IMG/VR virus record: IMGVR_UViG_3300020156_000001 | Coordinates: 170,321 to 234,320 of that record | Direction: 5' to 3' (one strand) | DNA length: 64,000 bases | From: a virus | Taxonomy: Duplodnaviria > Heunggongvirae > Uroviricota > Caudoviricetes | Shown: positions 1 to 64,000 of the stretch, one piece after another | Numbering within the stretch: the first letter of the stretch is position 1 | Layout of the letters: the number at the start of each line of letters is the position of its first letter | Made by a program: the position numbers and the translations under genes | Notes under the pieces: model-generated | What the model saw: only the letters and a program-made list of their open reading frames with translations | Databases searched by the model: none | What the model was told of the DNA's origin: nothing

Positions 1-75
1 CGATTCAATTGACTGGGCTTTCCCCGCACATGAGGAAATTGCTCAACGTTACTTTTCAAACATATTGAGGTAAAA

Positions 76-432
76 ATGAGCAAATCCTTGGAACTATTGG
101 ATCTTCTGCAGCGGACGCCTACAAACTCGGATGAGTTCTTTGAGATTATGGAAGCCCTGCAAACGCAAATCCAGCGGCTTGAACAAAATGCTGCGCGGGC
201 ACCAGTGGGTTCGGTAAAGAACCTAACAGTGGGACCAGCGGGTGCCGTTTATGCGGCTGAAATGATCAAGCAAGCGGAAAAGAATGCCAAGGATCCCAGT
301 TATGTTCCGTCTTGGAATCCTGGCAAGGAAGTCAAAGCAAAATCAACCACACCCGAGGATCTTGTTGAGGTTCTCAAAAATCCACTTATTAGCCCGGAAA
401 CACGGGCTTGGCTCCAACACAAGGGCGAATAA
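76..432 (+). CDS. hypothetical protein (118 aa)
   Basis: Intact ORF with a GAGGT Shine-Dalgarno 8 nt upstream of the ATG. No recognisable motifs. Confidence 0.5.
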   Translation: MSKSLELLDLLQRTPTNSDEFFEIMEALQTQIQRLEQNAARAPVGSVKNLTVGPAGAVYAAEMIKQAEKNAKDPSYVPSWNPGKEVKAKSTTPEDLVEVLKNPLISPETRAWLQHKGE

Positions 433-433
433 C

Positions 434-628
434 ATGAACCAAATCGAACAAAATCTTCGCAGACTGCTAAGTCAGTTTGAAGCTTCCATCCGTCGGCACG
501 AGTTTGAGCTTAACGTGGGCACTTCACAAGTTGCACGCGAAAAAACCGAAACCGACCTTAGTGAAGTTCGATCCGAGCTTATTAAGGAAGTTGCTCGGGT
601 TTCCAAACTTACTGGAGCAGGCTATTGA
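434..628 (+). CDS. hypothetical small protein (64 aa)
   Basis: ATG at 434 sits 2 nt after the upstream stop. Helical, charged sequence. The start is chosen inside the longer 284..628 ORF. Confidence 0.4.
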   Translation: MNQIEQNLRRLLSQFEASIRRHEFELNVGTSQVAREKTETDLSEVRSELIKEVARVSKLTGAGY

Positions 629-828
629 GTTCATCCCTGCTTACTGCGCAAATCTTCTTAGCAGCGTATCGGGATCAGCCTGATATTCTTGCGGATTTGG
701 ATGATTTACAGCGAACACAGGATGACCTCAACAACGCAACCAACGAACGCAAAATCTTAATAACCAACAAATACAATGAGAAGAAAAGTCGTCTCATTGC
801 AAAGATTAGGGAAAGGCAACGTCTATGA
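625..828 (+). CDS. hypothetical small protein (67 aa, TTG start)
   Basis: ORF overlaps the upstream stop codon. K/R/D-rich. Confidence 0.3.
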   Translation: MSSSLLTAQIFLAAYRDQPDILADLDDLQRTQDDLNNATNERKILITNKYNEKKSRLIAKIRERQRL

Positions 829-1220
829 CATATGCGATTGGATTCTTTGCGTTTGGTATTGATCTTACCGACGCACCTAAAAAGTACGATGGTGTTATCC
901 AAGCTCTCATCGAAGATGAAATTGCTGAATGCCGTTATAACGGCAGCGGCGATGAACCATCATTTATTGGTGTGGAAATCGACCAAATAGATGAGGCCAG
1001 CAACATGGGCTGGAAGGAAATTGTTGAGCTTAAAGACACGCTAAAAGCGGCAATGGCCCCAGGCAGCCAAGCTCGGATCGACTTTATCGAAAAGCTTAAA
1101 GCAGTTGCTGAGCATCTTGAAGATGGTGTTGAAGACGAAGATGACGCCACTGTTGATGAATTTATCGACTGGCTCAAGCGTCAACAGCCTGAAGTGTTCC
1201 TTACATGGGGTTCTAGCTAA
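825..1220 (+). CDS. hypothetical acidic protein (131 aa)
   Basis: ATGA overlap with the upstream stop. Strongly acidic C-terminal half. Confidence 0.5.
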   Translation: MTYAIGFFAFGIDLTDAPKKYDGVIQALIEDEIAECRYNGSGDEPSFIGVEIDQIDEASNMGWKEIVELKDTLKAAMAPGSQARIDFIEKLKAVAEHLEDGVEDEDDATVDEFIDWLKRQQPEVFLTWGSS

Positions 1221-1229
1221 GAGCCATTA

Positions 1230-1900
1230 GATCAGTCGTAGACTCATATGTCCCGGAGTATTCAATAGGATATTCCGGGATTATCATGGCTGGCTATTAT
1301 ATCAGAGTTCATGGTGTCAGATGTCGGGAAGAGATTCCATGGGCGATTTAGTGGGAGATTGATTGGTTTATTGGTGGGAAATGAACGAAGTTTATGATCT
1401 TCCTACAGATGCGAAGTTCTTTATCCCCCCGATACACAAAGCGTAAAACAAAACGCATTGCATATCAGGGGGATGAATACTGCGACTTCCTACGAGTGCA
1501 TCAGTTCTCGTTAACGGGATATCACGTAGGTGGTATGCGCGATCCTACAACTCCCGGCCATCCTCAGCTTGCGCTGACATACGGTTACACACCTCGCGGG
1601 TGTGCTCTACACGACAAAGCCTCACGAGACTACTTTTGCCGTGTCTTAGTGTTCTCAAACATCAAAGAGATTTCACTAATCTTTCTCTCACCGGCATCAC
1701 CGGGGCGACCATTTCATTCCTAAGAATCAGGCGGTCCAAATCGATCCGGAAGTCCTTTTGCATGGGGCCGGAGATTACTTCGTTCCTGTCGCCGGGAGTG
1801 CTCCGGCTCATCGCGCCCGTCTAAGTCCGAGTTCGCGGTAGAATATTCAACACACTCTAAGTTCCTACTGTAGTTTATAGGAACCAGAGTTGTCAATAAG
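1230..1900. other. About 670 nt without a credible ORF; highly structured; candidate ncRNA or regulatory region
   Basis: Several strong nested stem-loops (for example 1424..1470: CCCCCCGATA...GCGTAAAACAAAACGC...TATCAGGGGG; CCCGGA/TCCGGG at 1248..1278; CCGGAG/CTCCGG about 1765..1806). The only ORF (1394..1723) has implausible composition. A TTCCTAT/AGTAGGAAC box at 1861..1885 faces this region on the minus strand. Confidence 0.25.
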
Positions 1901-1908
1901 CACGTAGT

Positions 1909-2298
1909 TTATTTGGAAAAGCTGCCCATTAACTCGTGATACTCGCTGATGATATCGTTGTTTTTCAGCGAAACTTTGTGCTGGACAAAAAGCGAGTTGA
2001 GGAACAACACGGCAAACTCTGGGCTAACACGCCCAAAGCTCAACAGCGCGTTTTTGACCTTAGCATCGATCAGCACGTTGGGCTTTTCACCATAAGAGAC
2101 CCAAAGCTTCTGGATCTCATAGCCAACAGCCACGGTAAGCGCGTAAACGTTGGAATGTGATTCACCTGAAAGATCTTCGGCAAGATCCATGATTTGACTT
2201 GGAACGATCGCCGGCGGTACAATACCATAAGCTTCGGCAAGCTTGTCCAAGTGTTCCTTGAACGATGCTTGCTCCTGCTTTTTAGTTTTCTTCGCCAT
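1909..2298 (-). CDS. hypothetical protein (129 aa)
   Basis: ATG at 2298 preceded by AAGGAGATCGACA. N-terminus MAKKTKKQEQ. Confidence 0.5.
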   Translation of the reverse strand: MAKKTKKQEQASFKEHLDKLAEAYGIVPPAIVPSQIMDLAEDLSGESHSNVYALTVAVGYEIQKLWVSYGEKPNVLIDAKVKNALLSFGRVSPEFAVLFLNSLFVQHKVSLKNNDIISEYHELMGSFSK

Positions 2299-2656
2299 TG
2301 TCGATCTCCTTGAGAAAGCGTTCCATGTCTTCATGCGAAACGTTGTCGGAAAAGTCCAGCGGAATCATAAACGACGTCACTTTGCTGAAGGACTCTGGGG
2401 AAGCAAATGACGCCTTAATGTGGTCGACTTCCTCACGCATTGCATGAAGCTGATCGTCACTGATTGTGCCGGTGCGATCCACGTGTGCCATAAACTCGGC
2501 GACCCATGGGCTTTCCAGTACTGAGCGATAGTTGGCAAGTTCAGCTTCAGTTGGATGATCGTGCTCAATAGTCCATCCGTGTTCGATAAAGCCGGCGATC
2601 ACAGCAGGATCATAAGTCCGACCAAGCTCGATGATGAGAATCTTTTCGTTGCTCAT
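2282..2656 (-). CDS. hypothetical acidic protein (124 aa)
   Basis: ATG at 2656 preceded by AAGGAGATCGAA. Confidence 0.5.
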   Translation of the reverse strand: MSNEKILIIELGRTYDPAVIAGFIEHGWTIEHDHPTEAELANYRSVLESPWVAEFMAHVDRTGTISDDQLHAMREEVDHIKASFASPESFSKVTSFMIPLDFSDNVSHEDMERFLKEIDNGEEN

Positions 2657-2666
2657 TTCGATCTCC

Positions 2667-3071
2667 TTAGCGCCGGCCGCGTGGGCTGCGAATGTGATGG
2701 TCACGAGCCATCAGGAACTTGGGCTTTGTGGTGTTATTGGGAAGATCGTCTTCAAGCTCAAGCTTGATATCCTCAACCTTCTGAGGAATCTTGTAGTCAC
2801 CGAGCTTACGATCGTTGACCAGAGCAAGCGCATCGGGTATTGTAATACCGTAGAGTTCGCGTTCGGACATGCCGGCGGTGATCGAATCGATGATTTTGGG
2901 ATCGTAGAAGATATTCTGACCAGCTTCATCAACCGTCATTAGCGGACCGTCGGTCTTTTCACCAGTATCGACGAAAGTAACAATCCGTTCCGGATCCTGG
3001 GCCATTACACGAGCGATTGCCGCTGCAAAGCCAGAACCACCACCAACGATTACTGCAACCTTCTTCGTCAT
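2667..3071 (-). CDS. small protein with Rossmann-like GGGSG motif (134 aa)
   Basis: N-terminus MTKKVAVIVGGGSGFAAAIA, which is glycine-rich dinucleotide-binding-like. ATG preceded by AGGAGATCGAAA. Confidence 0.45.
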   Translation of the reverse strand: MTKKVAVIVGGGSGFAAAIARVMAQDPERIVTFVDTGEKTDGPLMTVDEAGQNIFYDPKIIDSITAGMSERELYGITIPDALALVNDRKLGDYKIPQKVEDIKLELEDDLPNNTTKPKFLMARDHHIRSPRGRR

Positions 3072-3196
3072 TTTCGATCTCCTATGCGTTTGTTATATTC
3101 AACTTAGCACAAACAGGAAGGGCGTCAACTAGTTTTCTTCCTATTTTATGAGCAACTTTTACAGCTCTACGGCGTTATCACCCGAAGAGGGTGAAC

Positions 3197-3952
3197 ATGA
3201 TTACAATAGGTACTTCCGGTTATTCCTACAAGCATTGGCACGGACCATTCTACGCAAAGGGTGAAAGAGATGAATTCGCCCACTTCATTAAACACTTTAA
3301 CAGCGTGGAACTCAACAACACTTTCTATGGTTATCCTCGGGATACATCTATAAGTAAATGGTATGAGAGGGCGCCCAGCAACTTCGTATACGCGGTCAAA
3401 GCCAATCAACTAATCACACATCGCAAAAAACTAAAAGCTGTCCCAGAAGCTCTGGATTTCTTGCGGCTTGTTAGTGGCTTGAAAGAAAAGCTTGGACCCA
3501 TTCTGTTCCAATTGCCGCCGATGTGGAACGTAAATGTGGAGCGATTGGAGTCGTTTCTCAAAGAGCTACCAACAAACCACACTTATACGTTTGAGTTCCG
3601 CAACCGCACATGGCACACTGAAGAAGTTTACAAGGTTCTCCGCAAATACAATGCTGGATTCTGCATTTACGATTTCGACTTCTACATGAGTGAGCCGATC
3701 CTCACAAGCAAGATGATTTACTTGCGCTTTCATGGCCCACGTCATCCTTATGCGGATTCCTATAGCAATGAGTTTCTAGAGAATTGGGCTGCATGGGCTG
3801 TGGAAAAGCACCGCAATGGCTTTGATGTCTTCTGCTACTATGATAACGACAATCGTGGTTATGCGGTAAAAAATGCACTCTATATGCGTGAGCAAGTGGA
3901 GAAACTTACAGAAGGCTCAAACACCAAAGCTATTGAGCCGGTTTTAGCCTAA
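3197..3952 (+). CDS. DUF72 (YecE-like) family protein
   Basis: IGTSGYSYKHWHGPFY ... FNSVELNNTFY ... LGPILFQLPP are recognisable hallmarks of DUF72 proteins. SD GAAGAGGG lies upstream of the ATG at 3197. Confidence 0.7.
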   Translation: MITIGTSGYSYKHWHGPFYAKGERDEFAHFIKHFNSVELNNTFYGYPRDTSISKWYERAPSNFVYAVKANQLITHRKKLKAVPEALDFLRLVSGLKEKLGPILFQLPPMWNVNVERLESFLKELPTNHTYTFEFRNRTWHTEEVYKVLRKYNAGFCIYDFDFYMSEPILTSKMIYLRFHGPRHPYADSYSNEFLENWAAWAVEKHRNGFDVFCYYDNDNRGYAVKNALYMREQVEKLTEGSNTKAIEPVLA

Positions 3953-4163
3953 CACGATTCAGCACAATAGCTGAGCCAGCCCTACCACGTTCAGCACCAA
4001 GGATCCGATATTTGTCGCCGACGTTACCGCGGTAATTTGGATCACTCGTATACCAAATATAACGCTCTTCCGCTTCGGTACGAAATTCGTAAACAAAGCC
4101 CTCAGAAGTTGGTGATACCTTTTGTAGACGCGCCTGGACGTCTATACGGGGTCCTGCAGCCAT
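3930..4163 (-). CDS. hypothetical protein (77 aa)
   Basis: ORF convergent with the DUF72 gene. Weak SD. Confidence 0.3.
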   Translation of the reverse strand: MAAGPRIDVQARLQKVSPTSEGFVYEFRTEAEERYIWYTSDPNYRGNVGDKYRILGAERGRAGSAIVLNRVRLKPAQ

Positions 4164-4172
4164 AGAAATGCC

Positions 4173-4544
4173 TTACTTCATAATAAACTGATGGTAGTGT
4201 CGGTCCCAAGCAAAGAACCCATTGATATTGCGAGTATATTCTCTAATCTCACTATGGCGGATCAAATAGCTTGCGCAAAGCGTACTAAACACGGCGTCGG
4301 ACACTGTTTCTGGTAACTCATAAAGCTGCTCAATGGTGATATCGCGGTTGTTATTGTGTTGTTTCCAAGTCTCCAACTCCGACTGCAACAGCGGGCCATG
4401 AGAAGGCATAGTGGTGTTGTCGATTATAAAGTTGAAGAAGTCGTTAGCTAGAACGATAACAACGGACTGAAGATCATTCTCATGCGCGATGACAAGCATC
4501 ATTTTTGCAAGCAATTCCTCACGGTAGTTCATATTGGACTCCAT
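4173..4544 (-). CDS. hypothetical protein (about 120 aa; start 4544 or 4532)
   Basis: Intact ORF. GGAG lies 7 nt upstream of the second ATG. Confidence 0.45.
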   Translation of the reverse strand: MESNMNYREELLAKMMLVIAHENDLQSVVIVLANDFFNFIIDNTTMPSHGPLLQSELETWKQHNNNRDITIEQLYELPETVSDAVFSTLCASYLIRHSEIREYTRNINGFFAWDRHYHQFIMK

Positions 4545-5082
4545 ACTCTAACCAACAATCCCACCACCACCAAAGTTCTAAGGCACAAAGTAAAGCAGCG
4601 GCATCAACTACCATTCGATCACCACGAGCAGCGCGTTTGGCTTCACGTTGTGCGCGTAGTTCCTTGTTTTCTTCCTTGCGTGTGGGCGCCAAACGTGGAC
4701 GCAATCCAACAACCATTTCATAGAATTCAACAGCACCGAAATGATCACCACGGCCGTTGTTACAGCCGGAACAAGCCATAACCAAATTGTTCATGCTGTC
4801 GGTGCCACCTTCACGACGGGTGTGAACATGCTCAAGTGTGGCAGCAAGATTTTTGCGGCCGGTTTCACCATAGCTGGGATGCCATGTATGCCGGCCACAA
4901 TAGCAGCACCGATGATTCTGTTGTTCCGAACAACGCAATAGCTTACGGCGACGAGCTTCCGCAAGCTTCATATACCACCACTCCTTCCGTGCATTGCTGC
5001 CAGGAAAGAGTTTCTCATTCTGTCCCCATTTTCGGTTAACAGCGTTTCGGAGGATATAATTGGCGTTGTGGTAAACGTTCAT
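4519..5082 (-). CDS. HNH endonuclease
   Basis: CCYCG ... H ... LEHVHTRREGG ... NLVMACSGCN fits the HNH CxxC ... H-N-H ... CxxC signature. Confidence 0.75.
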   Translation of the reverse strand: MNVYHNANYILRNAVNRKWGQNEKLFPGSNARKEWWYMKLAEARRRKLLRCSEQQNHRCCYCGRHTWHPSYGETGRKNLAATLEHVHTRREGGTDSMNNLVMACSGCNNGRGDHFGAVEFYEMVVGLRPRLAPTRKEENKELRAQREAKRAARGDRMVVDAAALLCALELWWWWDCWLEYGVQYELP

Positions 5083-5248
5083 CGGCCTTGTTTAAACTTT
5101 TCTTTCCAAGCCGCAAATGCTTCGGGTTCCCGCTGAGCCCATTCGCGAAGATTTTCAAACTCCGCATCATGCGATATTTCCTTTACCTCGAAACGTTTTC
5201 TCAGGCGTTCGGGAAGGGTGTCGAGCTTGGGCTTTTTGTCTTTTGACA
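5079..5248 (-). CDS. hypothetical small basic protein (56 aa)
   Basis: ATG at 5248 with GAGGA 6 nt upstream. Overlaps the HNH start (ATGA). Confidence 0.4.
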
Positions 5249-5313
5249 TTGGCGTCCTCATGTGATTACTCATGTTGTTCTAACATGGAACCTGCAGCTG
5301 TCAACCATAAATG

Positions 5314-5341
5314 GAAACAGGAACCCAAAGGTTCCTGTTTC
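5314..5341 (-). terminator. 12-bp stem hairpin (GAAACAGGAACC/GGTTCCTGTTTC, loop CAAA)
   Basis: Perfect inverted repeat. On the minus strand it is followed by ATTTAT. Lies 3' of the tRNA-like gene. Only a partial U-tract, so possibly an attenuator or operator. Confidence 0.4.
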
Positions 5342-5463
5342 AATACAAACAAGGATCTCTAAACTCCTCCTAGCCATACTCGTCAGCATGGCTTAAACCG
5401 GAGGTCGCGAGAAGAAACTCCTTGCTCGTGGCCGCATCATATAACCCGTCGGCCAGTGATGAT

Positions 5464-5555
5464 GTTGCCCATTTGGTCCGCGTGGAGGGAATCGAACCCT
5501 CTCAAGAACGCTAATCTGGCGCTAAAAGGCTTATAAGACCTCTCTGACTACCAAG
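5464..5555 (-). tRNA. tRNA-like gene, 92 nt with encoded CCA, long variable region, non-canonical D and anticodon arms
   Basis: Minus-strand reading CCGCGTG ... GAGGG-TTCGATT-CCCTC-CACGCGG-A-CCA. Perfect 7-bp acceptor and canonical T-arm. Possible anticodon loop CTTATAA (UAU) on a G·U-closed stem. The D-arm does not fold canonically. Confidence 0.5.
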
Positions 5556-5589
5556 TCTCACGCGGTTATAGTCGCGTCGACTGGATGCG

Positions 5590-5898
5590 TCATATGAGGT
5601 CAATAAGATTATCAAACGCTCGTTGGATTGCGCGATAGTAAACGAGGCCACCAGGTGTGCCTTTTTCAAAAACCGGACGAGGATTTGTCCGAGCCATGTA
5701 AAGCATATTGGTAGCTTCAAACTCGCCGCAACGATATGCACGGATGTTTTTGGTACCAACTCTGCGGCTGCGAAGCTGGGCAGCTGGACGACGTCCAATC
5801 CGATATCTGTTGCGGTTCTTCTTGTAATAGTCGACAACACTTTTGCGGTTTGGTTTACCAAGTGCGTCCAAACGTTCTTTTGCACGATCAGCCAACAC
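5590..5898 (-). CDS. basic small protein, possibly a divergent ribosomal protein L20
   Basis: R/K-rich. Segment YYKKNRNRYRIGRRPAAQLRSRRV loosely resembles the L20 core YAYRDRRQRKRQFRQLW. Lies downstream of infC, as rplT does in bacteria. The C-terminal half does not resemble L20. Start (GTG 5898 versus ATG 5931) is uncertain. Confidence 0.3.
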   Translation of the reverse strand: MLADRAKERLDALGKPNRKSVVDYYKKNRNRYRIGRRPAAQLRSRRVGTKNIRAYRCGEFEATNMLYMARTNPRPVFEKGTPGGLVYYRAIQRAFDNLIDLI

Positions 5899-6076
5899 AG
5901 GTGTATTCCCTTCCGCCAAAATGTCCAACATAAGGACGACGAAGATCAGTCCGGCTAAGGTTGAGCACAATTGTCGTACCTTCAAGTGCCACACGCATGG
6001 ACTTGTCGGAACGATTGAGAACATCCGCGCTAACGGACTTTCCTGTCTCTGTGCTTGTTACCTTAACCTGGTTCAT
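5888..6076 (-). CDS. hypothetical small protein (62 aa) in the rpmI-like position
   Basis: Starts 1 nt after the infC stop. Not basic enough and not similar enough to call L35. Confidence 0.3.
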   Translation of the reverse strand: MNQVKVTSTETGKSVSADVLNRSDKSMRVALEGTTIVLNLSRTDLRRPYVGHFGGREYTCVG

Positions 6077-6642
6077 TAGTTTGCTTTCTTGATTGGCGCT
6101 AAAATAAGCAGCATTTGCTTGCCGTTCATCGCCAACGGAGAATCGACCTTGAAGTTAGCATGACCAACTGCATCTGTAAAGGAGTCCATGACCTTCTGCC
6201 CCATTTCACGATGAGACATTTCACGACCCTTGAACTTGACGACAACTTTGACCTTGTCGCCATCTTCGAGAAAGCCGATTGCTCGCTTTGCCTTGATGTT
6301 AAGGTCGTTGGTGTCGGTTACGGGACGAAGCTGAATCTCTTTCGTGTCAACAGCGTTTTCACGATTCTTACGCTTCTGATCCTTCTCGCGCTGCGATAGC
6401 TCGTACTTGAACTTGCCATAGTCAACAATACGAGCAAGTGGGGGATTGATCCCTGGATTTGTGACAACAAGATCCAAACCAGCTTCATCAGCTAGTTCAC
6501 GTGCTCTTGCCGTAGCAAGCTCACCAAGCATTTCACCATTAACGCCGGTTACACGAACAATTGGCGCACGGATTTGGCCGTTGATATCGTGGGCGTCTGT
6601 TGGGCGCTTATTCGCTTCTCGCGAGAAATTCACAGAAATCAT
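6076..6642 (-). CDS. infC: translation initiation factor IF-3
   Basis: Colinear match to bacterial IF-3: INGQIRAPIVRVTGVNGEMLG, VDYGKFKYE, KEIQLRP, DLNIKAKRAIGFLEDGDKVKVVVKFKGREM, MLLILAP. Confidence 0.9.
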   Translation of the reverse strand: MISVNFSREANKRPTDAHDINGQIRAPIVRVTGVNGEMLGELATARARELADEAGLDLVVTNPGINPPLARIVDYGKFKYELSQREKDQKRKNRENAVDTKEIQLRPVTDTNDLNIKAKRAIGFLEDGDKVKVVVKFKGREMSHREMGQKVMDSFTDAVGHANFKVDSPLAMNGKQMLLILAPIKKAN

Positions 6643-6697
6643 TCTCCTTAAGTTGATGTCCTATACATGCTAATATAGGACACCATTTGTGTCAACT

Positions 6698-7957
6698 TCA
6701 ATTCGTGCCAGTGCTTGGAGCTTCAGCATAAACGAGAATTGCTGGAGCATCGCTTGCAAAGAAATGGTCACTTAGAACAACCTTCTCAACACCAGCGGCT
6801 TTGAGATCGGGCAGTTCGTATTGGATCTTGAGCAGCTTCTTCTCAATAACATTGCGAAGACCACGCGCACCAACCTTACGAGTTTTTGCTGTTTCCGCAA
6901 TATGTGTGAGTGCAGCGGGTTCAAACACTAGCTCAACACCATCAAGCTTGAATTGCTTTTCAAACTGACGGACAACAGCATTCTTTGGTTCAGTTAGAAC
7001 TCGTACCAGCTGTTCCGCATTTAGTTCCTCAAGATGAGCAACAGTTGGAAGACGACCAATAAGTTCGGGAATCAAACCATACTTGGCAAGGTCTTCAGCT
7101 TCCACATGCGCCATTAGCGAACCATTGTGCGTGAGACGAGTTGCTTCTTCACGAACTTTTGCACCAAAACCAATGGAAGAACCATTGCCATCCATGCGCT
7201 TTTCGATAATAGCTTCAAGACCAACAAACGCACCACCAACGATAAACAAAATGTTCTTTGTGTTGATAATAACAGTATCGGAATTTGGATGCTTGCGACC
7301 ACCCTGTGGGCTAACGCGAACTTCGCTACCTTCGATGATCTTTAGCAAAGCCTGCTGAACACCTTCACCCGAAACATCGCGTGTAATGCTGAGGTTTTCG
7401 CTCTTCTTGGCCTTCTTATCGATTTCGTCCAAGTAGATGATACCGCGCTCGCACTTTTTGACATCGCCATCAGCCGAGCTTAGCAAGCGTGTGATAATGC
7501 TTTCAACATCATCACCAACATAACCAGCTTCAGTAAGTGAAGTAGCGTCGGCAATTGCAAACGGTACATCCAACATACGAGCGATGCTTTGAGCAAAAAG
7601 TGTTTTACCCGAGCCAGTTGGACCCATCAGCAAGATGTTGCTCTTCTCTAGCTCAACACCGTCAACTGTTGGATTATCCAAACGCAAGTAGTGATTGTGA
7701 ACAGCCACGCCAAACACCATTTTAGCGTCTTCTTGTCCAATGATGTATTGGTCGAGGAATTCTTTGATTTTGCGTGGGCTTGGGATTGTTTCATCGACTG
7801 TGATTTCGTTTGCTGCGGGCTTTTCTTCTAGGATATCCGCACAAAGCTTGGTGCATTCATCGCAAATGAAAACGTCCGGTCCTGCGATCAACTTCTTTAC
7901 TTCGTGCTGGCTTTTATTGCAGAACGAGCAAAAAAGGCTTTTAGCTTTATCAACCAT
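6698..7957 (-). CDS. clpX: ATP-dependent protease ATPase subunit ClpX
   Basis: N-terminal zinc-binding domain [26 protein letters not shown]. Walker [12 protein letters not shown]-like loop and a full-length AAA+ body. Confidence 0.92.
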
Positions 7958-7987
7958 TAAACTGCCCTTTTTATTATTGTTGAATAT

Positions 7988-8410
7988 TTATACACGCAGA
8001 GATGCCGCTGCAAGCACTGCCGCTTCTCTACTATTGTAGAGCTGACCCGGATAAGTCAAATTTAGACTACGTTTCGTCATTTCAAACGATTGGTTGTCAT
8101 CAACGACAAAGTAGATTTTGGCCTGAGTTTTCATCAGCATCGGCCAAACAAATTCCCATATGGAACACAAATTGACTATAACGGTATCAACCATATTGAA
8201 GTGGTAATAAAGCCAATCCATAAGGTTGTCGTCTGTCCCTTCACACATATAAAGGGTAACGTCGCGTTCAGGCCAATGGATACCAATGCTGTCGAGGATT
8301 TCCATATGGCCAGTGTGATGGTCGAGGGATAGGATACGATCCGCCCCCGGTTCAATATAGAAATCCGGAGGCGTGACACGGGCAAACTTATGCGGTGATG
8401 TAGGAATCAT
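7988..8410 (-). CDS. hypothetical protein (140 aa)
   Basis: Intact ORF; no motif recognised. Confidence 0.45.
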   Translation of the reverse strand: MIPTSPHKFARVTPPDFYIEPGADRILSLDHHTGHMEILDSIGIHWPERDVTLYMCEGTDDNLMDWLYYHFNMVDTVIVNLCSIWEFVWPMLMKTQAKIYFVVDDNQSFEMTKRSLNLTYPGQLYNSREAAVLAAASLRV

Positions 8411-8413
8411 TGC

Positions 8414-8782
8414 TTATTTAAAGAACTTTGGAACAGCCGTGATAGTGATCGGGCGGATTGCTTGATAGCCCGACTTCAACAGCTCGTTGGAATCAACCGG
8501 TTTACGGCCAGCGTTTCGATCCAAAGACCAAGTGATATGCAGGGTGCCTCGATCCGGACGACGGATCGAACCGTTGAAATCAACAACCAAGCACTCTAGT
8601 GAATCATCACTTGCAAAGCCTACAACACGAAGAGTTCCATCAGCGGGAAGCTCGGAGTTGGTTTCAGTTGCACCAAACTTCCAAGTGCAATGGTGGCCGA
8701 TAAAATCGGAGAACTTTGGCGGAAAAATCCGTGCAAGCTTTGCACGATCTTCCTTTGTAAGTTCGTAACCCGAATAAGCCAA
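8414..8782 (-). CDS. hypothetical protein (122 aa)
   Basis: Intact ORF. Divergent from the topoisomerase operon. Confidence 0.45.
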   Translation of the reverse strand: MAYSGYELTKEDRAKLARIFPPKFSDFIGHHCTWKFGATETNSELPADGTLRVVGFASDDSLECLVVDFNGSIRRPDRGTLHITWSLDRNAGRKPVDSNELLKSGYQAIRPITITAVPKFFK

Positions 8783-8954
8783 TTTGCTCTCCTTGTCCTA
8801 AGTGTGCCTGTCCTAGCATAACAGGAATCACAAATCAACCTACAGGCGTAAATAATTATGTGGCGTGTTTATGTAAACCGCTTCTGGGCTCCTAAATATT
8901 GACTAAACTGGCTCCTAACAATTAGAACTTATATAAAACCTTTGGAAATATGAA

Positions 8955-10832
8955 ATGGCTGAACAATCAATCAAAAAACTAACCGACTATTCCCACGTTC
9001 GTCTCAAGACGGAAATGTATTTTGGTTCTCGCGCACCTCATGAACAAACTGTTCTCGCTTATGATGGTCTAAAGCCGGTTCCAAAGACGTATGTTTGGGT
9101 TCCTGCGGTTTACACTGCATTCCGTGAAATCATCGACAACTCTCTTGATGAGGTCGTAGGTCACGGACATGGTAATCGCATCGACGTAACATATGATCCG
9201 GAAACACGTGAAATGAGTGTTGAGGATAATGGTCGCGGTATTCCGATTACTTGGGATGAAGCTCATCAAATGCACGCGGCAACTCTTGCTTTGTCTGAGG
9301 CGCGTGCTGGCCGTAACTTTGAAACTCGTGGTGAAGTCGCTGGTACAAATGGTATTGGTGCCGCAGGTGTCAACTTTTGCTCCGAATATTTCAAGCTGAC
9401 CATTCATCGTGATGGCAAAAAGTTCTCGCAAAGCTTTTCCGAAGGCAATGAATTGCTTGGCGAAGAGTTGGTTGCAAGTGAACCAAAGATTATCGAAAAG
9501 AAGGGTGATCTCACAGGCACCAAGGTCGTGTTTAAGCTGAGCACAAAGGTGTTCGCCGACACAACACTTCCACTGGAATTTGTTCGTGATCGTATCACAG
9601 AAATTGCAATTGCTAACCCACTAATTCGCGTTTACTTCAACGGTAATCAGATTAAGGTTAAGCCACGCCCCGAACAAACAATGTTCGAAAAGATCAAGCC
9701 GATCAACGTGGAAATCAAGCAGGACACGTTCCGCACGCGCTTTTGGCTTGTTCCAAAGTTTATCGATGATGGCGAACATTTTCACACTCTCGTAAACAAT
9801 ATTCCCGCTTTTAACGGCGGTGTTCACGTGGAAATGTTCCGTCGCGAGTTCTACAAGGGCTTGCTTGGTGCACTGGAAAAAGAATCCAAGCGTCGCAAGC
9901 TACAGCCAAACCGCTCCGACGTTACTGAAGGCGTTCTCATCTACAACATCACCAACATGCACGGTCCAAACTTTGACTCTCAAAGCAAGACTCGTTTGAT
10001 CAACGAAGAAGTTGGCAAGATTGTTGGAAAGCAGCTTGAAGATCCTGAGCTTTACAAGGAAGTGATCAAGAAGAACAAAGAGTGGATTGATGAAATCTAC
10101 CAGCGTTGTTCCGAACGCACAATGAAGAAGGACGCAGCGGATATTGCAAAGGCCGCTAAAAAGCTTTCCCGCAGCAAGGTAGCTGGTCTTATGGATGCCA
10201 ATGCTAAGGATCGCACCAAGTGCATCTTGTTCCTAGCAGAAGGTGAATCCGCTATTTCGGGTATGAGCAGCGTTCGTGATCCTGAAATTCATGGTGGTCT
10301 CGCACTGCGCGGTAAGGTTCTCAACGTCAACGGGGAATCACTCAAGACGGTTATTGACAACAAGGCCCTGGCAGACATTATGAATTCGCTAGGACTAGTT
10401 GTTGGTCAGAAAGCCAAGCGTGCGGATCTCCGTTATGGCGCCGTTTACATCGCCCACGACATGGACCCAGATGGTCTAAACATTGGTGCGTTGTTGATGA
10501 ACTTCTTCCACACGTTCTGGCCCGAATTGTTTGATCCAAAGGAAGCCGCGTTTATCAACATTTTCAAGACTCCGTTTATTATCGCGGAAAAGGGAAAGCA
10601 GCGTAAGTATTGGTACTCGCATAACTATCAGGAATTTGATCCGGTAGCACATTCGGGTTGGTCTATTACCCGCGCTAAGGGTTTGTCCACTCTAACCGAA
10701 GAAGACTGGCAGTATTCGTTGGATAATCCAGAGCTATTCCCAATTATAAATGATGGGAAGATGCAGGACACATTGGATCTAATCTTCAACACTACACGAT
10801 CGGATGATCGTAAAGACTGGATTGGAATGTAA
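8955..10832 (+). CDS. DNA topoisomerase II large subunit (T4 gp39/gp60-like; GyrB-type ATPase + Toprim)
   Basis: N-terminus LTDYSHVRLKTEMYFGS and the GHKL ATPase region resemble T4 gp39. Toprim-like EGESA/DxD region FLAEGESAISG ... DMDPDG. Confidence 0.8.
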   Translation: MAEQSIKKLTDYSHVRLKTEMYFGSRAPHEQTVLAYDGLKPVPKTYVWVPAVYTAFREIIDNSLDEVVGHGHGNRIDVTYDPETREMSVEDNGRGIPITWDEAHQMHAATLALSEARAGRNFETRGEVAGTNGIGAAGVNFCSEYFKLTIHRDGKKFSQSFSEGNELLGEELVASEPKIIEKKGDLTGTKVVFKLSTKVFADTTLPLEFVRDRITEIAIANPLIRVYFNGNQIKVKPRPEQTMFEKIKPINVEIKQDTFRTRFWLVPKFIDDGEHFHTLVNNIPAFNGGVHVEMFRREFYKGLLGALEKESKRRKLQPNRSDVTEGVLIYNITNMHGPNFDSQSKTRLINEEVGKIVGKQLEDPELYKEVIKKNKEWIDEIYQRCSERTMKKDAADIAKAAKKLSRSKVAGLMDANAKDRTKCILFLAEGESAISGMSSVRDPEIHGGLALRGKVLNVNGESLKTVIDNKALADIMNSLGLVVGQKAKRADLRYGAVYIAHDMDPDGLNIGALLMNFFHTFWPELFDPKEAAFINIFKTPFIIAEKGKQRKYWYSHNYQEFDPVAHSGWSITRAKGLSTLTEEDWQYSLDNPELFPIINDGKMQDTLDLIFNTTRSDDRKDWIGM

Positions 10833-10876
10833 CAACATTCCTTTCCACTATATTTTAGAAATTAATAAGGCTCAAA

Positions 10877-12229
10877 ATGGCAACACTATCTAGCTCCTCA
10901 TATATTCTCGATACTTCACGTGAATACTCTATCTATGTTTGTGAAAACCGCGCAATTCCAAAAGTTGCCGATGGTCTCAAGGACGCACAACGCAAGGCAC
11001 TTTGGCTAATCCGTAACAAAGCGGAAAAGGTCAAGACTGTATCTTTGGCTGGTGAAATGATTCAATCCGGCTTGTACTTGCACGGTGACGCTTCCGCAGC
11101 GGGCGCTGTTTCAATGCTTGCGGCTCCTTTTGTAAACAACGTGCCGCTGCTCAATGGTATTGGTACGTTTGGTACTCGTACTGCGCCGGTTGAAGGTATT
11201 GGTGCTCCACGTTACACCTACGTAAAGCGTGGCTCCGCTTTGACTCAGCTTATGCTGCCGGACTTGGATATCGTTCCTCTTAAGGAAAACTATGATGGCT
11301 CCGTAAAGGAACCCGTACACTTTCTTCCACTAATCCCTACGGTTCTCCTAAATGGTGTTTCGGGTATTGCGGTGGGTTGGTCTACTGAAATCCTACGTCG
11401 CAAGTTTTCCGATATTGTTGAAGCTTCGATTGCAGCTTTGGATGGCAAGAAGATCAAGCAGCTGGTGCCACATTACGAGCGTTTTGATGTCAACGTAAGC
11501 CATCTCGAAGGCAACACTTGGAACATGAATGGTCGTGTGGAACTTGTGGACACTTCTACAATGCGTGTTACCGAGCTTCCACCGGATCTAACACTGGCAA
11601 AGTTCAAGGAACGTCTTAACACACTTGAAGACGAAGGCAAGATCAACACTTACACGGACCGCTCCACAAAAACCATCGACATCACTATCAAGATGGCACG
11701 TGGCACGATTTCCGGCTGGGATGAAGAAAAGGCCATTGATTTCCTAAAGCTCAAGCAAAAGAAGACCGAACGTATCGTTGTTGTGGATTGGAATAACTCC
11801 AGCATCAAGCAGTACGACACGGCTGAAGAAGTTGTGCAAAGCTTTGTTAAGTGGCGTTTGGGTTGGTATACAGTACGTTACGAATATATGCTGGCAGAAG
11901 ACGAGTACTCGTTGAACTTCTGGAAGGCAGTGAAGGCTTGCTTTGATGGTAAGCTGCCTGCAAAGCTTCCAACACTTGCCAACAAAGCAGCGATTCAAGA
12001 TGAAGTTATCAAGCTGACCAAGGGCATCAATGTTGATGAGTCGCAAAGTGATAAAATCGTTAGCTTGCCATCATTCCGTTGGGCCAAGGACGCGTATCAA
12101 GACGTTCTCGACAACATTGCACGTTTGGAAACAAACATTCAAACCTATACGGCTACACTTGCTGATCCAAAGGCATTGAAGGCAATTTACAGGGATGAAC
12201 TCGTAGCGTTGTCCAAGCTAAAGTTCTAA
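10877..12229 (+). CDS. DNA topoisomerase II medium subunit (T4 gp52-like; GyrA-type breakage-reunion)
   Basis: ADGLKDAQRKALW ... GDASAAGAV is GyrA/ParC N-terminal-like. Immediately follows the gp39-like gene. Confidence 0.75.
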   Translation: MATLSSSSYILDTSREYSIYVCENRAIPKVADGLKDAQRKALWLIRNKAEKVKTVSLAGEMIQSGLYLHGDASAAGAVSMLAAPFVNNVPLLNGIGTFGTRTAPVEGIGAPRYTYVKRGSALTQLMLPDLDIVPLKENYDGSVKEPVHFLPLIPTVLLNGVSGIAVGWSTEILRRKFSDIVEASIAALDGKKIKQLVPHYERFDVNVSHLEGNTWNMNGRVELVDTSTMRVTELPPDLTLAKFKERLNTLEDEGKINTYTDRSTKTIDITIKMARGTISGWDEEKAIDFLKLKQKKTERIVVVDWNNSSIKQYDTAEEVVQSFVKWRLGWYTVRYEYMLAEDEYSLNFWKAVKACFDGKLPAKLPTLANKAAIQDEVIKLTKGINVDESQSDKIVSLPSFRWAKDAYQDVLDNIARLETNIQTYTATLADPKALKAIYRDELVALSKLKF

Positions 12230-12287
12230 GAAACGAATAACGCCCAGTGATTTTCCACTGGGCGTTTCCATGAGCTACTTGTGCGTC

Positions 12288-13679
12288 TTAGCGATACGTG
12301 TAGTCGACTTCCATATCATTACCGACCAAGTCTTTGAACTTGAGCTTGAGCTTGTAGAAGGTCAGCGATTCAGGAGTTGCATTGGGCCACTTGTGGCGAA
12401 CTGTTTCCAGCTGATCTCTGTGACTACCGTAGCCCCAGAAGTTATTGCGAGAAACCTGCTGAGTAAGCTTGGAAATTCGCTTTTCCTCCAGCAATGCAAT
12501 CGGCGAAATTGCTTCAACCGAACCATAATAGCTGAAGCTACCGGACGAATTTTCCTTGACCGTAACTGGAAGATCCCGCTTGTGGTTTTTCCAGTTGGTA
12601 TCAAACGAGCAGGTACCGTATTGGGTACCGTTGCCATCGTCGTATCCAACAATGCAATGGTTGAGATAATAGCGATCAGCAACATCGCTCTTATATGCCT
12701 TATCCCACCAGTCCAGGAAAAAGTCGGAGTCACCAATTGCAACGAGTTCACGTTCAACACTAACAGTGGTAAACTTGCTTGGGCCGAGAAGAATGCAGCG
12801 CGTTCCATAAGCGTAGTACTCGCCCCAGCTCTTGGGCACATCAACAACGTCTGGACCCTTTTCGGCAATTACCTTGTTGAGAATGTTGCAAGCTTCATCC
12901 TGCGTGATTTCGCCGCTGTCGTCGAGAACTTCCGCGATCTTCAAGCTTGTCTTGAGCTCAATTGATCCGGTTAACTTTCCATCCTTGTCGACATGACGAT
13001 ACGCGAACATATGCTTGTCGCCGCCCAACGGGCCCAGCTTGATGTCGGACATTTGGATGCGATTGCCGTTGGCATCTTCTTCCTTGCGCGTGTAGCCGTA
13101 GCCAAAAACGCGACCATAGTAGATTGCTTCCGTACCGTTCTGGAAGAGAATCTTCATGCCCGGCTTGACGTCCTTGACAGAAGTCCGCTTGCCCATACGT
13201 TCGGTGTTTGTGGTCGCACGAGTGTAAACTTCCGAAGCCGTTGGAATGAGAATGTTGTTGGAACCAAGCCGGCCCCAAATGCACTCCTCGAGAATTTCAC
13301 CCTTTTCGATGGTTGAAATTTCGAGAATTTCCTGGAAGTTACCCGAGCCGATTTCCAGCTGAAATCCGCGAGGATCTTCGATACGCCATGCGTCGGAACG
13401 AGCATCCCAACCACGGCCGCCGCCGGCCACCAGCTTTGCGATCTTGAAGCCAACCATTGGCTTGTTCTCGTATGTGGACGCCGGCAATGTTGCTTGTTTG
13501 GCCGAACCATAACCTGAGCCGCTTGCCCAGCTATCAACAGTGGCTTTGCGCTTTTCCGCAGCTTTGTCAGTACCATCGGGCGTCATAAAGCCCAGTGGAA
13601 GTTCGTCGCCCGAACGCTTTTGATATCCCACATAATGGGCAGTGGGGATTTTGATATCAAGGGAGTTTTTGGTAGACAT
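12288..13679 (-). CDS. hypothetical protein (463 aa)
   Basis: Long intact ORF; no motif recognised. Confidence 0.55.
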   Translation of the reverse strand: MSTKNSLDIKIPTAHYVGYQKRSGDELPLGFMTPDGTDKAAEKRKATVDSWASGSGYGSAKQATLPASTYENKPMVGFKIAKLVAGGGRGWDARSDAWRIEDPRGFQLEIGSGNFQEILEISTIEKGEILEECIWGRLGSNNILIPTASEVYTRATTNTERMGKRTSVKDVKPGMKILFQNGTEAIYYGRVFGYGYTRKEEDANGNRIQMSDIKLGPLGGDKHMFAYRHVDKDGKLTGSIELKTSLKIAEVLDDSGEITQDEACNILNKVIAEKGPDVVDVPKSWGEYYAYGTRCILLGPSKFTTVSVERELVAIGDSDFFLDWWDKAYKSDVADRYYLNHCIVGYDDGNGTQYGTCSFDTNWKNHKRDLPVTVKENSSGSFSYYGSVEAISPIALLEEKRISKLTQQVSRNNFWGYGSHRDQLETVRHKWPNATPESLTFYKLKLKFKDLVGNDMEVDYTYR

Positions 13680-13687
13680 TTCGATCC

Positions 13688-13924
13688 TCAGGATTGGAGT
13701 TTAAGGATAAAAGCGTAACGGCGTTGGACTTCGCCCATTGCTTCCATGTATGGCTTAGCAGCTTCTTCCGCTGCCTTTTGTTTTGCCGCGTTCATTTCTC
13801 TGCGGAGGTCTTGAAGCTTGTCCCACATGTCTTTGAGGGCTTCGCTGTTTTCTCGTGCATCAAACTCGCTGCCGCCAAAGCTTGCAAGTGCGTTGCGAAC
13901 GTCGGTAAGAATCTTATCGCTCAA
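13688..13924 (-). CDS. hypothetical helical protein (78 aa)
   Basis: Intact ORF. Confidence 0.4.
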   Translation of the reverse strand: MSDKILTDVRNALASFGGSEFDARENSEALKDMWDKLQDLRREMNAAKQKAAEEAAKPYMEAMGEVQRRYAFILKLQS

Positions 13925-14469
13925 AGCATAAACCCTCCAGCATCACGCCAAGAGTCGAGCCGCTGTTGGCGATCAAAGGCATCCGGTGGAAACTCAACTA
14001 TAAAATGTGGCGCGTCTCGGTACTCGGCCAATGGAATCTTGTCCTTGTCAAGATATCCCTTTTCTTTTGCGACCTTCTCTTCCCAATCACGGATTTCTTC
14101 GCGAAGCTTTTCAACCGCATTTTTGGATTCACGAAGACCTTCGCGGGTAACTGATCGATGCCCTTTGATCACTTGGATAATGTTGGAGAACATGATGCTG
14201 GAACGGATGAAAAAACGATAGCGACCAACATCCTCAGGACCATAAGTGAGCATGTCAAAGATGATGCGTGAGGACCACTGTTTACCAAGAGTCTCACTTA
14301 GGCTGTTTATAACCTCGGTTGCCTTTTCCGCACCATGTACGCGCTTAATCGCACGGATAAACTTGAGCGAAATGTCTTGAACATCAGAAAGCTCTACTTC
14401 CGATGGTTGATCAAAACGTTCCCTTGCAGTCATCATGCGTGAGCCAGATACGTAGTTTGTGGTCATCAA
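13921..14469 (-). CDS. hypothetical protein (182 aa)
   Basis: Intact ORF. Overlaps the downstream start. Confidence 0.5.
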   Translation of the reverse strand: MMTTNYVSGSRMMTARERFDQPSEVELSDVQDISLKFIRAIKRVHGAEKATEVINSLSETLGKQWSSRIIFDMLTYGPEDVGRYRFFIRSSIMFSNIIQVIKGHRSVTREGLRESKNAVEKLREEIRDWEEKVAKEKGYLDKDKIPLAEYRDAPHFIVEFPPDAFDRQQRLDSWRDAGGFML

Positions 14470-14584
14470 CGTGTCCTTATGTTTGCGCCAACATAACTTA
14501 GGTTATCAGTTTGTCAACCGCAATTCAACTAGTTGAAGTTATCGCAAGTTGGCTTTAAATACGGTTGTATCTTTGGAGAATGAA

Positions 14585-15193
14585 ATGGCTTGGACTTATG
14601 AAGCGCGTATGACTCGCGCTATTGCAAAGCTTATCGACACCGCACGTATCGACCGCGTTGATACGTATAAACGTGCCAAATTCTTCGACAAGTATGCTTT
14701 CCGAGTTAGCTTGAATGTAAGCTTGGACCAGTGGGTCAATTTTGATGACCTCACTCAGTATTACCACACCATGTTTGATCCAATGGATGCACATTTGGTA
14801 TGTGTGAGAAGCACGTTCGACATCTTTGTTTATGGAAATGATCCAGCAATCCTCACGTGGCTGATCAAGCATCCATCCGTACAAATCAACAACATGATCC
14901 AAACGGATCCCGCAAGTTGGCATAAGAAGCTACCAAAGAAGAAGAACTTGGGTAAGTTTTTTGGAGAGTTTCGCTTCCGCATTCGTATGCGTGATGCCCA
15001 GTGGGGTGCAAAGCAGGAAAACGTTGACCAACTTGCAGAGCTGGAAATGAACCATCGAATGGTTCTTCGAAAGTATAATCCAGATGTCGCAGTTTACCGC
15101 GACACCTTTATCTATGTGAACAAGCTCAACGAAGTGCTAGTCCTCAAACTAATGTTTGGAGACCAAGTTGCCGAAGTTACTGAGCGCTCTTAG
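14585..15193 (+). CDS. hypothetical protein (about 202 aa)
   Basis: ATG at 14585 with GGAGAA upstream. The longer 14549 start uses TTG. Confidence 0.5.
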   Translation: MAWTYEARMTRAIAKLIDTARIDRVDTYKRAKFFDKYAFRVSLNVSLDQWVNFDDLTQYYHTMFDPMDAHLVCVRSTFDIFVYGNDPAILTWLIKHPSVQINNMIQTDPASWHKKLPKKKNLGKFFGEFRFRIRMRDAQWGAKQENVDQLAELEMNHRMVLRKYNPDVAVYRDTFIYVNKLNEVLVLKLMFGDQVAEVTERS

Positions 15194-15638
15194 GAACATA
15201 ATAAGCAGAATTGTTCTCATGCTCCCAAATCTCAACCTTTGAGATCCAAGCACGGCCCTTTGTCTTTTCTAGAATCAACGGGTTGATCGTATCGTAGACC
15301 CACTTTGCAGAACCTTCAATGCCCGGCCCATGACCCTTGGAAGCGTCCATAACAGTAACACGAACAATGTTAAATTCCTCAAGAGCTTGAATCTTGTCCA
15401 AGTGAGGATCCTCGGAGCTCAGCAAAAGCTTGTGATCCCATGCGTCTTCGATGATCTTCTTTGCATCACGAAGATCGCCAAAATCTACAACCCACATGCG
15501 CTCGTCGATTTCGCCTTCAAAGTCAAATCTAACGTAGCGACCATAGCCGTGAATCCACGCGCAATGGCCATCATCCAAATATTGACGATGGCCTGTGCTG
15601 ATTGGTCCGATTTTCTTGGAAGAACCGAAATTACCCAT
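15177..15638 (-). CDS. 6-pyruvoyl-tetrahydropterin synthase / QueD-fold protein (HGH replaced by HGY)
   Basis: Colinear with QueD. GHRQ ... DGHCAWIHGYGRY aligns with EGHKCGRLHGHSF. DFGDLRDAKK aligns with DFAELKAAFK. WDHKLL aligns with LDHHYLN. C-terminus E ... Y. Confidence 0.65.
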   Translation of the reverse strand: MGNFGSSKKIGPISTGHRQYLDDGHCAWIHGYGRYVRFDFEGEIDERMWVVDFGDLRDAKKIIEDAWDHKLLLSSEDPHLDKIQALEEFNIVRVTVMDASKGHGPGIEGSAKWVYDTINPLILEKTKGRAWISKVEIWEHENNSAYYVPKSAQ

Positions 15639-15722
15639 AATATACTCCTGTAATGTTGACAGAAAGCTTTCTGTCCTGTTATCACAAATATAGCTGGTTC
15701 AGACAAGTAGAGTCAAAATTTA

Positions 15723-16082
15723 ATGCGCGGCCTTAGAGATGAAGAAAAGAAGCTTTGGGAGGACTTTACACAAGGTGTAAAGTTGGAGCCCTCTGACTCA
15801 CTTCCTTTGCCGCCAAAGACTACTCGTCCTCAGGTTCAGGATATATCATTTTCAACGGTGTTGGATCTTCACCATTATACGATCCAACAAGCCTACGAAG
15901 CGAGCAGTGCTCATCTTGAGCAGGCCTTCTATTTACGAATTAAGAAGGTCCAGCATATCACAGGGAAAAGCGGGCAAATATCTCAGGAGTTTGAAACCTG
16001 GGCAAAGCTGCATCCTAGAGTCCGTAAAATACAAAAACAAAATGATGGCGGAGCTTGGCTATTATGGCTAAAAAAGTCGTAG
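15723..16082 (+). CDS. Smr (small MutS-related) domain protein
   Basis: LDLHHYT ... ITGKSGQ ... NDGGAWLL matches the Smr LDLHG ... ITGKG core. Confidence 0.6.
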   Translation: MRGLRDEEKKLWEDFTQGVKLEPSDSLPLPPKTTRPQVQDISFSTVLDLHHYTIQQAYEASSAHLEQAFYLRIKKVQHITGKSGQISQEFETWAKLHPRVRKIQKQNDGGAWLLWLKKS

Positions 16083-16381
16083 ACGCAGATATTCTACATG
16101 CAAAAATTCAAAGCCTAACTTACCGTAATTGGTGCGGTGTGGGCTATTACAGTGGGTCGGGCTACAACAATAACAATGTGGAAGACGCAATGCGGGCAGC
16201 CGCAGCGCAAATCAATTCACAAATTGCGGCCAACGTAAACGACGCGATTCGTCACGTTCTTATGGAATTGCAGAACGCGATTGTAGAGGCCAGCTTTGAT
16301 GAAACTGCCGGCCTCTGCGGACTTTGCCGTCCAATGGATGGTGAATGTTTGCCGCCGGATTTTCGTCCAGTTAATCGTTGA
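16055..16381 (+). CDS. hypothetical protein (108 aa)
   Basis: ORF overlaps the Smr gene's 3' end by 28 nt. Confidence 0.35.
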   Translation: MAIMAKKVVDADILHAKIQSLTYRNWCGVGYYSGSGYNNNNVEDAMRAAAAQINSQIAANVNDAIRHVLMELQNAIVEASFDETAGLCGLCRPMDGECLPPDFRPVNR

Positions 16382-16901
16382 GATTTAGGGCGTCGATAAA
16401 TTCAATGCCATGTAGTTCACAACCTGGAAGAACCATGGACTTGAGATCATCAACAAGTGCGGTGAGCCCAAGCTCCTTACACTTGAGACCCTTCCAAACG
16501 GAAACTCCATTATAGAGTTCTTCATAGTGTTCAACAGTGACTTTGTGGTGTTTGAGGCCACGAAGCCACTTTTGTTCACTCTTTGAACCACGTTCGCCAA
16601 CTCTGCTTAGAAGTTCCCAGAAAGGAACCCCAAGTTCCTTTGGCATTCCGTGAACACCATGGAACATGGAAAGATCCATACCAAACGCCCCAATGTCTTG
16701 GGCGATCATATCAAAATCTCTGCCGTTGCGGAAAGTGACTAAGTGGAGTTCCACTTGCTTGTGGTGTTCCTCAACCCATCGCTGGAGAAAAAAGCTGTTC
16801 GGCCCATGGATAAGAGTTGAGTCGATATCCACTCCAATCGCTTTGTGAGCGTTTAGTTTTGGGTGGTAAAAGAAACTCTTGGGCGATTCTGCAAGTGTCA
16901 T
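16371..16901 (-). CDS. HAD-superfamily phosphatase-like protein
   Basis: N-terminal IGVDIDSTLIHG carries the HAD motif I DxDxT. Confidence 0.55.
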   Translation of the reverse strand: MTLAESPKSFFYHPKLNAHKAIGVDIDSTLIHGPNSFFLQRWVEEHHKQVELHLVTFRNGRDFDMIAQDIGAFGMDLSMFHGVHGMPKELGVPFWELLSRVGERGSKSEQKWLRGLKHHKVTVEHYEELYNGVSVWKGLKCKELGLTALVDDLKSMVLPGCELHGIEFIDALNLND

Positions 16902-16948
16902 GTGTTCTCCTTATTCCACTGTTATAACAGGAAATCAGGAACTGTCAA

Positions 16949-17311
16949 CTACAGCCAAGCTAACCGAAACAAACTGGCATATTTGGCATCTTTGAACATG
17001 ATAACGCATTGGACGGCAAATGGCGGGCCATGGTAGTCGTTCATTTCAATCACATGCCAAGTCCAACTCATATCATAGCCAAAAGTACCGCAGTGTAAGC
17101 CAGTGTCTTTGATCCACTGCTTTACGTTGGATTTGAAATCCACAACAGAAAGAACCTGTTGGACATTTCTGGCCCTTACTCTTGAGCTATGGGACCATTT
17201 GTTGATCATGTCGTGTGTGTCGGGAGGAACATCGAAAAGTTTATCAAAATCATCAGCGTCATCCAAGATGAAAATAACGCCACCGCCTCTGTTTTGTGTT
17301 TTTACAGCCAT
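16949..17311 (-). CDS. LFKLRW-family small protein A (120 aa)
   Basis: C-terminus KYASLFRLAWL. Upstream KQWIKDTG. Confidence 0.55.
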   Translation of the reverse strand: MAVKTQNRGGGVIFILDDADDFDKLFDVPPDTHDMINKWSHSSRVRARNVQQVLSVVDFKSNVKQWIKDTGLHCGTFGYDMSWTWHVIEMNDYHGPPFAVQCVIMFKDAKYASLFRLAWL

Positions 17312-17619
17312 GCCAGTTTAAACACCAATGCTTTGTCATCCTGTGGTATCCACAACCGCAAGGCAACTTTTATTTCCATAGTCGACGCTGCCCATAACGC
17401 TTGCCAGGTAAAATTGCAATCCTGGGGATGCCAATTCATGTCGTCAAGCCACTCACTAAAATCGTCTTTAAGAGGTAGCTTGTCCAACATTGCTTGATGG
17501 AGTTTGACATCCGCATCAGTAAAATAATTGATACGATGGCTATTGAGAAACCAAAAGTATGGCTCAATATCAAAGAACGGTTCAGCGTGATAAAAATCGA
17601 AATTTTTTCTTAGAGCCAT
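17302..17619 (-). CDS. LFKLRW-family small protein B (105 aa)
   Basis: C-terminus DDKALVFKLAWL. SEWLDDMN. Confidence 0.55.
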   Translation of the reverse strand: MALRKNFDFYHAEPFFDIEPYFWFLNSHRINYFTDADVKLHQAMLDKLPLKDDFSEWLDDMNWHPQDCNFTWQALWAASTMEIKVALRLWIPQDDKALVFKLAWL

Positions 17620-17873
17620 CTCAGCTTAAACAGCATTGCAGTTTTACTATCGTCAAAAACTATCGATGGACCATCTTCGATGTTCTCATTGTTGTACGCA
17701 TACTTACTCTTGGCATTGGTTTCAAGCCATTCCTCAACTTCAGGATTCAAGAACATCAAGTCGCCACTGATCTCGACCGGTGAGCCACCGTAACATTTTA
17801 TATCCACAATCACATTGTCCTCAAACATATGATTGTGGTAAAACGTTTCGTACTCTTCGAGATAAAACAGCAT
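17610..17873 (-). CDS. LFKLRW-family small protein C (87 aa)
   Basis: C-terminus SKTAMLFKLRWL. EEWLETNA. Confidence 0.55.
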   Translation of the reverse strand: MLFYLEEYETFYHNHMFEDNVIVDIKCYGGSPVEISGDLMFLNPEVEEWLETNAKSKYAYNNENIEDGPSIVFDDSKTAMLFKLRWL

Positions 17874-18226
17874 TATTCACTCCACGTGAGTTTGAACAAG
17901 CTGGCTGCTTCTTTGCGGTAGAATCTCAAATAAAATGCGTGAACAATCATCTTGTTATAAAACGCATCATCCCAGTAACCCGAGTATAATGGCATGCCAT
18001 CTTCAGCAGTGGCGTGAGTTTCAAGCCACTCTTTTAGCTCCGGCCTTGCATAACTCATAGTGCGGGAAAATGACAAATCCCATGGCCATAAGCCATCATC
18101 ATATCCATCGGAAAAACGACCACTTGGTCCAATTGGACCAAGGTCGAATACCTTTTTGATATCTTTGGGTTCAAGCTGGATAATAAATTGCCCAGTTTGA
18201 TCTTCGCCTTTGTAGATCATGCCCAC
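17873..18226 (-). CDS. LFKLRW-family small protein D (117 aa)
   Basis: C-terminus KEAASLFKLTWSE. RPELKEWLETHA. Confidence 0.55.
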   Translation of the reverse strand: MGMIYKGEDQTGQFIIQLEPKDIKKVFDLGPIGPSGRFSDGYDDGLWPWDLSFSRTMSYARPELKEWLETHATAEDGMPLYSGYWDDAFYNKMIVHAFYLRFYRKEAASLFKLTWSE

Positions 18227-18474
18227 CTCAACTTGAACAGCAAGCGATCATTTTCCGTCTTGAACGCAATGGTTTCACAACTCGTATACGCGACTTGTAT
18301 ATTCTCGTCTGCAAGCCATTGTTTTAGTTCTGGTCGAACAACGTTGTCCCGTTGCGCGTTGTAAGTGGCACCGTTCCAAACCAATCTGGTTAACGTTTCG
18401 AATATCTTTTCCTGTGGAAATTCAAGTTCAAAAGGAAATTCCACTTCTCGATCGACCGTACTAAGCTGCATCAT
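18217..18474 (-). CDS. LFKLRW-family small protein E (85 aa)
   Basis: C-terminus ENDRLLFKLRWA. RPELKQWLADEN. Confidence 0.55.
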   Translation of the reverse strand: MMQLSTVDREVEFPFELEFPQEKIFETLTRLVWNGATYNAQRDNVVRPELKQWLADENIQVAYTSCETIAFKTENDRLLFKLRWA

Positions 18475-20005
18475 GTTCCAATTTCCTCAACATTGCAGTG
18501 GCCTTGTCCTTGTACAGGAACAAGGTTGCATAATCCACATTTGGGCCCAGATTTGCATGGGCCATCATAAAATCATTACCGGCTTCAACACTTTTTGCCA
18601 CAATTGGTTCCAACCGGTCCATAGCGATCTGCATCATCTCGTGCATATTGTGCCAGTAGGCGTAGCGGTCCTGTTCGTACTTGCTCCACGTGTAATGGGA
18701 AACTTCCCAAACATACAATTGGGACTTGTCGGGAAACACCTTATCAAAGTGCGCCAACATTTCCTCGCATGGATGATGACCCTGCGCCCAACGTGTTTTG
18801 AAGAACCGCAGGATCTGGCCCATTTGTGGACCCGGTTTAACGCCACGTGCCATCAGATCTTTACCAGTGATCGTAAAGCGATCGAACGTGCTGTTATAGA
18901 TGACTTGGTTATCTTGATCCAGCATTTTGAATGCGATGGTTGAGATAATGTTGGCTTGCGTGATATGCTCTGCAACCATTACCGCAGCAGCTTCTAATTG
19001 TGGATCCGAACCATTCGTAGTGTTCAAGTAGAAGTGACTTTGGATCGCTTCTACGCTATCGAATGGGCACGTCATGTAAAAGCTGATGATCTTGATCATG
19101 TAGTCGTAAGCACGACGCTCGCTTGAAGAAAACTTCAAACGTTCTGCCACAATTTCGTACGACTTTGGATCAATATTGCAGACCAACACTGCCATGACCA
19201 ATGCCTCAACCATAACGGGATGGCATCTCAGGCGATCTTCAAACCGCTTCATCGCCATCAAAATGGTATGGCCAACACGCCGATACTCTGGACCGTTGAT
19301 TGTTTCCCCGTTGCCCAGGGTTTCCATCAGCTTTGTGCCAAAGACCAACCTCAATGCGTCTCCCGCATGTGGCGCGGTCAGGATCTTTTTCAGTTCAGCC
19401 CAAATACGTTCACCGCTCAACCCACGCATACCCTCATGAACCCATGGCATGTTGAACAGCTGGTAGATGCTTTGTGGAGCCTCAGAAACAGCCGTCTTTG
19501 CAAAGAACCTCACATATCGCCAAACACGCAGGTAATCCTCACGAACACGTTCATTGGGATCACCAACAAACATGATAACACCGCGTTTCAAATGATCGCG
19601 ACCTTCAAAGTAGTCGTAGATGTGGCCGTTGATGTCCATGCTCATCGCGTTCATTGTAAAGTCGCGACGTTCTGCATCCAATTGGAAGTCTCGAGTGTAT
19701 TCAACCTTGGCATGACGGCCATCGGTTTCAACATCCACACGCAAAGTGGTAACTTCAAAGGGCTCACCGCCCATCATAAACGTTACCGTGCCGTGCTGCA
19801 AACCCGTTGGGATCACATACAAACCATGCTGTTCAGCCAGCGCCATCATTTCATCTGGCGTAGCATTGGTGCACAGGTCGATATCCTTTGGCTTCAAGCC
19901 CAAGCACAAGTCACGAACGGCGCCGCCAACAACACGAATTTCGTATCCGCTGTCGACGAAGATTTCCGCCAATTTCATCAAGTACCTGTTGTTGAATACC
20001 AACAT
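18461..20005 (-). CDS. class-II tRNA nucleotidyltransferase (CCA-adding enzyme / poly(A) polymerase family)
   Basis: Head-domain motif RVVGGAVRDLCLGLKPKDIDLCT (GGxVRD ... DxD). 514 aa with a long C-terminal body. Confidence 0.8.
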   Translation of the reverse strand: MLVFNNRYLMKLAEIFVDSGYEIRVVGGAVRDLCLGLKPKDIDLCTNATPDEMMALAEQHGLYVIPTGLQHGTVTFMMGGEPFEVTTLRVDVETDGRHAKVEYTRDFQLDAERRDFTMNAMSMDINGHIYDYFEGRDHLKRGVIMFVGDPNERVREDYLRVWRYVRFFAKTAVSEAPQSIYQLFNMPWVHEGMRGLSGERIWAELKKILTAPHAGDALRLVFGTKLMETLGNGETINGPEYRRVGHTILMAMKRFEDRLRCHPVMVEALVMAVLVCNIDPKSYEIVAERLKFSSSERRAYDYMIKIISFYMTCPFDSVEAIQSHFYLNTTNGSDPQLEAAAVMVAEHITQANIISTIAFKMLDQDNQVIYNSTFDRFTITGKDLMARGVKPGPQMGQILRFFKTRWAQGHHPCEEMLAHFDKVFPDKSQLYVWEVSHYTWSKYEQDRYAYWHNMHEMMQIAMDRLEPIVAKSVEAGNDFMMAHANLGPNVDYATLFLYKDKATAMLRKLEHDAA

Positions 20006-20119
20006 AATTCGATCTCCGTTTACAAGCTTAATCTAACACAGATAGCAAGTTTGTCAAACGCTAAAACCAGTTTCTGGAATGCAATAAATAGATGAAATTA
20101 TGTCCGGAGACCCGCTCTT

Positions 20120-23100
20120 ATGGCTTTAGTCAAACCACCAAATATCAAGTCACCTATTACAGTTAACGCTACTGGTGACACGCCTATCACAAAAACGTTT
20201 ATCGAATGGAAATCAAATAGCGCAACAGGATCGCTTGCTGCTACCAAGATCCAATACACGTTTTTGGGCTTGTCACCGTCAATTGGCGCGGTTACCAAGG
20301 GCGGCGCTCCTGTATTCCAATTCACACAAGCTGATTTGAACAGCCCGGGTGTTATCAACTACACGCCGGATCGTTCCAACAAGAAAACGCTTGATGTTGT
20401 GATGAGACTTCGTGTTACTGACCTAACAGATGGCGACAGTGACACTTTTCCAGTAACTATTCGTTACTCTCTTCCTGACTTGGCTCCAGAAGGTTCTGTT
20501 GGTCCGCTAACTGTTGAAGAAGATGGTCAAGCCACTGTAACAACGGCCCAGATCAACTTTGTCGATTTGTTTGACGCGCCAAACGCCGTGTTTATCGAAA
20601 TTCAAGCTTGGCCCGTACACGGTGATATGCTGTTCAATGGCAAGCTGGTTGGCCCAAGCAGTGCGGTTAAGATCACAATGGCTGATGTTATCGCGGGCAA
20701 GCTCGCATACAAGCACAATGGTGATGAAGCCACTGAAGACCACTTGTTCTTCAAGGTGCGCGATACAAAAAACAAATGGTCTGGTATCACAGTTGGCGAA
20801 CAAACCGAAGACGTAGCCAGCGTTTACGATATGCCAATCAATATCGTACTTTCCGATATTCCACTAAAGGTAGTCAACAAGGGGCCTGCTGAAGTTGTTC
20901 AGTGTGAAGAAGTTACGATTGGTCCGGAATTGCTATCCGCAGATGACGAAGATGATGGCGATCTAACACTGACTTGGAAACTGTCCAAGCTTCCACTCCA
21001 TGGTATCCTAAAGAAGAATGGCACCCCAATGACCGTGGGTACCACTTGGACTGATAGCGATATTAGCTCGGGCAAGATCACATACGAACAGGATTGCTCC
21101 GACACTCCAGTTGACACATTTGAGTTCTCTGTCGAACATTCCAAGGAAAAGCTGGAAAATGTTAGCTTTCCAATCCAGCTGATCAAGAATCTTCCGCCGG
21201 TTATCGAAATCAACGAACTACAAGTTGAAAAGTGTAACACTGGTATTCCTGCTGAAGTTAACATCAAGATCACCGATCCTGAAGGTTTGCTGCCAAAGGA
21301 TATCAAGCTCAAGTATGCGCCAAACACACCAGAGACTCCGCGTCCTAAACATGGTATGATTGGTATCAACGGTAAGACTGGTATTCCAGGTGTAACAGAA
21401 TTCACATACGCTGATATTCTAGCTGGAAATGTCCACTACATTCACGATTGCACGGATCACGATCCCGCAACTGATGAGTGGTGGTTTACTGTTTATGATG
21501 GTGGCCACGAAATCACTGTAAAGCTTCCAATTGTTATCATCTTTAAGGATGACCTTCCTCCCTACTTGACTCAAAACGTTGAGCATTTTGTTGAGCGCAA
21601 CGATGAAGTTTCTTGGAAGATTGACAAGCTAGACTTTACCGACGATGACACCGAATATCCAAAGGTATTCTTTGAACTGGTAACACTACCCGAACATGGC
21701 GAGTTGTTTATCAACGGTCTTCCTGCAGCGGAAGGTCAGAAGATCGCACGTTCGGATTGGGATGATATCGAGTTCCGTTATGTTGCTGGTGCGCCCGACA
21801 ATTCGGTCACAGAAGACCGCGCAATGTTCAAGCTCTACGATGAGAAGAACACTGTGGACGATCTTGCTATTGTGTTCAAGTTCCCACCACCGCCTACGGT
21901 TTGCCCAGAAGTTCTCAACAACTTTATCACAACCGCTTACACGTTGAAGAAAGTAATTTCTGAAATCGACATGTTTGCGTCAAACGAAGGCATTGATTCC
22001 ACTGAATTCGTTTGGACTCTCAAGAAAGCTCCCGTATATGGTGACCTAAGCGTGGGCACGGTTAAGTTGGTTGATGTTCTTCCAACAAAGCCAGATCCAG
22101 CTGACCCGCCAGTGGCGAATACTTGGACGTCCAAGGATATTGAGGACATGCAGTTCTCGTATCAACACCTACGTGATGCTCCGTTTACTGATGAGTTTGA
22201 GTTCTCAGTAACCAACGGCTTCTGCGCGGTTCAAGGCAAAGCAATCATCAAGTTCATCCCAGGCTTGAACATTGATATCAACAAGGTTCTCGAAGTTGAT
22301 CAAGGCTTTACCCCATCGGTAACTCCTGGTCTTATTGACGAAACCTACTTGCTCAGCAGTTCTGGATCTGTTTCGGATCCAGGTCTACTCCTGTACACGG
22401 TAAAGACATTGCCTACAGTTGGTACATTGTATTTGGATGATTACCCAGTTGCACTAAGCGCGACTTCCTACACGTTCTCACAACAGCAAATCAACGATGG
22501 TAAGCTCCGTTACGTACCAAATGATTCCAATCATGAAACTACTGAGGACTTGTTCAAGTTTGAAGTTGTTGATGGTATTGAAAAGCGTGAAGGCGTATTC
22601 AAGATCAAGATCAAGCTTTTGGATACTCCGCCGGAAATTATCATCAACGAACTGGTTGTGGGTGAGCTAACTTGTGGCAGCATTCTGGAAGTTAAGCATT
22701 TGAAGGTAGAGGACGATCAGTCCAGCCCAAGTGAACTTGTGTTTACGCTACTCTCAATTCCACAGTATGGTGAGCTACTAAAGAGCAACGTACCAATGGC
22801 AATCGGCGATACATTCACTTATGGTGATGTTATCAACGGTGCTATGGGCTATTGTGAAACTGAAGAAGGTGCCCTGCTTGACTCGTTTGACTTTACCCTT
22901 ACCGATAAGGGCGGTAATGAAGTAACACCACTTCACTTCCCAATTAAGATCATTCCTCCGCCACCACCGGAGCTTGTAAATGATGGTCTTACAATGGAAC
23001 CTTGCACGGTTCGCGCAATCACAATCAACATGTTGGATGTGAAGAACTTGCGCACCACATTCAATCGCGCGGGTATGGTGTTCAAGGTAACAAAAGCTCC

Positions 23101-23773
23101 AAAGCATGGCGTTCTCAGCAAGGGCGCGGTAGCATTGGCTGTTGGGGATACTTTCACACTTGCGGATCTTCTCGCTAATACCGTCACATACACCAGCATC
23201 TCGTTTAAAACAGATCCTGATTCCTTTGACTTTGATGTACAAAGCGATGTGTTTACTTCCAAGGGCAACACGTTTGATATCAAGCTACGTGCCGTAAACA
23301 ATCCACCTTGGATTTGTGTAAACACGGGTATGTTGGTATTCGAACAGGAAACCAAGGCAGTAACTCTGGACATGCTACAGATGTGCGATGTGGATATGGA
23401 CCGTGATAAGATTGCGGACTTTGATCCAGAAAGTGCAGAAGACCTTTCTCCACTGGTTTATCCGCTTGGTGAAGTTATCAACCCATCGGAAGTCGATGGC
23501 AGTGGTCGCATAAACAAGGATGTTCTCATCGAGTTCCCAGGTGTTAAGTACAAGTTCACGTTTACTGTAAAAGCGGGTTCTGCCCGTGCTATTGTTCGTG
23601 ACCAAAATGGTGCCACACTTGCAAGCTCGATCTGTGCAACATCAGCAAGTGGCGTGGTTGTTATGGAGTTTAGTCCTCCAGTCAGCAGCACACAGATCAA
23701 TTGCCAAGTAATTGAAAATTGTGTCCCAGGTGCAGTTGATCCGGATTGGACATTTGACCTCGCAAAAGCCTAA
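20120..23773 (+). CDS. giant repeat protein (1217 aa) with about 10 cadherin/VCBS-like beta-sandwich repeats
   Basis: A roughly 100-aa unit recurs with the pattern G.[ILV].Y.[HP] ... D.F.F.V.D ... [ILV].[ILV] ... PP.[ILV]. Examples: GKLRYVPNDSNHETTEDLFKFEVVDG ... IKIKLLDTPPEIIINE and GKITYEQDCSDTPVDTFEFSVEHS ... IQLIKNLPPVIEINE. Confidence 0.7.
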   Translation: MALVKPPNIKSPITVNATGDTPITKTFIEWKSNSATGSLAATKIQYTFLGLSPSIGAVTKGGAPVFQFTQADLNSPGVINYTPDRSNKKTLDVVMRLRVTDLTDGDSDTFPVTIRYSLPDLAPEGSVGPLTVEEDGQATVTTAQINFVDLFDAPNAVFIEIQAWPVHGDMLFNGKLVGPSSAVKITMADVIAGKLAYKHNGDEATEDHLFFKVRDTKNKWSGITVGEQTEDVASVYDMPINIVLSDIPLKVVNKGPAEVVQCEEVTIGPELLSADDEDDGDLTLTWKLSKLPLHGILKKNGTPMTVGTTWTDSDISSGKITYEQDCSDTPVDTFEFSVEHSKEKLENVSFPIQLIKNLPPVIEINELQVEKCNTGIPAEVNIKITDPEGLLPKDIKLKYAPNTPETPRPKHGMIGINGKTGIPGVTEFTYADILAGNVHYIHDCTDHDPATDEWWFTVYDGGHEITVKLPIVIIFKDDLPPYLTQNVEHFVERNDEVSWKIDKLDFTDDDTEYPKVFFELVTLPEHGELFINGLPAAEGQKIARSDWDDIEFRYVAGAPDNSVTEDRAMFKLYDEKNTVDDLAIVFKFPPPPTVCPEVLNNFITTAYTLKKVISEIDMFASNEGIDSTEFVWTLKKAPVYGDLSVGTVKLVDVLPTKPDPADPPVANTWTSKDIEDMQFSYQHLRDAPFTDEFEFSVTNGFCAVQGKAIIKFIPGLNIDINKVLEVDQGFTPSVTPGLIDETYLLSSSGSVSDPGLLLYTVKTLPTVGTLYLDDYPVALSATSYTFSQQQINDGKLRYVPNDSNHETTEDLFKFEVVDGIEKREGVFKIKIKLLDTPPEIIINELVVGELTCGSILEVKHLKVEDDQSSPSELVFTLLSIPQYGELLKSNVPMAIGDTFTYGDVINGAMGYCETEEGALLDSFDFTLTDKGGNEVTPLHFPIKIIPPPPPELVNDGLTMEPCTVRAITINMLDVKNLRTTFNRAGMVFKVTKAPKHGVLSKGAVALAVGDTFTLADLLANTVTYTSISFKTDPDSFDFDVQSDVFTSKGNTFDIKLRAVNNPPWICVNTGMLVFEQETKAVTLDMLQMCDVDMDRDKIADFDPESAEDLSPLVYPLGEVINPSEVDGSGRINKDVLIEFPGVKYKFTFTVKAGSARAIVRDQNGATLASSICATSASGVVVMEFSPPVSSTQINCQVIENCVPGAVDPDWTFDLAKA

Positions 23774-23782
23774 GGAGCTAGG

Positions 23783-24904
23783 ATGACTGCTTATTTTAAG
23801 ATCCACAAGCTTCCCGCTCTAGGCTTGCTTATGAAAAATGGAATCCCACTTCAGGTGGGATCCAAGTTCACTCAAAGCGATATCAACGAAAATCGTATCA
23901 CTTATCGTCACACTGCGATAACTGGTCAGAACGCATTGGACTCGTTTGATTTTACGCTTTGGGATTCCGAGCTTGGTGCCATTACAACTTCCTCTTATGG
24001 TCCATGTATGCCACCTAGAGATATTGAAACCCCTGCTGATGGTGTGTTTCGTTTTGCTATCTCTATCCTAAATGTGCCACCGATCAACACGGTTACACCG
24101 GATACGCTTGAACTGCTTGAAACCGAAACCCTTACTTTGACAATGGGTATCTTTAACGTGGTCAACGCGGGATTTACTCCTGATCAAGTTATCCACACCC
24201 TGCGCAAGCCACTATCTCACGGATATATCACATTGCGCGGTAAACGCTCATCCACGTTTACTCAAGCCGATGTAAATGCAGGTGACGTAAAGTATGTGAA
24301 CACGCACGTAGGCACTGGTATCGAACGTATTGAAGTAACATCATGCAACTTGCGTAGCGGCTGCATTGATTTTGATTTTACCATCAACATTTTGGAACGT
24401 TTCAAGATTACCGGCGACAACGTTATCTACGTAAAGACGGGCAGCCGTTTTGTTTGGGAATTTACAGCAAATCGTCCATCAGTGCTTTGGTCACTATCCG
24501 GTGGAACTGAGGAACGTCCACCATATGCAACGGAACGTGACCTCTCAATCATAGGTTGGTCTTCCTATGCAATGTCAAGCGATCAACCCTATGATAGCGA
24601 AGGCCGTGGTCCGGGTTATGATAAGTTGTTCCGCAACGTAAGAGAGACATTGTATTGGGATGGTGGGCTTCCAAAGGGAATATATTTGAGCAACATTGGT
24701 TACATGACCTGCTCACTTCGTAACCCGCCAAGTCTTGCAGGAAGCCAACATTGGACAATCCCAAACACTCCGGGTGAATATCCGTTTGAGATGATTGCCT
24801 TTGATGCCACAACTGGCCAAATGGATTCCCGTAAATATATGCTAGTCGCGACCATGTCTGGTTTCAGCGGCAGTGGCCTAAGCTCGGAAAGTAAAGATCT
24901 ATGA
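23783..24904 (+). CDS. repeat protein (373 aa) with cadherin/VCBS-like repeats
   Basis: NRITYRHTAITGQNALDSFDFTLWD and GDVKYVNTHVGTGIERIEVTS. Stop overlaps the next gene's start. Confidence 0.65.
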   Translation: MTAYFKIHKLPALGLLMKNGIPLQVGSKFTQSDINENRITYRHTAITGQNALDSFDFTLWDSELGAITTSSYGPCMPPRDIETPADGVFRFAISILNVPPINTVTPDTLELLETETLTLTMGIFNVVNAGFTPDQVIHTLRKPLSHGYITLRGKRSSTFTQADVNAGDVKYVNTHVGTGIERIEVTSCNLRSGCIDFDFTINILERFKITGDNVIYVKTGSRFVWEFTANRPSVLWSLSGGTEERPPYATERDLSIIGWSSYAMSSDQPYDSEGRGPGYDKLFRNVRETLYWDGGLPKGIYLSNIGYMTCSLRNPPSLAGSQHWTIPNTPGEYPFEMIAFDATTGQMDSRKYMLVATMSGFSGSGLSSESKDL

Positions 24905-27900
24905 ATTTACACGAACACGCCGTCATTGAAGAATATGACAAGTACGCGATCTTTGAATTGACCAAGATTCCAACACGTGGTAACCTGCTTTTGGATGGCG
25001 TTATCATGAAGGTTGGTAGTCGCTTTACTCAAGGCGATCTACGTAACGGTAATCTCAAGTACAAGCATACGGCAAACGAAGGTATGGCCAAGATCGCTTA
25101 TGATGCGTTCTTCTTCAGAGTTCCAATCAATGACAAAGCTGTTGTTGATGAAAACACCAAGTACAGCAAATGTTTGCCTGTAAGTGGTGGCCCAAAGGGC
25201 GGTGAATTTAAGTTCCCAATTATCATCACTGTGCTTCCTTATCCTCAGGAACTTCGCAATGTTGAAATAAACATTATGGAAGACCAAACAGTTTGCTTGA
25301 ACAAAGGTCACTTGTTCTATTCTTCTGATACAAAAGAAGTTCAGCAGTATTTTAAAAAGCCTGATGTTCAGATTGAAAAGGGCGGCAACGAAGCTTTTTA
25401 CTTTTGGAAGCGTTTTGCTGGCGATGTAAGCTTTGAAAACGTAAGCAAAAATGCCCCACCAAGCAGTGATGCCCACACTTGGGCATATAATGCGGAAACC
25501 CGCGGCATCTACAACATCAAGAATACTTCCAACTACACTGGTATGGTAACAACTAGAACCAGTGAAAGCTTTATGATGGCTTCTACAATGAGTTCCAATG
25601 CGGCGGATGACGACGTTATTGGTATGGTTGTAGCTTATGCGGAAGAAGATGGCGTTCCTACCACAATCAGCGTTGTTCGTTCCGGTGGCTGGAATGGAAC
25701 CGGTGCAAGTACCCTTACTTGGGCTATTATCCAAACCAAGGGCAACAATCGTACTATTCTAAAGAACGGAAGCGATACAGCTAAGAACCTATTGGGTAAC
25801 ACCAAGGGCCAAGCTTGGGACAAACTTGGATATTCACGTGTTGAGGTAAAGCGCGAAGGTACTAAAATTATTGCCAAGTGCAGCCAGTTTAGCGGCGCAA
25901 CAAATGGCGCACCAAATGCGGTAACTGCAATCGATGATTCCACAACTATGGAATTCACATTGCCCGCACCATTTAACTTGCCTTGCCAATACGGTCTAAG
26001 TGCGATGTCTCAGGCCGGCGCCACATTTGATGATATTGAATGGGCTGAGTTGCCTTATCCTCCGGCAGATCCACCAGAGCCGGATCCTACTTTGGATCCT
26101 ATGTTCGAACGTTTTCCAATTACCTATACCGTAAGCAGCAAGTCGAGCGAAGCATCCGCTGAGTTCCTTCTCAACGGAAAGCCGATGAAGCCCGGCGATA
26201 CCTTTACAAATGGTGACATATCAAATGGTTTGATTTGCGTAAAGGGCAAAAACGCAGGCGCTGGTGCAGAGTTCTTCTCTTTCTCAGCATGTGTGAACTC
26301 GGTAAAATGCACAAGCGGAACATTCAAGGTTAAGGTAACTCCTTGGCCATATCCAAAGATGGAAAAGAATTCCGCTACTATGGAAGAATGCTCGGAAATC
26401 ACAATCAACGATAAGAACATGTTGTTCACAGTTGAATTTGGTTCCACTGATTCCGATATCAAGATTACTCTTAATGAAACGCAAACAGCCGCTGACAATC
26501 CAGATGGTCGTGTCGAGGTTATTCCTAAGACATTCACTATGGCCGATGTTAAGGCTGGCACAGTACGACTCAAGCACGCTTGTGATACTGTGGTGTGGAC
26601 TGAAAAGCTTACATTTGATGTATGCACGAACCACAATAAGTGCGTGAGCAAGCCATTCTACGTTAAGATCACTCCAATCCCAGTTGAAGAAGAGCCTGCA
26701 CCCGATAACATTCAAGTTAGCGAACAGGGTTGCGTTTACAAGCTAAACTTCTACGGTGTTTGGGCTCCAGTTGGTGATTGCGGTCTTTGGGCTGATCTAA
26801 AGGGTCGCGTATTGCCTGAGCCTAAAAATGAACCCACTGGTAAGATCCTATACGTAAAGCACGCGCTTCCTGAACCCGTAACTTTGGTTGCTTTGCCAAA
26901 GCCAGAGAAACCAACTGAAAACAAGTGGTTTAAGAGTCCAGTTCAACTGCCTGCACAACCTGAACCATCAGATGGTTGTGAGCCGTTGCCACCGGAACCA
27001 ACACCAGCCCAGCTACCAACCGAGCTACAAGACTACATTATTGAAATGGAAGCTTGGGGTGATTATGGTGCAGGTCCTCCACTGTTTGACGTTATTGCAA
27101 CACAAGCCGTTGGTGGTATGAAGTGGATTGCCCGTGATGAACCAATCTCCGATCTAAAGGAGCATGGTCAAAAGGGTCGTCAATACTTTAGCTGGCGTGT
27201 TCCTGCGGCAGTTTGGGGCAATGGTCGTGACATTGTTATCGACTATGTTCAAAACGAACCTCCTGGTGCCGCAACAGACCGTAACATGTACTTGTACTGG
27301 GTAAAGGTCAACGGTAAGCTTTATGACTTTGGCGGTTCTGGCCGTTATATTGATCGTGCGGATGTTGAACGCCGTGGTCTAAACTATGACCATTGCCGTT
27401 GGACTATTTCGGATGATTTCCCTCTCCCACCATACCAGCTTCCTGCTCCAGTACCTGCGGAAAAGCCTGATACAGTTGCCAAGCAAAAGGTTCCTGCAAA
27501 ATGCTTTACTGATCCAAAGACCGGTACTAAGTGGATCACAGACCAAAACGGTGTATATCATCCAGTTGGAAAGCCAACGGATAAGTTGGAAGACTTTGAT
27601 GCTACCCCGCTTATCAAGACTCAACCATTCCTAGTTGAAGTGGAAGATCTTGCAAGTGTTCCAGCGGAATGGCCTGGTCCGGTTCTACACAAGCCAACAA
27701 ACAGCGTTTACACGAAGGTCAACGACGAATACGTTCACGTAAAGCAGCCGTTTACTGAATCTTATAAGCTGGATGAATTCCAGTTTATTGGAGCCAACGA
27801 GTTCTGGCTACAGCATGGCGCAACGTTTGACTTCTTCTTGTTCAGCAACCGCTTCTACGTGCGTTTCGATATTATGGGTGAATATGGTCACTCGATTATC

Positions 27901-28866
27901 GAACAATCCAACCCGATCATCATGGATCTTGGTGGATCGTTGGTTGGTAGTGGTGCAAGCATTTTGGGCAATCGTACAAACAACTACAATAACCAAAACC
28001 GCACATCACGCATTCCAAATGCGATGGGAATGTGGCCACGTCGTTACTGTCAGGTGGTTTCGCCAATCACTACAATGTGGGACGGTATGATCCAAAACAG
28101 CACAAGCATGCCATACTATCATGACAGGAACAACAATGGTATGAACCCATACCATCACGGCACTTACTTGATCAAGCTCGCGGGTACTGAATCCTATGCA
28201 GGCTTTGTTGCAAGTCAGCGTCCAAAGTTGGTACCCGAGCGTTGGACCGGAACAAAGTTCTGGAACCCTGATACAAAGAAGGGCTTTGGTCTAGTAAAGA
28301 ACCAAAAGGTTTGGCATGATATGACCACTGTTTGGTCACACAGCGGCTATGGTAGTGCTCCTAGCCAGATGGAAGGTGTTCGTAACAACGGTTATGGTAC
28401 TCACACACAGGCTATTGCCTACGGTGGTATCGAATTTGGAACTTATAATCCTTGGCTACATTTTGAGTCTTGGAAGATTCCTCAGAACACTGCATTCAAC
28501 CCACCGGAAGCTCCACGTGGTTGGTGCAATGGTATGCTTACGTTCCTAGATTACTCCTCAATCTACGACTCCAAGGAAATGCGCAATGGTGGTCCTGTTG
28601 AATCATCTCCACCGCGTAAGGACTACACAATGGAGTTCAAGGTTCGCGGTTATGATATCGCAACAGGCGAGGAAAAGTTCCGCACGTATCGCGTTCACTG
28701 GAACGCAACGGGTACGAACAAAAAGGGACAAACAAAGGCAACCACAGATGCAACGACGACAGGACTAACTGGATTCCTGCCGCCGAAGCCAAAGACAGCG
28801 GTTTGCTACTTTGATGACTTTAACGTCCCAGGCAACTGCCGTATTTTGGACGATAAAGGAAAGTAA
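24901..28866 (+). CDS. giant protein (1321 aa): N-terminal cadherin/VCBS-like repeats plus a distinct W/Y/G/N-rich C-terminal half
   Basis: GNLKYKHTANEGMAKIAYDAFFFRV at the N-terminus. The C-terminal 600 aa is non-repetitive and aromatic-rich. Confidence 0.65.
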   Translation: MNLHEHAVIEEYDKYAIFELTKIPTRGNLLLDGVIMKVGSRFTQGDLRNGNLKYKHTANEGMAKIAYDAFFFRVPINDKAVVDENTKYSKCLPVSGGPKGGEFKFPIIITVLPYPQELRNVEINIMEDQTVCLNKGHLFYSSDTKEVQQYFKKPDVQIEKGGNEAFYFWKRFAGDVSFENVSKNAPPSSDAHTWAYNAETRGIYNIKNTSNYTGMVTTRTSESFMMASTMSSNAADDDVIGMVVAYAEEDGVPTTISVVRSGGWNGTGASTLTWAIIQTKGNNRTILKNGSDTAKNLLGNTKGQAWDKLGYSRVEVKREGTKIIAKCSQFSGATNGAPNAVTAIDDSTTMEFTLPAPFNLPCQYGLSAMSQAGATFDDIEWAELPYPPADPPEPDPTLDPMFERFPITYTVSSKSSEASAEFLLNGKPMKPGDTFTNGDISNGLICVKGKNAGAGAEFFSFSACVNSVKCTSGTFKVKVTPWPYPKMEKNSATMEECSEITINDKNMLFTVEFGSTDSDIKITLNETQTAADNPDGRVEVIPKTFTMADVKAGTVRLKHACDTVVWTEKLTFDVCTNHNKCVSKPFYVKITPIPVEEEPAPDNIQVSEQGCVYKLNFYGVWAPVGDCGLWADLKGRVLPEPKNEPTGKILYVKHALPEPVTLVALPKPEKPTENKWFKSPVQLPAQPEPSDGCEPLPPEPTPAQLPTELQDYIIEMEAWGDYGAGPPLFDVIATQAVGGMKWIARDEPISDLKEHGQKGRQYFSWRVPAAVWGNGRDIVIDYVQNEPPGAATDRNMYLYWVKVNGKLYDFGGSGRYIDRADVERRGLNYDHCRWTISDDFPLPPYQLPAPVPAEKPDTVAKQKVPAKCFTDPKTGTKWITDQNGVYHPVGKPTDKLEDFDATPLIKTQPFLVEVEDLASVPAEWPGPVLHKPTNSVYTKVNDEYVHVKQPFTESYKLDEFQFIGANEFWLQHGATFDFFLFSNRFYVRFDIMGEYGHSIIEQSNPIIMDLGGSLVGSGASILGNRTNNYNNQNRTSRIPNAMGMWPRRYCQVVSPITTMWDGMIQNSTSMPYYHDRNNNGMNPYHHGTYLIKLAGTESYAGFVASQRPKLVPERWTGTKFWNPDTKKGFGLVKNQKVWHDMTTVWSHSGYGSAPSQMEGVRNNGYGTHTQAIAYGGIEFGTYNPWLHFESWKIPQNTAFNPPEAPRGWCNGMLTFLDYSSIYDSKEMRNGGPVESSPPRKDYTMEFKVRGYDIATGEEKFRTYRVHWNATGTNKKGQTKATTDATTTGLTGFLPPKPKTAVCYFDDFNVPGNCRILDDKGK

Positions 28867-30324
28867 TTAGGAGGCCTTTTTCAGGGCCTCCTTTAGCTTG
28901 GACTCCGCGCTTACAAGCTCGTTTGCAGCAAGTACGCGCTGAGCCCGTGCTTCCTGCGTGATGGCAATCGATTCCTCGATCATAGCAATCGTCAAATCGT
29001 TTGCCTTCTTCACGCTTTCGATGTCATAGACACCACGTTCGATTTCACGACGCGCCGCTGCATTGCCCTGCTTGAGAGCTTCGGCATTCTTGACCAGCAG
29101 TTCGTTTTGCAAGTCGGAAACTGCCTTGGTTGTTTTCGTGGCCTCGTCCATCTTCCACCGCTCAACAGCGATAACAAGCTGGCTTTCCCACATTGGAATC
29201 GTGTTGATCAACTGAGTGTCGATCTTCTGCACGAGGTCCTTGTCGTTGTTCTGCACAAGCCGAACCTGCGGCAGCGTTTGCATAACAACCGTACGTGTAA
29301 GCTTGATGTCGTGGACACGACGTTCAAACGAATCGCGCTTGGCAACAAGATCGTTGAGGTTCTGCGCGTCAATAAGTTCGCCTGAAGCTTCGGCCTTTGC
29401 CTTGAGTTCTGGAATATGCTTGGCATCAAGCTCGGCGAGGATTTGTTCACCCGCGCTTACATAGTTGCCGAGATCACGGAAGTATTCGAGAGTTGCCGCA
29501 TAAAGCTGATCCAGCTGCTTTACGCTTTTCAACAGTTCCACCTTGTGGCGTTCCAGCTTGTTTGCAACCGCATCGATCTGGCTCTTGACGGTTTCAAAGC
29601 TTTGGATGAATTCGGCCATTGGCGCGATCTTGCCCATTAGCTTGCCGAAAAAGCCGATCTCGTTGGAACCAGCAGCCTTGGAAAAGTCCAGCCCGCGCAT
29701 CTGCAGGACCATCTTGTTGAGCTCACTGCCCACTTCGCCGGCTTCGTTGGACTTTACGCCCTCAAGCATCTGGGCGTTAAGCTGACTTACGTTGCGCTGG
29801 ATGCCTGTACCCCAGCTGATAACGCTGGTGCTATCATCCAAGTTAAGCTCGGCTTTGGCTTTTTCAATCTTGTCGGCTTCGACAACCATTGCCTTGTTGA
29901 TGTCATCCTCGGTCAGCTTTGCCGTGACCGCCACCGGCAATTGAAGTTCCATTGTTCGCTCCGTGTTAATTCGATGGGTTAATCGTTGAATGTCAGGTCG
30001 TTGCATTTGCTCCAAAAGCTCACCAAACATTTTGGCTTGGTCATGGAGGTATTGTGGAAACTGTTGATGGATTTTTGGATCCAATGCAACCGCGCGAGAA
30101 TAAACTTCGATGGAATCTGCAATTTCTTCTACAAGCGGTTTCATCCGCATGAGAATAGCGTGGCCCATTGTACTGCGCTTGCATTCGTCCATGATCATGT
30201 CGATCCGCTTATAGATCAACAGGATTTGTTCATCCACTCCCCATGACAACCGCTTGCCAGTGGCGCGAACAATTTTCCAGTTCACCCTTTCGACAGTATC
30301 GTAAAGCTGCTCAAAATTCATCAA
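28867..30324 (-). CDS. TelA-like (toxic anion resistance family) protein
   Basis: 485-aa all-helical protein whose architecture and C-terminal region are reminiscent of TelA/YaaN. Operonic with XpaC-like and flotillin genes, as in known TelA contexts. Based on recollection of the family, not a search. Confidence 0.55.
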   Translation of the reverse strand: MMNFEQLYDTVERVNWKIVRATGKRLSWGVDEQILLIYKRIDMIMDECKRSTMGHAILMRMKPLVEEIADSIEVYSRAVALDPKIHQQFPQYLHDQAKMFGELLEQMQRPDIQRLTHRINTERTMELQLPVAVTAKLTEDDINKAMVVEADKIEKAKAELNLDDSTSVISWGTGIQRNVSQLNAQMLEGVKSNEAGEVGSELNKMVLQMRGLDFSKAAGSNEIGFFGKLMGKIAPMAEFIQSFETVKSQIDAVANKLERHKVELLKSVKQLDQLYAATLEYFRDLGNYVSAGEQILAELDAKHIPELKAKAEASGELIDAQNLNDLVAKRDSFERRVHDIKLTRTVVMQTLPQVRLVQNNDKDLVQKIDTQLINTIPMWESQLVIAVERWKMDEATKTTKAVSDLQNELLVKNAEALKQGNAAARREIERGVYDIESVKKANDLTIAMIEESIAITQEARAQRVLAANELVSAESKLKEALKKAS

Positions 30325-31010
30325 CGCTGCTCCAGCTTGAGCTGGTCGTTGAGAACTTCCATATCGATAGCAAGTGCGCGAACATCGTTGGACCGAATGT
30401 CCGTGAGCAGATTGTTAAAGCTCACATACATGGTATCAACAGTTTTACCAAAATCTTCATCTAGTCGAATCCGCTCGGCCGTTCGTGCTTGGTATTGATT
30501 GCTTGTGTAGCCCGTGTGTTGGAGTTCAACAAACTTGCCTACAATGCTTTGGGCTTGATCCAAATGCACGTTAAACCAGCTACGCGCGATACGGAAGTCT
30601 TTGGGATCATTAACAATCTCTTCGATGATCCCGTTACCCACGCTTACCACCCCAAGTACCTTATACTTTAGGTCGGTGTCTACAAGACGCGTAGAAGCTT
30701 CACGGATCGCGGCAAGCTTGGATTGTGCGCCACGTATTTCAGCGGAAAACTCGTTGAGATTGATATCTGTACGGCCCTCCAAATGCTTGAACTCCAAGCG
30801 TTTGAGTTGGGAAAGTTCCTGTACAGCTTCTCGATTGTCGAGCACACCCAGCATATTATCTGCAAGCTTCATCGAAATCCATCCCGCAACAATTGCAACA
30901 GCCGTTGCAATCATAAACGTGATAACGGAAGCGCCTAGAATTTGGACCAGACCATATCCGGCCAGGATAGCCGCAATAATACCGATCAAAGTGCTGAGAA
31001 TCTTGTTCAC
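30321..31010 (-). CDS. XpaC-like membrane protein (two N-terminal TM helices plus helical domain)
   Basis: N-terminus ILSTLIGIIAAILAGYGLVQILGASVITFMIATAVAIVAGWI gives two TM helices. A roughly 180-aa helical domain follows. Sits directly next to the TelA-like gene (start overlaps), as the xpaC-yaaN pair does in Firmicutes. Confidence 0.5.
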   Translation of the reverse strand: MNKILSTLIGIIAAILAGYGLVQILGASVITFMIATAVAIVAGWISMKLADNMLGVLDNREAVQELSQLKRLEFKHLEGRTDINLNEFSAEIRGAQSKLAAIREASTRLVDTDLKYKVLGVVSVGNGIIEEIVNDPKDFRIARSWFNVHLDQAQSIVGKFVELQHTGYTSNQYQARTAERIRLDEDFGKTVDTMYVSFNNLLTDIRSNDVRALAIDMEVLNDQLKLEQR

Positions 31011-31126
31011 AAGTTCATCCTAGCTAACACAATTTTGCCCACATATTACACGAACAGGTACCAAAGTCTAGCGTTGATATGGCAAAAGGCTCCAAAAGAG
31101 GAGCCTTCGCCGTTATTGTATTTGGA

Positions 31127-32845
31127 TTACTTGCCCGACTTTTCAGCCTTGATGCCGGCCAAACGCTGAAGCTCTTCCGGATTGTAGCTTTCAACCGGTG
31201 CTTTGGGCGTTGGAACGCTTTGCACTTCTTCTTCGACTTGCTCAGCATCGTCAAAGTCGAATGTGCTTGCCGGCACAACACCAGCGAGACCATTCTTCAG
31301 ATCAAAGCCAGCGGCACCAACAATTGCATCAACAAGCGGAGCCTGTGTGCGATAGTTTAGCAGGGCGTTGGTAAGATCCTGTGGAACATTTCCAGCCGAA
31401 CCGCCGCCAACTGTTGCGCCACCATTTGCACCAAGACCCGAAATGCTGACCACACGAGCCGACTTTACTGCGGCCATTGGCTTTGCAAGTTCAGCAACCA
31501 ACTGCGGTGCAGCTTCGATTGCTGCAAGCTTGATACGCAGGGCGATCTGCTCTGGGCTCAAAGCGTTGGCAGCATCAGCAAGCGCACGTTCACCAGCAGC
31601 ACGGACTTCGTTTTCACGCTCGAGAACATCTGCAAGCGTTTTACGTGCCTGGGCCTGCAAATCAGCTGCTTCAGCTTCCGCCTTTGCGCGAACAGTAATG
31701 CCTGCGCTTGTACGTTCAGCTTCCTTGGTCGCTTCAATAACAGCAACCTGACGATCACGTTCCGCCCTGGCAATTGCTTCCTCGGTGATAACGTTCTGCG
31801 CTGCCTTAACAGCGTTTGCACGAGCTTCGTCGGCCTTTGCCTGTGCAAGCGATTCAGCTTCCGAACGCTCGTTGACCGCGATCTTGGCCGCCTGTTCAGC
31901 AATACGAATTGCTTGCGTATTGGTGATTTCAGCTTCCTGACGGGCACGAGACGATGCTACGCGAGCAAGTTCAGTTGCCTGTTCCGCCTCGATTGTTGCA
32001 ACATCCGCTTCACGCTTGCGATCAGCACGTTGCTTTGCAAGTTCAGCTTCCTGTTCGGCACGCCGAGTTTCAACTTGCTTTTCCTGATCAAGACGGGCGA
32101 ACTCGTCCTGTTGCTTGATGGTCAGCGACTCCTGGTTCGCTTCAAAATTGCGCTTTTCAATAGCAACGCGAGCTTGCTGCTCGATTTCGTTACGTTCACG
32201 CGCCTTTTCCTGCGTTAGCTTGGCTAGGTTGGTGAGACCTTCAGCATCAAACGCATTGTTTGGGTTGAGGAACTTCTGGTCCGTCTGGTCAAGCTTGGTA
32301 AGCGAAACGCTTTCCAGTTCGAGACCGTTCTTTTCCAAGTCCGCAGCAACCGTGTTTTGCACGTTCTGTACAAACTCAGCGCGTTGTTCGTGCAAGTGCT
32401 GCATATCCATGCCAGCTGCAACCGAGCGAAGCGCGTCAACAAACTTGTCTTCAATGATCTGACGAAGCGCGTCAGGATTCATCGTTTTTGTACCAAGTGT
32501 TTGCGCGGCCAGTGCAATTGCATTGGTGTCAGGCTTTACACGAACAAAGAAGGTCGCGCCCACGTCTGCTCGCATACGATCCTTGGTGATCAAGGCGTCT
32601 GTGCCAGTACGAGTAAGCTCGATCTTGAGCGTTTGCATGTTAACTTCAAGCGTTTCATGCAGGATTGGGAAGATCAACGCACCGCCGTTGATCACGACCA
32701 GCTGACCTGTAAAGCCCGTACGCACAAACGCACGTTCCTTTGAAGCTCGCTTGTAAAGTCGGGAAACCATCAGGCCGACGATCAGGATTGCCACAAAAGC
32801 AATCACAATAATCATACCCAAGGTCACAAGGTTTGTATCAAACAT
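31127..32845 (-). CDS. flotillin / SPFH (band-7) family protein, YqiK-like, with long EA-rich coiled-coil
   Basis: N-terminal TM helix. SPFH-domain region (... LVVINGGALIFPILHETLEVNMQT ...). Then an extended EA repeat coiled-coil (AEQEAELAKQRADRKREAD ...). C-terminal flotillin-like tail. Confidence 0.85.
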   Translation of the reverse strand: MFDTNLVTLGMIIVIAFVAILIVGLMVSRLYKRASKERAFVRTGFTGQLVVINGGALIFPILHETLEVNMQTLKIELTRTGTDALITKDRMRADVGATFFVRVKPDTNAIALAAQTLGTKTMNPDALRQIIEDKFVDALRSVAAGMDMQHLHEQRAEFVQNVQNTVAADLEKNGLELESVSLTKLDQTDQKFLNPNNAFDAEGLTNLAKLTQEKARERNEIEQQARVAIEKRNFEANQESLTIKQQDEFARLDQEKQVETRRAEQEAELAKQRADRKREADVATIEAEQATELARVASSRARQEAEITNTQAIRIAEQAAKIAVNERSEAESLAQAKADEARANAVKAAQNVITEEAIARAERDRQVAVIEATKEAERTSAGITVRAKAEAEAADLQAQARKTLADVLERENEVRAAGERALADAANALSPEQIALRIKLAAIEAAPQLVAELAKPMAAVKSARVVSISGLGANGGATVGGGSAGNVPQDLTNALLNYRTQAPLVDAIVGAAGFDLKNGLAGVVPASTFDFDDAEQVEEEVQSVPTPKAPVESYNPEELQRLAGIKAEKSGK

Positions 32846-32858
32846 TTGCTTACCTTTT

Positions 32859-33494
32859 TTAGTGGATTGGAGTTACGTAGAAGAGGCCAAGAACAGGGTC
32901 ATATTGTTCCAAGCGAACTGTTGTGCGTTCAGGGATAACGAGCCCCTTAGTGACACTGCGCACGGTAACGTTGTGCTGAGTACCATGCGTGTCGTAAACC
33001 GTAGCTTGGCAGCTACGATCAAAAGTTGCCGCTCCATAGCCAATCACACCAGTCAACCCTTCGAGGTCTTCCAATGTGCTGGCATAAGTTTCATCGCGTG
33101 GAAGAACCTTTACCAACAACTTACTAAGTGTGCCGGAAACTGCGAGAGCCGATGGAATAGCCAGTGCAACTGCAAGAGGAATGGGGAGAAAAATCCCAAC
33201 TGCGGACATTGCAACCCAGTTATAAAGCAGACCGCTTATTCCAAACGATGCAATCAGTACGGTAAGCACCATCATAAATGGAACTTTACCAAATCCTAGA
33301 AAGCCCGCAAAGTGGCCGAAGACCCCATCATGGTCGATATGAAAATGATGGTCGATGTTGGTATCGTGGCCTAAGAATGAGAAACCAACAACTAAGCCAA
33401 TAAGTTCCATAAAACCAATGGCTGCAACGATTGCCAACGCTCCCATGAAGGGAAAGTTGGCATCGCTGAAAAAGAACCCCATCATGCGGTTCAT
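32859..33494 (-). CDS. NfeD/YqiJ-like membrane protein
   Basis: Multi-TM N-terminal half with a His-rich loop HDTNIDHHFHIDHDGVFGH. Soluble beta-rich C-terminal domain. Immediately upstream of the flotillin gene, as in the yqiJ-yqiK pair. Confidence 0.5.
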   Translation of the reverse strand: MNRMMGFFFSDANFPFMGALAIVAAIGFMELIGLVVGFSFLGHDTNIDHHFHIDHDGVFGHFAGFLGFGKVPFMMVLTVLIASFGISGLLYNWVAMSAVGIFLPIPLAVALAIPSALAVSGTLSKLLVKVLPRDETYASTLEDLEGLTGVIGYGAATFDRSCQATVYDTHGTQHNVTVRSVTKGLVIPERTTVRLEQYDPVLGLFYVTPIH

Positions 33495-33573
33495 CTCCTA
33501 ACTAACTCTGCAACATCATGCTGCAATGTGCCTTAGTTAGTAAGGATTGAGTACCAAGTCAACAAAAGAGTGG

Positions 33574-34110
33574 CTAGCCTGTGGGGTCCAAAGAAGCCAG
33601 CTTATTCAAAAGTACGGAGTGATGGGTTGTTGTGTCGATAACCATCGCGCAAGTTGTTTTTGTTACGCGAACATAGTTGGTTCCGCCGGCGAAAAACGCT
33701 CCATTAACTGCAAAAGGCTCGACAAAAATACCAGTTGAGTCAATCCGACGAACATTCCCAAGAAGCATTTCGTTTTGGGAATTTTTACTGCTTGATTTTG
33801 TTACCACGATTAGCTTGCCTACTTCAATGACCCGCCCGTTGAAGTCGAGAAACTCCTTTTGGTAGTCATTATCGCATACAAGTTCTACTTCATGTGAGGA
33901 CGATTGTTTGAGGATTGCACCGCTAAACTTGTGCTTCTTTCCATCAATTTCCAGCACATAATCATGCCGATCAAAGTGTACTCGCTTAACCTCTACAATT
34001 TTGCCAACCGATCCCTTGTATTTGCCCTCCGTTACTGTGGCATAGACTTCCGACTGCTTCATTCTTTCTTGAATAAAGGCAGCACTGTTAAACGACATCA
34101 GTGAAATCAA
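33574..34110 (-). CDS. hypothetical protein (178 aa)
   Basis: Intact ORF. Confidence 0.45.
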   Translation of the reverse strand: MISLMSFNSAAFIQERMKQSEVYATVTEGKYKGSVGKIVEVKRVHFDRHDYVLEIDGKKHKFSGAILKQSSSHEVELVCDNDYQKEFLDFNGRVIEVGKLIVVTKSSSKNSQNEMLLGNVRRIDSTGIFVEPFAVNGAFFAGGTNYVRVTKTTCAMVIDTTTHHSVLLNKLASLDPTG

Positions 34111-34380
34111 CGTTTTACACCCTTATATACCCATTTGTCGCAGCCTAATAGGCTGTCTTGTCTTGCTCTGCATACTTTGGTAAACAGGTGTGCTTTGCTG
34201 CACAATCCGTATTACATTGCATTCAAATAGCAGCTTTTACAAACGAATTTTTTGGTGTAGATGTAGATTTTTTAAAGATTTTAATACAGTTCAAGCGGCG
34301 CAACGGAATGATGCATCAAAACGTTACCAGACTTGATTTTTCAGGATATCTTAGATAAACCTAAAACAGCAAAACGCTAT

Positions 34381-34797
34381 CTAGCATATGAATGAAGCGT
34401 CATAATCGCTGACTGTGGTTGGAAACTCACATATTATTTTAAACATCGCAGCATCGCGTGGGCTTTTGAAAATAAAGCCTAAGTATGTACCTGTAGTGGG
34501 TCCTTTGTCACAAGGAAAGGTGCCCCATATGGGGTAGGCAACATCTTCGAAATTTTCAGTATAGCTGGCGAGTTTTGAGAAGTGATGTTCATGAAAACAC
34601 ATATTCTCAAAATCAGGAATAGAGAATGCACTCATATGGTCGCACAAATATTGGCTGGTCAAGTTTAGCTCATATTTGCACAAGCGATAAACCCGCATAT
34701 AGGGGCGGGTTTCGCATTCATCGTCTGGCACATAACAATGATGACGGATACCACCATTGTTAGCTATTTGGAACATTACAACCTTGTAAGTGTCCAT
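34381..34797 (-). CDS. hypothetical protein (138 aa)
   Basis: Intact ORF, Cys/His-rich. Confidence 0.45.
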   Translation of the reverse strand: MDTYKVVMFQIANNGGIRHHCYVPDDECETRPYMRVYRLCKYELNLTSQYLCDHMSAFSIPDFENMCFHEHHFSKLASYTENFEDVAYPIWGTFPCDKGPTTGTYLGFIFKSPRDAAMFKIICEFPTTVSDYDASFIC

Positions 34798-35069
34798 TAA
34801 ACCAAGCTTACTCCATAAGCGGCAGCTTCAGCCGATCCAAACGGACCCAATAGTTCGATTGGTGTCTCATCATCTTCGTAGGAATATGTTTCACGATAAA
34901 ACACTGTTCCTGCGGAATCGTTTGCCATGAGAATTTTATGGCAACGAAGCAAAGCCTTTTCTGTTACCACAGCAATTACTTCAGGGTTGAGGTCAACTTC
35001 GGCAACAACTTCAAATTCTTCAAATACTTCTTCTACTGGCACGTGCAAGTTCCTTCTGAACCATCGCAA
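34797..35069 (-). CDS. hypothetical protein (90 aa)
   Basis: Intact ORF. Start/stop overlap with its neighbour. Confidence 0.4.
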   Translation of the reverse strand: MRWFRRNLHVPVEEVFEEFEVVAEVDLNPEVIAVVTEKALLRCHKILMANDSAGTVFYRETYSYEDDETPIELLGPFGSAEAAAYGVSLV

Positions 35070-35332
35070 TTATCAAGACCACGACCGCAACCCGGCTGTG
35101 GAAGAGAATCCAAAAATGCTTGACGCTTGGCTGCTTCATCAACTGCAACCGGCGCTACGTCTGTGATAAAATCTTCAATACGCTTGGCCGCATCAAGAAT
35201 GTCACCAACATGATCGGCACTTTCGGTAAAGCCGCTTGCTGGCAAGGTTACGCTGTAAAGCTCCATTGCCGTATTGAGGATCTGCATCTTACGCTCAAAC
35301 TGATTTTCGTCGATATATTTGAGTTTGTTCAT
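35033..35332 (-). CDS. hypothetical protein (99 aa)
   Basis: Intact ORF. Confidence 0.4.
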   Translation of the reverse strand: MNKLKYIDENQFERKMQILNTAMELYSVTLPASGFTESADHVGDILDAAKRIEDFITDVAPVAVDEAAKRQAFLDSLPQPGCGRGLDNCDGSEGTCTCQ

Positions 35333-35409
35333 TTTGGTCTCCTAATATCCAATGTACATGTCCTACTTATCAAAATCAAAATAGATAAATTAATGGATTG
35401 GAGAATTTT

Positions 35410-35907
35410 ATGAGATCAGCACTTTTTGGCAAGTCCGACTACTTTATGCGTATTAAGCGCAAACCTGCACAAGAAGACCTTTATCAAAAGGTAATCCGCA
35501 ATGAGCTTTCTGATGAAGAAATCGAAAATTGTGGCCAGCCTCTTTGGATTCGTGAAGCACTACGGGAAATCAAAACCCGTGGCGGCCTAACCCAATGGCA
35601 ATGTGTAGACAAAGTAATTGAGGAAGCCGAAGCTGCTCAAGCTCGTGCCGCCAACCAAACCTATCCAGTGTATGAGTGGACTGCACCAATGATGGAAGTC
35701 ACACCGGAAAAGGGAATGAGCTTGGAAGTTTTTCCGGGCAACCTAATGCTGGTAGACCGCCCACGTGGCCAAGTCAAAATTGATTATTCACTTCTTACAT
35801 TGTCGCCTGCTAAAATAGACGCATTACTGGGTAATGCCAAATATATTTGCGATTCAACTGACACTGGCTTTGTCGAACTCGTTGGAAGCCGTAAACAGCG
35901 CATTTAA
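35410..35907 (+). CDS. hypothetical protein (about 165 aa)
   Basis: ATG at 35410 with GGAGAA 5 nt upstream. Confidence 0.45.
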   Translation: MRSALFGKSDYFMRIKRKPAQEDLYQKVIRNELSDEEIENCGQPLWIREALREIKTRGGLTQWQCVDKVIEEAEAAQARAANQTYPVYEWTAPMMEVTPEKGMSLEVFPGNLMLVDRPRGQVKIDYSLLTLSPAKIDALLGNAKYICDSTDTGFVELVGSRKQRI

Positions 35908-35938
35908 TCGCACGTTAAATAAGGAAAAGGAAACAAAC

Positions 35939-36310
35939 ATGTTGGTTGAAAAGAAAGCTCTCGCTGGTAAAGTTGGCGTGTTTAAGCTGGTTACTGGTGA
36001 AGAAATTATTGCTCGTGTTGTTGATGATTCATCCAGCACCACAGTTAGTGTTAAAAATCCACTAAGCATGGTAATGCTGCCTGAGGAAAATGGTCAGCAG
36101 GGTATGGTAGCTTTTGCACCATGGGTTCTTGGTGCAGTTGATGATATTGCACTGGAAATCAACTTGTCTCACGTTTTGGTAAAAACATTGGCACGTGATG
36201 ACGCTGCAAGCCAGTATTCGCAAGCTATTGGTGAAACCGAAGTTGCTCAGCCAAAGGTAGCTCCTCTGCAACCTCAAACAGCCCGTCGCGGTGGAAGAGG
36301 CGGTCGATGA
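35939..36310 (+). CDS. hypothetical protein (123 aa)
   Basis: ATG at 35939 after AAGGAAAAGGAAACAAAC. C-terminal RRGGRGGR tail. Confidence 0.45.
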   Translation: MLVEKKALAGKVGVFKLVTGEEIIARVVDDSSSTTVSVKNPLSMVMLPEENGQQGMVAFAPWVLGAVDDIALEINLSHVLVKTLARDDAASQYSQAIGETEVAQPKVAPLQPQTARRGGRGGR

Positions 36311-36537
36311 GCCAATGGTATAGAGAACTTACACAACGTTTGACTTGGGCTTCTCGCATCTTGATCAACCACACAGATCGCTCAGTTATCCGCTTGGATA
36401 ATGGCGTGAGTTTGGATCTTTCTACAAACAGAATTATTTTGGATGGTGACTTTGCCCTTCACGTAACAGGCAATTTGAATCTATCCGCTGATGGAGAAGC
36501 TACTGTAAATGGCAACAGATTCGACAAGAAGCAGTGA
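36307..36537 (+). CDS. hypothetical small protein (76 aa)
   Basis: Overlaps the upstream stop. G/N/D-rich, reminiscent of a beta-helix. Confidence 0.4.
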   Translation: MSQWYRELTQRLTWASRILINHTDRSVIRLDNGVSLDLSTNRIILDGDFALHVTGNLNLSADGEATVNGNRFDKKQ

Positions 36538-37255
36538 AGTTTATAATCCGGCAAGAGAACCAATTGTGGATGAGCTATTCGCGTTGATGACAGCGGCTCA
36601 ACCCGATGAAGCTTTGCTTGCCGAATATAAGCTGATGTTTCAAAGCATGAGTGCGGTAAACCCTTACACGGGCTTGTTTACCAATCCTCGTGCTTGCGAA
36701 GTCGATCAAGCCAAAAACGATGTTGGTGAGATTATCGAGGACATCAAAGATAACCCTGAACTACCCGATGATCTCACTCCTCCACTTGAAGATGCCATTG
36801 ATTATTTGGACCAATACAAGGAACACACTGATCGTTTGATTGCAAACTTTCCAGTGATTTCCTCTATCGTACAAAGCGAGATTGGTAACAAAGTTGCTGA
36901 GCTACAGGGCGCAAACCCTTGCTTGCAATTCGGCGATATCATGGGCAGCATTTTGAAAGCTGGCCAGGATATTATCAATCAAATCCTAGCCATGCTGGCC
37001 GACCTTAAAAACGCGGTAAAAGAAGAGCTTGAGGAAATGATCAAAGAAGCCATTAACAAACTAATGGCAGCGATTGCAGCGGCAATGGCCCAACTTCAAG
37101 AAGAAGTACAAAAGATTGCCGAAGCCATGCTCAACATGAACAAGATGAATTTGGCTCAAGTGATGAAGTACCAAATGCAGGACCCTTGCCTAAAACACAT
37201 TATGAGTGGAGTTCTCACTGGTGCAGCACAATCAGCCCTAGCAGGAGCAAACTAA
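36509..37255 (+). CDS. hypothetical helical protein (248 aa)
   Basis: Intact ORF. Its stop overlaps the PAAR start (TAATG). Confidence 0.5.
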   Translation: MATDSTRSSEVYNPAREPIVDELFALMTAAQPDEALLAEYKLMFQSMSAVNPYTGLFTNPRACEVDQAKNDVGEIIEDIKDNPELPDDLTPPLEDAIDYLDQYKEHTDRLIANFPVISSIVQSEIGNKVAELQGANPCLQFGDIMGSILKAGQDIINQILAMLADLKNAVKEELEEMIKEAINKLMAAIAAAMAQLQEEVQKIAEAMLNMNKMNLAQVMKYQMQDPCLKHIMSGVLTGAAQSALAGAN

Positions 37256-37539
37256 TGCCAGGCGCAGCTCGTCTCACAGATAAATGCACAGGTCATGGAT
37301 GCTTTCCAAGCCGTCCAAACACCGCAGCAAGCAACGATGTTTTTACAAACGACCTTGGTGCACATCGTCAAGGTGATGCTTGGCGCACTCACACTTGTAC
37401 GGGCAGTCATGGTGGAAACCTAGCCAGTGGTTCTCCAAACGTGTTTATCAACGACAAACAAGCGGGTCGTATTGGTGATCCCGTAAGTTGTGGTTCAAAA
37501 GTCCGCACAGGTTCGGATAACGTTTTTATCAATAATTGA
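37255..37539 (+). CDS. PAAR-repeat protein (spike tip, T4 gp5.4-like)
   Basis: MPGAARLTDKCTGHGCF ... GDAWRTHTC ... SPNVFINDKQAGRIGDPVSCGS ... GSDNVFIN shows the PAAR repeats and Cys/His zinc ligands. Confidence 0.75.
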   Translation: MPGAARLTDKCTGHGCFPSRPNTAASNDVFTNDLGAHRQGDAWRTHTCTGSHGGNLASGSPNVFINDKQAGRIGDPVSCGSKVRTGSDNVFINN

Positions 37540-37589
37540 CTTGGAACTTTTGCCTTTGTATGGTTTGCTAAACAAAGCAAAGGTGAATT

Positions 37590-38177
37590 ATGATTGCACT
37601 TCTTCAAATTTTGGGAGTTTTTGCAGCGGCATTGGGTTTTGCCGCAGCACTTACAAACCATCTCTTCCTAGGGATTCTCTTCCCAATCGGCGCCACACTC
37701 TTTTACATTGGCTATGTTCTGCGCAACCGTGCAACTGAACGTACCATTAGGGAAGCGCAAGCGGATGTTCGTACCCGTTATCCCGTTACTTCCATCTATC
37801 GTCCAATCGCGGCCACTGGTATGACCACACCACCGCCAATGCCAAACAAAACACCACGCCGTAAAGATGCACCGCTTCGTTCCGCAGTTATGTTGGATGA
37901 TGAACGCAAACGCCAGCAGCGTGATGAAGAAGAGCGTGATCGTCAGCGTCGCAACAATGACACCGTTTATACGGATAATTCGGCCGGCTGGATGATGATG
38001 ACTGGTGCGATGGATAACAGCCGGAATGATGATGACGATCGCAAAGTTGTAACTCCCTCATACAGTGAACCCAGCAGCTCAAGCAACGATTCCTATAGTA
38101 GCGGTTCCGATGGCGGCTATTCCGGTGGCGGCTATTCCGGTGGCGGTGATGGCGGTGGCGGAGGTGGTGGCGACTAA
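37590..38177 (+). CDS. membrane protein with Gly-rich C-terminal tail
   Basis: Two N-terminal TM helices. Basic/acidic central region. C-terminus SDGGYSGGGYSGGGDGGGGGGGD. Confidence 0.5.
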   Translation: MIALLQILGVFAAALGFAAALTNHLFLGILFPIGATLFYIGYVLRNRATERTIREAQADVRTRYPVTSIYRPIAATGMTTPPPMPNKTPRRKDAPLRSAVMLDDERKRQQRDEEERDRQRRNNDTVYTDNSAGWMMMTGAMDNSRNDDDDRKVVTPSYSEPSSSSNDSYSSGSDGGYSGGGYSGGGDGGGGGGGD

Positions 38178-38183
38178 AAGGTT

Positions 38184-38212
38184 GACATCTCTAGTTGGGT
38201 CTGTTTAAATAC
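38184..38212 (+). promoter_or_regulatory. sigma70-like promoter (TTGACA-17-TTAAAT) for the tmRNA precursor
   Basis: The -35 and -10 hexamers with 17-nt spacing lie directly upstream of the acceptor-piece sequence. Confidence 0.5.
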
Positions 38213-38221
38213 GGATGAAGC

Positions 38222-38281
38222 TGTTGATACAATCTCAATAGTTGCTGCAGGACTGGGGAGCGTTACCCCACGCCTCCACCA
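38222..38281 (+). ncRNA. ssrA: two-piece (permuted) tmRNA, 3' acceptor piece, ending ... CGCCUCC-A-CCA
   Basis: UGGGG-AGCGUUA-CCCCA hairpin (T-arm analogue) at 38254..38270. Acceptor 3' strand CGCCUCC at 38271..38277. Discriminator A. Encoded CCA at 38279..38281. The 5' boundary is approximate. Confidence 0.75.
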
Positions 38282-38383
38282 CAAGCAGATGCGCACTTTC
38301 GTGCGTGGCGGGTAAACGGTTAAATCCAATCCGGCGGGCACCGAGCGGTGTCCTGGTAGCGGTCGCTACAATCTGCTTATGAT

Positions 38384-38563
38384 GGGGGCGAAGTAGGATC
38401 GACTGGGCGACGAACGGTGCGAGTAGGTTTCCGGCATGATACCGCCGTTATCGGGTCGAAAAAAGTAAATGCAAACGATAACTCCGTTGCATCCCAGCCG
38501 GTAGCTCTCGCTGCCTAAGTTGGATGAGCTTTAGTGGATACGCTTGGAAACAGGACCACTCTT
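38384..38563 (+). ncRNA. ssrA: two-piece (permuted) tmRNA, 5' coding piece with tag reading frame ANDNSVASQPVALAA*
   Basis: 5' end GGGGGCGAAGUAGGAUCGACUGGG closely matches canonical tmRNA 5' ends. GGGGGCG pairs with the upstream CGCCUCC, including a G3·U wobble. Tag ORF GCA AAC GAT AAC TCC GTT GCA TCC CAG CCG GTA GCT CTC GCT GCC TAA at 38471..38518. Confidence 0.85.
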
Positions 38564-38588
38564 AAAACCGGCTTCGGCCGGTTTTTTG
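38564..38588 (+). terminator. intrinsic terminator (CCGGC-UUCG-GCCGG + U6)
   Basis: GC hairpin followed by TTTTTT. Confidence 0.8.
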
Positions 38589-38607
38589 CTGACTACAAAG
38601 GTGTTTA

Positions 38608-38850
38608 ATGTCTCGTATCACTTATACTGACTACCACGCACGTGGTTTTTACTTGACTTGGTACGTTGTGTTATTAGGGTCGGACGCTTACTTCTATGAG
38701 TACGAAGTGGCCGAAAGCATATGGGACCACTTAAATACGCAAACAACGGATGATTGGTGTGTTTGCACTAGGCTTGATGTCTGTCTCAGCACATACATCA
38801 GCTTTAAAAATAAGCATGATGCATTGGTGTTTAAGCTGGCGTATGGTTAA
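38608..38850 (+). CDS. LFKLRW-family small protein F (80 aa)
   Basis: C-terminus KHDALVFKLAYG. Confidence 0.5.
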   Translation: MSRITYTDYHARGFYLTWYVVLLGSDAYFYEYEVAESIWDHLNTQTTDDWCVCTRLDVCLSTYISFKNKHDALVFKLAYG

Positions 38851-38912
38851 CTCTTGGCTTGAAACTCCAGTTCGTTCCTGTTAAATCCCACGTGTAGGGC
38901 ATAGAGGACAAA

Positions 38913-39872
38913 ATGGTATTCAGACCAAATGAACTCAAGTTTACAGACTTGATGGCTGCCACACCCCATGGTACTTTGGTGGTGAATTCCCAAGGGCAAA
39001 TCGTTTTCTCAAACCATCAGGTTCACAACCTGTTTGGCTTTACTGAAGCAGAACTTCATGAGCAAAACGTAGACATACTGGTACCCAATGCCGCGCGTGG
39101 CTTCCACCACAATAATCGGAACACATATAATGCGGCTCCGCATCCACGAAGCTTTCCTGCGTCTGCAGGGCTGCATGGACAGCACAAGGATGGATCGCTG
39201 ATTCCCGTAGAGATCAGCTTGACGCCATTTGAAACAACTGCTGGAAAATTTACCCTAGTCAACATTATCGACATTACTGCCCGTAAAAAGGCAGAAGATA
39301 TGCGCGAAGTGTTGATCAAGGAACTAAACCATCGCGTAAAGAACAACATGGCTGTGGTAACTTCAATTGCCACGATGACACGCAAGTACACGGACAATAT
39401 CGACGACTTCTTTCTCGCTTACTCTGGCCGTATGAACGCGTTGAGTGCGGCGCATGATCTTGTGGCTTCCATGTTTTGGGATGACACTGATGCAAAAAGC
39501 TTGATTGTCAACGTGTTACGACCATTCCATCAAGCCGAACGTTTTCATATCTCTGGTGGTTATGCTAGAGTTCCTGCGAGTTCGGCAGCCACACTTGCTA
39601 TTGTTTTTCATGAACTTGCCACAAACGCTCTAAAGTACGGTTCATTACGAAGTGCCGAAGGACGTGTTGACATTTCATGGGAATTCAACAATAACAATGG
39701 AGTGGAATTCAATTGGATTGAAACTGGAGGGAATCCAATTGAACGTCCTACCAAGCGGGGGTTTGGTACGACAATGATTGAACGTACCATTACCAAAAAT
39801 TTCGGCGGCACCATCGACATGGATTATCGTCCAGAGGGGTTGCATTGTAAAATCGTTACTGAAAGGCTCTAA
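38913..39872 (+). CDS. PAS-domain sensor histidine kinase, HWE / HisKA_2 family
   Basis: N-terminal PAS (VVNSQGQIVFSN). ELNHRVKNNMAVV phospho-acceptor box. HELATNALKYG ... ISWEF ... NWIETGGNPIE gives the H, W and E residues of HWE kinases. Confidence 0.8.
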   Translation: MVFRPNELKFTDLMAATPHGTLVVNSQGQIVFSNHQVHNLFGFTEAELHEQNVDILVPNAARGFHHNNRNTYNAAPHPRSFPASAGLHGQHKDGSLIPVEISLTPFETTAGKFTLVNIIDITARKKAEDMREVLIKELNHRVKNNMAVVTSIATMTRKYTDNIDDFFLAYSGRMNALSAAHDLVASMFWDDTDAKSLIVNVLRPFHQAERFHISGGYARVPASSAATLAIVFHELATNALKYGSLRSAEGRVDISWEFNNNNGVEFNWIETGGNPIERPTKRGFGTTMIERTITKNFGGTIDMDYRPEGLHCKIVTERL

Positions 39873-39876
39873 ACTC

Positions 39877-40230
39877 ATGGCTAAGATCGTTGTTGTTGAG
39901 GATGAGTCTTTGATTCTTATGGTTGTGGTGGATCTTCTAGAAGAATTGGGGCATGAAGTGGTAGATTTTGTAAATGCGGAAACCGCGCTCAACTATATTG
40001 GCAAAGGCAATCAATTCGACATTCTCATGACGGACATGAATCTTCCAAAGATGAGTGGTCGTGAGCTTGCAGAGCAATTGCGGGAACTAACTCCGGATCT
40101 GCCCGTTATCTTTGCAACCGGTTATGTTATCGGCCGGGATGACCGCCTCAGCGCACCATTTTCCTGCGTAAGCAAACCCTATTGGTCTGATAATTTGAAA
40201 ACCGCCATAGGTGAGGTTTGGACAAAGTAA
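39877..40230 (+). CDS. single-domain response regulator (CheY-like receiver)
   Basis: KIVVVEDESLILMVVVD ... DILMTDMNLPKMSG ... PVIFATGY gives the receiver Asp pocket, the phospho-acceptor D in MTDMNLP, and the T/K positions. Starts 5 nt after the kinase stop. Confidence 0.8.
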   Translation: MAKIVVVEDESLILMVVVDLLEELGHEVVDFVNAETALNYIGKGNQFDILMTDMNLPKMSGRELAEQLRELTPDLPVIFATGYVIGRDDRLSAPFSCVSKPYWSDNLKTAIGEVWTK

Positions 40231-40517
40231 ATCACACCCAAGCTAATCGTAGAAACCAAATCCTCTCAACAGAGTTTCACGCTAATGGCTATAGGGCAAC
40301 TTGGCATTATCAGCCATGGGGTCCACTTCAACAGCCAATAGTTTTAGCTTCAGGTCCCGAAGACTATGATAGAAAGCGGCAGGAACAATTAGCCCTTAAT
40401 AAGTTCCTGCAGTTGGAAGCATTAGGCCGCTTCTTTGTTGACCGTACCAGTAGGCCTGGTTACTGGTTTGAGCATCCTCATGATGCTATGCTTTACAAGT
40501 TGCGCTTTCTAACGTAG
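40218..40517 (+). CDS. LFKLRW-family small protein G (99 aa)
   Basis: C-terminus PHDAMLYKLRFLT. Confidence 0.5.
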   Translation: MDKVNHTQANRRNQILSTEFHANGYRATWHYQPWGPLQQPIVLASGPEDYDRKRQEQLALNKFLQLEALGRFFVDRTSRPGYWFEHPHDAMLYKLRFLT

Positions 40518-40526
40518 TCTTGTGCT

Positions 40527-40760
40527 ATGACTGAACCATTGTCCACACTTGAATTTTCTAAACTTGTCGGCCAAGTCAAGTGGACTAAGGTTATGTTCAC
40601 GATGGAAGCTGACCTATCTCCTGCAGATTTCACTCGTGCATATGAGGAAGCTATCTTCTTCTGCACGTTTAACATCGATCAGCGGTGGTTTAAGATTCTG
40701 CGGGAATTCTATTTTGAAAATCCCGCAGAAGCAATGGTATTCAAGCTGAGATACAATTAG
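40527..40760 (+). CDS. LFKLRW-family small protein H (77 aa)
   Basis: C-terminus PAEAMVFKLRYN. Confidence 0.5.
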   Translation: MTEPLSTLEFSKLVGQVKWTKVMFTMEADLSPADFTRAYEEAIFFCTFNIDQRWFKILREFYFENPAEAMVFKLRYN

Positions 40761-41212
40761 CGCGGGATAAACTTGTCGCCGCTAAACACGTAGGACTGAC
40801 GAGCTTCAACTTCGTCTAGTATCTCGGGCCAGCCGAAAACTTCACCATACGAATAGTTTAGAACGATCGAGTCATCGATAACAAGAACCAGTCGCTCATC
40901 ATCGTTTCCGCGGACAAATACCAAACGCATACGGTCACGATCAAAGCCAGCCAACGCTAGGGTTTGCGCCATCATAAACGCAACTGCGCTGGTGCAGAAC
41001 ATATTCTCATTCAACAATTCCCACGCTGTAGGCCATGTTGTGCAATCGGACGCATCAAGCGCATAAGCACAAATTGGAGCTTTTGACCACCAGCGCAAAA
41101 CAGCTTCAAACTTTTCATCATCGCTCTTTGTCGTGATTTCATTGCGAAGTGCTCTCCAGGAAAGCAAACGCTCCTTCTCGGAAAGTAGAAATGGATTCAT
41201 AGTGATACCCAT
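40757..41212 (-). CDS. hypothetical protein (151 aa)
   Basis: Intact ORF downstream of the fibre genes. Confidence 0.45.
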   Translation of the reverse strand: MGITMNPFLLSEKERLLSWRALRNEITTKSDDEKFEAVLRWWSKAPICAYALDASDCTTWPTAWELLNENMFCTSAVAFMMAQTLALAGFDRDRMRLVFVRGNDDERLVLVIDDSIVLNYSYGEVFGWPEILDEVEARQSYVFSGDKFIPR

Positions 41213-41224
41213 GGGTTGTTGAAA

Positions 41225-42433
41225 TTAATACATGATACAAGCGAGCAAAGCACGGTTTATTGGGCGTGTCTCTGCGTCACCACTTGCGGCAATCGAAATT
41301 CCCGATGTTGCCTTATCAATAGTTATGCTGTGAGTATGTTCGCCACCAGTGCCTGTTGGAACAACGTTGTCATTGTTGAAAGCGGTGTGAATTTCAGCTT
41401 TACCGTTTTCCAATCGGTATGACACCAAGTTTGGACGGGTGTGAGTGTGGCCGGAACCTTGCGCACTTGCAATACCAGTATGAGTGTGACCGTTATCTGT
41501 AACAGTGTGACCGTGAGCCTTAACAGTGTCGGTTTGGAAACTTCCCAACGCACGACCCGGATCTGTTGGATATCCACCAGGAGCCCAGCCACGAACAAAC
41601 ATACCGCGTAGGTCTGGAAGATTGAATGTGGTAGAACCATCACCCGCGCCATACGTTGTGCCAATGCGGGAGAACAAACGCGCATAGTTGGTGCGACTTA
41701 CTGCGGCACCATTACATGTGAGAAAACCAGCCGGTGGATTCTCACAAGCAAAATACACAACCATACCCACAAAGTTCATGATGTCAACGAGGTTCTGGTA
41801 ACCCATGCTTAGTGGGCCTTCCATAACATCACCACTGCGGCTTACCTTTGTATTCAATGCGGCTTGCTGCGCTGTGGATACGGGCTTTTGCATATCGCTG
41901 GTATTATCGGCTTGACCAAGACCGACTTGCTCTTTGGTTACGGCATGTGGGTTATTGGAATCTGCAATGTGATTGTTGAGGTTGGTTTGAACATCCGCAA
42001 CATCATCAAGAATGTCAGTGAGGTCGGCTTGACTCGCATAGTAATATGGCGGCTGACCACCCAGTGTGGATGCATCAATAGCTTGGCCTGAACTCAAACG
42101 TTGATTCAAGAAGCCCAAGTTGACGGCATCTGCGTTTGCTGTTGGGGCACCAATATTGGTCAGCTTGAAGCCTTGCGCGTCTAGTGGTGCGTTGATCTTT
42201 GGTGCAGCCATCTCAACAAAGCGGTCTTCAATCTCTTCTTTATCCAAGAGGAGATTCCACTTATCCGGGCCATAATATTCAATTTTGTTGGTTGAAGTGT
42301 TCCAACGAACCATGCCCACTTCGGGCTGATCAGGGCGTTGAACATTTGTACCTGCGGGAACTGTAAGCGCACCAGTACCACGAACGCTGGAGACCTGGAG
42401 GTCCAAGTTTGACAAGTCAGTCGTCGAGCTCAT
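41225..42433 (-). CDS. tail fibre protein with tail-collar domain and HxH repeats
   Basis: CNGAAVSRTNYARLFSRIGTTYGAGDGSTTFNLPDLRGMFVRGW ... ETRPINRALLACIMY is collar-domain-like. GHTVTDNGHTHT ... GSGHTHT ... GEHTHS are HxH metal-binding motifs like T4 gp12/gp37. Confidence 0.75.
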   Translation of the reverse strand: MSSTTDLSNLDLQVSSVRGTGALTVPAGTNVQRPDQPEVGMVRWNTSTNKIEYYGPDKWNLLLDKEEIEDRFVEMAAPKINAPLDAQGFKLTNIGAPTANADAVNLGFLNQRLSSGQAIDASTLGGQPPYYYASQADLTDILDDVADVQTNLNNHIADSNNPHAVTKEQVGLGQADNTSDMQKPVSTAQQAALNTKVSRSGDVMEGPLSMGYQNLVDIMNFVGMVVYFACENPPAGFLTCNGAAVSRTNYARLFSRIGTTYGAGDGSTTFNLPDLRGMFVRGWAPGGYPTDPGRALGSFQTDTVKAHGHTVTDNGHTHTGIASAQGSGHTHTRPNLVSYRLENGKAEIHTAFNNDNVVPTGTGGEHTHSITIDKATSGISIAASGDAETRPINRALLACIMY

Positions 42434-43347
42434 TAAAATACCTCTTCGTTATGTGCCCAGCGAGAACCGGCAAATGTAATGCTTACGGGATAATAGGAAA
42501 CGTTGGTGCAAGTGAGCACTACCCAGTCTTCAACACCAATTGTTTCAATGTGACCGGACCAAACAATACGCATAAAGTTATCGGTGTTGGTGTCCTGGTT
42601 CAAATCAACACCAAGATCCATGATAGCTACGGAATATTGGTCCGCTGTGATATGAAGCGTGCCGGTGCGACGAACGTGCAAGTTGTTAATCATCTCGTCG
42701 GACTTCAAGGAGTAGTCCATGACAAAGCTATTGGACTGAGCCAATGGGTAGCGAACAACTTCATCGAGATTCAAAAACGTAACAATGTATTCGTCAGCCA
42801 TGTTGAACCCAGCTAGGCCCAAATCATCAAGATCAACTAGAATCGTGCTGTTGGGTGTGAACTGACTTGCTTTGTGTTTGACTGTGATTCCCTTATATGG
42901 AACGGCTTGAGAGTTACCATCGACGCCACGAATCAAAGTGGCCTTGCTCATTACACGACCACGCAAATCACCTGGCTCCGGACCATTACCAGACCAGCTC
43001 AACGGAATAACGCGGCCACCCGGAAAGTTATCAGGATCGCCCATATAAGCGAAACGGTAGCTGTTGGTATCATCTGCGCGTTGTGTGGCTGTGATACGAG
43101 TAAGTGGTCCCGTAGTTACAACGTGATCGTGCATGGTGTGAATAAGATCAAACTCAGTGATTAAGCGCACGTTTTGGTATGGGAAAATGGATCCACCGCG
43201 ATAGTTAATGCGCTGGAGATTTGGAGCACCGATAAAAACTTCACCAGTATCGGTAGTCATTGCGATTTCGCCTTCAGCAAGGGCTTGAGGCAAATTGTCC
43301 TTGGCACCGCGACGAACTTGGATACGGCTGATTTGGGTAACAGGCAT
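42433..43347 (-). CDS. putative tail/baseplate structural protein (304 aa)
   Basis: ATGA overlap with the fibre gene. Beta-rich composition. Confidence 0.5.
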   Translation of the reverse strand: MPVTQISRIQVRRGAKDNLPQALAEGEIAMTTDTGEVFIGAPNLQRINYRGGSIFPYQNVRLITEFDLIHTMHDHVVTTGPLTRITATQRADDTNSYRFAYMGDPDNFPGGRVIPLSWSGNGPEPGDLRGRVMSKATLIRGVDGNSQAVPYKGITVKHKASQFTPNSTILVDLDDLGLAGFNMADEYIVTFLNLDEVVRYPLAQSNSFVMDYSLKSDEMINNLHVRRTGTLHITADQYSVAIMDLGVDLNQDTNTDNFMRIVWSGHIETIGVEDWVVLTCTNVSYYPVSITFAGSRWAHNEEVF

Positions 43348-43387
43348 CGATCTACTCCTCTGTTTCCAATATTTATTGGAAAAGTAG

Positions 43388-43416
43388 TTGACGCACGCAT
43401 AGGCTTTTGCTATAAC
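43388..43416 (+). promoter_or_regulatory. sigma70-like promoter (TTGACG-17-TATAAC) upstream of the tRNA-like gene
   Basis: Near-consensus hexamers. The predicted transcription start coincides with the 5' end of the tRNA-like helix. Confidence 0.5.
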
Positions 43417-43423
43417 AGGATTG

Positions 43424-43527
43424 TGAGCAGATGGTATATGCCGGTGTGCCCCCAGTTAGTACAGCGAGAGCCCGTAGGGAGAGTGCTCGAAACCCGGGAG
43501 ATATGAGTTCGAATCTCATTCTGCTCA
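43424..43527 (+). tRNA. tRNA-like gene with no encoded CCA and an oversized body, possibly an intron-containing tRNA or tRNA-like element
   Basis: 8-10 bp terminal helix TGAGCAGA/TCTGCTCA. Canonical T-arm ATGAG-TTCGAAT-CTCAT. U8. Possible 6-bp/4-nt D-arm. About 30 nt more than a standard tRNA between the D-arm and the T-arm. Confidence 0.4.
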
Positions 43528-43603
43528 CACTGAAACGCCTAAACATGCGATTCCGAAAAAGCGATAGTGGTCTGTAGTACCACAAACGCCAAAGGAGAAA
43601 CAA

Positions 43604-43984
43604 ATGTTTTACGGTGCTTTCAACTCTGCAGAGGACGTATTTTCTAACTTCACCGTCTCTGACGATGATCGTAAGGATGTAAAGATTCTGTGGGCTTCTT
43701 ATGAGAACGAAAACTACGAAGGCTCTGCTGGAGTGGTGTTTCTCAAAGAAGGCAAGATATTTTCTGTGTACGGTGGGCACTGCTCATGTCACGGGCTGGA
43801 AGGTCAGTGGGAACCACAGGAAATAACTCTTGCAGAAATGCGGCATTATTTGGACAATAAGGCAACCCCTTATGGTACAGATTTTGGTGCTGCATACCAG
43901 CAGATTCTCATGCTGTTGGACAATGTGGATACTTCGGTACTCACGGATGACCAGATAGTAATGATGCTGCGCTTAATAGGCTAG
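43604..43984 (+). CDS. hypothetical protein (126 aa)
   Basis: AAAGGAGAAACAAATG start context. Confidence 0.5.
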   Translation: MFYGAFNSAEDVFSNFTVSDDDRKDVKILWASYENENYEGSAGVVFLKEGKIFSVYGGHCSCHGLEGQWEPQEITLAEMRHYLDNKATPYGTDFGAAYQQILMLLDNVDTSVLTDDQIVMMLRLIG

Positions 43985-44015
43985 GAGAAATCCTAGCCTA
44001 TTTCCATATCTGTGG

Positions 44016-44076
44016 TTGACACCTTCCTATGTTGTGCTAAATTCAGAACATAGGAACAAGCAAACGGAGATCGAAG
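44016..44076 (+). promoter_or_regulatory. conserved promoter/operator motif P1 (TTGACA ... TTCCTATGTT ... CAGAACATAGGAAC ... GGAGATCGAAG ATG)
   Basis: Near-identical modules occur at 57080..57139 and 57486..57540. Confidence 0.55.
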
Positions 44077-44325
44077 ATGGCAAACGTAACTTTCCAGTAT
44101 AATCCTTCTGACGAGCCTGATCTCACTGATGATGAGTACAAGGTATTCGTTGATGGTGTTGAAGTTCCCTTCGCCATCCAGGTCGGCGGTAAGAACGCCT
44201 TTATCGTCAACGAATATTCTCCCAAAGATGAAAGCTTTTGGATGAAGCAGCACAAGATTTGCCCTTCGCTGCTCGTTGCAAAGGCCAAGGCTGAGATCCT
44301 GGCTCTCGCATACGTTGCAAAGTGA
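44077..44325 (+). CDS. hypothetical small protein (82 aa)
   Basis: Follows motif P1. Confidence 0.55.
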   Translation: MANVTFQYNPSDEPDLTDDEYKVFVDGVEVPFAIQVGGKNAFIVNEYSPKDESFWMKQHKICPSLLVAKAKAEILALAYVAK

Positions 44326-44335
44326 GGAACCACTG

Positions 44336-44761
44336 ATGGTTGAGTATCAAAGCGTTCGCACGTTTGTCGAAAAGTTTAAGCGTGGAATCTACGTGGATCC
44401 ACGCAGAGAAGTTCAAATCGAAGCTGGTTGGTATGACTGGTTTTGCCGCGAAACTTCACTTGCCGGCAAGACCAAGTTCCTCGGCGCCAAGGTAGTTCAA
44501 TTAAGCCTCAGCCCGATGATCGATCGGGACAACATGTATGTGATGTTCAAGAACAACTGCCCAGGTCATGGCACGCTTTACGACTCGTTCTCATTCTGCG
44601 ATATGAAAACGAATGATGTAAAGTATTGGATCACTCCTGCAAACGGTCATTTTGGTTCACATTATCGGAAGCCAGAGGTTTACGGCTACAACGGCGGCCA
44701 GAATCCAAAGGACAACTATTTCGACAACTGGCGTGAAGTCAGACAGTTTTTTGGGGTTTAA
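44336..44761 (+). CDS. hypothetical protein (141 aa)
   Basis: ATG at 44336 with GAGGA upstream. Confidence 0.5.
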   Translation: MVEYQSVRTFVEKFKRGIYVDPRREVQIEAGWYDWFCRETSLAGKTKFLGAKVVQLSLSPMIDRDNMYVMFKNNCPGHGTLYDSFSFCDMKTNDVKYWITPANGHFGSHYRKPEVYGYNGGQNPKDNYFDNWREVRQFFGV

Positions 44762-44762
44762 C

Positions 44763-44987
44763 ATGGACAAGATAACGGAAAAGTACGGCATCGCTCCTAT
44801 GCAGAAATGGATAGCTGCGGATGGTTCTGGCCATATGGTACAGGTTCTTGATGTTGTGACGTTTGAGAACCAAAGCGACGTGGTCGTCCAGGATCTTCGC
44901 CAGCCGGAAAAGGAACCATATCGCATTGATGCCTTCAAATTGGCAAAGGTTCGCTATGAACTTTGGGAAGACATTCCTGGGAGATAG
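44763..44987 (+). CDS. hypothetical small protein (74 aa)
   Basis: ATG 2 nt after the upstream stop. Confidence 0.45.
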   Translation: MDKITEKYGIAPMQKWIAADGSGHMVQVLDVVTFENQSDVVVQDLRQPEKEPYRIDAFKLAKVRYELWEDIPGR

Positions 44988-44990
44988 CCG

Positions 44991-45194
44991 ATGTTTGCAG
45001 TTAACGATATCGTGTTGACAAAGAAACCTGAACATGATGGATGCCGTAGTCATCTAAAGGTGGTCGCAGTTGGTGAAACCACTGTTGATGTGGTCAACAA
45101 GAACATTTTGGGTGCGGCTAAACCATTTACACTGTTACAGGATGAAGTTATCCTGCGCTCAGAGTTTCAAAACTGGTATAAAAACCAAAACTAG
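44991..45194 (+). CDS. hypothetical small protein (67 aa)
   Basis: GGGAGATAGCCG ATG context. Confidence 0.45.
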   Translation: MFAVNDIVLTKKPEHDGCRSHLKVVAVGETTVDVVNKNILGAAKPFTLLQDEVILRSEFQNWYKNQN

Positions 45195-45282
45195 TTTGCC
45201 AGTTAACTAAACTTTTAGACAGTGGTTGTTGGTCTCCTTTGGCTCCACTAATATGAGTGGATTGCTAGAGGAGATCGAACCA

Positions 45283-45570
45283 ATGCAACCACTACTCGAA
45301 AGCCTGCCCAACGGTGCTGTCGTTTACGACCGCTTTGAAACCGAAGTTGAAGGAAAGCCAGCGGAAGTTCTGCTTTGCTTTGTTCCAGGCAACGCGATGA
45401 CGCCGTTTGCCGTATGGCATCGTTTCAAGTACAACGGCGGCGCACTATTCTGGGGCAAGTTCTGGCCCGGCGTCGAAAACGAAACTGCGCTCCATTACTT
45501 CAAGGACCTGCGCAATCAGCGCAAGGCAAAGCTGTCGGTGGTTCAGCAAGCTGAAGCGGCCGCCCAGTAA
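45283..45570 (+). CDS. hypothetical protein (95 aa)
   Basis: GGAGATCGAACCA ATG at 45283. A longer alternative start exists. Confidence 0.45.
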   Translation: MQPLLESLPNGAVVYDRFETEVEGKPAEVLLCFVPGNAMTPFAVWHRFKYNGGALFWGKFWPGVENETALHYFKDLRNQRKAKLSVVQQAEAAAQ

Positions 45571-45611
45571 CCAGAACTGGTTGACAATTTAGACTCCTGT
45601 GTTATCTTTGA

Positions 45612-45836
45612 ATGGACAACACAGGAGTTTTCGTTTTGGTTAAGGCCCTTTATGTAATATTGGTAACAGCGGCCAATGGGCAAAGTGCCATTACGCCGGC
45701 TCCCTTCAACGTTGAGTACCCCACATTCGCACATTGCGTGGCTGCGGCACGGCAACTCCAACGCATTGAACCCACCAAGCGCAATACTTATGAATGCGCC
45801 AATTACCGTGGTTACAAGCAGGGAGAGATCAAGTGA
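45612..45836 (+). CDS. small protein with N-terminal signal/TM segment (74 aa)
   Basis: Hydrophobic N-terminus VFVLVKALYVILVTAANG. Confidence 0.4.
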   Translation: MDNTGVFVLVKALYVILVTAANGQSAITPAPFNVEYPTFAHCVAAARQLQRIEPTKRNTYECANYRGYKQGEIK

Positions 45837-46042
45837 GCCAGTGGACTCCTCCATCAGCGGGTAACAAGTTTAAGTCAGGCGATATTGTGATCATCGGCAA
45901 CATGGCCAACCGCCAGTTTGAAGTTGATCATGTTGAATCCACCCGCGTGTTTCTCAAGAATCCAACAGGTCGCCGACTGCTTGATGTTTCGGCAGCCCAA
46001 CTTATGCTGTTAAGCGATTGGAAGCGTATCTATGGCAAGTGA
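45833..46042 (+). CDS. hypothetical small protein (69 aa, GTG start)
   Basis: GGGAGAGATCAA GTG context. Confidence 0.4.
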   Translation: MSQWTPPSAGNKFKSGDIVIIGNMANRQFEVDHVESTRVFLKNPTGRRLLDVSAAQLMLLSDWKRIYGK

Positions 46043-46268
46043 CATTCATCCCAGCAAGTTCCACATTGTGGTGAAAAATCTGTTCGGCGGTATTGCCGTT
46101 TACGATTACACCAACAACGATCAGTTCATGATCTCATGTGTGGACGCTACACCGGAAAATCTTGTACTGGTGGAGAATGTTTACCGTTATGGTGGCCGAC
46201 AAGCTGTTGCTAAGATTGGTTCCATGTGTAGCCTCGAACCCTGGATTGTTTCAAATGGAAAAGCCTGA
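46032..46268 (+). CDS. hypothetical small protein (78 aa)
   Basis: Start overlaps the upstream stop. Confidence 0.4.
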   Translation: MASDIHPSKFHIVVKNLFGGIAVYDYTNNDQFMISCVDATPENLVLVENVYRYGGRQAVAKIGSMCSLEPWIVSNGKA

Positions 46269-46701
46269 ACTCGACACTTGGGTCAAGGTGACCACGGATT
46301 ATACCGATGCAAAGCATGGTCAGCATTGGGTTACCATGCGCCGGTATGAACATATTGGTAAGGTGGTCAAACTGCAGGAGTGGGAAGACTCCGAAGCTTG
46401 CTTTGGCCTTCTCACCAACGATGAAAACATGCGGTTGAAAACAATCAACATGAAGTTCGTCTCCAAGATCGAACAGCTCAAAACCGTAGATATTGCACAA
46501 GTTGACCTCACGCAGACTGTTGCGGAGGAAAAAGAACCCGAACGCAAGTTTGAGATCAAGAGTTCTCGCGGCGATAAGAAGTATACGGTCACCAAGGACA
46601 AGTTTTCATGGACTTGTACATGTGAGGCCGGTCAGCGTGGTCGCCGCTGCAAGCATGTGGCTGAAGCCCAAGCCCTTCTAAAGGCGGAAAAAGTTTCGTG
46701 A
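46255..46701 (+). CDS. hypothetical protein with C-terminal SWIM-like zinc finger (about 148 aa)
   Basis: SWTCTCEAGQRGRRCKHV shows the CxC ... CxH pattern. Confidence 0.45.
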   Translation: MEKPELDTWVKVTTDYTDAKHGQHWVTMRRYEHIGKVVKLQEWEDSEACFGLLTNDENMRLKTINMKFVSKIEQLKTVDIAQVDLTQTVAEEKEPERKFEIKSSRGDKKYTVTKDKFSWTCTCEAGQRGRRCKHVAEAQALLKAEKVS

Positions 46702-47453
46702 CACTTATCGACAACAAACCCGTTTACAACATCTTTCATCCTGCTCATGGTTTCCTGTTTGGGATGACAAAGGATTTCAAACCACAGTGGACCCATAATC
46801 TATCTGTACTGGATATGAGCAAGAAGTTTGCTTCTCAGAAAATACAGAATACCATCGATATGTTCTGGAAGTTTGCTGAGTTTGATCCGATTGCTGGGGA
46901 AACTTTCTTTACGATAAGGTTAGTCCCAGGGGCGGCCGTATATACGGTTGTGGATCTATTCACGCCCGCGCAACGTCTTGGGATAAAGGCGTTTTGCTTC
47001 CTATCTGAGAACTCGTGGTTTGAAAACATGGACATGTTTTACCACCGCGAAACACGAGACCTCTCACTTAGGCAAATTGCGAATCAGGCAGCTAAGAAGT
47101 CGTTTGATTGGTCCGAGGGAATGATTGCAGTTGTAAAGTTGGCGGACATTTGGTCGGAAGTAAGAGACAAAGTTCGTTCCAGAATAGCAACACCGTATAC
47201 TAAAAACGAGCTCCCAGATTATGAAACTATGTTTGTCGAAGCTTTTGAGGAGTATATCGACGAATCAATTCCCGATGGTGTTGAACCCCACTACGTGACT
47301 AGGCGCGCAAATATTCTGCTGTTCAAAAGCCGGCGTGAGCTTATGTTGTTCAAACTGGTGTGTCCATTAGAATTTGTTACTTTGGACATGAAAGCGACCA
47401 AAGCCGAACTTGCTGAATTTATGGCCGAGAATAAAATTGAGGTCATAAAATAA
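46698..47453 (+). CDS. hypothetical protein (251 aa)
   Basis: Intact ORF. Contains RELMLFKLV, faintly reminiscent of the LFKL family motif. Confidence 0.5.
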   Translation: MTLIDNKPVYNIFHPAHGFLFGMTKDFKPQWTHNLSVLDMSKKFASQKIQNTIDMFWKFAEFDPIAGETFFTIRLVPGAAVYTVVDLFTPAQRLGIKAFCFLSENSWFENMDMFYHRETRDLSLRQIANQAAKKSFDWSEGMIAVVKLADIWSEVRDKVRSRIATPYTKNELPDYETMFVEAFEEYIDESIPDGVEPHYVTRRANILLFKSRRELMLFKLVCPLEFVTLDMKATKAELAEFMAENKIEVIK

Positions 47454-47474
47454 GGGGGCCGAAACCCCCTTAGA

Positions 47475-48152
47475 TTACTTCTGTAGCTTTAGAAACGCTT
47501 CAAGCCGCATTAGCCAAAGTTCCTTGGCCTTATCAAGCTCTTCACCTTCCCAAACGTATTCGGCAAACTCTAGGTCACGACTACACATGAAGATTACAAC
47601 ACGTTCAATGTTAGTTCCATGTAGCTCATCATGCGCAAGTGCATAAGCCGCACCTTGTAGGGAATAGTCGGTAATAGTGGAACGCTTTTTCATCTTGCGG
47701 CAGGTCTTGTAGTCCATGATTGCCTGCTTGCCCTGATGTATACCAATCAAGTCGGATGTACCAGCGTAACGCTTTGGCGAATACAGGATTTCTTCCATAC
47801 CCCAAACTTCGTCCACGTTGATCAAACCCTTTTCGATGACTTGATCTGCCATGTTCTTGGCAAGTACACGCACGATGTTATTACCACCTGGACGCTCTTC
47901 GCCCATTACGTAGTTTTCCAAGTGGGTGTGCATGAGAGAACCAAGACCAGTGGCTTCAACACGAATGCGTTCGGCCTCTTGTAGACCCACGCGCTTTTGC
48001 CAAGCTTCAAGTTCTGGGCTATAGGAAGTTGCACTAAGGATTGTTGTCACAGAGCTCAAATGGTCATTCTGTGGGCTAACATAATAGCGAGAACCGTTTT
48101 CGTGTGTAACACGCTCAAGCTTCTCGTATTCATAAAGTCTTTTGATTTCCAT
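47475..48152 (-). CDS. PD-(D/E)xK superfamily nuclease (RecB/Cas4-like phage exonuclease)
   Basis: GTSDLIGIHQGKQAIMDYKT fits the D ... (D/E)xK core. About 225 aa. Confidence 0.55.
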   Translation of the reverse strand: MEIKRLYEYEKLERVTHENGSRYYVSPQNDHLSSVTTILSATSYSPELEAWQKRVGLQEAERIRVEATGLGSLMHTHLENYVMGEERPGGNNIVRVLAKNMADQVIEKGLINVDEVWGMEEILYSPKRYAGTSDLIGIHQGKQAIMDYKTCRKMKKRSTITDYSLQGAAYALAHDELHGTNIERVVIFMCSRDLEFAEYVWEGEELDKAKELWLMRLEAFLKLQK

Positions 48153-48199
48153 ATCTTCTTCTTATTATTGTGGAAGTAATTCCTATTCTTACATGGAAA

Positions 48200-48230
48200 C
48201 AGGAACAATTGCAAATAACAATTGTTCCTG
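48200..48230 (-). terminator. 12-bp perfect hairpin (CAGGAACAATTG-CAAATAA-CAATTGTTCCTG) between minus-strand genes
   Basis: Inverted repeat with an ATAGGAA box adjacent on the minus strand. Confidence 0.4.
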
Positions 48231-48236
48231 AATATG

Positions 48237-50051
48237 TTAGCGGCAAGCCTTTGTAAATGCCACGCCCTTATCCGGGCAATTTAGATTCCAATTTGCCTCA
48301 GTGGATTCCATGAGAGATTCGAACATTTGGCGAGTGATTCGGTTTTCCTTCCACTGGCGCTGACTGATAGCGGTGCGGAAAGAATCAAGATCCAAGCCAG
48401 TTGTCGCACTTACATGCTCACGTAGGGCACGGGTATCACCACGAACAGCACGTTCAGCAACCTTTTCCAGTACCACGTTTGTAGCGACATTAGGATACAT
48501 CAACAGCGTGTTTGCAAAGCGACGTAGTGCCGAGTCCATATCAACATCTGAAACCGACTCCATGATAGCTCTCTGCTTCTTTACCGCAGCGTTGATCATA
48601 AACTTGCGTAGTGCGGTGTTGTGAGCTTCAGTAAGCGCGACAACCTGAGACTTTACCGAGTGAACCAGTGGAGTACCCTTGGATTCCATCACGGCGCTTT
48701 TTACGCCTGCAAGCTTGAGCATTGTGTCAACGGATTCACGATAAGGATTACGATCGCCATACTGACCTGGATTATCAGCGTCCATGTCATCCCAAAGAGT
48801 CGCAGCATAATCGTAAGGAGTTTCGTAACCTGTAAGTGCCTTGAACTGCTTACGGAAGTGAGATTCGTACTTGCGCTGGTATTCCCAGCTATCAATGCCC
48901 ATATCACGAAGACCATCGATAACTGCGTCTGTTGGGTCACCATCTGGGAAAAAGTCGCCGATACGGTTCATAACGTATTGAGCCAGCTCGTGCATCTTAC
49001 CCTGAGGTGAGTTCAGTTGGCGCTTGCGTGCGGCTTCGGCATTTTTTGCAGCCTTGGCATCTGCCGCAGCTTTTTGTTCCTTTGCCTTAAGGTCGGCATC
49101 ATTCTGCTTGATACCATCGCGATGAGCAGCGTATTGGGTAATGCGCATCTTAACAGCGTTTTCAAATGCCTTGATAAGCTGCTCAGTATCCAAGCCATAA
49201 TCGCCAGCGATAATGTCAGCCACTGCATAGGCATCACCATCATCCGCACGTAGCTCGGACTTCAAGTCGTCGATAGCATCGGTTAGGTTGGATTCAGTAA
49301 CTACGCCAAAATCCTCTGGGAGCATTTCGTGTAGGTCACCAAGGTGAGCATGATCTTCCAGCGTTTCATCAATAAGCTTGATAAAGCCAGCTAGATCCTG
49401 TTCGGATTCAAAAATAACATCGGTGTTGGATTTCAACACCTTAAGACCTGCGGAGTGCGCAAGATCAAAAGCGGATTCGGCAACAATGTTGCTCTTATAA
49501 GAGATATGCAGACCCATATCCACACCTTCCTTTACGATTTGGCTAACTTGAATTGGGCTTTTAATTCCCTTTGGGAGCAATCCCTTTTCCACAAATTTGT
49601 CAAACATCTTTTGGCTTGCAAGCATTGCCTTACTATTGGAGGCTTGATACGCAACAACCTTAAAGTGTTCGATTTGAAATTCTGACATTCCGCCGAACAT
49701 TTTCTCCGGCTTAAATGCTTCACGCTTAAACGCTCTAATTGCTTCATCAGCACTGGAATAGCCAAGCATAACTTTGTCTTCGTCGTACTTGGAACCATCC
49801 GGTGTTAGCTGATGCACAACATAAACGGCTTTGCCTGACTTTGGATTCTTTTTAACCCAAACATCCAAGTGTTCGCCGTCGGGACTATTTGTGCCCAGGA
49901 TATAGCCATAGCTGGAATAGACTTTGTTCTCCCAACGTTCACCCTTTGCGTTTGTTCCGCTACGGGTGCCGCCGGCAGCAACTTCGATGGAGATTTCAAG
50001 ACCATCAAGCTGAATGCGATCTACAATGCCACGACCTTCTTGGATTATCAT
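48237..50051 (-). CDS. 604-aa protein with N-terminal inorganic-pyrophosphatase-like domain
   Basis: YSSYGYILGTNSPDGEHLDVWV resembles the family-I PPase core [20 protein letters not shown]. The remaining 430 aa is unassigned. Confidence 0.45.
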   Translation of the reverse strand: MIIQEGRGIVDRIQLDGLEISIEVAAGGTRSGTNAKGERWENKVYSSYGYILGTNSPDGEHLDVWVKKNPKSGKAVYVVHQLTPDGSKYDEDKVMLGYSSADEAIRAFKREAFKPEKMFGGMSEFQIEHFKVVAYQASNSKAMLASQKMFDKFVEKGLLPKGIKSPIQVSQIVKEGVDMGLHISYKSNIVAESAFDLAHSAGLKVLKSNTDVIFESEQDLAGFIKLIDETLEDHAHLGDLHEMLPEDFGVVTESNLTDAIDDLKSELRADDGDAYAVADIIAGDYGLDTEQLIKAFENAVKMRITQYAAHRDGIKQNDADLKAKEQKAAADAKAAKNAEAARKRQLNSPQGKMHELAQYVMNRIGDFFPDGDPTDAVIDGLRDMGIDSWEYQRKYESHFRKQFKALTGYETPYDYAATLWDDMDADNPGQYGDRNPYRESVDTMLKLAGVKSAVMESKGTPLVHSVKSQVVALTEAHNTALRKFMINAAVKKQRAIMESVSDVDMDSALRRFANTLLMYPNVATNVVLEKVAERAVRGDTRALREHVSATTGLDLDSFRTAISQRQWKENRITRQMFESLMESTEANWNLNCPDKGVAFTKACR

Positions 50052-50446
50052 TTCATCTTGTCCTTGACCGCTTTTACCGCGCTCTTGTTGATCTTCTCTT
50101 TTTCCTTCTCGCGAGTGTCAGCGTCAACTTGACGATCGCCAACGGGAAAATCAAAATAGATGGTCATCAAGCCTTCATTCTCAGGATCAGCCTGTACCTT
50201 ATTAACAACTTTGGTTTTACCCAAAACGTCTACGAGATAAGCTTGATCAAAGTCGATGCCTTGAAGCGCGGGATTGCTGCGAAGTGTGTCCATAAACTGT
50301 TGAACTGTGATCTTCTCCACCTTTTGCGCCTTGAGGGGAATCAAAACGCTGCGGATCACTTCATCGATTCCATTACCAGTTCCAGACTCGATGATAAAAG
50401 TGGAGCGCAAAGCCCCACTTTCATTGAGTATCTCTTGGAGCCTCAT
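50048..50446 (-). CDS. hypothetical protein (132 aa)
   Basis: Internal ATG at 50446 chosen. The longer ORF's N-terminus overlaps the upstream gene in another frame. Confidence 0.45.
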   Translation of the reverse strand: MRLQEILNESGALRSTFIIESGTGNGIDEVIRSVLIPLKAQKVEKITVQQFMDTLRSNPALQGIDFDQAYLVDVLGKTKVVNKVQADPENEGLMTIYFDFPVGDRQVDADTREKEKEKINKSAVKAVKDKMK

Positions 50447-50450
50447 CCGA

Positions 50451-52190
50451 TTAGTCCTTCTTTTCTTCAGAACCTTCGGACTTGTCTTCTGCCTTTGGAG
50501 CTTCCTGCTTTGGTGCAGCTTCCTTCTTAGGAGCTTCTTCCTTCTGCATTGGGCTCTTGGTGTCTGCCTTTGGAGCATCGGCTGCCTTAGGAGTATCCTT
50601 TACCTGGGAAGAATCGCTCTTTGTCTTGTTTGGAGAAAGCTTGTTATAGTCAGTTGAGAACGCATCGCCCTTGTACTGACCCATGCTGTTTACTGGCCAG
50701 TTAGCAGCGTTGATGTTCTCTTCGAGTTCATCCTTTGCCGCAGCAACTAGATCATCAACCTTCTTAACTTCAGAGCCCTTGGACTTTGCGTTGTTGATAA
50801 CTTTCTGTGCGGTCTGACGCTCCTTGGAGTCCATCTTGCTCATAGCCTGTTGAACACCCTTGTTGCCAAGGTTCTTGTCTGTGGCCATTTCACCAGCAAG
50901 CTTTGTCATTGTTGCCGCAGTATTCTTCTTGTCCTGCGGATTCATTGGAGCAGCTTCACGAACTGCACGAGCCTTCTTTACCGAGTAAGCTTGTGGGCTC
51001 ATACCAAATTCAGCTTCAAAAGCCTCAGCGATGGATTCAGCCGATGCACCTTCAACCATTGGGAACATGCTCTGTGCTTCAGCAATTGCCTTTGCAGCAA
51101 AACCCTTACCAGTTTGGATAATGTTGCGCTCGATGATCAAACGTACGGCTTCTTCAATGCTACGCTTTGCCTTAGCAGCGCCGCGCTTATTCTTATCAGC
51201 CTTCTTCTTGTCTTCTACATCGTCCTCGTCTTCGTCACGCTTGAAGGACTTTCCCTCTTCGATTTCGCGCTTGCCCTTGGCAGCATCACGCTTGGACTTA
51301 TCGGCCTTTTTCTTGCCTTCATTGTCTTCATCGTCGTTACGCTTGTAGGACTTGCCTTCGTCTAGGATGTCATCATCCATGCCCGAGAGTGGGGAAGAAA
51401 GCTGGGCACCAAGACCCTTACCATACTTGCGCTTGCCAATCCAACCAGCTAGACGTTCAGAATCCTGTGCGCCCTTCATTGCGATCTGACCCGCAAACTT
51501 TGGGAACTGATCCGCTGGCATAGTAGCGGCAACATCTTCCATTAGCCAGTTAACGAGAGAATCCAAAGATTCCTTCATAAGAAGCTTCTGACCAATAGCC
51601 TTATAGGATTCCTTCATACCACGGCCAAGTGGATCTTCGGATGGGCCAGCAGCGGCATCGGAGCCACCAAATACATCGCCCATTTCCTCGCCGTTACCAT
51701 CAACGCCAAGATCAAGATCGCCACCAGTGTCACCACCTAGGTCGCCGCCCATGTCACCCATGTCGGAACCAAGATCAGCGGTACCTTCTGGATTGCCACC
51801 TTCAACGCGGCCGATAGAATCGCTGATTGTGTCCTTTGCAGCGCGAACCGCAACTAGACCATCGGCGATAGCATTGGTAACAGCGTTTTCAAAATCCTGA
51901 GCAGCTTCCGGACCAAGTGTTTCCTTCATGGAATCGCCTAGTGGAATGCTTTCCGCTTGCATCTTAGCAAGATCTTCAGCCATCTTCTGGAGCTTCGAAA
52001 CGAAGTCCTTAGCAGCAAGAATAACTTCAGCCTGTTCGAGTTCAGCTTCAAGCAGAACACCGATGTTTGTTGCACGAAGGGACTCTTCTAGTTTCTTAGC
52101 CTTAGCAAGCTTTGCCTGCGTAGCCTTGACAGACTCGGTGAGAGCCTTCAACTTTTCAATTTTAACCTTGTTATTCATTATTCGCTCCAA
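50451..52190 (-). CDS. acidic coiled-coil / low-complexity protein (579 aa), scaffold-like
   Basis: N-terminal coiled coil. DLGSDMGDMGGDLGGDTGGDLDLG acidic G-rich tract. Internal tandem repeat KSxKRxDDEDxxxKKKADKxKRxAAKxKRxIEE x2. C-terminal KEAP-rich tail. Confidence 0.55.
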   Translation of the reverse strand: MERIMNNKVKIEKLKALTESVKATQAKLAKAKKLEESLRATNIGVLLEAELEQAEVILAAKDFVSKLQKMAEDLAKMQAESIPLGDSMKETLGPEAAQDFENAVTNAIADGLVAVRAAKDTISDSIGRVEGGNPEGTADLGSDMGDMGGDLGGDTGGDLDLGVDGNGEEMGDVFGGSDAAAGPSEDPLGRGMKESYKAIGQKLLMKESLDSLVNWLMEDVAATMPADQFPKFAGQIAMKGAQDSERLAGWIGKRKYGKGLGAQLSSPLSGMDDDILDEGKSYKRNDDEDNEGKKKADKSKRDAAKGKREIEEGKSFKRDEDEDDVEDKKKADKNKRGAAKAKRSIEEAVRLIIERNIIQTGKGFAAKAIAEAQSMFPMVEGASAESIAEAFEAEFGMSPQAYSVKKARAVREAAPMNPQDKKNTAATMTKLAGEMATDKNLGNKGVQQAMSKMDSKERQTAQKVINNAKSKGSEVKKVDDLVAAAKDELEENINAANWPVNSMGQYKGDAFSTDYNKLSPNKTKSDSSQVKDTPKAADAPKADTKSPMQKEEAPKKEAAPKQEAPKAEDKSEGSEEKKD

Positions 52191-52488
52191 AAGCTGGTTT
52201 ATTTTTCATGCGACGGTTGAGTCGCTTAGGAGCAACCTCGCTTAGAAAGATGTGGATGGCCTCTTGAATCAGACCGGCTTCCACATACTTATCATTACTG
52301 TGATAGGTGTTGTGGTTAGCAGATTCAACAATGCTATAGCGTGTTGCTGCGCACGACTCGTAAACACCCATAAGTGAATCAAAATCAGCCGCTGCAAAGT
52401 CCAAATAGACGCCATGGTTGGCGCCTAGTGTTTCCATGATCTTGGCCAATTTAAAATGGGCGCTTGTGTTGAGATCGTTGACAATCAT
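52171..52488 (-). CDS. hypothetical protein (105 aa)
   Basis: Intact ORF. Confidence 0.4.
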   Translation of the reverse strand: MIVNDLNTSAHFKLAKIMETLGANHGVYLDFAAADFDSLMGVYESCAATRYSIVESANHNTYHSNDKYVEAGLIQEAIHIFLSEVAPKRLNRRMKNKPAFGANNE

Positions 52489-52582
52489 TTCATACCTTCC
52501 AGTTACGGGAAGTTGCTTAATTTATAACTATTTATTCTGACGTGGATCTCTTAGCGTCTGGAAAGCCAACCAAACGTCCGTG

Positions 52583-53278
52583 TTAACGGATATTCTCGAG
52601 AATTGTGCGAATAGAGTCGTTTGCTACAATAGCCTGAGCGCGTGCTTTGTGATAACGTGCTTCAAACACTTCACCTGCGGCCATTTCCTTTAGCTCAACG
52701 CAACGCTGATAACGCTTCTTGAAAATCACTGCATCTTGACGATTGCGACGATAAATCTCTTCCAGATCCGCAATCTCAGTGATCTTTGGATGAGTTGTAA
52801 CCAAGCCCTTATTCAAGTAGCGAACGATAGCATGAGCAGCTTCAAACACAACGAGATCCTGAAACAGAACTTCCTTTGTGCCTGGGTGCATAACATCATA
52901 CATCTTACGTTCGGCACCGAGAGTCTCAGTTAGCTTTACACGAACTTCCCAAGCACCAATAATTGCGCCTTCATCCGTGCGCTTGGTTTGGATAGCTTCG
53001 AGCAAACGAGGATCGTACTTTTTGGCTTCTTCAACAGTTTCGTAAAGTGCATCACCGGCTGCCGCGTTAAAGCTTTCCAAGATAGCCTTCATAGCGTCTT
53101 TATCCGACGACACCACTTGCGGACTAGCTGTTGGTGCAGCGCGAGTTGGGGCAGCTTGTGGTTGTGGGGCTGGAGTGGAATCTTCCACACCATTCATCAT
53201 ATTGATCAACTTCTGCATCTCGCTAATATCCTGCGAGGATGGTCCAATTGGATTAAAGTTGCTCATTAGTCTCTCCAA
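52583..53278 (-). CDS. hypothetical protein (231 aa)
   Basis: Intact ORF. Confidence 0.5.
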   Translation of the reverse strand: MERLMSNFNPIGPSSQDISEMQKLINMMNGVEDSTPAPQPQAAPTRAAPTASPQVVSSDKDAMKAILESFNAAAGDALYETVEEAKKYDPRLLEAIQTKRTDEGAIIGAWEVRVKLTETLGAERKMYDVMHPGTKEVLFQDLVVFEAAHAIVRYLNKGLVTTHPKITEIADLEEIYRRNRQDAVIFKKRYQRCVELKEMAAGEVFEARYHKARAQAIVANDSIRTILENIR

Positions 53279-53499
53279 ATATCTTCTAGCTTGTTCACCT
53301 TATAGGCGATGGTATCATCTTCGTTCTCGATCAATTCAAATATGCCACGGCTGCAAAGGGTTCTAGCCAGCTCAGCATCACGCTCGTGTTCGAAATCGGA
53401 TTCCGACACAATGCCGCGCTTACCAACGCTCTCAACCAGAGTATGCTCTTCAATAGAAAGCGGGACCTTGATCCCGCCTTTGATTTCGTGATATCTCAT
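53266..53499 (-). CDS. hypothetical small protein (77 aa)
   Basis: Intact ORF. Confidence 0.4.
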   Translation of the reverse strand: MRYHEIKGGIKVPLSIEEHTLVESVGKRGIVSESDFEHERDAELARTLCSRGIFELIENEDDTIAYKVNKLEDIWRD

Positions 53500-53500
53500 T

Positions 53501-54970
53501 TTACTTCTTCAAACGACGTGCTTCACCGAGATAGTCGCGACCCATGGAACGGATCTGCGAGCTCAAAGCATCAAGCTTTGCAAGCAAGCTACGGTATTCC
53601 GAAAGCTTTACATCGCCAAGGGAGTTTTGAATGTTGTTGAGGTGATCCTGGATTTCAGTGTAGGCCTGAGAATCCGTTGGCATCATACCGGGAACGTTCG
53701 CACCCACTCCGAGTCCAGGAATATCGCCAGGAACACCACCCATATCGCCAGGTTCGCCAGCAGCAAAATCACTATCCATATCAACTGGATCACTTCCAAG
53801 ACCGCCGAGGTCACTACCGCCGAGTGAGTGTGGGTCCGCCGATAGTTCTCCCGTTTCAAGTCCAGTGTCAAGATCATCTGCACCAAGAGGTGCATTATCA
53901 ATCCCACCGAGAGAATCATCAGCAAGATCCGATCCGAGATCAGCACCCATTGGATCAAGCTCTGCATCGTCAAAATCATCTGCGACGTCCATGTCCATGT
54001 TTGGATCTACAGTAGCAGAAAAATCATCCTCTGCAAGTTCAGGCTTTGCCACGGACTTAACACCTGCAAGTTCCTTTAGGCGGTATAGTGGATCGACCTT
54101 TGTCATGCCGAGAACTCCTTCATCAATGCGAGATACTTCACTCTCACGAACCATGCGAACCTTACCATCGATAAGGAGACCAACAGTTCCGTTTGGACCC
54201 GTTGGGATTTGAACTTGGCAATCAGCGCCTTCAAACTGAACAGTTTCACCATGTGAGAAAACAGATTCAGTTACCGACTCGTACTGTTGACCCTTGTGCT
54301 TTGCGCTACGGTCCCACTTGTCAGTCTTCTTTGTCTTATCCGCGTGAACTGCATTGCCCTTTTTGGCCAAATGCTGAGCATATGGATTGCGCTGCTTTGG
54401 AAGGTCATCCTTAGCCATTTTCTTCTTCTCTTCTACGACTTCATCGGAGTCCATAACAGAAGTCTTGCCCGTCATCTTGCCCATAAAATGGTTCAAGCGG
54501 TAAGCTTTTTCTCTGTCTGCACTTTGCACTAGAAACGTATGTTTGTCATTATTCTGGTAATCGAATTCGTTTTCTTCCAACCAGTCACGAAGTGTTTCTG
54601 CGTCTGTGTCGTTGGCCGCACGTACGAAGTTGGAATAGCCGGACATTTTAGCACCGAGAGATTCCATTTCGCTGATTGGGCGAACAAACTGCATTTGAGA
54701 GGCTTCGTCAAAGTTCTTACCAGCGTGAACGCCTTGGAAGATAGATTCCAAACGAGTGTTGTCCATTTGTGGTACCTTATTAAGTTTGATTCCGTATTTG
54801 GAGAGAATTTGCTGGGCAGTCTTCTTACCCGCAGGACTATCATCGTCCAACGAGTTTACTAGATTCAAATAATCCATGCCATTCATGCGGCTTTGAAGCT
54901 GCTTTGCAGTGTTCTCAGGAACACCCAAAGCAGAGAGAATCTGTTCCACATTCACGGAATCCGATGCCAT
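53501..54970 (-). CDS. 489-aa protein with acidic D/G/L low-complexity region
   Basis: MDMDVADDFDDAELDPMGADLGSDLADDSLGGIDNAPLGADDLDTGLE ... resembles the acidic tract of the 50451..52190 protein. Confidence 0.5.
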   Translation of the reverse strand: MASDSVNVEQILSALGVPENTAKQLQSRMNGMDYLNLVNSLDDDSPAGKKTAQQILSKYGIKLNKVPQMDNTRLESIFQGVHAGKNFDEASQMQFVRPISEMESLGAKMSGYSNFVRAANDTDAETLRDWLEENEFDYQNNDKHTFLVQSADREKAYRLNHFMGKMTGKTSVMDSDEVVEEKKKMAKDDLPKQRNPYAQHLAKKGNAVHADKTKKTDKWDRSAKHKGQQYESVTESVFSHGETVQFEGADCQVQIPTGPNGTVGLLIDGKVRMVRESEVSRIDEGVLGMTKVDPLYRLKELAGVKSVAKPELAEDDFSATVDPNMDMDVADDFDDAELDPMGADLGSDLADDSLGGIDNAPLGADDLDTGLETGELSADPHSLGGSDLGGLGSDPVDMDSDFAAGEPGDMGGVPGDIPGLGVGANVPGMMPTDSQAYTEIQDHLNNIQNSLGDVKLSEYRSLLAKLDALSSQIRSMGRDYLGEARRLKK

Positions 54971-55043
54971 TCACAATACTCCAGTATATTGTTATATTTA
55001 TATGGGGTGCAACTTCTAATAAATATTCAACACGCACTGGTAA

Positions 55044-55304
55044 TTGAATGGAATCACAATGGAAGACATCCTTAAGATGCTCCTTTCGCTCGTCTCAGAG
55101 GGCGGACCCGGAGCAATTATAGCACTTCTGTTAGGTTTCATTGGCATTTTGATTTGGGACAGACAACGCCTAGTGCAGGAAATTGAGAAAAAAGACACTA
55201 AGTTGGAAAAGATTATTGATGACTATTACAAGGGTCACTTGACAATCACAGAAGCTTTGAACGGTCTTAGAATAGTTTTGGCCGAGATTAAGGGGAAGCT
55301 CTAA
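55044..55304 (+). CDS. small membrane protein (86 aa)
   Basis: TM segment GGPGAIIALLLGFIGILIW. Confidence 0.4.
   Translation: MNGITMEDILKMLLSLVSEGGPGAIIALLLGFIGILIWDRQRLVQEIEKKDTKLEKIIDDYYKGHLTITEALNGLRIVLAEIKGKL

Positions 55305-64000: not shown

Follow-up and report, generated by a model that had tools for sequence, protein, structure and literature searches.

A conserved YqiJ-flotillin and XpaC-TelA gene cassette in huge phages as a possible membrane-protection module

Four genes in a fixed order, encoding a YqiJ-like protein, a flotillin, an XpaC-like protein and TelA, occur in one clade of huge phages. Contigs of this clade are 436-481 kb long, and one member, Sinorhizobium phage Phosso, has been isolated. 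From the sequence, the cassette appears to consist of two adjacent co-oriented transcription units that are kept together, yqiJ-flotillin and xpaC-telA. By analogy with bacterial systems, the reading favored here, with a probability of about 0.45, is that the cassette is a phage-encoded membrane-protection module that would keep the host membrane intact during infection. The window, i.e. the whole stretch of 64,000 nucleotides that was analyzed, comes from a 480-kb phage contig related to Phosso. That the genome belongs to a phage, as a sequence-only reading had assumed, is borne out by PHROG matches to topoisomerase II, tail fibre, a virion protein and tRNA nucleotidyltransferase, and by synteny of the window with Phosso. 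The four minus-strand ORFs which that reading delineated at 28867-33494 are all present and co-directional. The features of the locus, in the direction of transcription, are:

33557..33562, minus strand: -35-like box TTGACT, putative promoter of unit 1 upstream of yqiJ (consensus match)
32859..33494, minus strand: yqiJ-like gene, 211 aa, or 208 aa with a start at the fourth codon; NfeD/YqiJ-family protein with three TM segments
31127..32845, minus strand: flotillin gene (YqiK/FloT-like SPFH protein), 572 aa; TM anchor, SPFH domain, Ala/Glu-rich coiled coil, Flot domain
31081..31111, minus strand: terminator-like GC-rich hairpin with T-rich tail, end of unit 1 (yqiJ-flotillin); RNAfold -21.3 kcal/mol
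31043..31070, minus strand: promoter-like site of unit 2, TAGACT (-35-like), 16 nt, TAATAT (-10-like), from the comparison of 12 loci
31018-31021, minus strand: ribosome-binding site AGGA of unit 2
30321..31010, minus strand: xpaC-like gene, 229 aa; N-terminal TM hairpin and cytoplasmic four-helix domain
28867-30321, minus strand: telA, whole gene, 484 aa from the ATG at 30321
29950..30321, minus strand: N-terminal extension of TelA, ~124 aa; TPR-like helical repeat, lineage-specific
28867..29949, minus strand: TelA core; soluble, all-helical, long helical hairpin
28869..28892, minus strand: hairpin over the telA stop (terminator scan; RNAfold -15.9 kcal/mol)

All four family assignments, proposed from the sequence alone, are upheld by Pfam. 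The first protein matches YqiJ_N (PF21001) over profile positions 1-114 of 116 (E=1.7e-19, 70.5 bits); its match to YqiJ_OB (PF07290) is weak (22.3 bits against a cut-off of 25.4) and covers only profile positions 2-37 of 64, and the orthologues at three other loci (L006, L007 and L008) have precomputed YqiJ_OB matches. In the flotillin, Band_7 (PF01145; E=4.6e-18, residues 40-189) and Flot (PF15975; E=5.8e-24, residues 393-514) both score above the gathering threshold, and the sole NCBIfam match, to FloT, is far below threshold. The XpaC-like protein is covered almost end to end by PF10112 (Halogen_Hydrol; E=1.4e-20, 74.5 bits against a cut-off of 29.8, profile positions 1-190 of 191) and contains the invariant motifs DPKD-R-ARSWFN-HL and IDMEVLNDQLK. 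TelA matches PF05816 (E=1.4e-88, profile positions 2-331 of 332) and phrog_5890 (E=5e-47), and is 75% identical to its Phosso counterpart. Hydropathy agrees with the membrane layout originally described: three TM segments in YqiJ (20-38, 71-89 and 101-119), one in the flotillin (9-27), two in XpaC (4-22 and 24-42) and none in TelA, whose AF2 model is all-helical; the predicted coiled coil of the flotillin is likewise evident, with A/E/Q/R/K making up 65% of residues 200-420. The His-rich loop of YqiJ is also present, but its His/Asp-rich composition is peculiar to the window phage, the relatives having an acidic DxDxDGNGIPDYLE-type loop at this place.

The telA gene and its family stand as first read, but not the start at 30324 and not the extent of the domain, which occupies only residues 154-482. 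The start is most likely the ATG at 30321, giving a 1-nt overlap with the xpaC stop, because gene calling done independently on the source contig chose the same start and because the sole close relative with the same extension shows the same overlap. With stop and start codons overlapping in this way, telA appears to be translationally coupled to xpaC. The N-terminal extension (residues 1 to ~125) is found only in the window phage and this relative (P0001/L110); its phmmer matches are multi-repeat TPR proteins, and the AF2 model has a pLDDT of ~80-89 over residues 1-120. Gained in the window lineage, this TPR-like part is probably an extra protein-docking surface.

Searches for remote relatives of XpaC and TelA brought little. 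Sequence searches of the PDB with either protein yielded nothing meaningful, and Foldseek comparison of the AF2 models (overall pLDDT 68.8 for XpaC and 67.6 for TelA) with the PDB gave nothing significant (best E=0.082 and 0.037, respectively). Weak matches to ClyA/AhlC/MakE/Hbl-type and PspA/Vipp1 helical bundles recurred and were judged non-specific for long helices. Pfam detected no PspA_IM30 domain in any of the four cassette proteins. Because the fold searches gave nothing significant, it is gene context alone from which the analogy between TelA and PspA, used below, is drawn.

The spacing of the genes is uneven: the description of them as tightly spaced fits yqiJ-flotillin (13 nt) and xpaC-telA (overlapping), but not the 116-nt gap between flotillin and xpaC. 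In all 12 phage loci compared, a strong hairpin with a T-rich tail follows the flotillin stop, differing in sequence but the same in position and shape. Next comes a promoter-like site with a -35-like TAGAC(A/T) in 11 of the 12 loci (TTGATT in the remaining one) and a -10-like TAnnnn at a fixed spacing of 16 nt, again in 11 (CATACT at 17 nt in one). This arrangement, seen in 12/12 loci, contradicts the proposed fusion of the four genes into one operon and argues instead for two adjacent transcription units. Within ~100 nt 5' of yqiJ, the compared phage loci have TTGAC(A/T), replaced by ATGAC(A/G) in three of them. The putative promoters and terminators were identified by consensus or by folding, and only through comparison of the 12 loci; a generic scan for promoters and terminators in 28500-35500 gave counts at chance level, and the unit 2 site of the window lies below its threshold. 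TAGAC(A/T) was ruled out as a phage-wide promoter motif, with six occurrences of GTAGACW in the window compared with ~16 expected, and inverted repeats in the yqiJ leader were dropped as not significantly stable (z=-1.4). A search of 28000-35000 against Rfam gave nothing at E<=1. At the other end of the cassette, telA abuts a convergent gene for a 1321-aa virion protein, and the hairpin at its stop is possibly a bidirectional terminator; strong hairpins also lie past telA in the group-B phages.

This set of four genes recurs in identical order at 13 other phage loci (14 with the window): Phosso, four metagenomic contigs and 8 of 15 IMG/VR flotillin loci. The flotillin of the window is 100% identical to one on a 480,361-bp contig (P0121) and shares 62.5% identity with the SPFH protein of Phosso; across the cassette loci, identity drops to 50% for the flotillin and 20% for XpaC, and megablast of the cassette against phages gave no match. 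The order persists in two flanking contexts, beside giant Cadherin_3-like virion genes in subclade A and between DUF4326 and SNase/NADAR in subclade B. The cassette genes co-diverge (pairwise-identity correlations r=0.75-0.92), and dN/dS is 0.06-0.17 for all four in the one pair of loci compared (L010/L020). By these comparisons, the four genes are co-inherited and subject to purifying selection in the phage. Flotillins of cassette-bearing phages form one clade (72% bootstrap) apart from the sampled bacterial flotillins, the nearest named of which share 46-50% identity with them and are likewise partnered by YqiJ. The yqiJ gene lies directly upstream of the flotillin gene in all phage and bacterial loci compared. 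Six other large IMG/VR flotillin contigs carry YqiJ-flotillin without XpaC-TelA, so that the pair apparently works without the second unit.

Among the 80 closest bacterial TelA loci, XpaC is encoded within the 10-kb upstream flank in 72, almost always directly adjacent; XpaC-TelA is accompanied by a different SPFH protein, of the Band_7_1 type, in 42, and YqiJ-flotillin is found in none. One bacterial lineage clusters TelA, a 2-TM protein, YqiJ and a flotillin that nests inside the bacterial clade; the 240-aa protein of this cluster was considered as a possible XpaC, but no relationship is detectable (hhalign probability 2%). In a further viral contig (L015), PspA is encoded directly upstream of YqiJ-flotillin. 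Such a composite is thus not peculiar to phages. These gene arrangements point to repeated linkage of SPFH scaffolds with helical membrane-stress effectors, and the SPFH-TelA or SPFH-PspA linkage seems to have arisen independently at least three times.

In phages, no described system of this composition came to light, in agreement with the initial reading. Among 50,697 phage records, Phosso alone has a full-length flotillin (TelA is in 223), and its GenBank record labels two of the four genes 'hypothetical' and does not annotate the cassette as a unit, so it is not the common, already annotated module that it might have proved to be. PHROGs has a family for TelA and none for the other three proteins, the flotillin included, and of five proteins compared with PADLOC-DB 2.0, none matched a defence-system model at E<=0.01. 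A paper on the cassette was not found, nor was one on Phosso; the literature on flotillin and jumbo phages yielded only an unrelated 200-kb Xanthomonas phage for which SPFH proteins are merely listed, and in a review of 224 jumbo-phage genomes TelA is mentioned, whereas flotillin, SPFH, PspA and YqiJ do not appear at all (PMC7824862). In our scan of viral contigs, a single flotillin query retrieved nothing, and an alignment query was needed.

Under the membrane-protection reading, the phage would install its own inner-membrane scaffold after infection: the flotillin, anchored by a single N-terminal TM helix, would oligomerize into an SPFH cage or microdomain and bind its 3-TM YqiJ/NfeD partner. 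Both units would work on one membrane patch, much as the SPFH protein YdjI recruits PspA in Bacillus subtilis, with TelA as a PspA-like sub-membrane effector. While a huge phage goes through its long infection cycle, the host cytoplasmic membrane and its energization might thereby be stabilized against envelope stress, against abortive-infection effectors of the host that target the membrane or against attack from outside. Counted in favor of this reading are the family identities, the conservation of the cassette in a single clade and in two contexts, the co-divergence, the selection and the regulatory architecture, along with the recurrent independent SPFH links and the literature on envelope stress. 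In B. subtilis, the sigma-W envelope-stress regulon includes xpaC-yaaN, yuaF-floT, yqeZ-floA and pspA-ydjGHI (PMC3498285), and PspA reaches the membrane only with YdjI (PMC8581546); in Enterococcus faecium, XpaC and TelA alter daptomycin binding and the layout of phospholipid microdomains (PMC6811118). The terminator and promoter between the units, which could allow separate expression, count against it, as do the six contigs that have YqiJ-flotillin but lack XpaC-TelA, the absence of YqiJ-flotillin from the 80 closest bacterial TelA loci, the lack of significant fold matches and the chance-level counts of the generic scan. A more specific version is rather unlikely, namely that the flotillin/YqiJ cage recruits TelA via XpaC and that TelA is a PspA-like sub-membrane polymer, making the cassette the first virus-encoded flotillin machine, a self-contained device for membrane repair or insulation. 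Were it true, TelA and XpaC would be SPFH-dependent membrane-stress effectors in cells, and huge phages would supply an envelope-stress response of their own that keeps the host membrane functional.

The main rival, unlikely in our estimate, is superinfection exclusion or defence against competitors, in which an altered sub-membrane layer blocks DNA injection by other phages, colicins or tailocins. In the same review, TelA is proposed to build sub-membrane structures that stop the entry of phages or xenobiotics, and jumbo-phage Ter genes to act against superinfecting phages (PMC7824862); TelA alone occurs in 223 phage records, and the sigma-70-like promoters fit the early expression by host RNA polymerase that exclusion needs. 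However, TerB, TerC, TerD and TerF are absent from the cassette and its immediate neighbors (window, Phosso, L005, L008 and L009), PADLOC found no match, and the documented phenotypes of bacterial XpaC/TelA and flotillins concern membrane-active antibiotics and membrane organization rather than phage entry. The mechanism of exclusion overlaps with that of membrane protection; the two differ in the beneficiary and the threat.

That the two pairs are merely uncoupled neighbors, adjacent by chance or through shared regulation and mainly providing tolerance of tellurite, antibiotics or xenobiotics to a carrier or pseudolysogenic host, as the review suggests for xenobiotic resistance in pseudolysogeny (PMC7824862), appears improbable. 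The intervening terminator and separate promoter, and the self-sufficiency of each pair in bacteria, would fit such cargo, but adjacency and order hold in 14/14 phage loci, in two contexts and down to 20-50% protein identity, the SPFH-TelA or SPFH-PspA linkage has apparently recurred, and all four genes are under strong purifying selection in lytic-type huge phage genomes. Flotillins are scaffolds for membrane protein complexes, and flotillin cage structures have reportedly been published (PMC11260169 and PMC13000311). A platform for the phage's own processes can accordingly be imagined, a microdomain that gathers membrane proteins for replication or assembly anchoring, holin control or lysis timing with TelA and XpaC as accessories, and both the giant virion-protein genes abutting the cassette in subclade A and the lone YqiJ-flotillin pairs of the six viral contigs agree with it. 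It nevertheless looks very unlikely: the adjacency to structural genes is lost in subclade B (DUF4326 and SNase/NADAR flanks), the cassette has no linked holin, portal or replication gene, and this reading does not account for the repeated linkage of XpaC-TelA with SPFH genes in bacteria, a linkage that points towards stress protection.

Bacterial flotillins, NfeD/YqiJ, XpaC and TelA are widespread and their mechanisms are poorly understood, TelA still being named for a tellurite phenotype. Three independent gene arrangements join SPFH scaffolds to either TelA or PspA, which provides a testable functional link, and Phosso, which is cultured on Sinorhizobium meliloti, provides a tractable system. 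Huge phages may import an envelope-stress or membrane-microdomain module, possibly for the protection of a long infection cycle or for the exclusion of rivals. The annotation of the two 'hypothetical' genes in the only GenBank phage with the cassette can be corrected.

Each half of the cassette has a bacterial counterpart. The first unit shares with Escherichia coli yqiJ-yqiK and B. subtilis yuaF-floT the two families, the order (a 3-TM YqiJ-type gene directly 5' of a gene for TM, SPFH, coiled-coil and Flot regions) and the 13-nt gap; it differs in being phage-encoded, in the separate clade of its flotillins, in the xpaC-telA pair that always comes next in the phage clade and, in the window, in the His-rich YqiJ loop. 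The second unit shares the two families, the order and the overlapping stop and start codons with B. subtilis xpaC-yaaN and E. faecium xpaC-telA but is phage-encoded and sits downstream of a flotillin unit, and TelA of the window lineage has the extra TPR-like N-terminus. In the bacterial XpaC-TelA-Band_7_1(+GYF_2) triad, mostly from Gammaproteobacteria, an SPFH-family protein is likewise genetically attached to XpaC-TelA, but it is another paralogue (YdjI-like, 365 aa, with neither Flot domain nor YqiJ partner) whose gene follows that of TelA instead of preceding that of XpaC, and a zinc-ribbon protein is often encoded after it. The jumbo-phage Ter/TelA genes (Iyer et al. 2021) show that TelA is known in large phages but are standalone TelA or TerC/TerD/TerF operons; in the four that were checked (Staphylococcus S6, Yersinia fHe-Yen9-04, E. 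coli phiWec179 and a 636-kb uncultured phage), XpaC, YqiJ and flotillin are absent from the vicinity of TelA. The PspA-SPFH systems, i.e. B. subtilis pspA-ydjGHI (PMC8581546) and the known PspA operons with flotillin and YqiJ/YuaF (PMC11237479), combine, as the cassette would, a helical membrane-associated stress effector with an SPFH scaffold and small TM proteins; the cassette differs in that TelA, for which neither sequence nor fold search detects a relationship to PspA, stands where these systems have a PspA/IM30 protein.

The four minus-strand ORFs proposed in the sequence-only reading lie at the coordinates given there, and all four of its family assignments are backed by Pfam profile search:

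32859–33494, minus strand: YqiJ-like protein (Pfam YqiJ_N, E = 1.7e-19)
31127–32845, minus strand: flotillin (Pfam Band_7, E = 4.6e-18, and Flot, E = 5.8e-24)
30321–31010, minus strand: XpaC-like protein (PF10112, XpaC/Halogen_Hydrol, E = 1.4e-20, entire profile covered)
28867–30324 as first read, minus strand: TelA (Pfam TelA, E = 1.4e-88, entire profile covered)
29950–30321, minus strand: TPR-like N-terminal domain of TelA, ~124 aa, present only in the window phage and in the metagenomic relative P0001

According to hydropathy, the YqiJ-like protein has three transmembrane segments, flotillin one, XpaC two and TelA none; the central region of flotillin is Ala/Glu-rich, and the YqiJ_OB match of the YqiJ-like protein is weak and under its Pfam cut-off. 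The family and the stop side of telA stand as first read, but its start is probably the ATG at 30321, yielding a protein of 484 aa and a 1-nt overlap with the xpaC stop, because the gene call on the source contig agrees and P0001 (L110), the only close relative with the long form of TelA, has the identical overlap. The TelA family part of the window protein is confined to residues 154–482. The N-terminal domain, which is conserved between the window and P0001 far below the level of the TelA core, is predicted with confidence (pLDDT ~80–89) to form a helical bundle and resembles TPR repeats: all 33 phmmer matches are multi-repeat, and four of them, on checking, proved to be TPR proteins. Fold searches with structure models of TelA and XpaC, both of moderate confidence, returned no significant neighbours. 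The His-rich loop between TM1 and TM2 of YqiJ (residues ~36–56, window 33330–33390, minus strand; His/Asp-rich, HDTNIDHHFHIDHDG) is present in the window but not conserved, the relatives mostly carrying at that place acidic sequences of the DxDxDGNGIPDYLE type, which suggest a divalent-cation site of a calcium-binding-like kind.

The cassette is conserved and under purifying selection in one clade of huge phages. The phage origin of the window is apparent from PHROG matches to topoisomerase II subunits, a tail-collar fibre, virion proteins and a tRNA nucleotidyltransferase; its flotillin matches a protein on a metagenomic contig of 480,361 bp at 100% identity, and the region shows synteny with the isolated Sinorhizobium phage Phosso (469 kb). 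The identical four-gene order is found in Phosso (L001), on contigs of 480,938 bp (L005), 214 kb (L008) and 44.7 kb (L009), and in 8 of the 15 IMG/VR loci from a flotillin-alignment search, including contigs of 462, 436 and 465 kb. TelA, flotillin and XpaC matches also coincide on contigs of the same size (468,850, 469,944, 340,625, 91,703, 76,622, 25,626 and 17,013 bp), which suggests further copies of the cassette. Over the loci, the four proteins co-diverge (r = 0.75–0.92), with identity to the window proteins falling as low as 50% for flotillin and 20% for XpaC, and the dN/dS values of the four genes between two cassette loci, L010 and L020, are 0.09, 0.08, 0.17 and 0.06, indicating purifying selection. 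In a neighbor-joining tree, the flotillins of the cassette fall into a single clade (72% bootstrap) that divides into subclades A (100%) and B (90%), and the ten bacterial flotillins in the sample group apart from them (100%), a topology that fits a single assembly event followed by vertical inheritance.

The subclades correspond to two genomic contexts. In subclade A (the window, Phosso and L009), the cassette is preceded by a gene for a KOW protein and followed by giant Cadherin_3-like virion genes; in subclade B, DUF4326 precedes it and SNase/NADAR(/SIR2) follow. Three consecutive large genes converge on telA in the window (20120–28866, plus strand), Phosso (L001:9981–18646) and L009 (11615–17713), encoding in the window proteins of 1217, 373 and 1321 aa with Cadherin_3-like domains and PHROG virion/tail-fibre matches; Phosso and L009 carry a PAAR-domain gene a few kb away, on the opposite side from these genes. 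In the subclade B phages, genes for PAS/GAF-HATPase-response-regulator hybrid kinases and for stand-alone response regulators precede the cassette by a few kb (L005:1176–4324; L008:1–3195), and those for SNase, NADAR and SIR2 follow it closely. Elsewhere in the window (6698–7957, minus strand), a 419-aa protein matching phrog_4339 (E = 1.9e-103), and more weakly AAA+/protease-like ATPases, looks like a phage ClpX- or Lon-like ATPase.

Outside this clade, YqiJ-flotillin without XpaC-TelA occurs on six other IMG/VR contigs (104–543 kb), on deep separate flotillin branches. TelA is frequent elsewhere in phages (223 records, phrog_5890), with no XpaC, YqiJ or flotillin nearby in the four examples checked; in Phapecoctavirus phages (Escherichia phage phiWec179, L107:691–1665), TerC is encoded ~2 kb upstream of TelA, and a SprT-like metallopeptidase gene is directly 5′ of TelA. 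The flotillin matches no PHROG family, and among 50,697 phage records Phosso alone has a full-length flotillin; the other three matches are short unannotated fragments, of which the two enterobacterial ones (1.5–2.8 kb, with ~60% identity across short stretches) would most simply be host DNA.

The four genes had been taken for one operon; comparison of the 170 nt 3′ of the flotillin stop in 12 phage loci places a terminator-like hairpin and a promoter-like site between flotillin and xpaC instead. Each of the 12 loci has a strong, GC-rich hairpin that ends in a T-rich tail, varying in sequence and constant in shape, followed by a TAGAC(A/T) box kept in 11 of the 12 and, 16 nt past the box, by a −10-like hexamer (TAnnnn in 11 loci; in the other, CATACT at 17 nt). 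This comparison yields for the window:

31081–31111, minus strand: terminator-like hairpin, −21.3 kcal/mol
31065–31070, minus strand: −35-like TAGACT of the xpaC-telA unit
31043–31048, minus strand: −10-like TAATAT of the xpaC-telA unit

A TTGAC(A/T) box, or in three loci ATGAC(A/G), lies 5′ of yqiJ in the phage loci compared, and strong hairpins lie 3′ of telA in subclade B. From these hairpins and promoter-like boxes, that is, from sequence and folding, two transcription units are therefore predicted, [P yqiJ-flot T][P xpaC-telA T], with read-through possible. The yqiJ leader (33495–33562, minus strand) contains inverted repeats, with CAATCCTTACTA common to the window and Phosso and a 10-bp perfect repeat in Phosso; the folding stability of the window repeats is not significant (z = −1.4).

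The impression that the combination is without parallel was dispelled by bacterial linkages of TelA with proteins of the SPFH superfamily, which includes flotillin, the Band_7_1 type and YdjI. The best 80 of at least 588 bacterial TelA loci, annotated with HMMs built for this analysis, show 41–50% identity and come mostly from Gammaproteobacteria (Methylococcales, Chromatiales, Thiotrichales, Competibacteraceae). In none of these 80 does YqiJ or flotillin occur within 10 kb of TelA; XpaC is found in the upstream 10-kb flank in 72, nearly always adjoining TelA, and in 42 an SPFH protein of the Band_7_1 type that bears a GYF_2 domain is encoded downstream, again nearly always adjoining, both counts being lower bounds because some contigs end early. 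The nearest named bacterial flotillins are alphaproteobacterial (Sphingomonas, Blastomonas, Sandarakinorhabdus; 46–50% identity); two of the four bacterial flotillin loci examined have YqiJ-flotillin alone, and the other two, from related organisms, add TelA (403–414 aa) and a 240-aa protein. The arrangements are:

L002:5121–9615 and 41 others in L025–L104, bacterial: XpaC-TelA-Band_7_1/GYF_2 operon
L007:2253–7677 and L111:4154–8698, bacterial: TelA, 240-aa protein, YqiJ, flotillin
L015:6661–9740, 104 kb viral contig IMGVR_UViG_3300043172_001415: PspA/IM30-YqiJ-flotillin (PspA 219 aa, E = 2.6e-10, above the Pfam cut-off)

No description of the first of these arrangements was found in the literature; in L002, a gene for a 378-aa double-zinc-ribbon protein comes after the operon. 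The L007/L111 TelA belongs to a divergent subfamily, and the 240-aa protein is like XpaC in its TM hairpin and helical domain, with no detectable homology; L007 encodes an additional 281-aa polytopic membrane protein. The flotillin of this cluster branches within the bacterial clade, and therefore its linkage with TelA arose independently of that in phages. In L015, the PspA/IM30 gene is directly 5′ of YqiJ-flotillin, surrounded by phage-family genes. Thus, SPFH-TelA and SPFH-PspA linkage recurs, several arrangements of independent origin linking SPFH proteins with helical proteins of the TelA or PspA type.

The reading we favor, with a probability of roughly 45%, is a membrane-stabilising module: a phage-made flotillin/YqiJ microdomain would form in the host inner membrane, an XpaC-tethered TelA layer would lie under it, and the two would jointly stabilise the membrane in infection, with TelA in a role similar to that of PspA with YdjI. 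The sigma-W envelope-stress regulon of B. subtilis includes xpaC-yaaN, yuaF-floT-yuaI, yqeZ-floA, pspA-ydjGHI and yceC-H (PMC3498285), and membrane localisation of PspA requires the SPFH protein YdjI (PMC8581546). In E. faecium, xpaC deletion lowers the daptomycin MIC eightfold, only with telA intact, and redistributes phospholipid microdomains (PMC6811118). Comparative genomics of the PSP system reports PspA operons with flotillin and YqiJ/YuaF and does not mention TelA or XpaC (PMC11237479).

The main rival, superinfection exclusion or competitor defence, invokes the same parts with another beneficiary; a review of 224 jumbo-phage genomes treats TelA as a Ter component, perhaps in superinfection exclusion, and leaves flotillin, SPFH, band-7, PspA and YqiJ unmentioned (PMC7824862). 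We consider this rival unlikely, albeit the most serious one. That the genes are independent neighbours or host-benefit cargo appears improbable: the predicted two-unit layout speaks for it, the purifying selection on all four genes against it. A scaffolding role in the assembly of the phage or in the control of lysis seems slightly less probable again than such cargo.

Jumbo phages possess many host-like genes, and therefore the presence of the cassette alone is only mildly surprising. The cassette is a new, conserved combination of known gene pairs (yqiJ-flot and xpaC-telA) in a new host, the huge phages, and no earlier description of a flotillin system encoded by a phage appears to exist; no paper on Phosso was found. 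The recurrent SPFH-TelA linkage is a concrete, testable handle on proteins of long-unclear function, and in Phosso a cultured phage is at hand for testing the role of the cassette, including membrane stabilisation. Among the known systems, the Phapecoctavirus TelA, with its TerC and SprT-like neighbours, differs in context from the phage cassette. The bacterial XpaC-TelA-Band_7_1 operon is similar to pspA-ydjGHI of B. subtilis, with TelA where PspA stands, and the PspA-SPFH module of L015 is a phage-borne parallel to the XpaC-TelA variant of the phages.

Follow-up and report, generated by a model that had tools for sequence, protein, structure and literature searches.

A circularly permuted tmRNA gene of alphaproteobacterial type in a clade of jumbo phages related to Sinorhizobium phages

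Results

Identification of a permuted tmRNA gene

We identified a phage-encoded, circularly permuted ssrA gene of alphaproteobacterial type in a 64,000-nucleotide stretch of viral DNA (hereafter, the window), and its conservation among related phages suggests that this gene is very probably functional. ARAGORN called a permuted tmRNA (tmRNA*) at 38185-38609, with the tag ANDNSVASQPVALAA. When the whole 64-kb window was searched against 4227 Rfam families, the locus matched both RF04321 (tmRNA_permuted; 112.8 bits versus a gathering threshold of 47, E = 3.4e-21) and RF01849 (alpha_tmRNA; 106.9 bits versus a gathering threshold of 50, E = 3.3e-28), in each case over the full length of the covariance model. 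The initial annotation had proposed a two-piece, permuted tmRNA at this locus, for which ARAGORN and Rfam were to be consulted; the program and the two models agree on it, with matches far over the thresholds, and the RF01849 score supports an assignment to the alphaproteobacterial type.

The permuted order can be read directly from the DNA, with a CCA ending at 38281 located upstream of G1 at 38384, on the same strand. The elements that the initial annotation had listed (Table 1) were each found at the coordinates given there, far above chance; these included the acceptor-piece hairpin, the CGCCUCC-A-CCA end, the 5' piece starting at 38384, and a spacer that had been estimated at about 100 nt and measures exactly 102 nt.

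Table 1. Features of the permuted tmRNA gene and two protein-coding genes of the window (positions within the window)
Feature	Position	Strand	Basis or remark
Putative sigma70-type promoter	38182..38210	+	-35 TTGACA 38182-38187, 17-nt spacer, -10 TTAAAT 38205-38210
Acceptor (3') piece, ~62-65 nt	38218..38281	+	Rfam alignments; 5' end predicted from the promoter
H2, 3' strand	within 38218..38281	+	In the acceptor piece
T-arm UGGGG-AGCGUUA-CCCCA	38254-38270	+	
Acceptor stem, 3' strand CGCCUCC	38271-38277	+	
Discriminator A	38278	+	
Encoded CCA	38279-38281	+	
Intervening segment, 102 nt	38282..38383	+	Presumably removed in maturation, as in known two-piece tmRNAs
Coding (5') piece, ~205 nt	38384..38588	+	ARAGORN, Rfam and alignments of relatives; also holds the H2 5' strand, PK1, tag frame and terminator
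Acceptor stem, 5' strand GGGGGCG	38384-38390	+	Includes G3 of G3·U
Predicted D-loop-like SmpB-binding region AAGUAGGAUCGAC	within 38384..38588	+	In the coding piece
PK1 stem 1	38432..38447	+	CGGC 38432-38435 pairs with GCCG 38444-38447, inside motif CCGGCAUGAUACCGCCGUUAUCGG; modelled in RF04321
Tag frame	38471..38518	+	Resume codon GCA, 15 codons giving ANDNSVASQPVALAA, then TAA; ARAGORN and translation
Intrinsic terminator	38564..38588	+	AAAACCGGC-UUCG-GCCGGUUUU, then U-run; fold and covariation
Phage ClpX	6698..7957	-	Pfam zf-C4_ClpX, AAA_2, ClpB_D2-small
CCA-adding enzyme (tRNA nucleotidyltransferase)	18461..20005	-	PHROG 2244, Pfam PolyA_pol

Genomic context and related loci

The window belongs to a 480,361-bp metagenomic jumbo-phage contig related to the Sinorhizobium phages Phosso (PV764938.1) and AP-J-162. 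It encodes a T4-type topoisomerase II, a tail collar fibre and virion proteins, and the tmRNA gene, flanked on both sides by structural and replication genes, sits between PAAR/DUF7217 genes and a tail-collar gene. The flanking DUF7217 protein is 60% identical to that of the isolated phage Phosso. G+C content was 45-50% throughout the window, with no break in composition near the tmRNA. The CCA-adding enzyme encoded in the window could restore damaged CCA ends on phage tRNAs and likewise on the acceptor piece of the tmRNA. IF-3 and a tRNA-like gene are also encoded in the window.

The same permuted tmRNA was found at the syntenic locus in Phosso and in seven other loci (L200, L201, L202, L204, L205, L206 and L207), with scores of 70-130 bits, and a partial copy was present in L199. 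The clade loci, drawn from independent ENA, Logan and JGI assemblies, number 10 when the window and L199 are included. These syntenic copies, together with the phage genes on both sides, confirm the phage location that had been claimed for the gene. The more distant L203 had no tmRNA at this locus, and the related phage Atu_ph07 is reported to be without one (PMC11242549); the gene is thus dispensable in the wider lineage.

Further copies were searched for by several routes. At least 46 IMG/VR contigs carried the same acceptor-piece motif. An exact 23-mer from H2 (GAACGGTGCGAGTAGGTTTCCGG) had no match in IMG/VR, and neither the tail-fibre protein nor the flanking DUF7217 protein retrieved clade members when that database was scanned with them. 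With the 19-mer GGTGCGAGTAGGTTTCCGG, a single metagenome scan gave no tmRNA; its two matches lay in GC-rich coding DNA and are attributable to chance. Among the 26 viral loci with the PK1 motif, 19 were missed by a regular-expression parse; none of these 19 resembled the window more closely than Phosso does.

Conservation of the RNA structure

Base pairing was examined in 27 aligned sequences, with 500 shuffles and slid controls. The acceptor stem and the T-arm were 100% paired, with three and two pairs, respectively, changed on both sides. Proximal H2 was 95.7% paired, and five of its six pairs were changed on both sides. The observed pairing was reached by none of the 500 shuffles, and the slid controls were 38-51% paired. 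PK1 stem 1 was 98% paired, with a compensatory change from C-G to U-A in Phosso; the motif that contains it, CCGGCAUGAUACCGCCGUUAUCGG, is common to more than 120 alphaproteobacterial genomes. Distal H2 was poorly paired in the Rfam alignment of the window, where it carried non-canonical marks, and was misaligned by MAFFT in the 27-sequence set.

Between the window and Phosso, compensatory pairs were located in the acceptor stem (two pairs; GGGGGCG/CGCCUCC versus GGGGCUG/CAGCUCC), in H2 (two pairs) and in PK1 (one pair), and four co-varying variants of the acceptor stem were distinguished among viral copies. The acceptor pairing pointed out in the initial annotation is thus conserved through compensatory changes, and the G3·U wobble named with it was invariant (27 out of the 27 sequences). 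Both this pairing and the reading frame ending in ALAA, whose conservation in relatives had been considered decisive, were kept. Judging from the alignments, the substitution pattern of the tmRNA is that of an RNA under purifying selection.

Promoter and terminator

The promoter proposed in the initial annotation, TTGACA-17-TTAAAT, was read as such in the sequence and is the sole match in the window to TTGACW-N18-TAAAT (one occurrence versus 0.12 expected). It would start transcription at about 38217. Within the clade, TTGAC(A/T) and the 17-nt spacing were kept in all 10 loci, whereas the sequence between the two boxes was not conserved; the -10 box was (T/G)TAAAT in nine of these loci and TATAAA in L207. 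This arrangement agrees with the sigma70 consensus of S. meliloti given in PMC2245857, in which the spacing is also 17 nt. The proposed intrinsic terminator likewise stood up, with a stable predicted fold (-13.9 kcal/mol, z -3.4) that was identical in Phosso and a stem that co-varied in L200, L204 and L205. A simple promoter/terminator scanner called neither element, because of its own rules: a -10 box had to have A as its second base, and the T-run was measured past the fully extended stem.

All of the eight NATAAATA boxes in the window were intergenic and were located 18-40 nt upstream of gene starts. The box upstream of the tmRNA is TTTAAATA or TGTAAATA, accompanied by a conserved -35 at 17 nt, and a sigma70-type promoter is therefore favoured for this gene. 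A late-type promoter was also considered for the tmRNA and is disfavoured by the conserved -35 at 17 nt; L207 has both features.

Intervening segment and processing signals

The 102-nt spacer between the two pieces is predicted to fold into several hairpins enclosed by the stem AGCAGA/UCUGCU (-44.8 kcal/mol, z -3.86). In a comparison with its closest relative, L199, 28 pairs were counted, of which six were compensatory and none was broken. The closing stem is followed by a conserved leader, UUAUGAU, directly 5' of G1, which places a U at position -1 of the predicted RNase P site; a U was present at this position in all 10 clade members. Spacer length ranged from 10 to 410 nt in the clade, versus a median of 35 nt and a maximum of 107 nt in bacteria, and a module of about 260 nt, present in Phosso and L201, comes and goes between near-identical phages. 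No riboswitch or other known RNA was detected in the tmRNA gene or its spacer. Spacers that are unusually long, structured and modular represent a minor new point.

Tag sequence

ARAGORN and translation confirmed the GCA resume codon and the 15-codon tag ending in ALAA-TAA that had been read initially; the 3' end of the frame is GCU CUC GCU GCC UAA. Across the clade, tag frames comprised 13-15 codons, with indels only in multiples of three, and all ended in ALAA-stop. The clade tags form a family of their own, which includes ANDNSVASQPVALAA, ANDNVSTKVALAA (Phosso), ANDNVVSSKVALAA, ANDNVVASKVALAA and others.

To place these tags, we used the 90 complete tags obtained from 92 parsed alphaproteobacterial tmRNAs. 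The window tag, ANDNSVASQPVALAA, differed from all of them, including the Rhizobiaceae-type ANDNYAEARLAA, which rests on genome loci L067, L146 and L148 and which we take to be the tag of S. meliloti; the S. meliloti tag string did not turn up in a search of the literature. The guess that the phage tag would differ from that of its host is in line with this result (0 out of 90 tags matched), and no other clade tag equalled a bacterial tag either. Bacterial tags had a modal length of 12 amino acids, versus 15 in the window, and none of the 90 contained the V/S/Q/P-rich middle part of the window tag. Moreover, position 5 is aromatic (Y or F) in 43 of the 90 bacterial tags and V in 11 of them, whereas no clade tag has an aromatic residue there. 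This phage-specific tag family constitutes another minor new point.

SmpB, ClpX and ClpP

A tblastn search of the window with E. coli SmpB returned only noise (E > 0.5), and no Sinorhizobium or Agrobacterium phage was present among 68 phage records with SmpB, from which it follows that the complete Phosso genome is without SmpB. The E. coli SmpB and ClpP queries each matched E. coli records at 100%. Since neither the window nor Phosso has SmpB, tagging would depend on the SmpB, AlaRS, EF-Tu and RNase P of the host, and neither of the two holds a self-sufficient phage module for trans-translation, made of tmRNA and SmpB.

The ClpX reported in the initial annotation was upheld by its Pfam domains and by its match to solved ClpX chains (8e91; E = 2.4e-144), with conserved GYVG, RKH and IGF loops (SSIGFG) and Walker A/B motifs; it is 83.5% identical to the ClpX of Phosso. 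The clpX gene lies 30 kb from the tmRNA, on the opposite strand, with a TATAAATA late-type box upstream (7985-7992, minus strand). This protein may act downstream of the tmRNA by unfolding proteins that carry an ALAA tag; the two genes are not genetically linked. ClpP was absent from the window, and no close ClpP homologue was assigned to the 480,361-bp contig among the 120 best matches. A true ClpP, 63.9% identical to that of E. coli, was found in Phosso and Atu_ph07. The suggestion that the phage supplies its own tagging and degradation axis therefore stands only in part: ClpX is real, but SmpB is missing from the window and Phosso, ClpX is distant and has a late-type promoter, and ClpP was seen only in relatives.

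Discussion

Proposed function and alternative explanations

The 10 syntenic loci separate the constrained parts of the permuted gene (promoter, tRNA-like domain, proximal H2, PK1 stem 1, resume region, ALAA end and the leader with U at -1) from those that are free, namely the spacer and the central part of the tag. Because the former are conserved while the latter vary freely, we consider the gene to be most probably functional and not a fragment of host ssrA. Host RNA polymerase with sigma70 would produce a single precursor of about 370 nt, running from the promoter to the intrinsic terminator, in which the structured 102-nt segment would keep both tmRNA halves together. RNase P would cleave 5' of G38384, past the UUAUGAU leader, and tRNA 3'-end nucleases would trim to the encoded CCA, yielding two base-paired RNAs, an acceptor piece of about 64 nt and a coding piece of about 205 nt. 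The machinery for such processing exists in the host group, since S. meliloti produces a two-piece tmRNA of its own, for which RNAs of 82 nt and 204 nt were seen (PMC2245857). Host AlaRS would charge the tmRNA through G3·U, and host SmpB and EF-Tu would bring it to ribosomes stalled on broken mRNAs, where translation would resume on GCA and add ANDNSVASQPVALAA; the ribosome would be freed and the product delivered to ClpXP through its C-terminal ALAA. The likely benefit to the phage is twofold: host ribosomes would remain available while infection damages mRNA, and the amino acids of incomplete proteins would be recycled.

A different benefit would arise if the phage tmRNA competed for SmpB in order to attach a phage-specific tag (ANDN, a V/S-rich middle and ALAA) that is preferred by phage ClpX/ClpP or escapes host adaptors such as SspB-alpha. 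If so, the phage would control which proteins are destroyed and when. This would account for a tag family of 13-15 amino acids, versus mostly 12 in bacteria, that is devoid of the common aromatic residue at position 5 and shares no tag with bacteria, in a lineage that has ClpX as well as ClpP in Phosso and Atu_ph07. However, the universal ANDN start and ALAA end are retained, so that host ClpX would also read these tags; the recognition loops of phage ClpX are canonical, with no sign of changed specificity, and V at position 5 is also found in some bacterial tags (11 out of 90). Moreover, clpX and the tmRNA are far apart with promoters of different types, and Atu_ph07, with ClpX and ClpP, is reportedly without tmRNA, which indicates that the Clp genes are independent of it. 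We therefore regard such retargeting as unlikely. Unlikely, too, is an extended version in which the clade runs a semi-orthogonal quality control, with an early tmRNA borrowing host SmpB and a tag family tuned to the late ClpX/ClpP of the phage or to the avoidance of host adaptors, and in which the long spacers (up to 410 nt) might be released as functional small RNAs or be mobile inserts.

The presence of a CCA-adding enzyme, IF-3 and a tRNA-like gene in the same window could also be read as counter-defence, the phage tmRNA replacing a host tmRNA cut by defence or stress nucleases and the tRNA-like gene and CCA-adding enzyme replacing or repairing tRNAs; according to a published view (PMC10264068), phage tRNAs serve in evading tRNA-targeting defences. 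Neither our analysis nor the literature examined pointed to a tmRNA-targeting defence system, and the host-type functional regions are kept, with no obvious escape from a sequence-specific nuclease, which makes this explanation very improbable. That the RNA mainly titrates host SmpB and shuts down host trans-translation, as proposed for the tmRNA of mycobacteriophage DS6A, which is limited to the tRNA-like domain (TLD), would agree with the lack of SmpB in the window and Phosso and with the inhibitory precedent (PMC4131195, PMC11915505). Unlike the DS6A RNA, the present gene has a complete resume region and a clade-conserved, in-frame ALAA-stop tag, neither of which would need to be preserved in a pure decoy, and we give this reading hardly any weight. 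Finally, integration often takes place at tmRNA genes, and prophages can contain ssrA fragments (PMC9004378), so a non-functional passenger (a host ssrA fragment left by imprecise excision, an attP-like site or a chimeric assembly) had to be considered. The comparative data effectively refute it: the gene is complete, is equipped with a conserved promoter and terminator of its own, and occupies the same position in nine independent assemblies or isolates of a lytic-type jumbo phage clade; its best bacterial identity is about 77-78% over about 132 nt, versus 82.8% over 174 nt to Phosso; its substitutions follow the pattern of a selected RNA; and G+C content is uniform around it.

A functional tmRNA that serves ribosome rescue with host factors is thus the reading that we retain. 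As a phage cultured on S. meliloti, a genetically tractable host with its own two-piece tmRNA, Phosso provides a direct test system for what a phage that encodes ClpX and ClpP but lacks SmpB gains from a tmRNA.

Comparison with known tmRNA systems

The gene resembles the alphaproteobacterial two-piece tmRNA (RF01849), of which the Caulobacter crescentus ssrA described by Keiler, Shapiro and Williams in 2000 is reportedly an example. It shares with this type the CCA piece in first position, the 7-bp GGGGGCG/CGCCUCC stem with G3·U, the alphaproteobacterial non-canonical T-loop, proximal H2 and the PK1 motif CCGGCAUGAUACCGCCGUUAUCGG. The sequence around the resume codon (UAAAUGCAAACGAUAAC) and a tag that starts with ANDN and ends with ALAA are common to both as well. 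It differs in being phage-encoded, in its identity of at most about 77-78% to sampled bacterial copies, in the lack of smpB in the genome (window and Phosso), in its longer tag (15 amino acids versus a mode of 12) and in its spacer (102 nt versus a median of 35).

Among phages, ssrA in a large genome with many translation genes is also known from the one-piece tmRNAs of the mycobacteriophage Bxz1 group and Bacillus phage G, from DS6A (PMC4131195) and from huge phages (PMC7162821). Bacillus phage G and Lak phages also encode ClpX and ClpP, and Lak phages SmpB as well. In contrast to the Bxz1 group, phage G and the huge phages, whose genes are unpermuted, and to DS6A, which has no tag frame, the gene described here is permuted, with a full tag and no SmpB partner.

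Closer to the window, the Sinorhizobium jumbo phage AP-J-162 (471.5 kb, 47.1% GC) has an annotated tmRNA, given in a table only as "tmRNA 1", without form, tag or structure (PMC11242549). The two phages are similar in genome size and G+C content and in the clpX-IF-3-topoisomerase arrangement seen in the window. Phosso, also similar in genome size and G+C content, has an orthologous tmRNA at the syntenic locus, which differs by its acceptor stem (GGGGCUG/CAGCUCC), its tag (ANDNVSTKVALAA) and its 410-nt spacer. This copy was missed by ARAGORN and is unannotated in GenBank; it was detected with Rfam models, an example of how tmRNA genes with long spacers escape standard annotation.

In a 2022 survey, 53 phage two-piece tmRNAs were described, of which 50 were aquatic (Buchholz et al. 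2022, PMC9004378). As in the marine phages of that survey (the OM43 phage Melnitz, pelagimyophages and cyanophages), the window holds an alphaproteobacterial-type permuted ssrA in a T4-like myophage. The roles proposed for the marine copies are the maintenance of the hijacked translation machinery or the tagging of proteins for recycling (PMC9004378). The Melnitz gene contains a glutamine riboswitch, whereas none was found in the window copy. Moreover, a consensus TATAAATA box precedes the marine copies, whose PK1 is also different, whereas the clade described here has TTGAC(A/T)-N17-(T/G)TAAAT and the PK1 of soil alphaproteobacteria. Phage-borne two-piece tmRNAs are thus already known (PMC9004378; for AP-J-162, an annotated tmRNA, PMC11242549), and the window copy is a solid new example. 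Unlike the marine phages, with their small or medium genomes, it comes from a soil-type jumbo-phage clade, and it adds this lineage to a group of phage two-piece tmRNAs that was hitherto almost only aquatic.

Detection and layout of the tmRNA gene

The initial annotation had described a circularly permuted, two-piece tmRNA gene, and a reading of positions 38000-38800 of the window confirmed all of its elements (see table), which are real and no chance pattern. Both kinds of search that it had proposed agreed. ARAGORN called a permuted tmRNA at 38185-38609 with the tag ANDNSVASQPVALAA, and two Rfam models gave full-length matches above threshold: tmRNA_permuted with 112.8 bits (threshold 47; E = 3.4e-21) and alpha_tmRNA with 106.9 bits (threshold 50; E = 3.3e-28). 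The identification was right and robust and, judging from its sequence, the locus is almost certainly a functional permuted tmRNA gene.

Coordinates of features in the window and in related phage loci
Feature	Location	Strand	Remarks
Promoter hexamers TTGACA, 17-nt gap, TTAAAT	38182-38187, 38205-38210	+	sequence reading
T-arm UGGGG-AGCGUUA-CCCCA	38254-38270	+	sequence reading
Acceptor 3' strand CGCCUCC	38271-38277	+	sequence reading
Discriminator A and CCA	38278-38281	+	sequence reading
Spacer, 102 nt	38282-38383	+	sequence reading
Coding piece, begins GGGGGCGAAGUAGGAUCGAC	from 38384	+	sequence reading
Tag frame, resume codon GCA, 15 codons and TAA	38471-38518	+	sequence reading
GC-rich hairpin and U-run	38564-38588	+	sequence reading
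tRNA-Ile(tat), 92 nt	5478-5565	-	ARAGORN
IF-3	6076-6642	-	directly downstream of clpX, same strand
CCA-adding enzyme	18461-20005	-	
Three consecutive large ORFs	20120-28866	+	1217, 373 and 1321 aa
Conserved block: TelA (toxic-anion resistance), flotillin/SPFH protein, further genes	28867-33494	-	
PAS + HWE-type histidine kinase	38913-39872	+	immediately downstream of tmRNA
Response-regulator receiver protein	39778-40230	+	adjoins histidine kinase
Further multi-PAS protein	55305-56957	+	
(T/A)ATAAATA boxes	7985-7992, 54995-55002, 58675-58682, 63339-63346	-	
AATAAATA boxes	20083-20090 (+), 43370-43377 (-), 52529-52536 (-), 55018-55025 (+)		one mismatch
Phosso tmRNA	L001 2972-3661 = PV764938.1 ~349,553-350,242	-	Rfam models
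Spacers of related loci	L001 3081-3490; L201 7651-8059; L200 7651-7806		
L207 tmRNA	5361-5631		T-loop canonical tRNA-like (GGGAGUUCAAAUCUCCC); spacer 10 nt

The phage carrying the gene

The proteins of the window were found together on one 480,361-bp metagenomic contig, and include both subunits of a T4-type topoisomerase II, a tail collar fibre and virion proteins, as well as a CCA-adding enzyme, IF-3 and a complete ClpX. The sole relative in the phage collection was Sinorhizobium phage Phosso, a 469-kb phage that was isolated with S. meliloti as host; identity is 83.5% in ClpX and 60% in the protein upstream of the tmRNA. The clpX-IF-3-topoisomerase order is also present in AP-J-162, a 471.5-kb Sinorhizobium jumbo phage (PMC11242549). 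The G+C content was 45-50% over the full length of the window, with no break in composition near the tmRNA. Given the surrounding phage genes, the kinship with Phosso and AP-J-162 and the even G+C content, the tmRNA is therefore phage-borne, as had been claimed.

Conservation across the phage clade

In Phosso (locus L001), a permuted tmRNA gene occupies the syntenic position (113.3 and 108 bits) and is missing from the GenBank annotation. It was easily found by the Rfam models and missed by ARAGORN, evidently because the spacer, between CCA and the first nucleotide of the coding piece (G1), is 410 nt long; ARAGORN-based counts of phage tmRNAs are probably too low. Nine more loci were collected via the flanking DUF7217 protein from independent ENA, Logan and JGI assemblies, and seven of them had a permuted tmRNA at the equivalent spot (70-130 bits). 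In L199, the closest relative of the window, the acceptor piece and spacer are present and then the contig ends; no tmRNA was found at the locus in L203, the most distant of the nine.

The promoter TTGAC(A/T) with its 17-nt spacing was observed in 10 out of 10 loci, with unrelated sequences between the hexamers; the -10 box was (T/G)TAAAT in nine and TATAAA in L207. The leader had a U at -1 of G1 in all ten. The acceptor stem was GGGGGCG/CGCCUCC or GGGGCUG/CAGCUCC (GGGAGUG/CACUUCC in L207), always with G3·U. Tag frames comprised 13-15 codons, with indels solely in multiples of three and ALAA-stop at every end, and the terminator stem co-varied (CCGGC/GCCGG, CCCGC/GCGGG, CCAGC/GCUGG). Free variation was seen in the spacer and in the central part of the tag.

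Pairing was counted formally in 27 spliced sequences (window, Phosso, 20 bacteria and five other viral contigs). The acceptor stem and T-arm were 100% paired, with an invariant G·U, proximal H2 was 95.7% paired (both sides changed in five of six pairs) and PK1 stem 1 was 98% paired; none of 500 shuffles reached the observed pairing, and slid controls were 38-51% paired. The initial annotation had named beforehand two findings that might refute it. It withstood both, as the covariance models gave significant tmRNA matches, and the GGGGGCG/CGCCUCC pairing and ALAA-stop frame were conserved in relatives. Selection acts on this gene as a tmRNA.

L207, a divergent member of the clade, has the tag AANNNVASEMALAA and a promoter in which TTGACT-N17 is combined with a full TATAAATA box; the alpha-type PK1 motif was absent from its tmRNA. 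In L200 and L201, flanks are near-identical and tags identical, yet a patch of about 35 nt over PK1, located ~50-85 nt past G1, differs (CAUGAUACCGCCGAUAUCGGGUCA and UAUUGUUCCACCGUUAUCGGGCUA, respectively). The UAUUGUUCCACCGUUAUCGGGCUA variant resembles those of Phosso and viral contigs L179 and L182, and the patch looks like gene conversion or recombination between tmRNA alleles. Three IMG/VR contigs (L179, L180 and L195; 256, 55 and 77 kb) had permuted tmRNAs whose acceptor stem, GGGCUAG/CUAGUCC, is unusual; their regex-derived tag frame is long and odd (ANEFWRLNLETESTAASIFRKKFE), and the placement of the resume codon is tentative.

Tag family and origin

The tag was compared with those of 92 alphaproteobacterial tmRNAs with the PK1 motif, 90 of which gave complete tags. 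None of these 90 matched it, in line with the expectation that it was unlikely to be identical to that of the host. Bacterial tags had 10-14 aa (mode 12, n = 90), with ANDNYAEARLAA or ANDNNAKGYALAA in Rhizobiaceae-type genomes, and the phage clade has a family of 13-15 aa, ANDN-(V/S)-rich...(V/M)ALAA. The window tmRNA was 82.8% identical to that of Phosso over 174 nt, versus ~77-78% over ~132 nt for the best bacterium. Since it is closer to Phosso than to any sampled bacterium and has its own tag family, the sequences indicate an alphaproteobacterial origin followed by long evolution within the phage lineage.

Spacer

Spacers in the clade ranged from 10 to 410 nt (median 173); in bacteria the median was 35 and the maximum 107. 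The clade spacers are modular. The L200 spacer (156 nt) corresponds to the first 154 nt of the L201 spacer (409 nt; 98.7% identity), and the extra module of ~260 nt, which adjoins G1, is common to L201 and Phosso (83% identity). No Rfam family matched this module, and no convincing ORF was seen in it. Its fold surpassed those of shuffled sequences only slightly (z = -2.07), and the module may represent a mobile insert or a co-processed RNA. The 102-nt spacer of the window has a multi-hairpin fold closed by AGCAGA/UCUGCU (-44.8 kcal/mol, z = -3.86), for which comparison with L199, two sequences only, gave six compensatory and four one-sided changes and no broken pairs.

Promoter type and RNA maturation

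The conserved -35/-10 pair of the tmRNA fits the 17-nt-spaced sigma70 consensus of S. meliloti (PMC2245857) and is unlike the (T/A)ATAAATA boxes, which are probably T4-type late promoters of the phage. In the window, which is 91% coding, all eight NATAAATA boxes were intergenic, each 18-40 nt ahead of the start of a gene on the same strand. From the sigma70 fit and the difference from the late boxes, we infer that unmodified host RNA polymerase would transcribe the tmRNA gene, probably early in infection.

Spacer removal is a precondition for a chargeable RNA from a permuted gene. The presumed host group processes its own tmRNA gene as proposed here; in S. meliloti, the products have been seen as RNAs of 82 and 204 nt (PMC2245857). 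In the phage, RNase P would cleave at G1 and tRNA 3'-end trimming would halt at the encoded CCA, so that RNAs of ~64 and ~205 nt would result. The subsequent steps are established tmRNA biology and are expected by analogy: AlaRS would charge the tmRNA via G3·U, SmpB and EF-Tu would deliver it, translation would resume at GCA, with the tag added and the ribosome freed, and ClpX would recognise the C-terminal LAA of the tagged protein. Host-dependent ribosome rescue by the phage tmRNA is likely.

ClpX, ClpP and SmpB

The ClpX that had been claimed is genuine: it matched solved ClpX (E = 2.4e-144) and retains the zinc finger, Walker motifs, GYVG pore loop, RKH loop and IGF ClpP-docking loop. Its gene lies 30 kb from the tmRNA on the opposite strand and apparently forms one unit with infC, preceded by a late-type TATAAATA box 27 nt upstream of clpX. 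Neither ClpP nor SmpB was found in the window, and among the 120 best hits of a ClpP search no close homologue mapped to a 480,361-bp contig. The complete Phosso genome encodes a true ClpP, with 63.9% identity to that of E. coli, and no detectable SmpB. The lineage therefore has the degradation half and the RNA, without the essential tmRNA cofactor, and its tmRNA would borrow SmpB, AlaRS, EF-Tu and RNase P from the host.

The suggestion that the phage supplies its own tagging and degradation axis, or hijacks ribosome rescue, is plausible and only partly supported. The real ClpX and the ClpP of Phosso speak for an own axis; the lack of SmpB and the distance, strand and late-type box of clpX speak against it. 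Moreover, the related phage Atu_ph07 codes for ClpX and ClpP and is reported without a tmRNA (PMC11242549), and the Clp genes are therefore independent of the tmRNA.

Other genes in the window

At the tRNA-Ile(tat) called by ARAGORN, the Rfam tRNA model stayed below threshold and the best match was tRNA-Sec (35.7 bits versus gathering 47; E = 1.6e-5). It has a long variable arm, the anticodon loop CUUAUAA (UAU) and a canonical T-loop; it is class-II-like, which is unusual, and its anticodon reads AUA. IF-3 and the CCA-adding enzyme are further translation-related genes of the phage. The histidine kinase, of the HWE type that is typical of Alphaproteobacteria, and the receiver protein amount to a phage-borne two-component pair, and no PAS, HWE kinase or receiver Pfam domains were found in the matching interval of Phosso, L200, L202, L204 and L205. 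The TelA block, which in relatives includes Halogen_Hydrol-family and YqiJ-like proteins, is located upstream of the tmRNA region wherever the clade loci cover it. In the three large ORFs, cadherin-like repeats (Cadherin_3, up to 275.8 bits) occur together with weak PHROG matches to virion and tail-fibre proteins; the products are probably giant fibre proteins of an adhesin-like kind.

Comparison with known phage tmRNAs

Catalogues of phage tmRNAs go back to Bxz1-type mycobacteriophages and Bacillus phage G (PMC4131195). Genomes of huge phages also contain tmRNAs, in some cases together with SmpB (PMC7162821), and a 2025 tmRNA database holds 79 phage sequences (PMC11915505). Buchholz et al. 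reported tmRNA genes in 402 out of 18,146 phage genomes, with 133 unique tmRNA structures; 53 were two-piece by ARAGORN (50 from marine or aquatic phages), and phage Melnitz was described as carrying an alpha-type two-piece ssrA (PMC9004378). The genome table of AP-J-162 lists one tmRNA (PMC11242549), and we found an acceptor-piece motif identical to that of the window in at least 46 IMG/VR contigs. The novelty of a phage two-piece tmRNA had been overstated, such genes being already published (PMC9004378). Slightly beyond the papers cited here are a tmRNA conserved in synteny across a clade of soil jumbo phages, the phage-specific tag family, and spacers far longer than bacterial ones.

Follow-up and report, generated by a model that had tools for sequence, protein, structure and literature searches.

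The locus described here raises the question of what a tRNA-shaped gene can yield when its anticodon loop is interrupted. The gene (43425..43527, plus strand; 103 nt including the discriminator base A43527) lies in a 64,000-nt stretch of viral DNA—the window, as we call the whole stretch that was analyzed. An earlier note on this DNA, made from its letters alone, had described a promoter-driven, oversized tRNA-like element at this position and had proposed an intron-containing or otherwise atypical tRNA, possibly of the selenocysteine type, or a tRNA-like regulatory RNA. The features it listed can all be found in the sequence, some with corrections, and its interpretation proved partly right: the element is an atypical tRNA-derived gene, and it is not tRNA-Sec-like. 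Barring some splicing step, it most likely yields a tRNA-shaped RNA that is unable to read codons.

A tRNA scaffold with an interrupted anticodon loop

All parts of a tRNA scaffold can be traced along the plus strand. The 5' strand of the acceptor stem, GAGCAGA (43425..43431), forms seven Watson–Crick pairs with TCTGCTC at 43520-43526, and is followed in the ARAGORN drawing by U8 (43432, present as the earlier note had it), G9, the D-arm and then C26 (43432..43450). ARAGORN assigns the 5' strand of the anticodon stem, CCCAG, and a 7-nt anticodon-type loop, UUAGUAC, to 43451..43462, with A34, G35 and U36 as the anticodon between U33 and A37. The 3' strand of the same stem, CCGGG, occupies 43494..43502 together with a 4-nt variable loop, AGAU, and the stem contains one A·C mismatch (A43454 versus C43495). 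Next come a textbook T-arm, AUGAG-UUCGAAU-CUCAU (43503..43519), which had been noted before, is evident from the sequence, Rfam and ARAGORN alike, and carries G53-C61, U54, U55, C56 and A58, and, by direct reading, the acceptor 3' strand UCUGCUC, the discriminator A and a final CAC (43520..43530). The 3' tail thus reads A-CAC, as originally described, and the element does not encode CCA.

Other features of the original description call for a finer account. The terminal helix, put at 8-10 bp, comprises nine perfect base pairs, GTGAGCAGA (43423-43431) with TCTGCTCAC (43520-43528), in which G43423 and U43424 are able to lengthen the acceptor helix from 7 to 9 bp via A43527 and C43528. The proposed 6-bp D-stem with a 4-nt loop survives as a thermodynamic alternative of 6-7 bp—the MFE fold contains a D hairpin with a 7-bp stem and a 4-nt loop—but a canonical D-arm fits as well and is the one that ARAGORN uses. 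In this arm, 43434-37 pair with 43446-49 (G10-C25, U11·G24, A12-U23 and U13·G22, two of the four being G·U pairs), and the D-loop, AUGCCGGU, contains A14 (43438) and G18G19 (43443-44). The distance from the D region to the T-arm had been overestimated at about 69 nt; it is 52 nt (43451-43502). Class I tRNAs have about 22 nt from D-arm to T-arm, and the excess of some 30-31 nt over this class agrees with the roughly 30-nt oversized body reported before. The features by which membership in the cloverleaf family is recognized are present (a 7-bp acceptor, a D-arm with A14 and G18G19, a GTTCRA T-arm, U8 and a discriminator), and the helices and tertiary positions outside the anticodon arm are all intact. 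What the primary transcript lacks is a 5-bp stem closing a 7-nt anticodon loop, a feature restored only when the insert is removed in silico. The MFE fold is cloverleaf-like with an over-long third arm (−32.1 kcal/mol), a stability not significantly above that of shuffled sequences (z = −1.44).

The interruption itself is a 31-nt insert, AGCGAGAGCCCGUAGGGAGAGUGCUCGAAAC, which ARAGORN in intron mode places at 43463..43493 of the plus strand, after position 38; because C43462 and C43493 are identical, boundaries of 43462-43492 (position 37/38) are just as valid. The insert forms a weak hairpin composed of 4 bp, a 4×4 AGAG/AGAG internal loop and CCC-GUA-GGG, and the internal CGAG...CUCG pairing pointed out in the earlier note is present (43465-68 with 43486-89). 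No removal signal is recognizable on the insert. A group I intron was rejected on size (31 nt versus about 200 nt or more), on the lack of a ribozyme core and on the lack of any Rfam intron or ribozyme match at E ≤ 10. A bulge-helix-bulge (BHB) intron was rejected for want of a 4/4 central helix in register: an exhaustive search of the 104 nt found no 4/4 BHB motif, and excision at the sole relaxed BHB motif near the anticodon would produce a loop of 9 nt. The idea of a repeated or mobile hairpin was likewise dropped, an 18-mer of the insert occurring only once in the window.

Whether the gene is recognized depends on the settings used. With introns allowed, ARAGORN calls a tRNA-Thr(AGU) at 43425-43528 (73 nt plus a 31-nt insert), the sole extra gene in the 64 kb, and with the insert deleted in silico the remaining 73-nt sequence is a normal tRNA for default ARAGORN. 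On the window itself, default ARAGORN leaves the element unreported and calls only a tRNA-Ile and a tmRNA; Rfam at gathering thresholds also passes over it and reports the tmRNA only. A permissive Rfam scan gave a local match to the tRNA model (RF00005) at 17.4 bits, versus a gathering score of 29, and returned no tRNA-Sec, intron, ribozyme or Y-RNA-like match at E ≤ 10. An RNA of the Y-RNA/YrlA, tmRNA or ribozyme type was rejected, as none had an Rfam match at that threshold; the RNA ends of YrlA, unlike those of the element, do not lie on an acceptor stem. The earlier note would have abandoned the idea of a tRNA if no tRNA model scored the region; ARAGORN in intron mode does score it, and standard settings miss it. 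Standard tRNA finders overlook the element whichever reading of it is true, so that counts of tRNA-like genes in phages are underestimates.

Could the resemblance have arisen by chance in an intergenic region? The silence of default tRNA finders and of Rfam at curated thresholds would be consistent with this, as would the modest z score of the fold. The controls speak differently. In 150 dinucleotide shuffles of the window (9.6 Mb), ARAGORN made eight intron calls; the predicted introns spanned 137-2382 nt, and none fell at or below 60 nt. A custom scanner—requiring a perfect 5-bp T-stem with G53-C61, a TTCRA loop, a 7-bp acceptor, U8 and a GG in the D-loop—found one match in the same 9.6 Mb and one in the real window, which is the element. 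These counts, and the presence of all universally conserved tRNA positions outside the anticodon arm, make chance very unlikely. Given the shuffle controls and the scanner, the element is tRNA-derived beyond reasonable doubt.

The selenocysteine reading was founded on an 8/5 acceptor/T geometry and a 6-bp D-stem with a 4-nt loop. The likeness to bacterial tRNA-Sec extends to a terminal helix of 8-9 bp and a long D hairpin (7 bp, 4-nt loop), both of which can be drawn and are present in the MFE fold. However, UCA occurs in no loop of the element, let alone as its anticodon; the extra hairpin lies within the anticodon arm and there is no variable arm; the Rfam tRNA-Sec model (RF01852) has no match at E ≤ 10; and the same bases can be read as a canonical 7/5 tRNA with G18G19. 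We give a tRNA-Sec next to no credence here. The broader proposal of an atypical or intron-containing tRNA stands as far as tRNA derivation and atypical form are concerned, on the evidence of ARAGORN's intron mode and of the form spliced in silico, whereas no signal for removal of the insert was recognized.

Promoter, operon and relatives

Judged from its sequence, the window is DNA of a Sinorhizobium-type jumbo phage. In phages of this group, about 66 tRNAs are accompanied by a tmRNA, a CCA-adding enzyme and RNA ligases (PMC11242549; annotation of Sinorhizobium phage Phosso, 469 kb). A CCA-adding enzyme is also encoded in the window at 18461..20005, where the earlier note had placed one; the assignment was confirmed by Pfam (PolyA_pol, 1e-30) and PHROG (tRNA nucleotidyltransferase, 3e-59), with the gene on the minus strand. 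This phage enzyme could complete the CCA-less 3' end of the element. A prophage att-site fragment beside the tmRNA gene was considered as an origin of the element and rejected, the whole window being phage DNA with lytic jumbo-phage synteny to Phosso.

The element follows directly on a sigma-70-type promoter of the plus strand (43388..43416; TTGACG, a 17-nt spacer and TATAAC), visible in the sequence and in relatives and located as previously claimed, with its two hexamers at 43388-43393 and 43411-43416. A TGc before TATAAC makes an extended −10, six bases separate TATAAC from the start of the terminal helix, and transcription is predicted to begin at about 43423-43425. A scan for consensus promoters omits this one because its −10 ends in C, but six aligned relatives, in which the same promoter heads the same gene, show no variation in TTGAC or in the TA of the −10. 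That gene (43604..43984, plus strand) encodes a protein of 126 aa with an invariant H-C-S-C...H motif, assigned to PHROG 8792/21421. The protein has no Pfam match and no sequence match in the PDB; its AlphaFold model is confident (pLDDT 85.5), and a fold search with this model gave no match (best E 0.3).

Between the element and the downstream gene lies the remainder of the mRNA leader (43552..43597, plus strand), which was delineated from the leader folds of five phages. In the window, UCC (43552-54) pairs with the GGA of the Shine–Dalgarno sequence GGAG (43594-97), and this pairing encloses an inner hairpin, GUGGU-CUGUAGU-ACCAC (43567-83), which differs from the GUUGC...GCAAC of Phosso by two compensatory pairs. 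The hairpin that sequesters the Shine–Dalgarno sequence is common to all the leaders, and the relatives have a small 5' hairpin where the window has the tRNA-shaped module. No plus-strand terminator was found between the element and the gene for the 126-aa protein, from which we infer that the two are co-transcribed; this would make the element part of the 5' leader of an operon composed of small phage genes. The flanks consist of tail-fibre-type genes (Mtd_N, Collar) on the minus strand and small ORFs on the plus strand. A DGR template RNA, considered on account of the Mtd_N domain of the upstream gene, was rejected: there was no sign of a reverse transcriptase, and the match is limited to the N-terminal domain.

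The 126-aa protein is 63% identical to a protein of Phosso, and an identical protein was found on a metagenomic contig. Seven syntenic loci (Phosso, L003, L005, L007, L009, L011 and others) share the divergent gene pair and the promoter, yet the element is absent from the syntenic site in all seven sampled relatives, which makes it lineage-specific. The intergenic region measures 256 nt in the window versus 141-145 nt in Phosso, L003, L005, L007, L009 and L011. The start of the Phosso leader, GTGAGTTCG, matches GTGAG (43423-27) plus the TTCG of the T-loop, while the remainder aligns poorly. Parsimony favours a gain in the lineage of the window over a loss, in the relatives, by deletion between TGAG repeats.

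Wider searches were equally unproductive of relatives. A blastn search with the 261-nt region against 50,697 phage records returned nothing, and the 73-mer spliced in silico matched only at the T-arm. The phage, viral, metagenome and prokaryotic genome collections yielded no homologue, whether carrying the insert or lacking it. Exact patterns for acceptor/T, D-arm, insert and variable-plus-T were scanned for in the genome, viral and metagenome collections: those for the D-arm and the insert gave only chance matches in coding DNA, the insert sequence recurred elsewhere only as chance 16-mers, and the T-arm pattern retrieved 32 unrelated tRNAs with nothing in common beyond the pattern itself. 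The window holds no paralogue of the element, and a search for strain variants of the source contig returned a single place (ERZ27257314 k141_474802).

The setting of the element is a familiar one in this lineage. A sigma-70-type promoter lies 3-14 nt upstream of eight of the 57 Phosso tRNAs, and units made of a promoter, a tRNA and an ORF are ordinary there. Certain traits of the element itself are atypical for the lineage, namely the missing CCA, which is encoded by 55 of the 57 Phosso tRNAs and likewise by the tRNA-Ile of the window, the A·C mismatch in the anticodon stem and the G·U pairs in the D-stem.

Decay, splicing or mimicry

Our preferred reading, which we hold to be somewhat likelier true than false, is that of a lineage-specific, insertion-bearing tRNA-derived gene, co-transcribed with the operon and giving a non-decoding tRNA-like RNA of about 104 nt—relic or mimic. 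The transcript would start 0-2 nt before the tRNA body (G43425), and the RNA would fold into an L shape with an over-long anticodon arm of roughly 48 nt. RNase P would trim the 5' end, a 3' endonuclease of the RNase Z or RNase E type would cut after A43527 and so separate the RNA from the mRNA, and the phage or host CCA-adding enzyme would add CCA. The product would be tRNA-shaped, about 104 nt long and unspliced, and an RNA that is not spliced could not decode. Each of these steps, from transcription through cleavage by RNase P and RNase Z to the addition of CCA, is presumed, in keeping with the known recognition of the acceptor/T minihelix by such enzymes. Within this reading, the element may be a tRNA gene whose disruption is recent and whose transcript is still made and processed, or else a mimic that does not decode. 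The possible roles of a mimic are those of a decoy, of a ligand for factors that bind tRNAs and of a structured module at the 5' end of the mRNA; the non-canonical tRNA-shaped RNA of Rak2-like jumbo phages, described below, is a precedent for a functional RNA of this sort. The element is known from one sequence; we lean slightly towards a young relic or a mimic over a working threonine tRNA.

A working tRNA would require that the gene be a genuine intron-containing tRNA-Thr(AGU), with 31 nt removed post-transcriptionally by a protein pathway undescribed in bacterial viruses—for instance, an endonuclease together with a phage RNA ligase. The resulting 73-nt tRNA would receive CCA and a threonine charge, and would read ACU as well as further codons if A34 is modified. 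We consider this decidedly improbable, even though a good deal of the architecture suits it. The ARAGORN parse gives a canonical 73-nt tRNA having a 7-nt loop with U33 and A37 and a 4-nt variable loop, and the insert is found at position 37/38 or 38/39, the classical site. No sign of decay is seen in the tRNA body, as expected of a working intron-containing tRNA and in contrast to what a long-dead pseudogene would present. ACU is the top Thr codon of the window genes (31%), so that a tRNA reading it would be potentially useful, and tRNAs with A34 (Phe-AAA and Ser-ACU) are reported for the related phage AP-J-162 (PMC11242549). RNA ligases and a CCA-adding enzyme are encoded in the lineage, the ligases making an unconventional cut-and-rejoin route conceivable, and short anticodon-loop inserts exist in other phage tRNA genes, one of which, the Leu-UAA case with 32 nt (L061/L062), has an encoded CCA within a tRNA array.

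The details of the element nevertheless fit such a pathway poorly. Beyond the missing BHB motif and group I features, a scan of 27 ORFs of the window, which covers 64 of about 480 kb, recognized no splicing endonuclease family. In the E. coli system, the identity set of ThrRS comprises G1-C72, C2-G71, G35 and U36; the element has G1-C72, G35 and U36, whereas its 2-71 pair is A-U, and C2-G71 is present in eight of the nine phage Thr tRNAs compared (these eight start with GC). Nor is there a specific similarity to Thr tRNAs, with which the element shares 39-49 of 72 positions, against a median of 43 for tRNAs generally. A tRNA-Thr(AGU) would, moreover, be redundant with the Thr-GGU, Thr-UGU and Thr-CGU tRNAs of the relative Phosso (one CGU, one GGU and two UGU genes). 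The unencoded CCA and the absence of the element from all sampled relatives also count against this pathway, and a full-text search of the papers at hand found no report of short spliced tRNA introns in phages. True splicing is, in sum, possible but unsupported.

A functional, non-decoding tRNA mimic in which the insert is the working part—for example, by exposing the purine-rich UAGGGAGAG on a tRNA scaffold—is rather unlikely in our view, albeit a reading of some weight. Host nucleases of defence systems that target tRNAs, or enzymes that bind tRNAs, could be lured away by such an RNA, or it could work jointly with the neighbouring H-C-S-C protein. In favour of this are the intact scaffold of the element and the heavy investment of jumbo phages in countering attacks on tRNA (PMC7824862). 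Of 109 loci with homologues of the 126-aa protein, 30 have the homologue within 1.5 kb of tRNA genes, inside or next to a tRNA cluster; ten of these 30 show a tRNA 17-190 nt upstream, which is a tRNA-Thr in five. The closest parallel comes from the Rak2-like jumbo phages (covering CBB, GAP32, BF, the pEa_SNUABM phages, fHe-Yen9-04, XbC2 and Kaldavass), where a homologue of the same protein is closely followed by a tRNA-shaped gene of 118-121 nt whose middle is greatly expanded. This tRNA-shaped gene forms a local peak of conservation (identity 0.75-0.93, as against flanks at about 0.55-0.65); its T-stem has compensatory changes, and its substitutions and indels fall only in hairpin loops—a pattern of clear purifying selection, strongest in the inserted part.

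The parallel has its limits, however. A covariance model built from seven Rak2-like members (R1) had no match in the window at E ≤ 10, although it matched ordinary class II tRNAs of Phosso, so the resemblance is one of analogy only and not of homology. The closest relatives of the window have the protein without such an RNA, and in the Yersinia phage fHe-Yen9-04 the RNA is present but no copy of the protein is annotated; the coupling between the two is therefore loose. The hairpin of the insert is also weak, and its sequence, as stated above, recurs only by chance.

Departures from the ordinary tRNA form were seen in other phages as well: an Ile-UAU gene with an 18-nt insert containing CACCUCC (L019/L021), a tRNA with a 48-nt insert (L032) and, in tRNA arrays of soil phages, 'anticodon-arm-less' tRNA-likes of about 62 nt. 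The insert-bearing cases of other phages raise the prior for a function of such RNAs, without showing that the element of the window is functional. A more far-reaching proposal, which we deem unlikely, assigns the element to a kind of phage RNA that recurs but is as yet undescribed, non-decoding and consisting of a complete tRNA scaffold (acceptor, D and T arms) that the tRNA machinery would process, with the anticodon arm either enlarged or exchanged for a lineage-specific hairpin domain. Such RNAs could be decoys for anti-tRNA defences or partners of the H-C-S-C protein associated with tRNA clusters, and the candidates for this kind would be the Rak2-like element, L061/L062, L019/L021, L032 and the ~62-nt tRNA-likes of soil phages. 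A bolder variant would have the inserts be true introns, removed by a phage-borne cut-and-ligate pathway.

The element among known tRNA-shaped genes and RNAs

To our knowledge, short anticodon-loop insertions free of any ribozyme are a textbook matter for archaea and eukaryotes, not for bacteria or bacterial viruses. The element resembles archaeal and eukaryotic BHB pre-tRNAs in its short insert beside the anticodon and its unencoded CCA, and an AGU (A34) Thr anticodon is a eukaryotic habit; it differs from them in having no BHB in register, a bacterial host and no recognized splicing endonuclease. The bacterial group I tRNA introns (in cyanobacterial tRNA-Leu UAA, Azoarcus tRNA-Ile and Patescibacteria) likewise interrupt the anticodon loop, yet they span roughly 200 nt or more as against 31 nt, and the element is without their ribozyme core. 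Were the insert spliced out all the same, bacterial viruses would own a protein-dependent route of tRNA splicing.

The promoter-proximal tRNA genes dispersed in the Phosso genome are a nearer likeness with regard to context. They too have a sigma-70-type promoter directly before them and ORFs after them, with no terminator, and release by RNase P and 3' processing would be expected in both cases; only the element of the window has a 31-nt insertion, no CCA and no orthologue in relatives. Co-transcription of tRNA with mRNA is well known from the thrU-tyrU-glyT-thrT-tufB operon of E. coli and from the tRNA cluster of T4. As for tRNA-shaped modules that do not decode, mascRNA is excised from MALAT1 by tRNA-processing enzymes. 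In plant mitochondria, t-elements are non-decoding tRNA-shaped modules cut from longer transcripts by enzymes of the same kind (PMC1920247). Both t-elements and mascRNA have an incomplete D/T tertiary set or a reduced anticodon arm, whereas the element combines a complete scaffold with an enlarged arm.

What the element signifies depends on which of these likenesses goes deepest. If it gives rise to a stable non-decoding mimic, it would add to the evidence that jumbo phages use the tRNA shape beyond translation, and would bear on the arms race over tRNA-cleaving defence systems. If it is a young pseudogene, it would be ordinary, yet it would still show why annotation pipelines label such genes inconsistently. 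The Rak2-like element illustrates this point, since one and the same element is given as Val, Leu, 'Pseudo' or nothing: it is 'tRNA-Val AAC' in CBB, 'tRNA-Pseudo-ATA' in fHe-Yen9-04 and 'tRNA-Leu' in pEa_SNUABM_12, and is left unannotated in GAP32, BF and XbC2. The Rak2-like phages are jumbo phages of a neighbouring clade, and their element shares with that of the window the canonical acceptor, D and T parts, an enlarged middle, the lack of CCA and a place adjoining a homologue of the 126-aa protein. It differs in having no detectable sequence or profile homology and in carrying two hairpins, one of which is like a long variable arm, and it lies downstream of the gene for that protein, whereas the element of the window lies upstream.

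Leader and protein family of the 126-aa gene

The mRNA leader of the 126-aa gene folds into a structure (window 43552-43597, + strand) that recurs at the same place in L002, the locus of the related Sinorhizobium jumbo phage Phosso, and in the syntenic relatives L003, L005 and L007. In all five, UCC/CUCC is base-paired to the Shine-Dalgarno GGAG, with an inner hairpin between the two strands—and two compensatory pairs distinguish this hairpin in the window from that of Phosso. The leader structure probably controls translation of the 126-aa gene. We also observed that the Phosso leader starts with GTGAGTTCG (L002 5931-5939), which corresponds to the first five bases of the window's tRNA-shaped element joined to the start of its T-loop. 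This stretch may mark where a tRNA was lost by deletion, or the match may be due to chance.

The encoded protein (window 43604-43984, + strand) belongs to a family also found at loci L054-L162 of other records and defined by an invariant H-C-S-C...H motif. Pfam, PDB and fold comparisons returned no match for the family, and some records label its members 'integrase'. At 30 of 109 loci, the gene is embedded in a phage tRNA cluster, often with a tRNA immediately upstream.

tmRNA, histidine kinase and receiver-domain genes

The window further carries a phage-encoded tmRNA of the two-piece (permuted), alphaproteobacterial type (38164-38564, + strand), the tag peptide of which is ANDNSVASQPVALAA. 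A PAS/HWE histidine kinase is encoded at 38913-39872 (+ strand), and the next ORF (L052 6274-6627) contains a response-regulator receiver domain. Both genes lie within a lytic jumbo-phage genome.

Phage tRNA-shaped genes with altered architecture

The neighbouring Rak2-like jumbo phages share a conserved tRNA-shaped gene of 118-121 nt with an enlarged middle domain, located at L163 929-1049, L164 939-1058, L165 923-1041, L166 903-1021, L167/L168 905-1023 and L125 1961-2079. The gene forms a local conservation peak and its T-stem shows compensatory changes. Its annotation varies from Val-AAC, Leu-TAA or Pseudo-ATA to none. Soil-phage tRNA arrays contain a tRNA-like element of ~62 nt (L022, L026, L029, L031, L034-L036, L044, L045, L047 and L050, e.g., L050 ~11395-11460), flanked by tRNA-Lys and tRNA-Asn, in which acceptor, D-arm and T-arm are present and the anticodon arm is cut down to CCGGGAUGG; ARAGORN made no call for this element in these arrays.

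Among tRNA-Ile(UAU) genes, the window copy (5474-5565, - strand; 92 nt, CCA encoded) displays a class-II-like variable arm, AGCGC-CAGAUUA-GCGUU. A second 92-nt gene lies on an unrelated 146-kb viral contig (L020 2461-2552, - strand), and the two variable arms have the 13-mer CGCCAGATTAGCG in common while the tRNA bodies differ. The shared 13-mer may represent an identity element that has been conserved. In L019 (5763-5855, - strand) and L021, a tRNA-Ile(UAU)-like gene bears an 18-nt insert at 37/38, and this insert includes the anti-Shine-Dalgarno core of 16S rRNA, CACCUCC. Finally, a class II tRNA-Leu(UAA) with encoded CCA, situated within a phage tRNA array (L061/L062 2587-2699), carries a 32-nt hairpin insert at U34/A35—the very site occupied by the group I intron of cyanobacterial tRNA-Leu.

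Follow-up and report, generated by a model that had tools for sequence, protein, structure and literature searches.

Sigma-70-type promoter/SD cassettes with a selected stem-loop in a Phosso-like jumbo phage

Three short blocks of similar layout stand ahead of small plus-strand genes in a 64,000-nt stretch of viral DNA (IMGVR_UViG_3300020156_000001:170321-234320), hereafter the window. A sequence-only reading of this DNA saw in each a -35-like element, an inverted repeat and an SD, and proposed a phage-specific promoter or operator, or an RNA hairpin that hides the SD, bound by a dedicated regulator and defining a regulon of small genes. All three blocks exist at 44016-44076 (M1), 57080-57139 (M2) and 57486-57540 (M3) on the plus strand, each spanning TTGAC to the base preceding ATG. 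What kind of promoter do they carry, and what does the inverted repeat do?

The window has a G+C content of 46.6% and encodes a split T4-type topoisomerase II, ClpX, IF-3, a CCA-adding enzyme, cadherin-like giants and a PAS protein, together with a permuted alpha-type tmRNA and tRNA-Ile(TAT). A megablast search with positions 43000-47000 against the phage collection returned no match; relatives were reached by protein search and distant blastn. In the protein search, identity of the topoisomerase large subunit was 87.8% with Sinorhizobium phage Phosso (469 kb) and 62% with Agrobacterium phage Atu_ph07 (490 kb). The window phage classifies as a Sinorhizobium jumbo phage of ~470 kb, a relative of Phosso and, at a greater distance, of Atu_ph07. 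The Sinorhizobium jumbo phage AP-J-162 (471.5 kb, 47.1% G+C) has one tmRNA and a clpX gene adjoining IF-3 and topoisomerase (PMC11242549), a description that agrees with the window phage, which is probably AP-J-162 itself or closely akin to it. No mention of promoters was found in the AP-J-162 paper (PMC11242549), and we found no published promoter analysis of the Atu_ph07/Phosso/AP-J-162 group.

A recurrent promoter and leader

M1-M3 share a -35 element TTGAC(A/G), a 16-nt spacer and a -10 element TA(A/G)(A/T)TT with TGn before it; 15-25 nt past the -10 comes GGAGATCGAA, followed after 0-1 nt by ATG. For the strict promoter pattern TTGAC-N14-TGnTAnnnT, 6 copies are present in the window (0.09 expected) and 30 in the window plus 180 kb of Phosso (~0.5 expected). 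A PWM built from strict-pattern matches, with the cut-off placed at the score that gave no sites in a shuffled genome, identified 36 sites, 8 in the window and 28 in Phosso 270-450 kb. These PWM sites have the consensus ctGGTTGACa-N8-ttcCT(g/a)TGtTAnnnT, and the layout of the family is GGTTGAC-N17-(TGn)TAnnnT, a purine-rich leader of 15-35 nt and GGAGATCGAA-N0-3-ATG. A mild A+T enrichment, with an 'aaaa' run, marks the 28 nt upstream of the -35 (61%; the spacer and the 32 nt past the -10 have 55%). Since a generic sigma-70 scan gave no enrichment (27 vs 24 expected), a family-specific model was needed. At the Rfam gathering score the modules belong to no family, and the tmRNA alone matches within the window.

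The PWM members in the window have their TTGAC at +44016, +45581, +57080, +57486, -20057, -14517, -5304 and -3128 (sign, strand), with probable additional members at -6695 (infC) and -16948. The plus-strand features are:

43977..44005 (+), terminator-like hairpin TAGGCTAGGA-GAAA-TCCTAGCCTA then TTTCC, read from the sequence; overlaps the stop of gene 43604-43984, directly upstream of M1
44016..44043 (+), M1 promoter (PWM 32.8): -35 TTGACA 44016-44021, 5' arm TTCCTATGTT 44024-44033 in the spacer, TG 44035-36, -10 TAAATT 44038-44043
44047..44079 (+), M1 leader: 3' arm AACATAGGAA 44047-44056, GGAGATCGAA 44066-44075, ATG 44077; hairpin -13.8 kcal/mol, z -2.56, SD outside the stem
44077-44325 (+), M1 gene, an 82-aa ORFan with no Pfam match
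45270..45285 (+), GGAGATCGAA-cca-ATG without its own promoter, internal gene of the M1-led cassette
45581..45638 (+), fourth plus-strand module: -35 45581-45586, 5' arm AGACTCCTGTGTT 45591-45603 overlapping the first base of the -10 TATCTT 45603-45608
45618-45630 (+), 3' arm AACACAGGAGTTT of the same module, containing the SD GGAG 45624-45627; TTG start 45636, gene to 45836
57046..57071 (+), 11-bp hairpin then TTTTTTG, intrinsic-terminator-like, with a G+C-rich stem, a short loop and a U-tract right behind the stem; directly upstream of M2
57080..57142 (+), M2 (PWM 33.1): -35 TTGACG 57080-85, TTCCTATGT 57093-57101, -10 TAGTAT 57102-07, weak 3' partner AGGAATAGAAG 57110-57120
57129-38 (+), GGAGATCGAA of M2; ATG 57140, gene to 57484, 114 aa; hairpin z -0.07, not significant singly
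57486..57543 (+), M3 (PWM 34.0): -35 57486-91, 5' arm TTCCTGTTCTG 57494-57504, -10 TAGATT 57508-13, 3' arm CAGAACATAGGAA 57514-26
57531-40 (+), GGAGATCGAA of M3; ATG 57541, gene to 57738, 65 aa
57739-57752 (+) and 2654-2666 (-), further promoterless copies of GGAGATCGAA

The hairpin at 43977..44005 was not flagged by a generic terminator scan because its T-run is short. The minus-strand features are:

6654..6695 (-), infC promoter: -35 TTGACA 6695-6690, 13-bp stem TGGTGTCCTATAT (6685-6673) / GTATAGGACATCA (6666-6654), loop equal to the -10 TAGCAT (6672-6667); z -3.61
3069..3128 (-), module (PWM 29.2): -35 3128-3123, -10 TAAGTT 3106-3101, GGAGATCGAA 3082-3073, ATG 3071, gene to 2667; weak hairpin, z -0.61
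20003..20057 (-), module of the CCA-adding / poly(A)-polymerase-family gene 20005->18461 (PWM 30.3), divergent from the cadherin-like gene 20120-23773; hairpin not significant, z +0.64
14464..14517 (-), weaker family member ahead of gene 14466->13921 (PWM 19.9); divergent context, weak hairpin
5247..5341 (-), terminator-like hairpin GAAACAGGAAC/GTTCCTGTTTC (5341-5314), then promoter TTGACA 5304-5299 and an ORF of 56-60 aa (PWM 17.0)
16899..16948 (-), probable member TTGACA-N16-TATAAC ahead of gene 16901->16371 (PWM 15.1)

The invariant SD context held up: GGAGATCGAA occurs 8 times in the window (0.12 expected), always 0-3 nt ahead of ATG. So did the promoter assignment, as at all sites, every window copy included, the -10 lies 25-47 nt ahead of a correctly oriented start codon with an SD, a positional bias that argues against a dispersed repeat without one. 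Some of the recurrences named by the sequence-only reading fared differently. The copy near infC (6654-6695, -) has the same architecture, with its 13-bp stem and a loop formed by the -10; its SD, AAGGAG, follows the stem, and the product contains IF3_N and IF3_C domains. The copy placed upstream of the DUF72 gene is a family member at 3101-3128, but it lies on the minus strand and drives 3071->2667, divergent from the DUF72 gene (3191-3952, +). At 1861-1895 (-) there is a degenerate copy with no usable -10, and the elements near the nuclease gene (48200-48231) and at 5311-5341 turned out to be stand-alone terminator-like hairpins with no promoter in the hairpin itself. The module at 45581-45638 was absent from that list.

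To follow the module beyond the window and Phosso, we scanned IMG/VR. The promoter half alone retrieved 51 loci, mostly chance matches in unrelated contigs, and was replaced by a promoter+SD pattern, GGTTGAC-N35-58-AGGAGATCGAANATG. This pattern found 37 loci, almost all in giant contigs of 462, 465, 436, 417, 277, 183, 125 and 115 kb. Giant IMG/VR contigs contributed 99 additional non-redundant promoters, and their origin makes the module a clade-wide feature.

The promoter is of an ordinary kind. The S. meliloti sigma-70 (RpoD) consensus is CTTGAC-N17-CTATAT (cited in PMC2873474), and the phage promoters share with it the -35 hexamer, the 17-nt gap and a -10 of the TAnnnT type, to which they add GG ahead of TTGAC, an extended -10 (TGn), a spacer rich in pyrimidines and a leader and SD that are fixed. 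Because the consensus equals that of the host, a site for a phage-specific sigma was discarded; no sign of a phage sigma factor or of an operator protein was found. An N4-type hairpin promoter was rejected as well, its stem and loop size being wrong and a canonical -35/-10 being present. So was extended SD pairing as the cause of 'ATCGAA', which shows no in-register pairing with the 16S tail. The modules probably use host sigma-70, with early timing and a predicted start ~7 nt past the -10.

The genes behind the modules are mixed. Those behind M1, M3 and 45581 are small and have no match in PHROGs or Pfam; the M2 gene matches weakly one PHROG of unknown function (E 0.0004) and nothing in Pfam. 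Module-driven genes also include infC and the CCA-adding enzyme, so the proposed regulon of small genes is too narrow. The flanks are syntenic with Phosso: 43604-43984 corresponds to gp471, 45794-46701 to gp464/463, the PAS gene to gp452 and 58197-58640 to gp450, and these anchor genes are 50-75% identical between the two phages. For the genes led by M1 and by M2/M3, tblastn gave no match in Phosso 270-450 kb, where the stretch syntenic to the M1 and M2/M3 regions holds other module-led ORFans. ORFan cassettes are thus swapped at the modules between the window phage and Phosso; as conserved blocks of ~60 bp, the modules mark, and probably mediate, such swaps between related phages.

Selection on the inverted repeat

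The sequence-only reading called the three modules near-identical and gave each an inverted repeat with the same two arms. M1 contains it as a perfect 10-bp repeat (TTCCTATGTT/AACATAGGAA), but the repeats of M2 and M3 are imperfect: M2 has the proposed 5' arm with just AGGAA / ATAGAAG downstream, and M3 has the proposed 3' arm with TTCCTGTTCTG as its upstream partner. Among the three, the hairpin is individually significant in M1 only, as judged by z against dinucleotide shuffles. The best example in the window is the module at 45581, in which an 11-13 bp stem (-21.6 kcal/mol, z -4.82, 0/200 shuffles) pairs ACTCCTGTGTT with AACACAGGAGT and holds the SD inside.

Across the family, the 5' arm occupies the spacer between -35 and -10, the loop contains the -10, and the 3' arm opens the transcript and often includes the SD. 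At least 5 bp enclose the -10 in 122 of 135 sites. The 5' arm is pyrimidine-rich and anti-SD-like (TTCCT/CTCCT/CACCT...).

We compared the folding of native modules with that of chimeras. A 20-nt upstream part (U), made up of the spacer and the initial 3 nt of the -10, was joined to the 37 nt that follow (D), and native U+D was set against U_i+D_j. In the window and Phosso, the mean MFE was -12.0 kcal/mol for native pairs and -9.7 kcal/mol for chimeras, and none of 20,000 permutations reached the native value. The independent set of 99 IMG/VR sites gave -13.7 vs -10.7 (0/20,000). When permutation was restricted to pairs within one genome, native modules remained more stable (-13.3 vs -10.7; 0/5,000) and were ahead in 7/7 genomes. 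As the chimeras are themselves fairly stable, part of the complementarity belongs to the family consensus, in which a pyrimidine-rich spacer faces a purine-rich leader.

The arms also covary. Compensatory variants include TTTCTG/CAGAAA, TTTGTG/CACAAA, TTTGCT/AGCAAA and CTTGCTG/CAGCAAG. The infC orthologs keep a stem of 13-15 bp with the -10 in the loop despite changes in both arms (TGGTGTCCTATAT/GTATAGGACATCA in the window, TTGGTTATCCTGTTA/TAACAGGATAACCAA in Phosso). Because the register of the hairpin varies, the covariation alignment was confined to a register-matched subset that was selected for pairing and is therefore illustrative: 87.9% of cells pair, both partners have changed in 6 of 15 pairs, and covariation scores 0.238, compared with 0.140 in shuffles (0/500). 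The inverted repeat is under selection, and we hold with high confidence that the modules are sigma-70-type promoter/SD cassettes with a selected stem-loop.

Read-through RNA and its alternatives

The position of the 5' arm restricts where the hairpin can act as RNA. It lies upstream of the predicted start, so the module's own transcript cannot fold and read-through RNA alone can. An RNA hairpin that hides the SD, as suggested by the sequence-only reading, thus exists in the sense that a selected hairpin is able to mask the SD, but it cannot form in the RNA made from the module's own promoter.

Action at the RNA level is suggested by strand asymmetry. Folds of the sense strand are more stable than those of the antisense strand (-13.2 vs -12.1, p=0.0006, n=135); the asymmetry is found in the window plus Phosso (p=0.002) and is weak in IMG/VR alone (p=0.067). 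Hairpin strength also depends on what lies upstream. In a post hoc comparison, the hairpin averages -13.9 where the upstream gene is co-oriented (n=80), against a median of -8.1 at divergent sites (n=8, including one outlier and one likely false positive; one-sided p=0.003). The window sites -20057, -3128 and -14517 are among the weak divergent hairpins. The immediate surroundings of the plus-strand modules differ: M1 and M2 lie directly behind terminator-like hairpins, a placement in keeping with promoters; little read-through is expected there, which counts against a role in read-through RNA. M3 and 45581 lie behind a stop codon without a terminator; M3 begins 2 nt past the stop codon of the M2 gene, and the gene upstream of 45581 ends at 45570.

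Folding of the longer RNA is predicted to lower access to the SD. P(unpaired) of the SD (GGAG) falls from 0.65 in the own transcript to 0.28 in read-through RNA; shuffling the upstream 64 nt yields 0.41, and a foreign promoter half yields 0.32 (p=0.07 vs native). Since the foreign half masks nearly as well, masking of the SD core is generic to the family, and the site-specific covariation resides in the flanking stem. Masking is moderate, with P(unpaired) below 0.2 in 57 of 127 modules. In MFE folds, the SD pairs with the 5' arm in 19/35 modules of the window and Phosso and in 52/95 of IMG/VR. M3 (hairpin z -1.57) illustrates the effect: GUCUUC pairs with GGAGAU in the MFE fold, and P(unpaired) is 0.33 in read-through RNA vs 0.97 in the own transcript. 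The stems of M1 and infC leave out the SD, and the M2 hairpin is not significant, so SD masking cannot be the whole story; a broader insulating role, through pausing, processing or protection of upstream 3' ends, is possible.

In 100 kb of Atu_ph07, the native-vs-chimera permutation over 15 candidate promoters was not significant. Three Atu_ph07 promoters have stems of 12-14 bp in which the anti-SD is the -10 hexamer plus the bases after it (TAATCTCC...GGAGATTA, TATTATCTCCT...AGGAGATA). The register differs in these cases but the principle is unchanged, the 5' arm again being promoter-internal and upstream of the predicted start.

The modules are best read as early-gene expression cassettes with a built-in hairpin, similar to the promoter-early stem-loop (PeSL) cassettes of the T4-type phages RB49/phi1, T4/PST and KVP40/nt-1 (Arbiol et al., 2010, PMC2839356; Comeau et al., 2014, PMC4122927). 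PeSL cassettes consist of a sigma-70-like early promoter, a stem-loop and SD+ATG, are repeated in hyperplastic regions and are linked to ORFan shuffling (PMC2839356, PMC4122927). For the stem of the present modules, we lean, by a modest margin over even chances, towards action on read-through RNA, where it would mask or insulate translation. RNA from the module's own promoter would lack the 5' arm and be open to ribosomes; RNA that enters from upstream would contain both arms and fold. The fold would mask the SD in about half of the modules and, more generally, shield the gene from transcription begun upstream. Each early gene would then depend on its own promoter for translation, which could equalise dosage in tandem promoter arrays and keep early genes silent on late read-through RNA.

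The strongest competitor, unlikely as we judge it, is a classical PeSL, in which the stem-loop is a terminator or attenuator for polymerase arriving from upstream, the block serves mainly as a recombination site for ORFan shuffling, and pairing with the SD is incidental. The PeSLs of RB49/phi1 are built from the same parts, and one of their stem-loops matched rrnB T1 in reducing downstream lacZ expression (PMC2839356). The cassette swaps with Phosso, the stronger hairpins behind co-oriented genes and the stems of M1 and infC, which exclude the SD, would all fit. The stems themselves fit poorly: a T-run (at least 5 T in 8 nt) follows only 2 of 122, so they are not canonical terminators, and they are not G+C-rich and have a median loop of 15 nt, unlike intrinsic terminators and the GN-loop-CN stems of PeSLs. 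Moreover, the separate canonical terminators just upstream of M1 and M2 would make a second one redundant, and roughly half of the modules have a 3' arm that extends into the SD.

A palindromic operator, at which a dimeric phage or host repressor covers the -10 and shuts off early promoters, is decidedly improbable. An inverted repeat centred on the -10 is in the classic position for a repressor, and the arms have a consensus, TCCT(A/G)TGTT / AACA(N)AGGA. The arms co-vary from site to site, however, leaving no constant half-site sequence, and occupy 12 registers relative to the -10 with loops of 6-32 nt; this variability also speaks against the dedicated operator protein or translational repressor of the sequence-only reading. 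G-U-type pairs are tolerated, the sense strand folds better, and the dependence on upstream gene orientation would be irrelevant to a DNA operator.

Slightly less probable still is that the repeat has no function of its own and that its complementarity follows from a pyrimidine-rich spacer (66% pyrimidine), a purine-rich SD leader (70% purine) and recent duplication of whole modules. Chimeras already reach about -10 kcal/mol, a foreign promoter half masks the SD nearly as strongly, and M1 and M3 share an identical 16-mer. Yet native pairs beat all 45,000 permutations, within-genome ones included; there are several distinct compensatory variants and an orthologous pair with both arms changed; and a reversed-half control was weaker than the native arrangement.

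Least probable, and hardly credible, is a DNA-level effect in which a supercoil-extruded cruciform or single-strand hairpin modulates promoter strength by placing the -10 in a loop: some stems at infC in the window and Phosso are perfect (13-15 bp, 6-7 nt loop), and the infC loop is exactly the -10 hexamer, but the long loops, bulges and G-U pairs of most modules disfavour a cruciform, extrusion would destroy the conserved 17-nt -35/-10 geometry, and neither the sense/antisense asymmetry nor the dependence on upstream gene orientation would be expected.

Relation to known cassettes and to translational masking in T4

As in PeSL cassettes, the modules combine a sigma-70-like promoter, a superimposed stem-loop and an SD with start codon, recur many times per genome beside small ORFans, and distinguish related phages by ORFan swaps; the A/T enrichment upstream of the -35, also a PeSL trait, is mild here. 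The stems differ. Those of PeSLs are compact (GN-loop-CN, A3-4G3-loop-C3T3-4 or AGNA-loop-TCNT) and lie between or upstream of the boxes, whereas the module stem encloses the -10, places its 3' arm in the transcript or SD and lacks U-tracts and G/C runs. For PeSLs, roles in termination and recombination have been put forward, and the papers never bring up translation (PMC2839356, PMC4122927). The setting, a 470-kb jumbo phage of the Atu_ph07 group with an alphaproteobacterial host, is different as well, which suggests that PeSL-type cassettes extend well beyond T4-type phages. Our analysis further suggests that the stem-loop of such a cassette may affect translation of read-through RNA, not or not only termination.

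For annotation, the family provides a usable model of promoter, leader and SD for early genes in the Atu_ph07/Phosso/AP-J-162 group (~0.4-0.5 Mb). Judged from their sequences, the cassettes could also serve as compact, strong and insulated expression parts for Rhizobiaceae.

The closest precedent for the proposed translational role is found in T4, in which genes e (lysozyme), soc, 49 and I-TevI are translationally masked in long transcripts (Uzan and Miller, 2010, PMC3014915). There, RNA initiated upstream folds and is poorly translated, and promoter-proximal RNA lacks the 5' strand of the helix (PMC3014915). In both systems the promoter lies within the DNA encoding the 5' strand of a helix that sequesters the SD in T4 and may do so in the modules, whose own transcript would lack that strand by its position relative to the predicted start. 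The embedded T4 promoters are late (TATAAATA, gp55) and serve a few single genes; those of the modules are sigma-70-type and number well over 100 sites across the clade. Unlike in the T4 cases, just about half of the modules hold the SD in the stem.

We tentatively extend this to a clade-wide rule, somewhat short of an even chance, that an anti-SD-like sequence, in some relatives almost identical to the 3' tail of 16S rRNA, in the untranscribed spacer/-10 of more than 100 host-type promoters restricts translation of early genes to RNA from their own promoters. If true, the single-gene trick of T4 lysozyme would become a general means of insulation and dosage control and would explain the invariant GGAGAT(C/T) SD context. 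The modules join a PeSL-like cassette to an arrangement of the T4 e type; the kind of promoter is ordinary, and the novelty lies in the geometry of the hairpin and in the part that it likely plays in translation.

Variable cassettes and conserved cargo

Comparison of window positions 44077-45836 and 57140-57950 with 342.8-345.1 kb and 332.1-332.6 kb of Phosso, a related Sinorhizobium jumbo phage, revealed that the ORFan cassettes led by the promoter-hairpin modules are entirely different, whereas the genes flanking them are conserved between the two phages. Both regions are hyperplastic spots with modules as their boundaries.

The window also encodes proteins that are unusual cargo for a phage, all of which are conserved in Phosso:

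20120-28866 (+), large cadherin-like repeat proteins of 1217 and 1321 aa
31127-32845 (-), SPFH/flotillin protein
55305-56957 (+), multi-PAS sensor-like protein with no obvious output domain

Stand-alone hairpins and a degenerate module

Another recurrent element of the window is a stand-alone hairpin that, judged from its sequence, looks terminator-like; a degenerate copy of the module is listed with it:

48200-48231 (-), stand-alone hairpin
5314-5341 (-), stand-alone hairpin
43977-44005 (+), stand-alone hairpin
1861-1895 (-), degenerate module TTGACAACTCTGGTTCCTATAAACTACAGTAGGAAC, with the family -35 and spacer and a 7-bp inverted repeat

The stand-alone hairpins are located after stop codons, and their 3' arm and tail read (G)TTCCTGTTTCCAT or CCTAGCCTATTTCCAT. 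Their arm words, AACAGGAAC and GTTCCTGTT, resemble those of the promoter hairpins, but in reversed order. The degenerate module lacks a proper -10 and an SD and has no ORF behind it; the minus-strand operon that ends there faces convergent plus-strand genes.

Translation-related genes

The start codon of the phage IF-3 gene (infC; 6076-6642, -) could be either ATG 6642 or GTG 6633; upstream of both lie the SD AAGGAG and a strong hairpin, which encloses the promoter. Bacterial infC is autoregulated via its unusual start codon. Just downstream of the phage gene is a tRNA-Ile with anticodon TAT (5474-5565, -), which at 92-93 nt is unusually long for a tRNA-Ile and has a conserved counterpart at Phosso 383344-383436. 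The phage also carries a permuted, alphaproteobacterial-type tmRNA (38164-38564, +; Rfam scores 112.8 and 106.9 bits) with the tag ANDNSVASQPVALAA (ARAGORN).

SD context and pairing spacer

The SD context GGAGATCGAA is near-invariant across the clade (window 44066-44075 and seven other copies; IMG/VR loci L045 and L057-L091); the version in the more distant Agrobacterium phage Atu_ph07 (L092) is GGAGATT. Among other possibilities, the fixed ATCGAA may belong to the stem, may provide homology for recombination, or may be the target of a RegB-like nuclease cutting at GGAG. The pairing spacer, the -35/-10 spacer holding the 5' arm, is ATCACCTGTTTCT in several IMG/VR relatives, close to the 3' tail of 16S rRNA, GATCACCTCCTTTCT.
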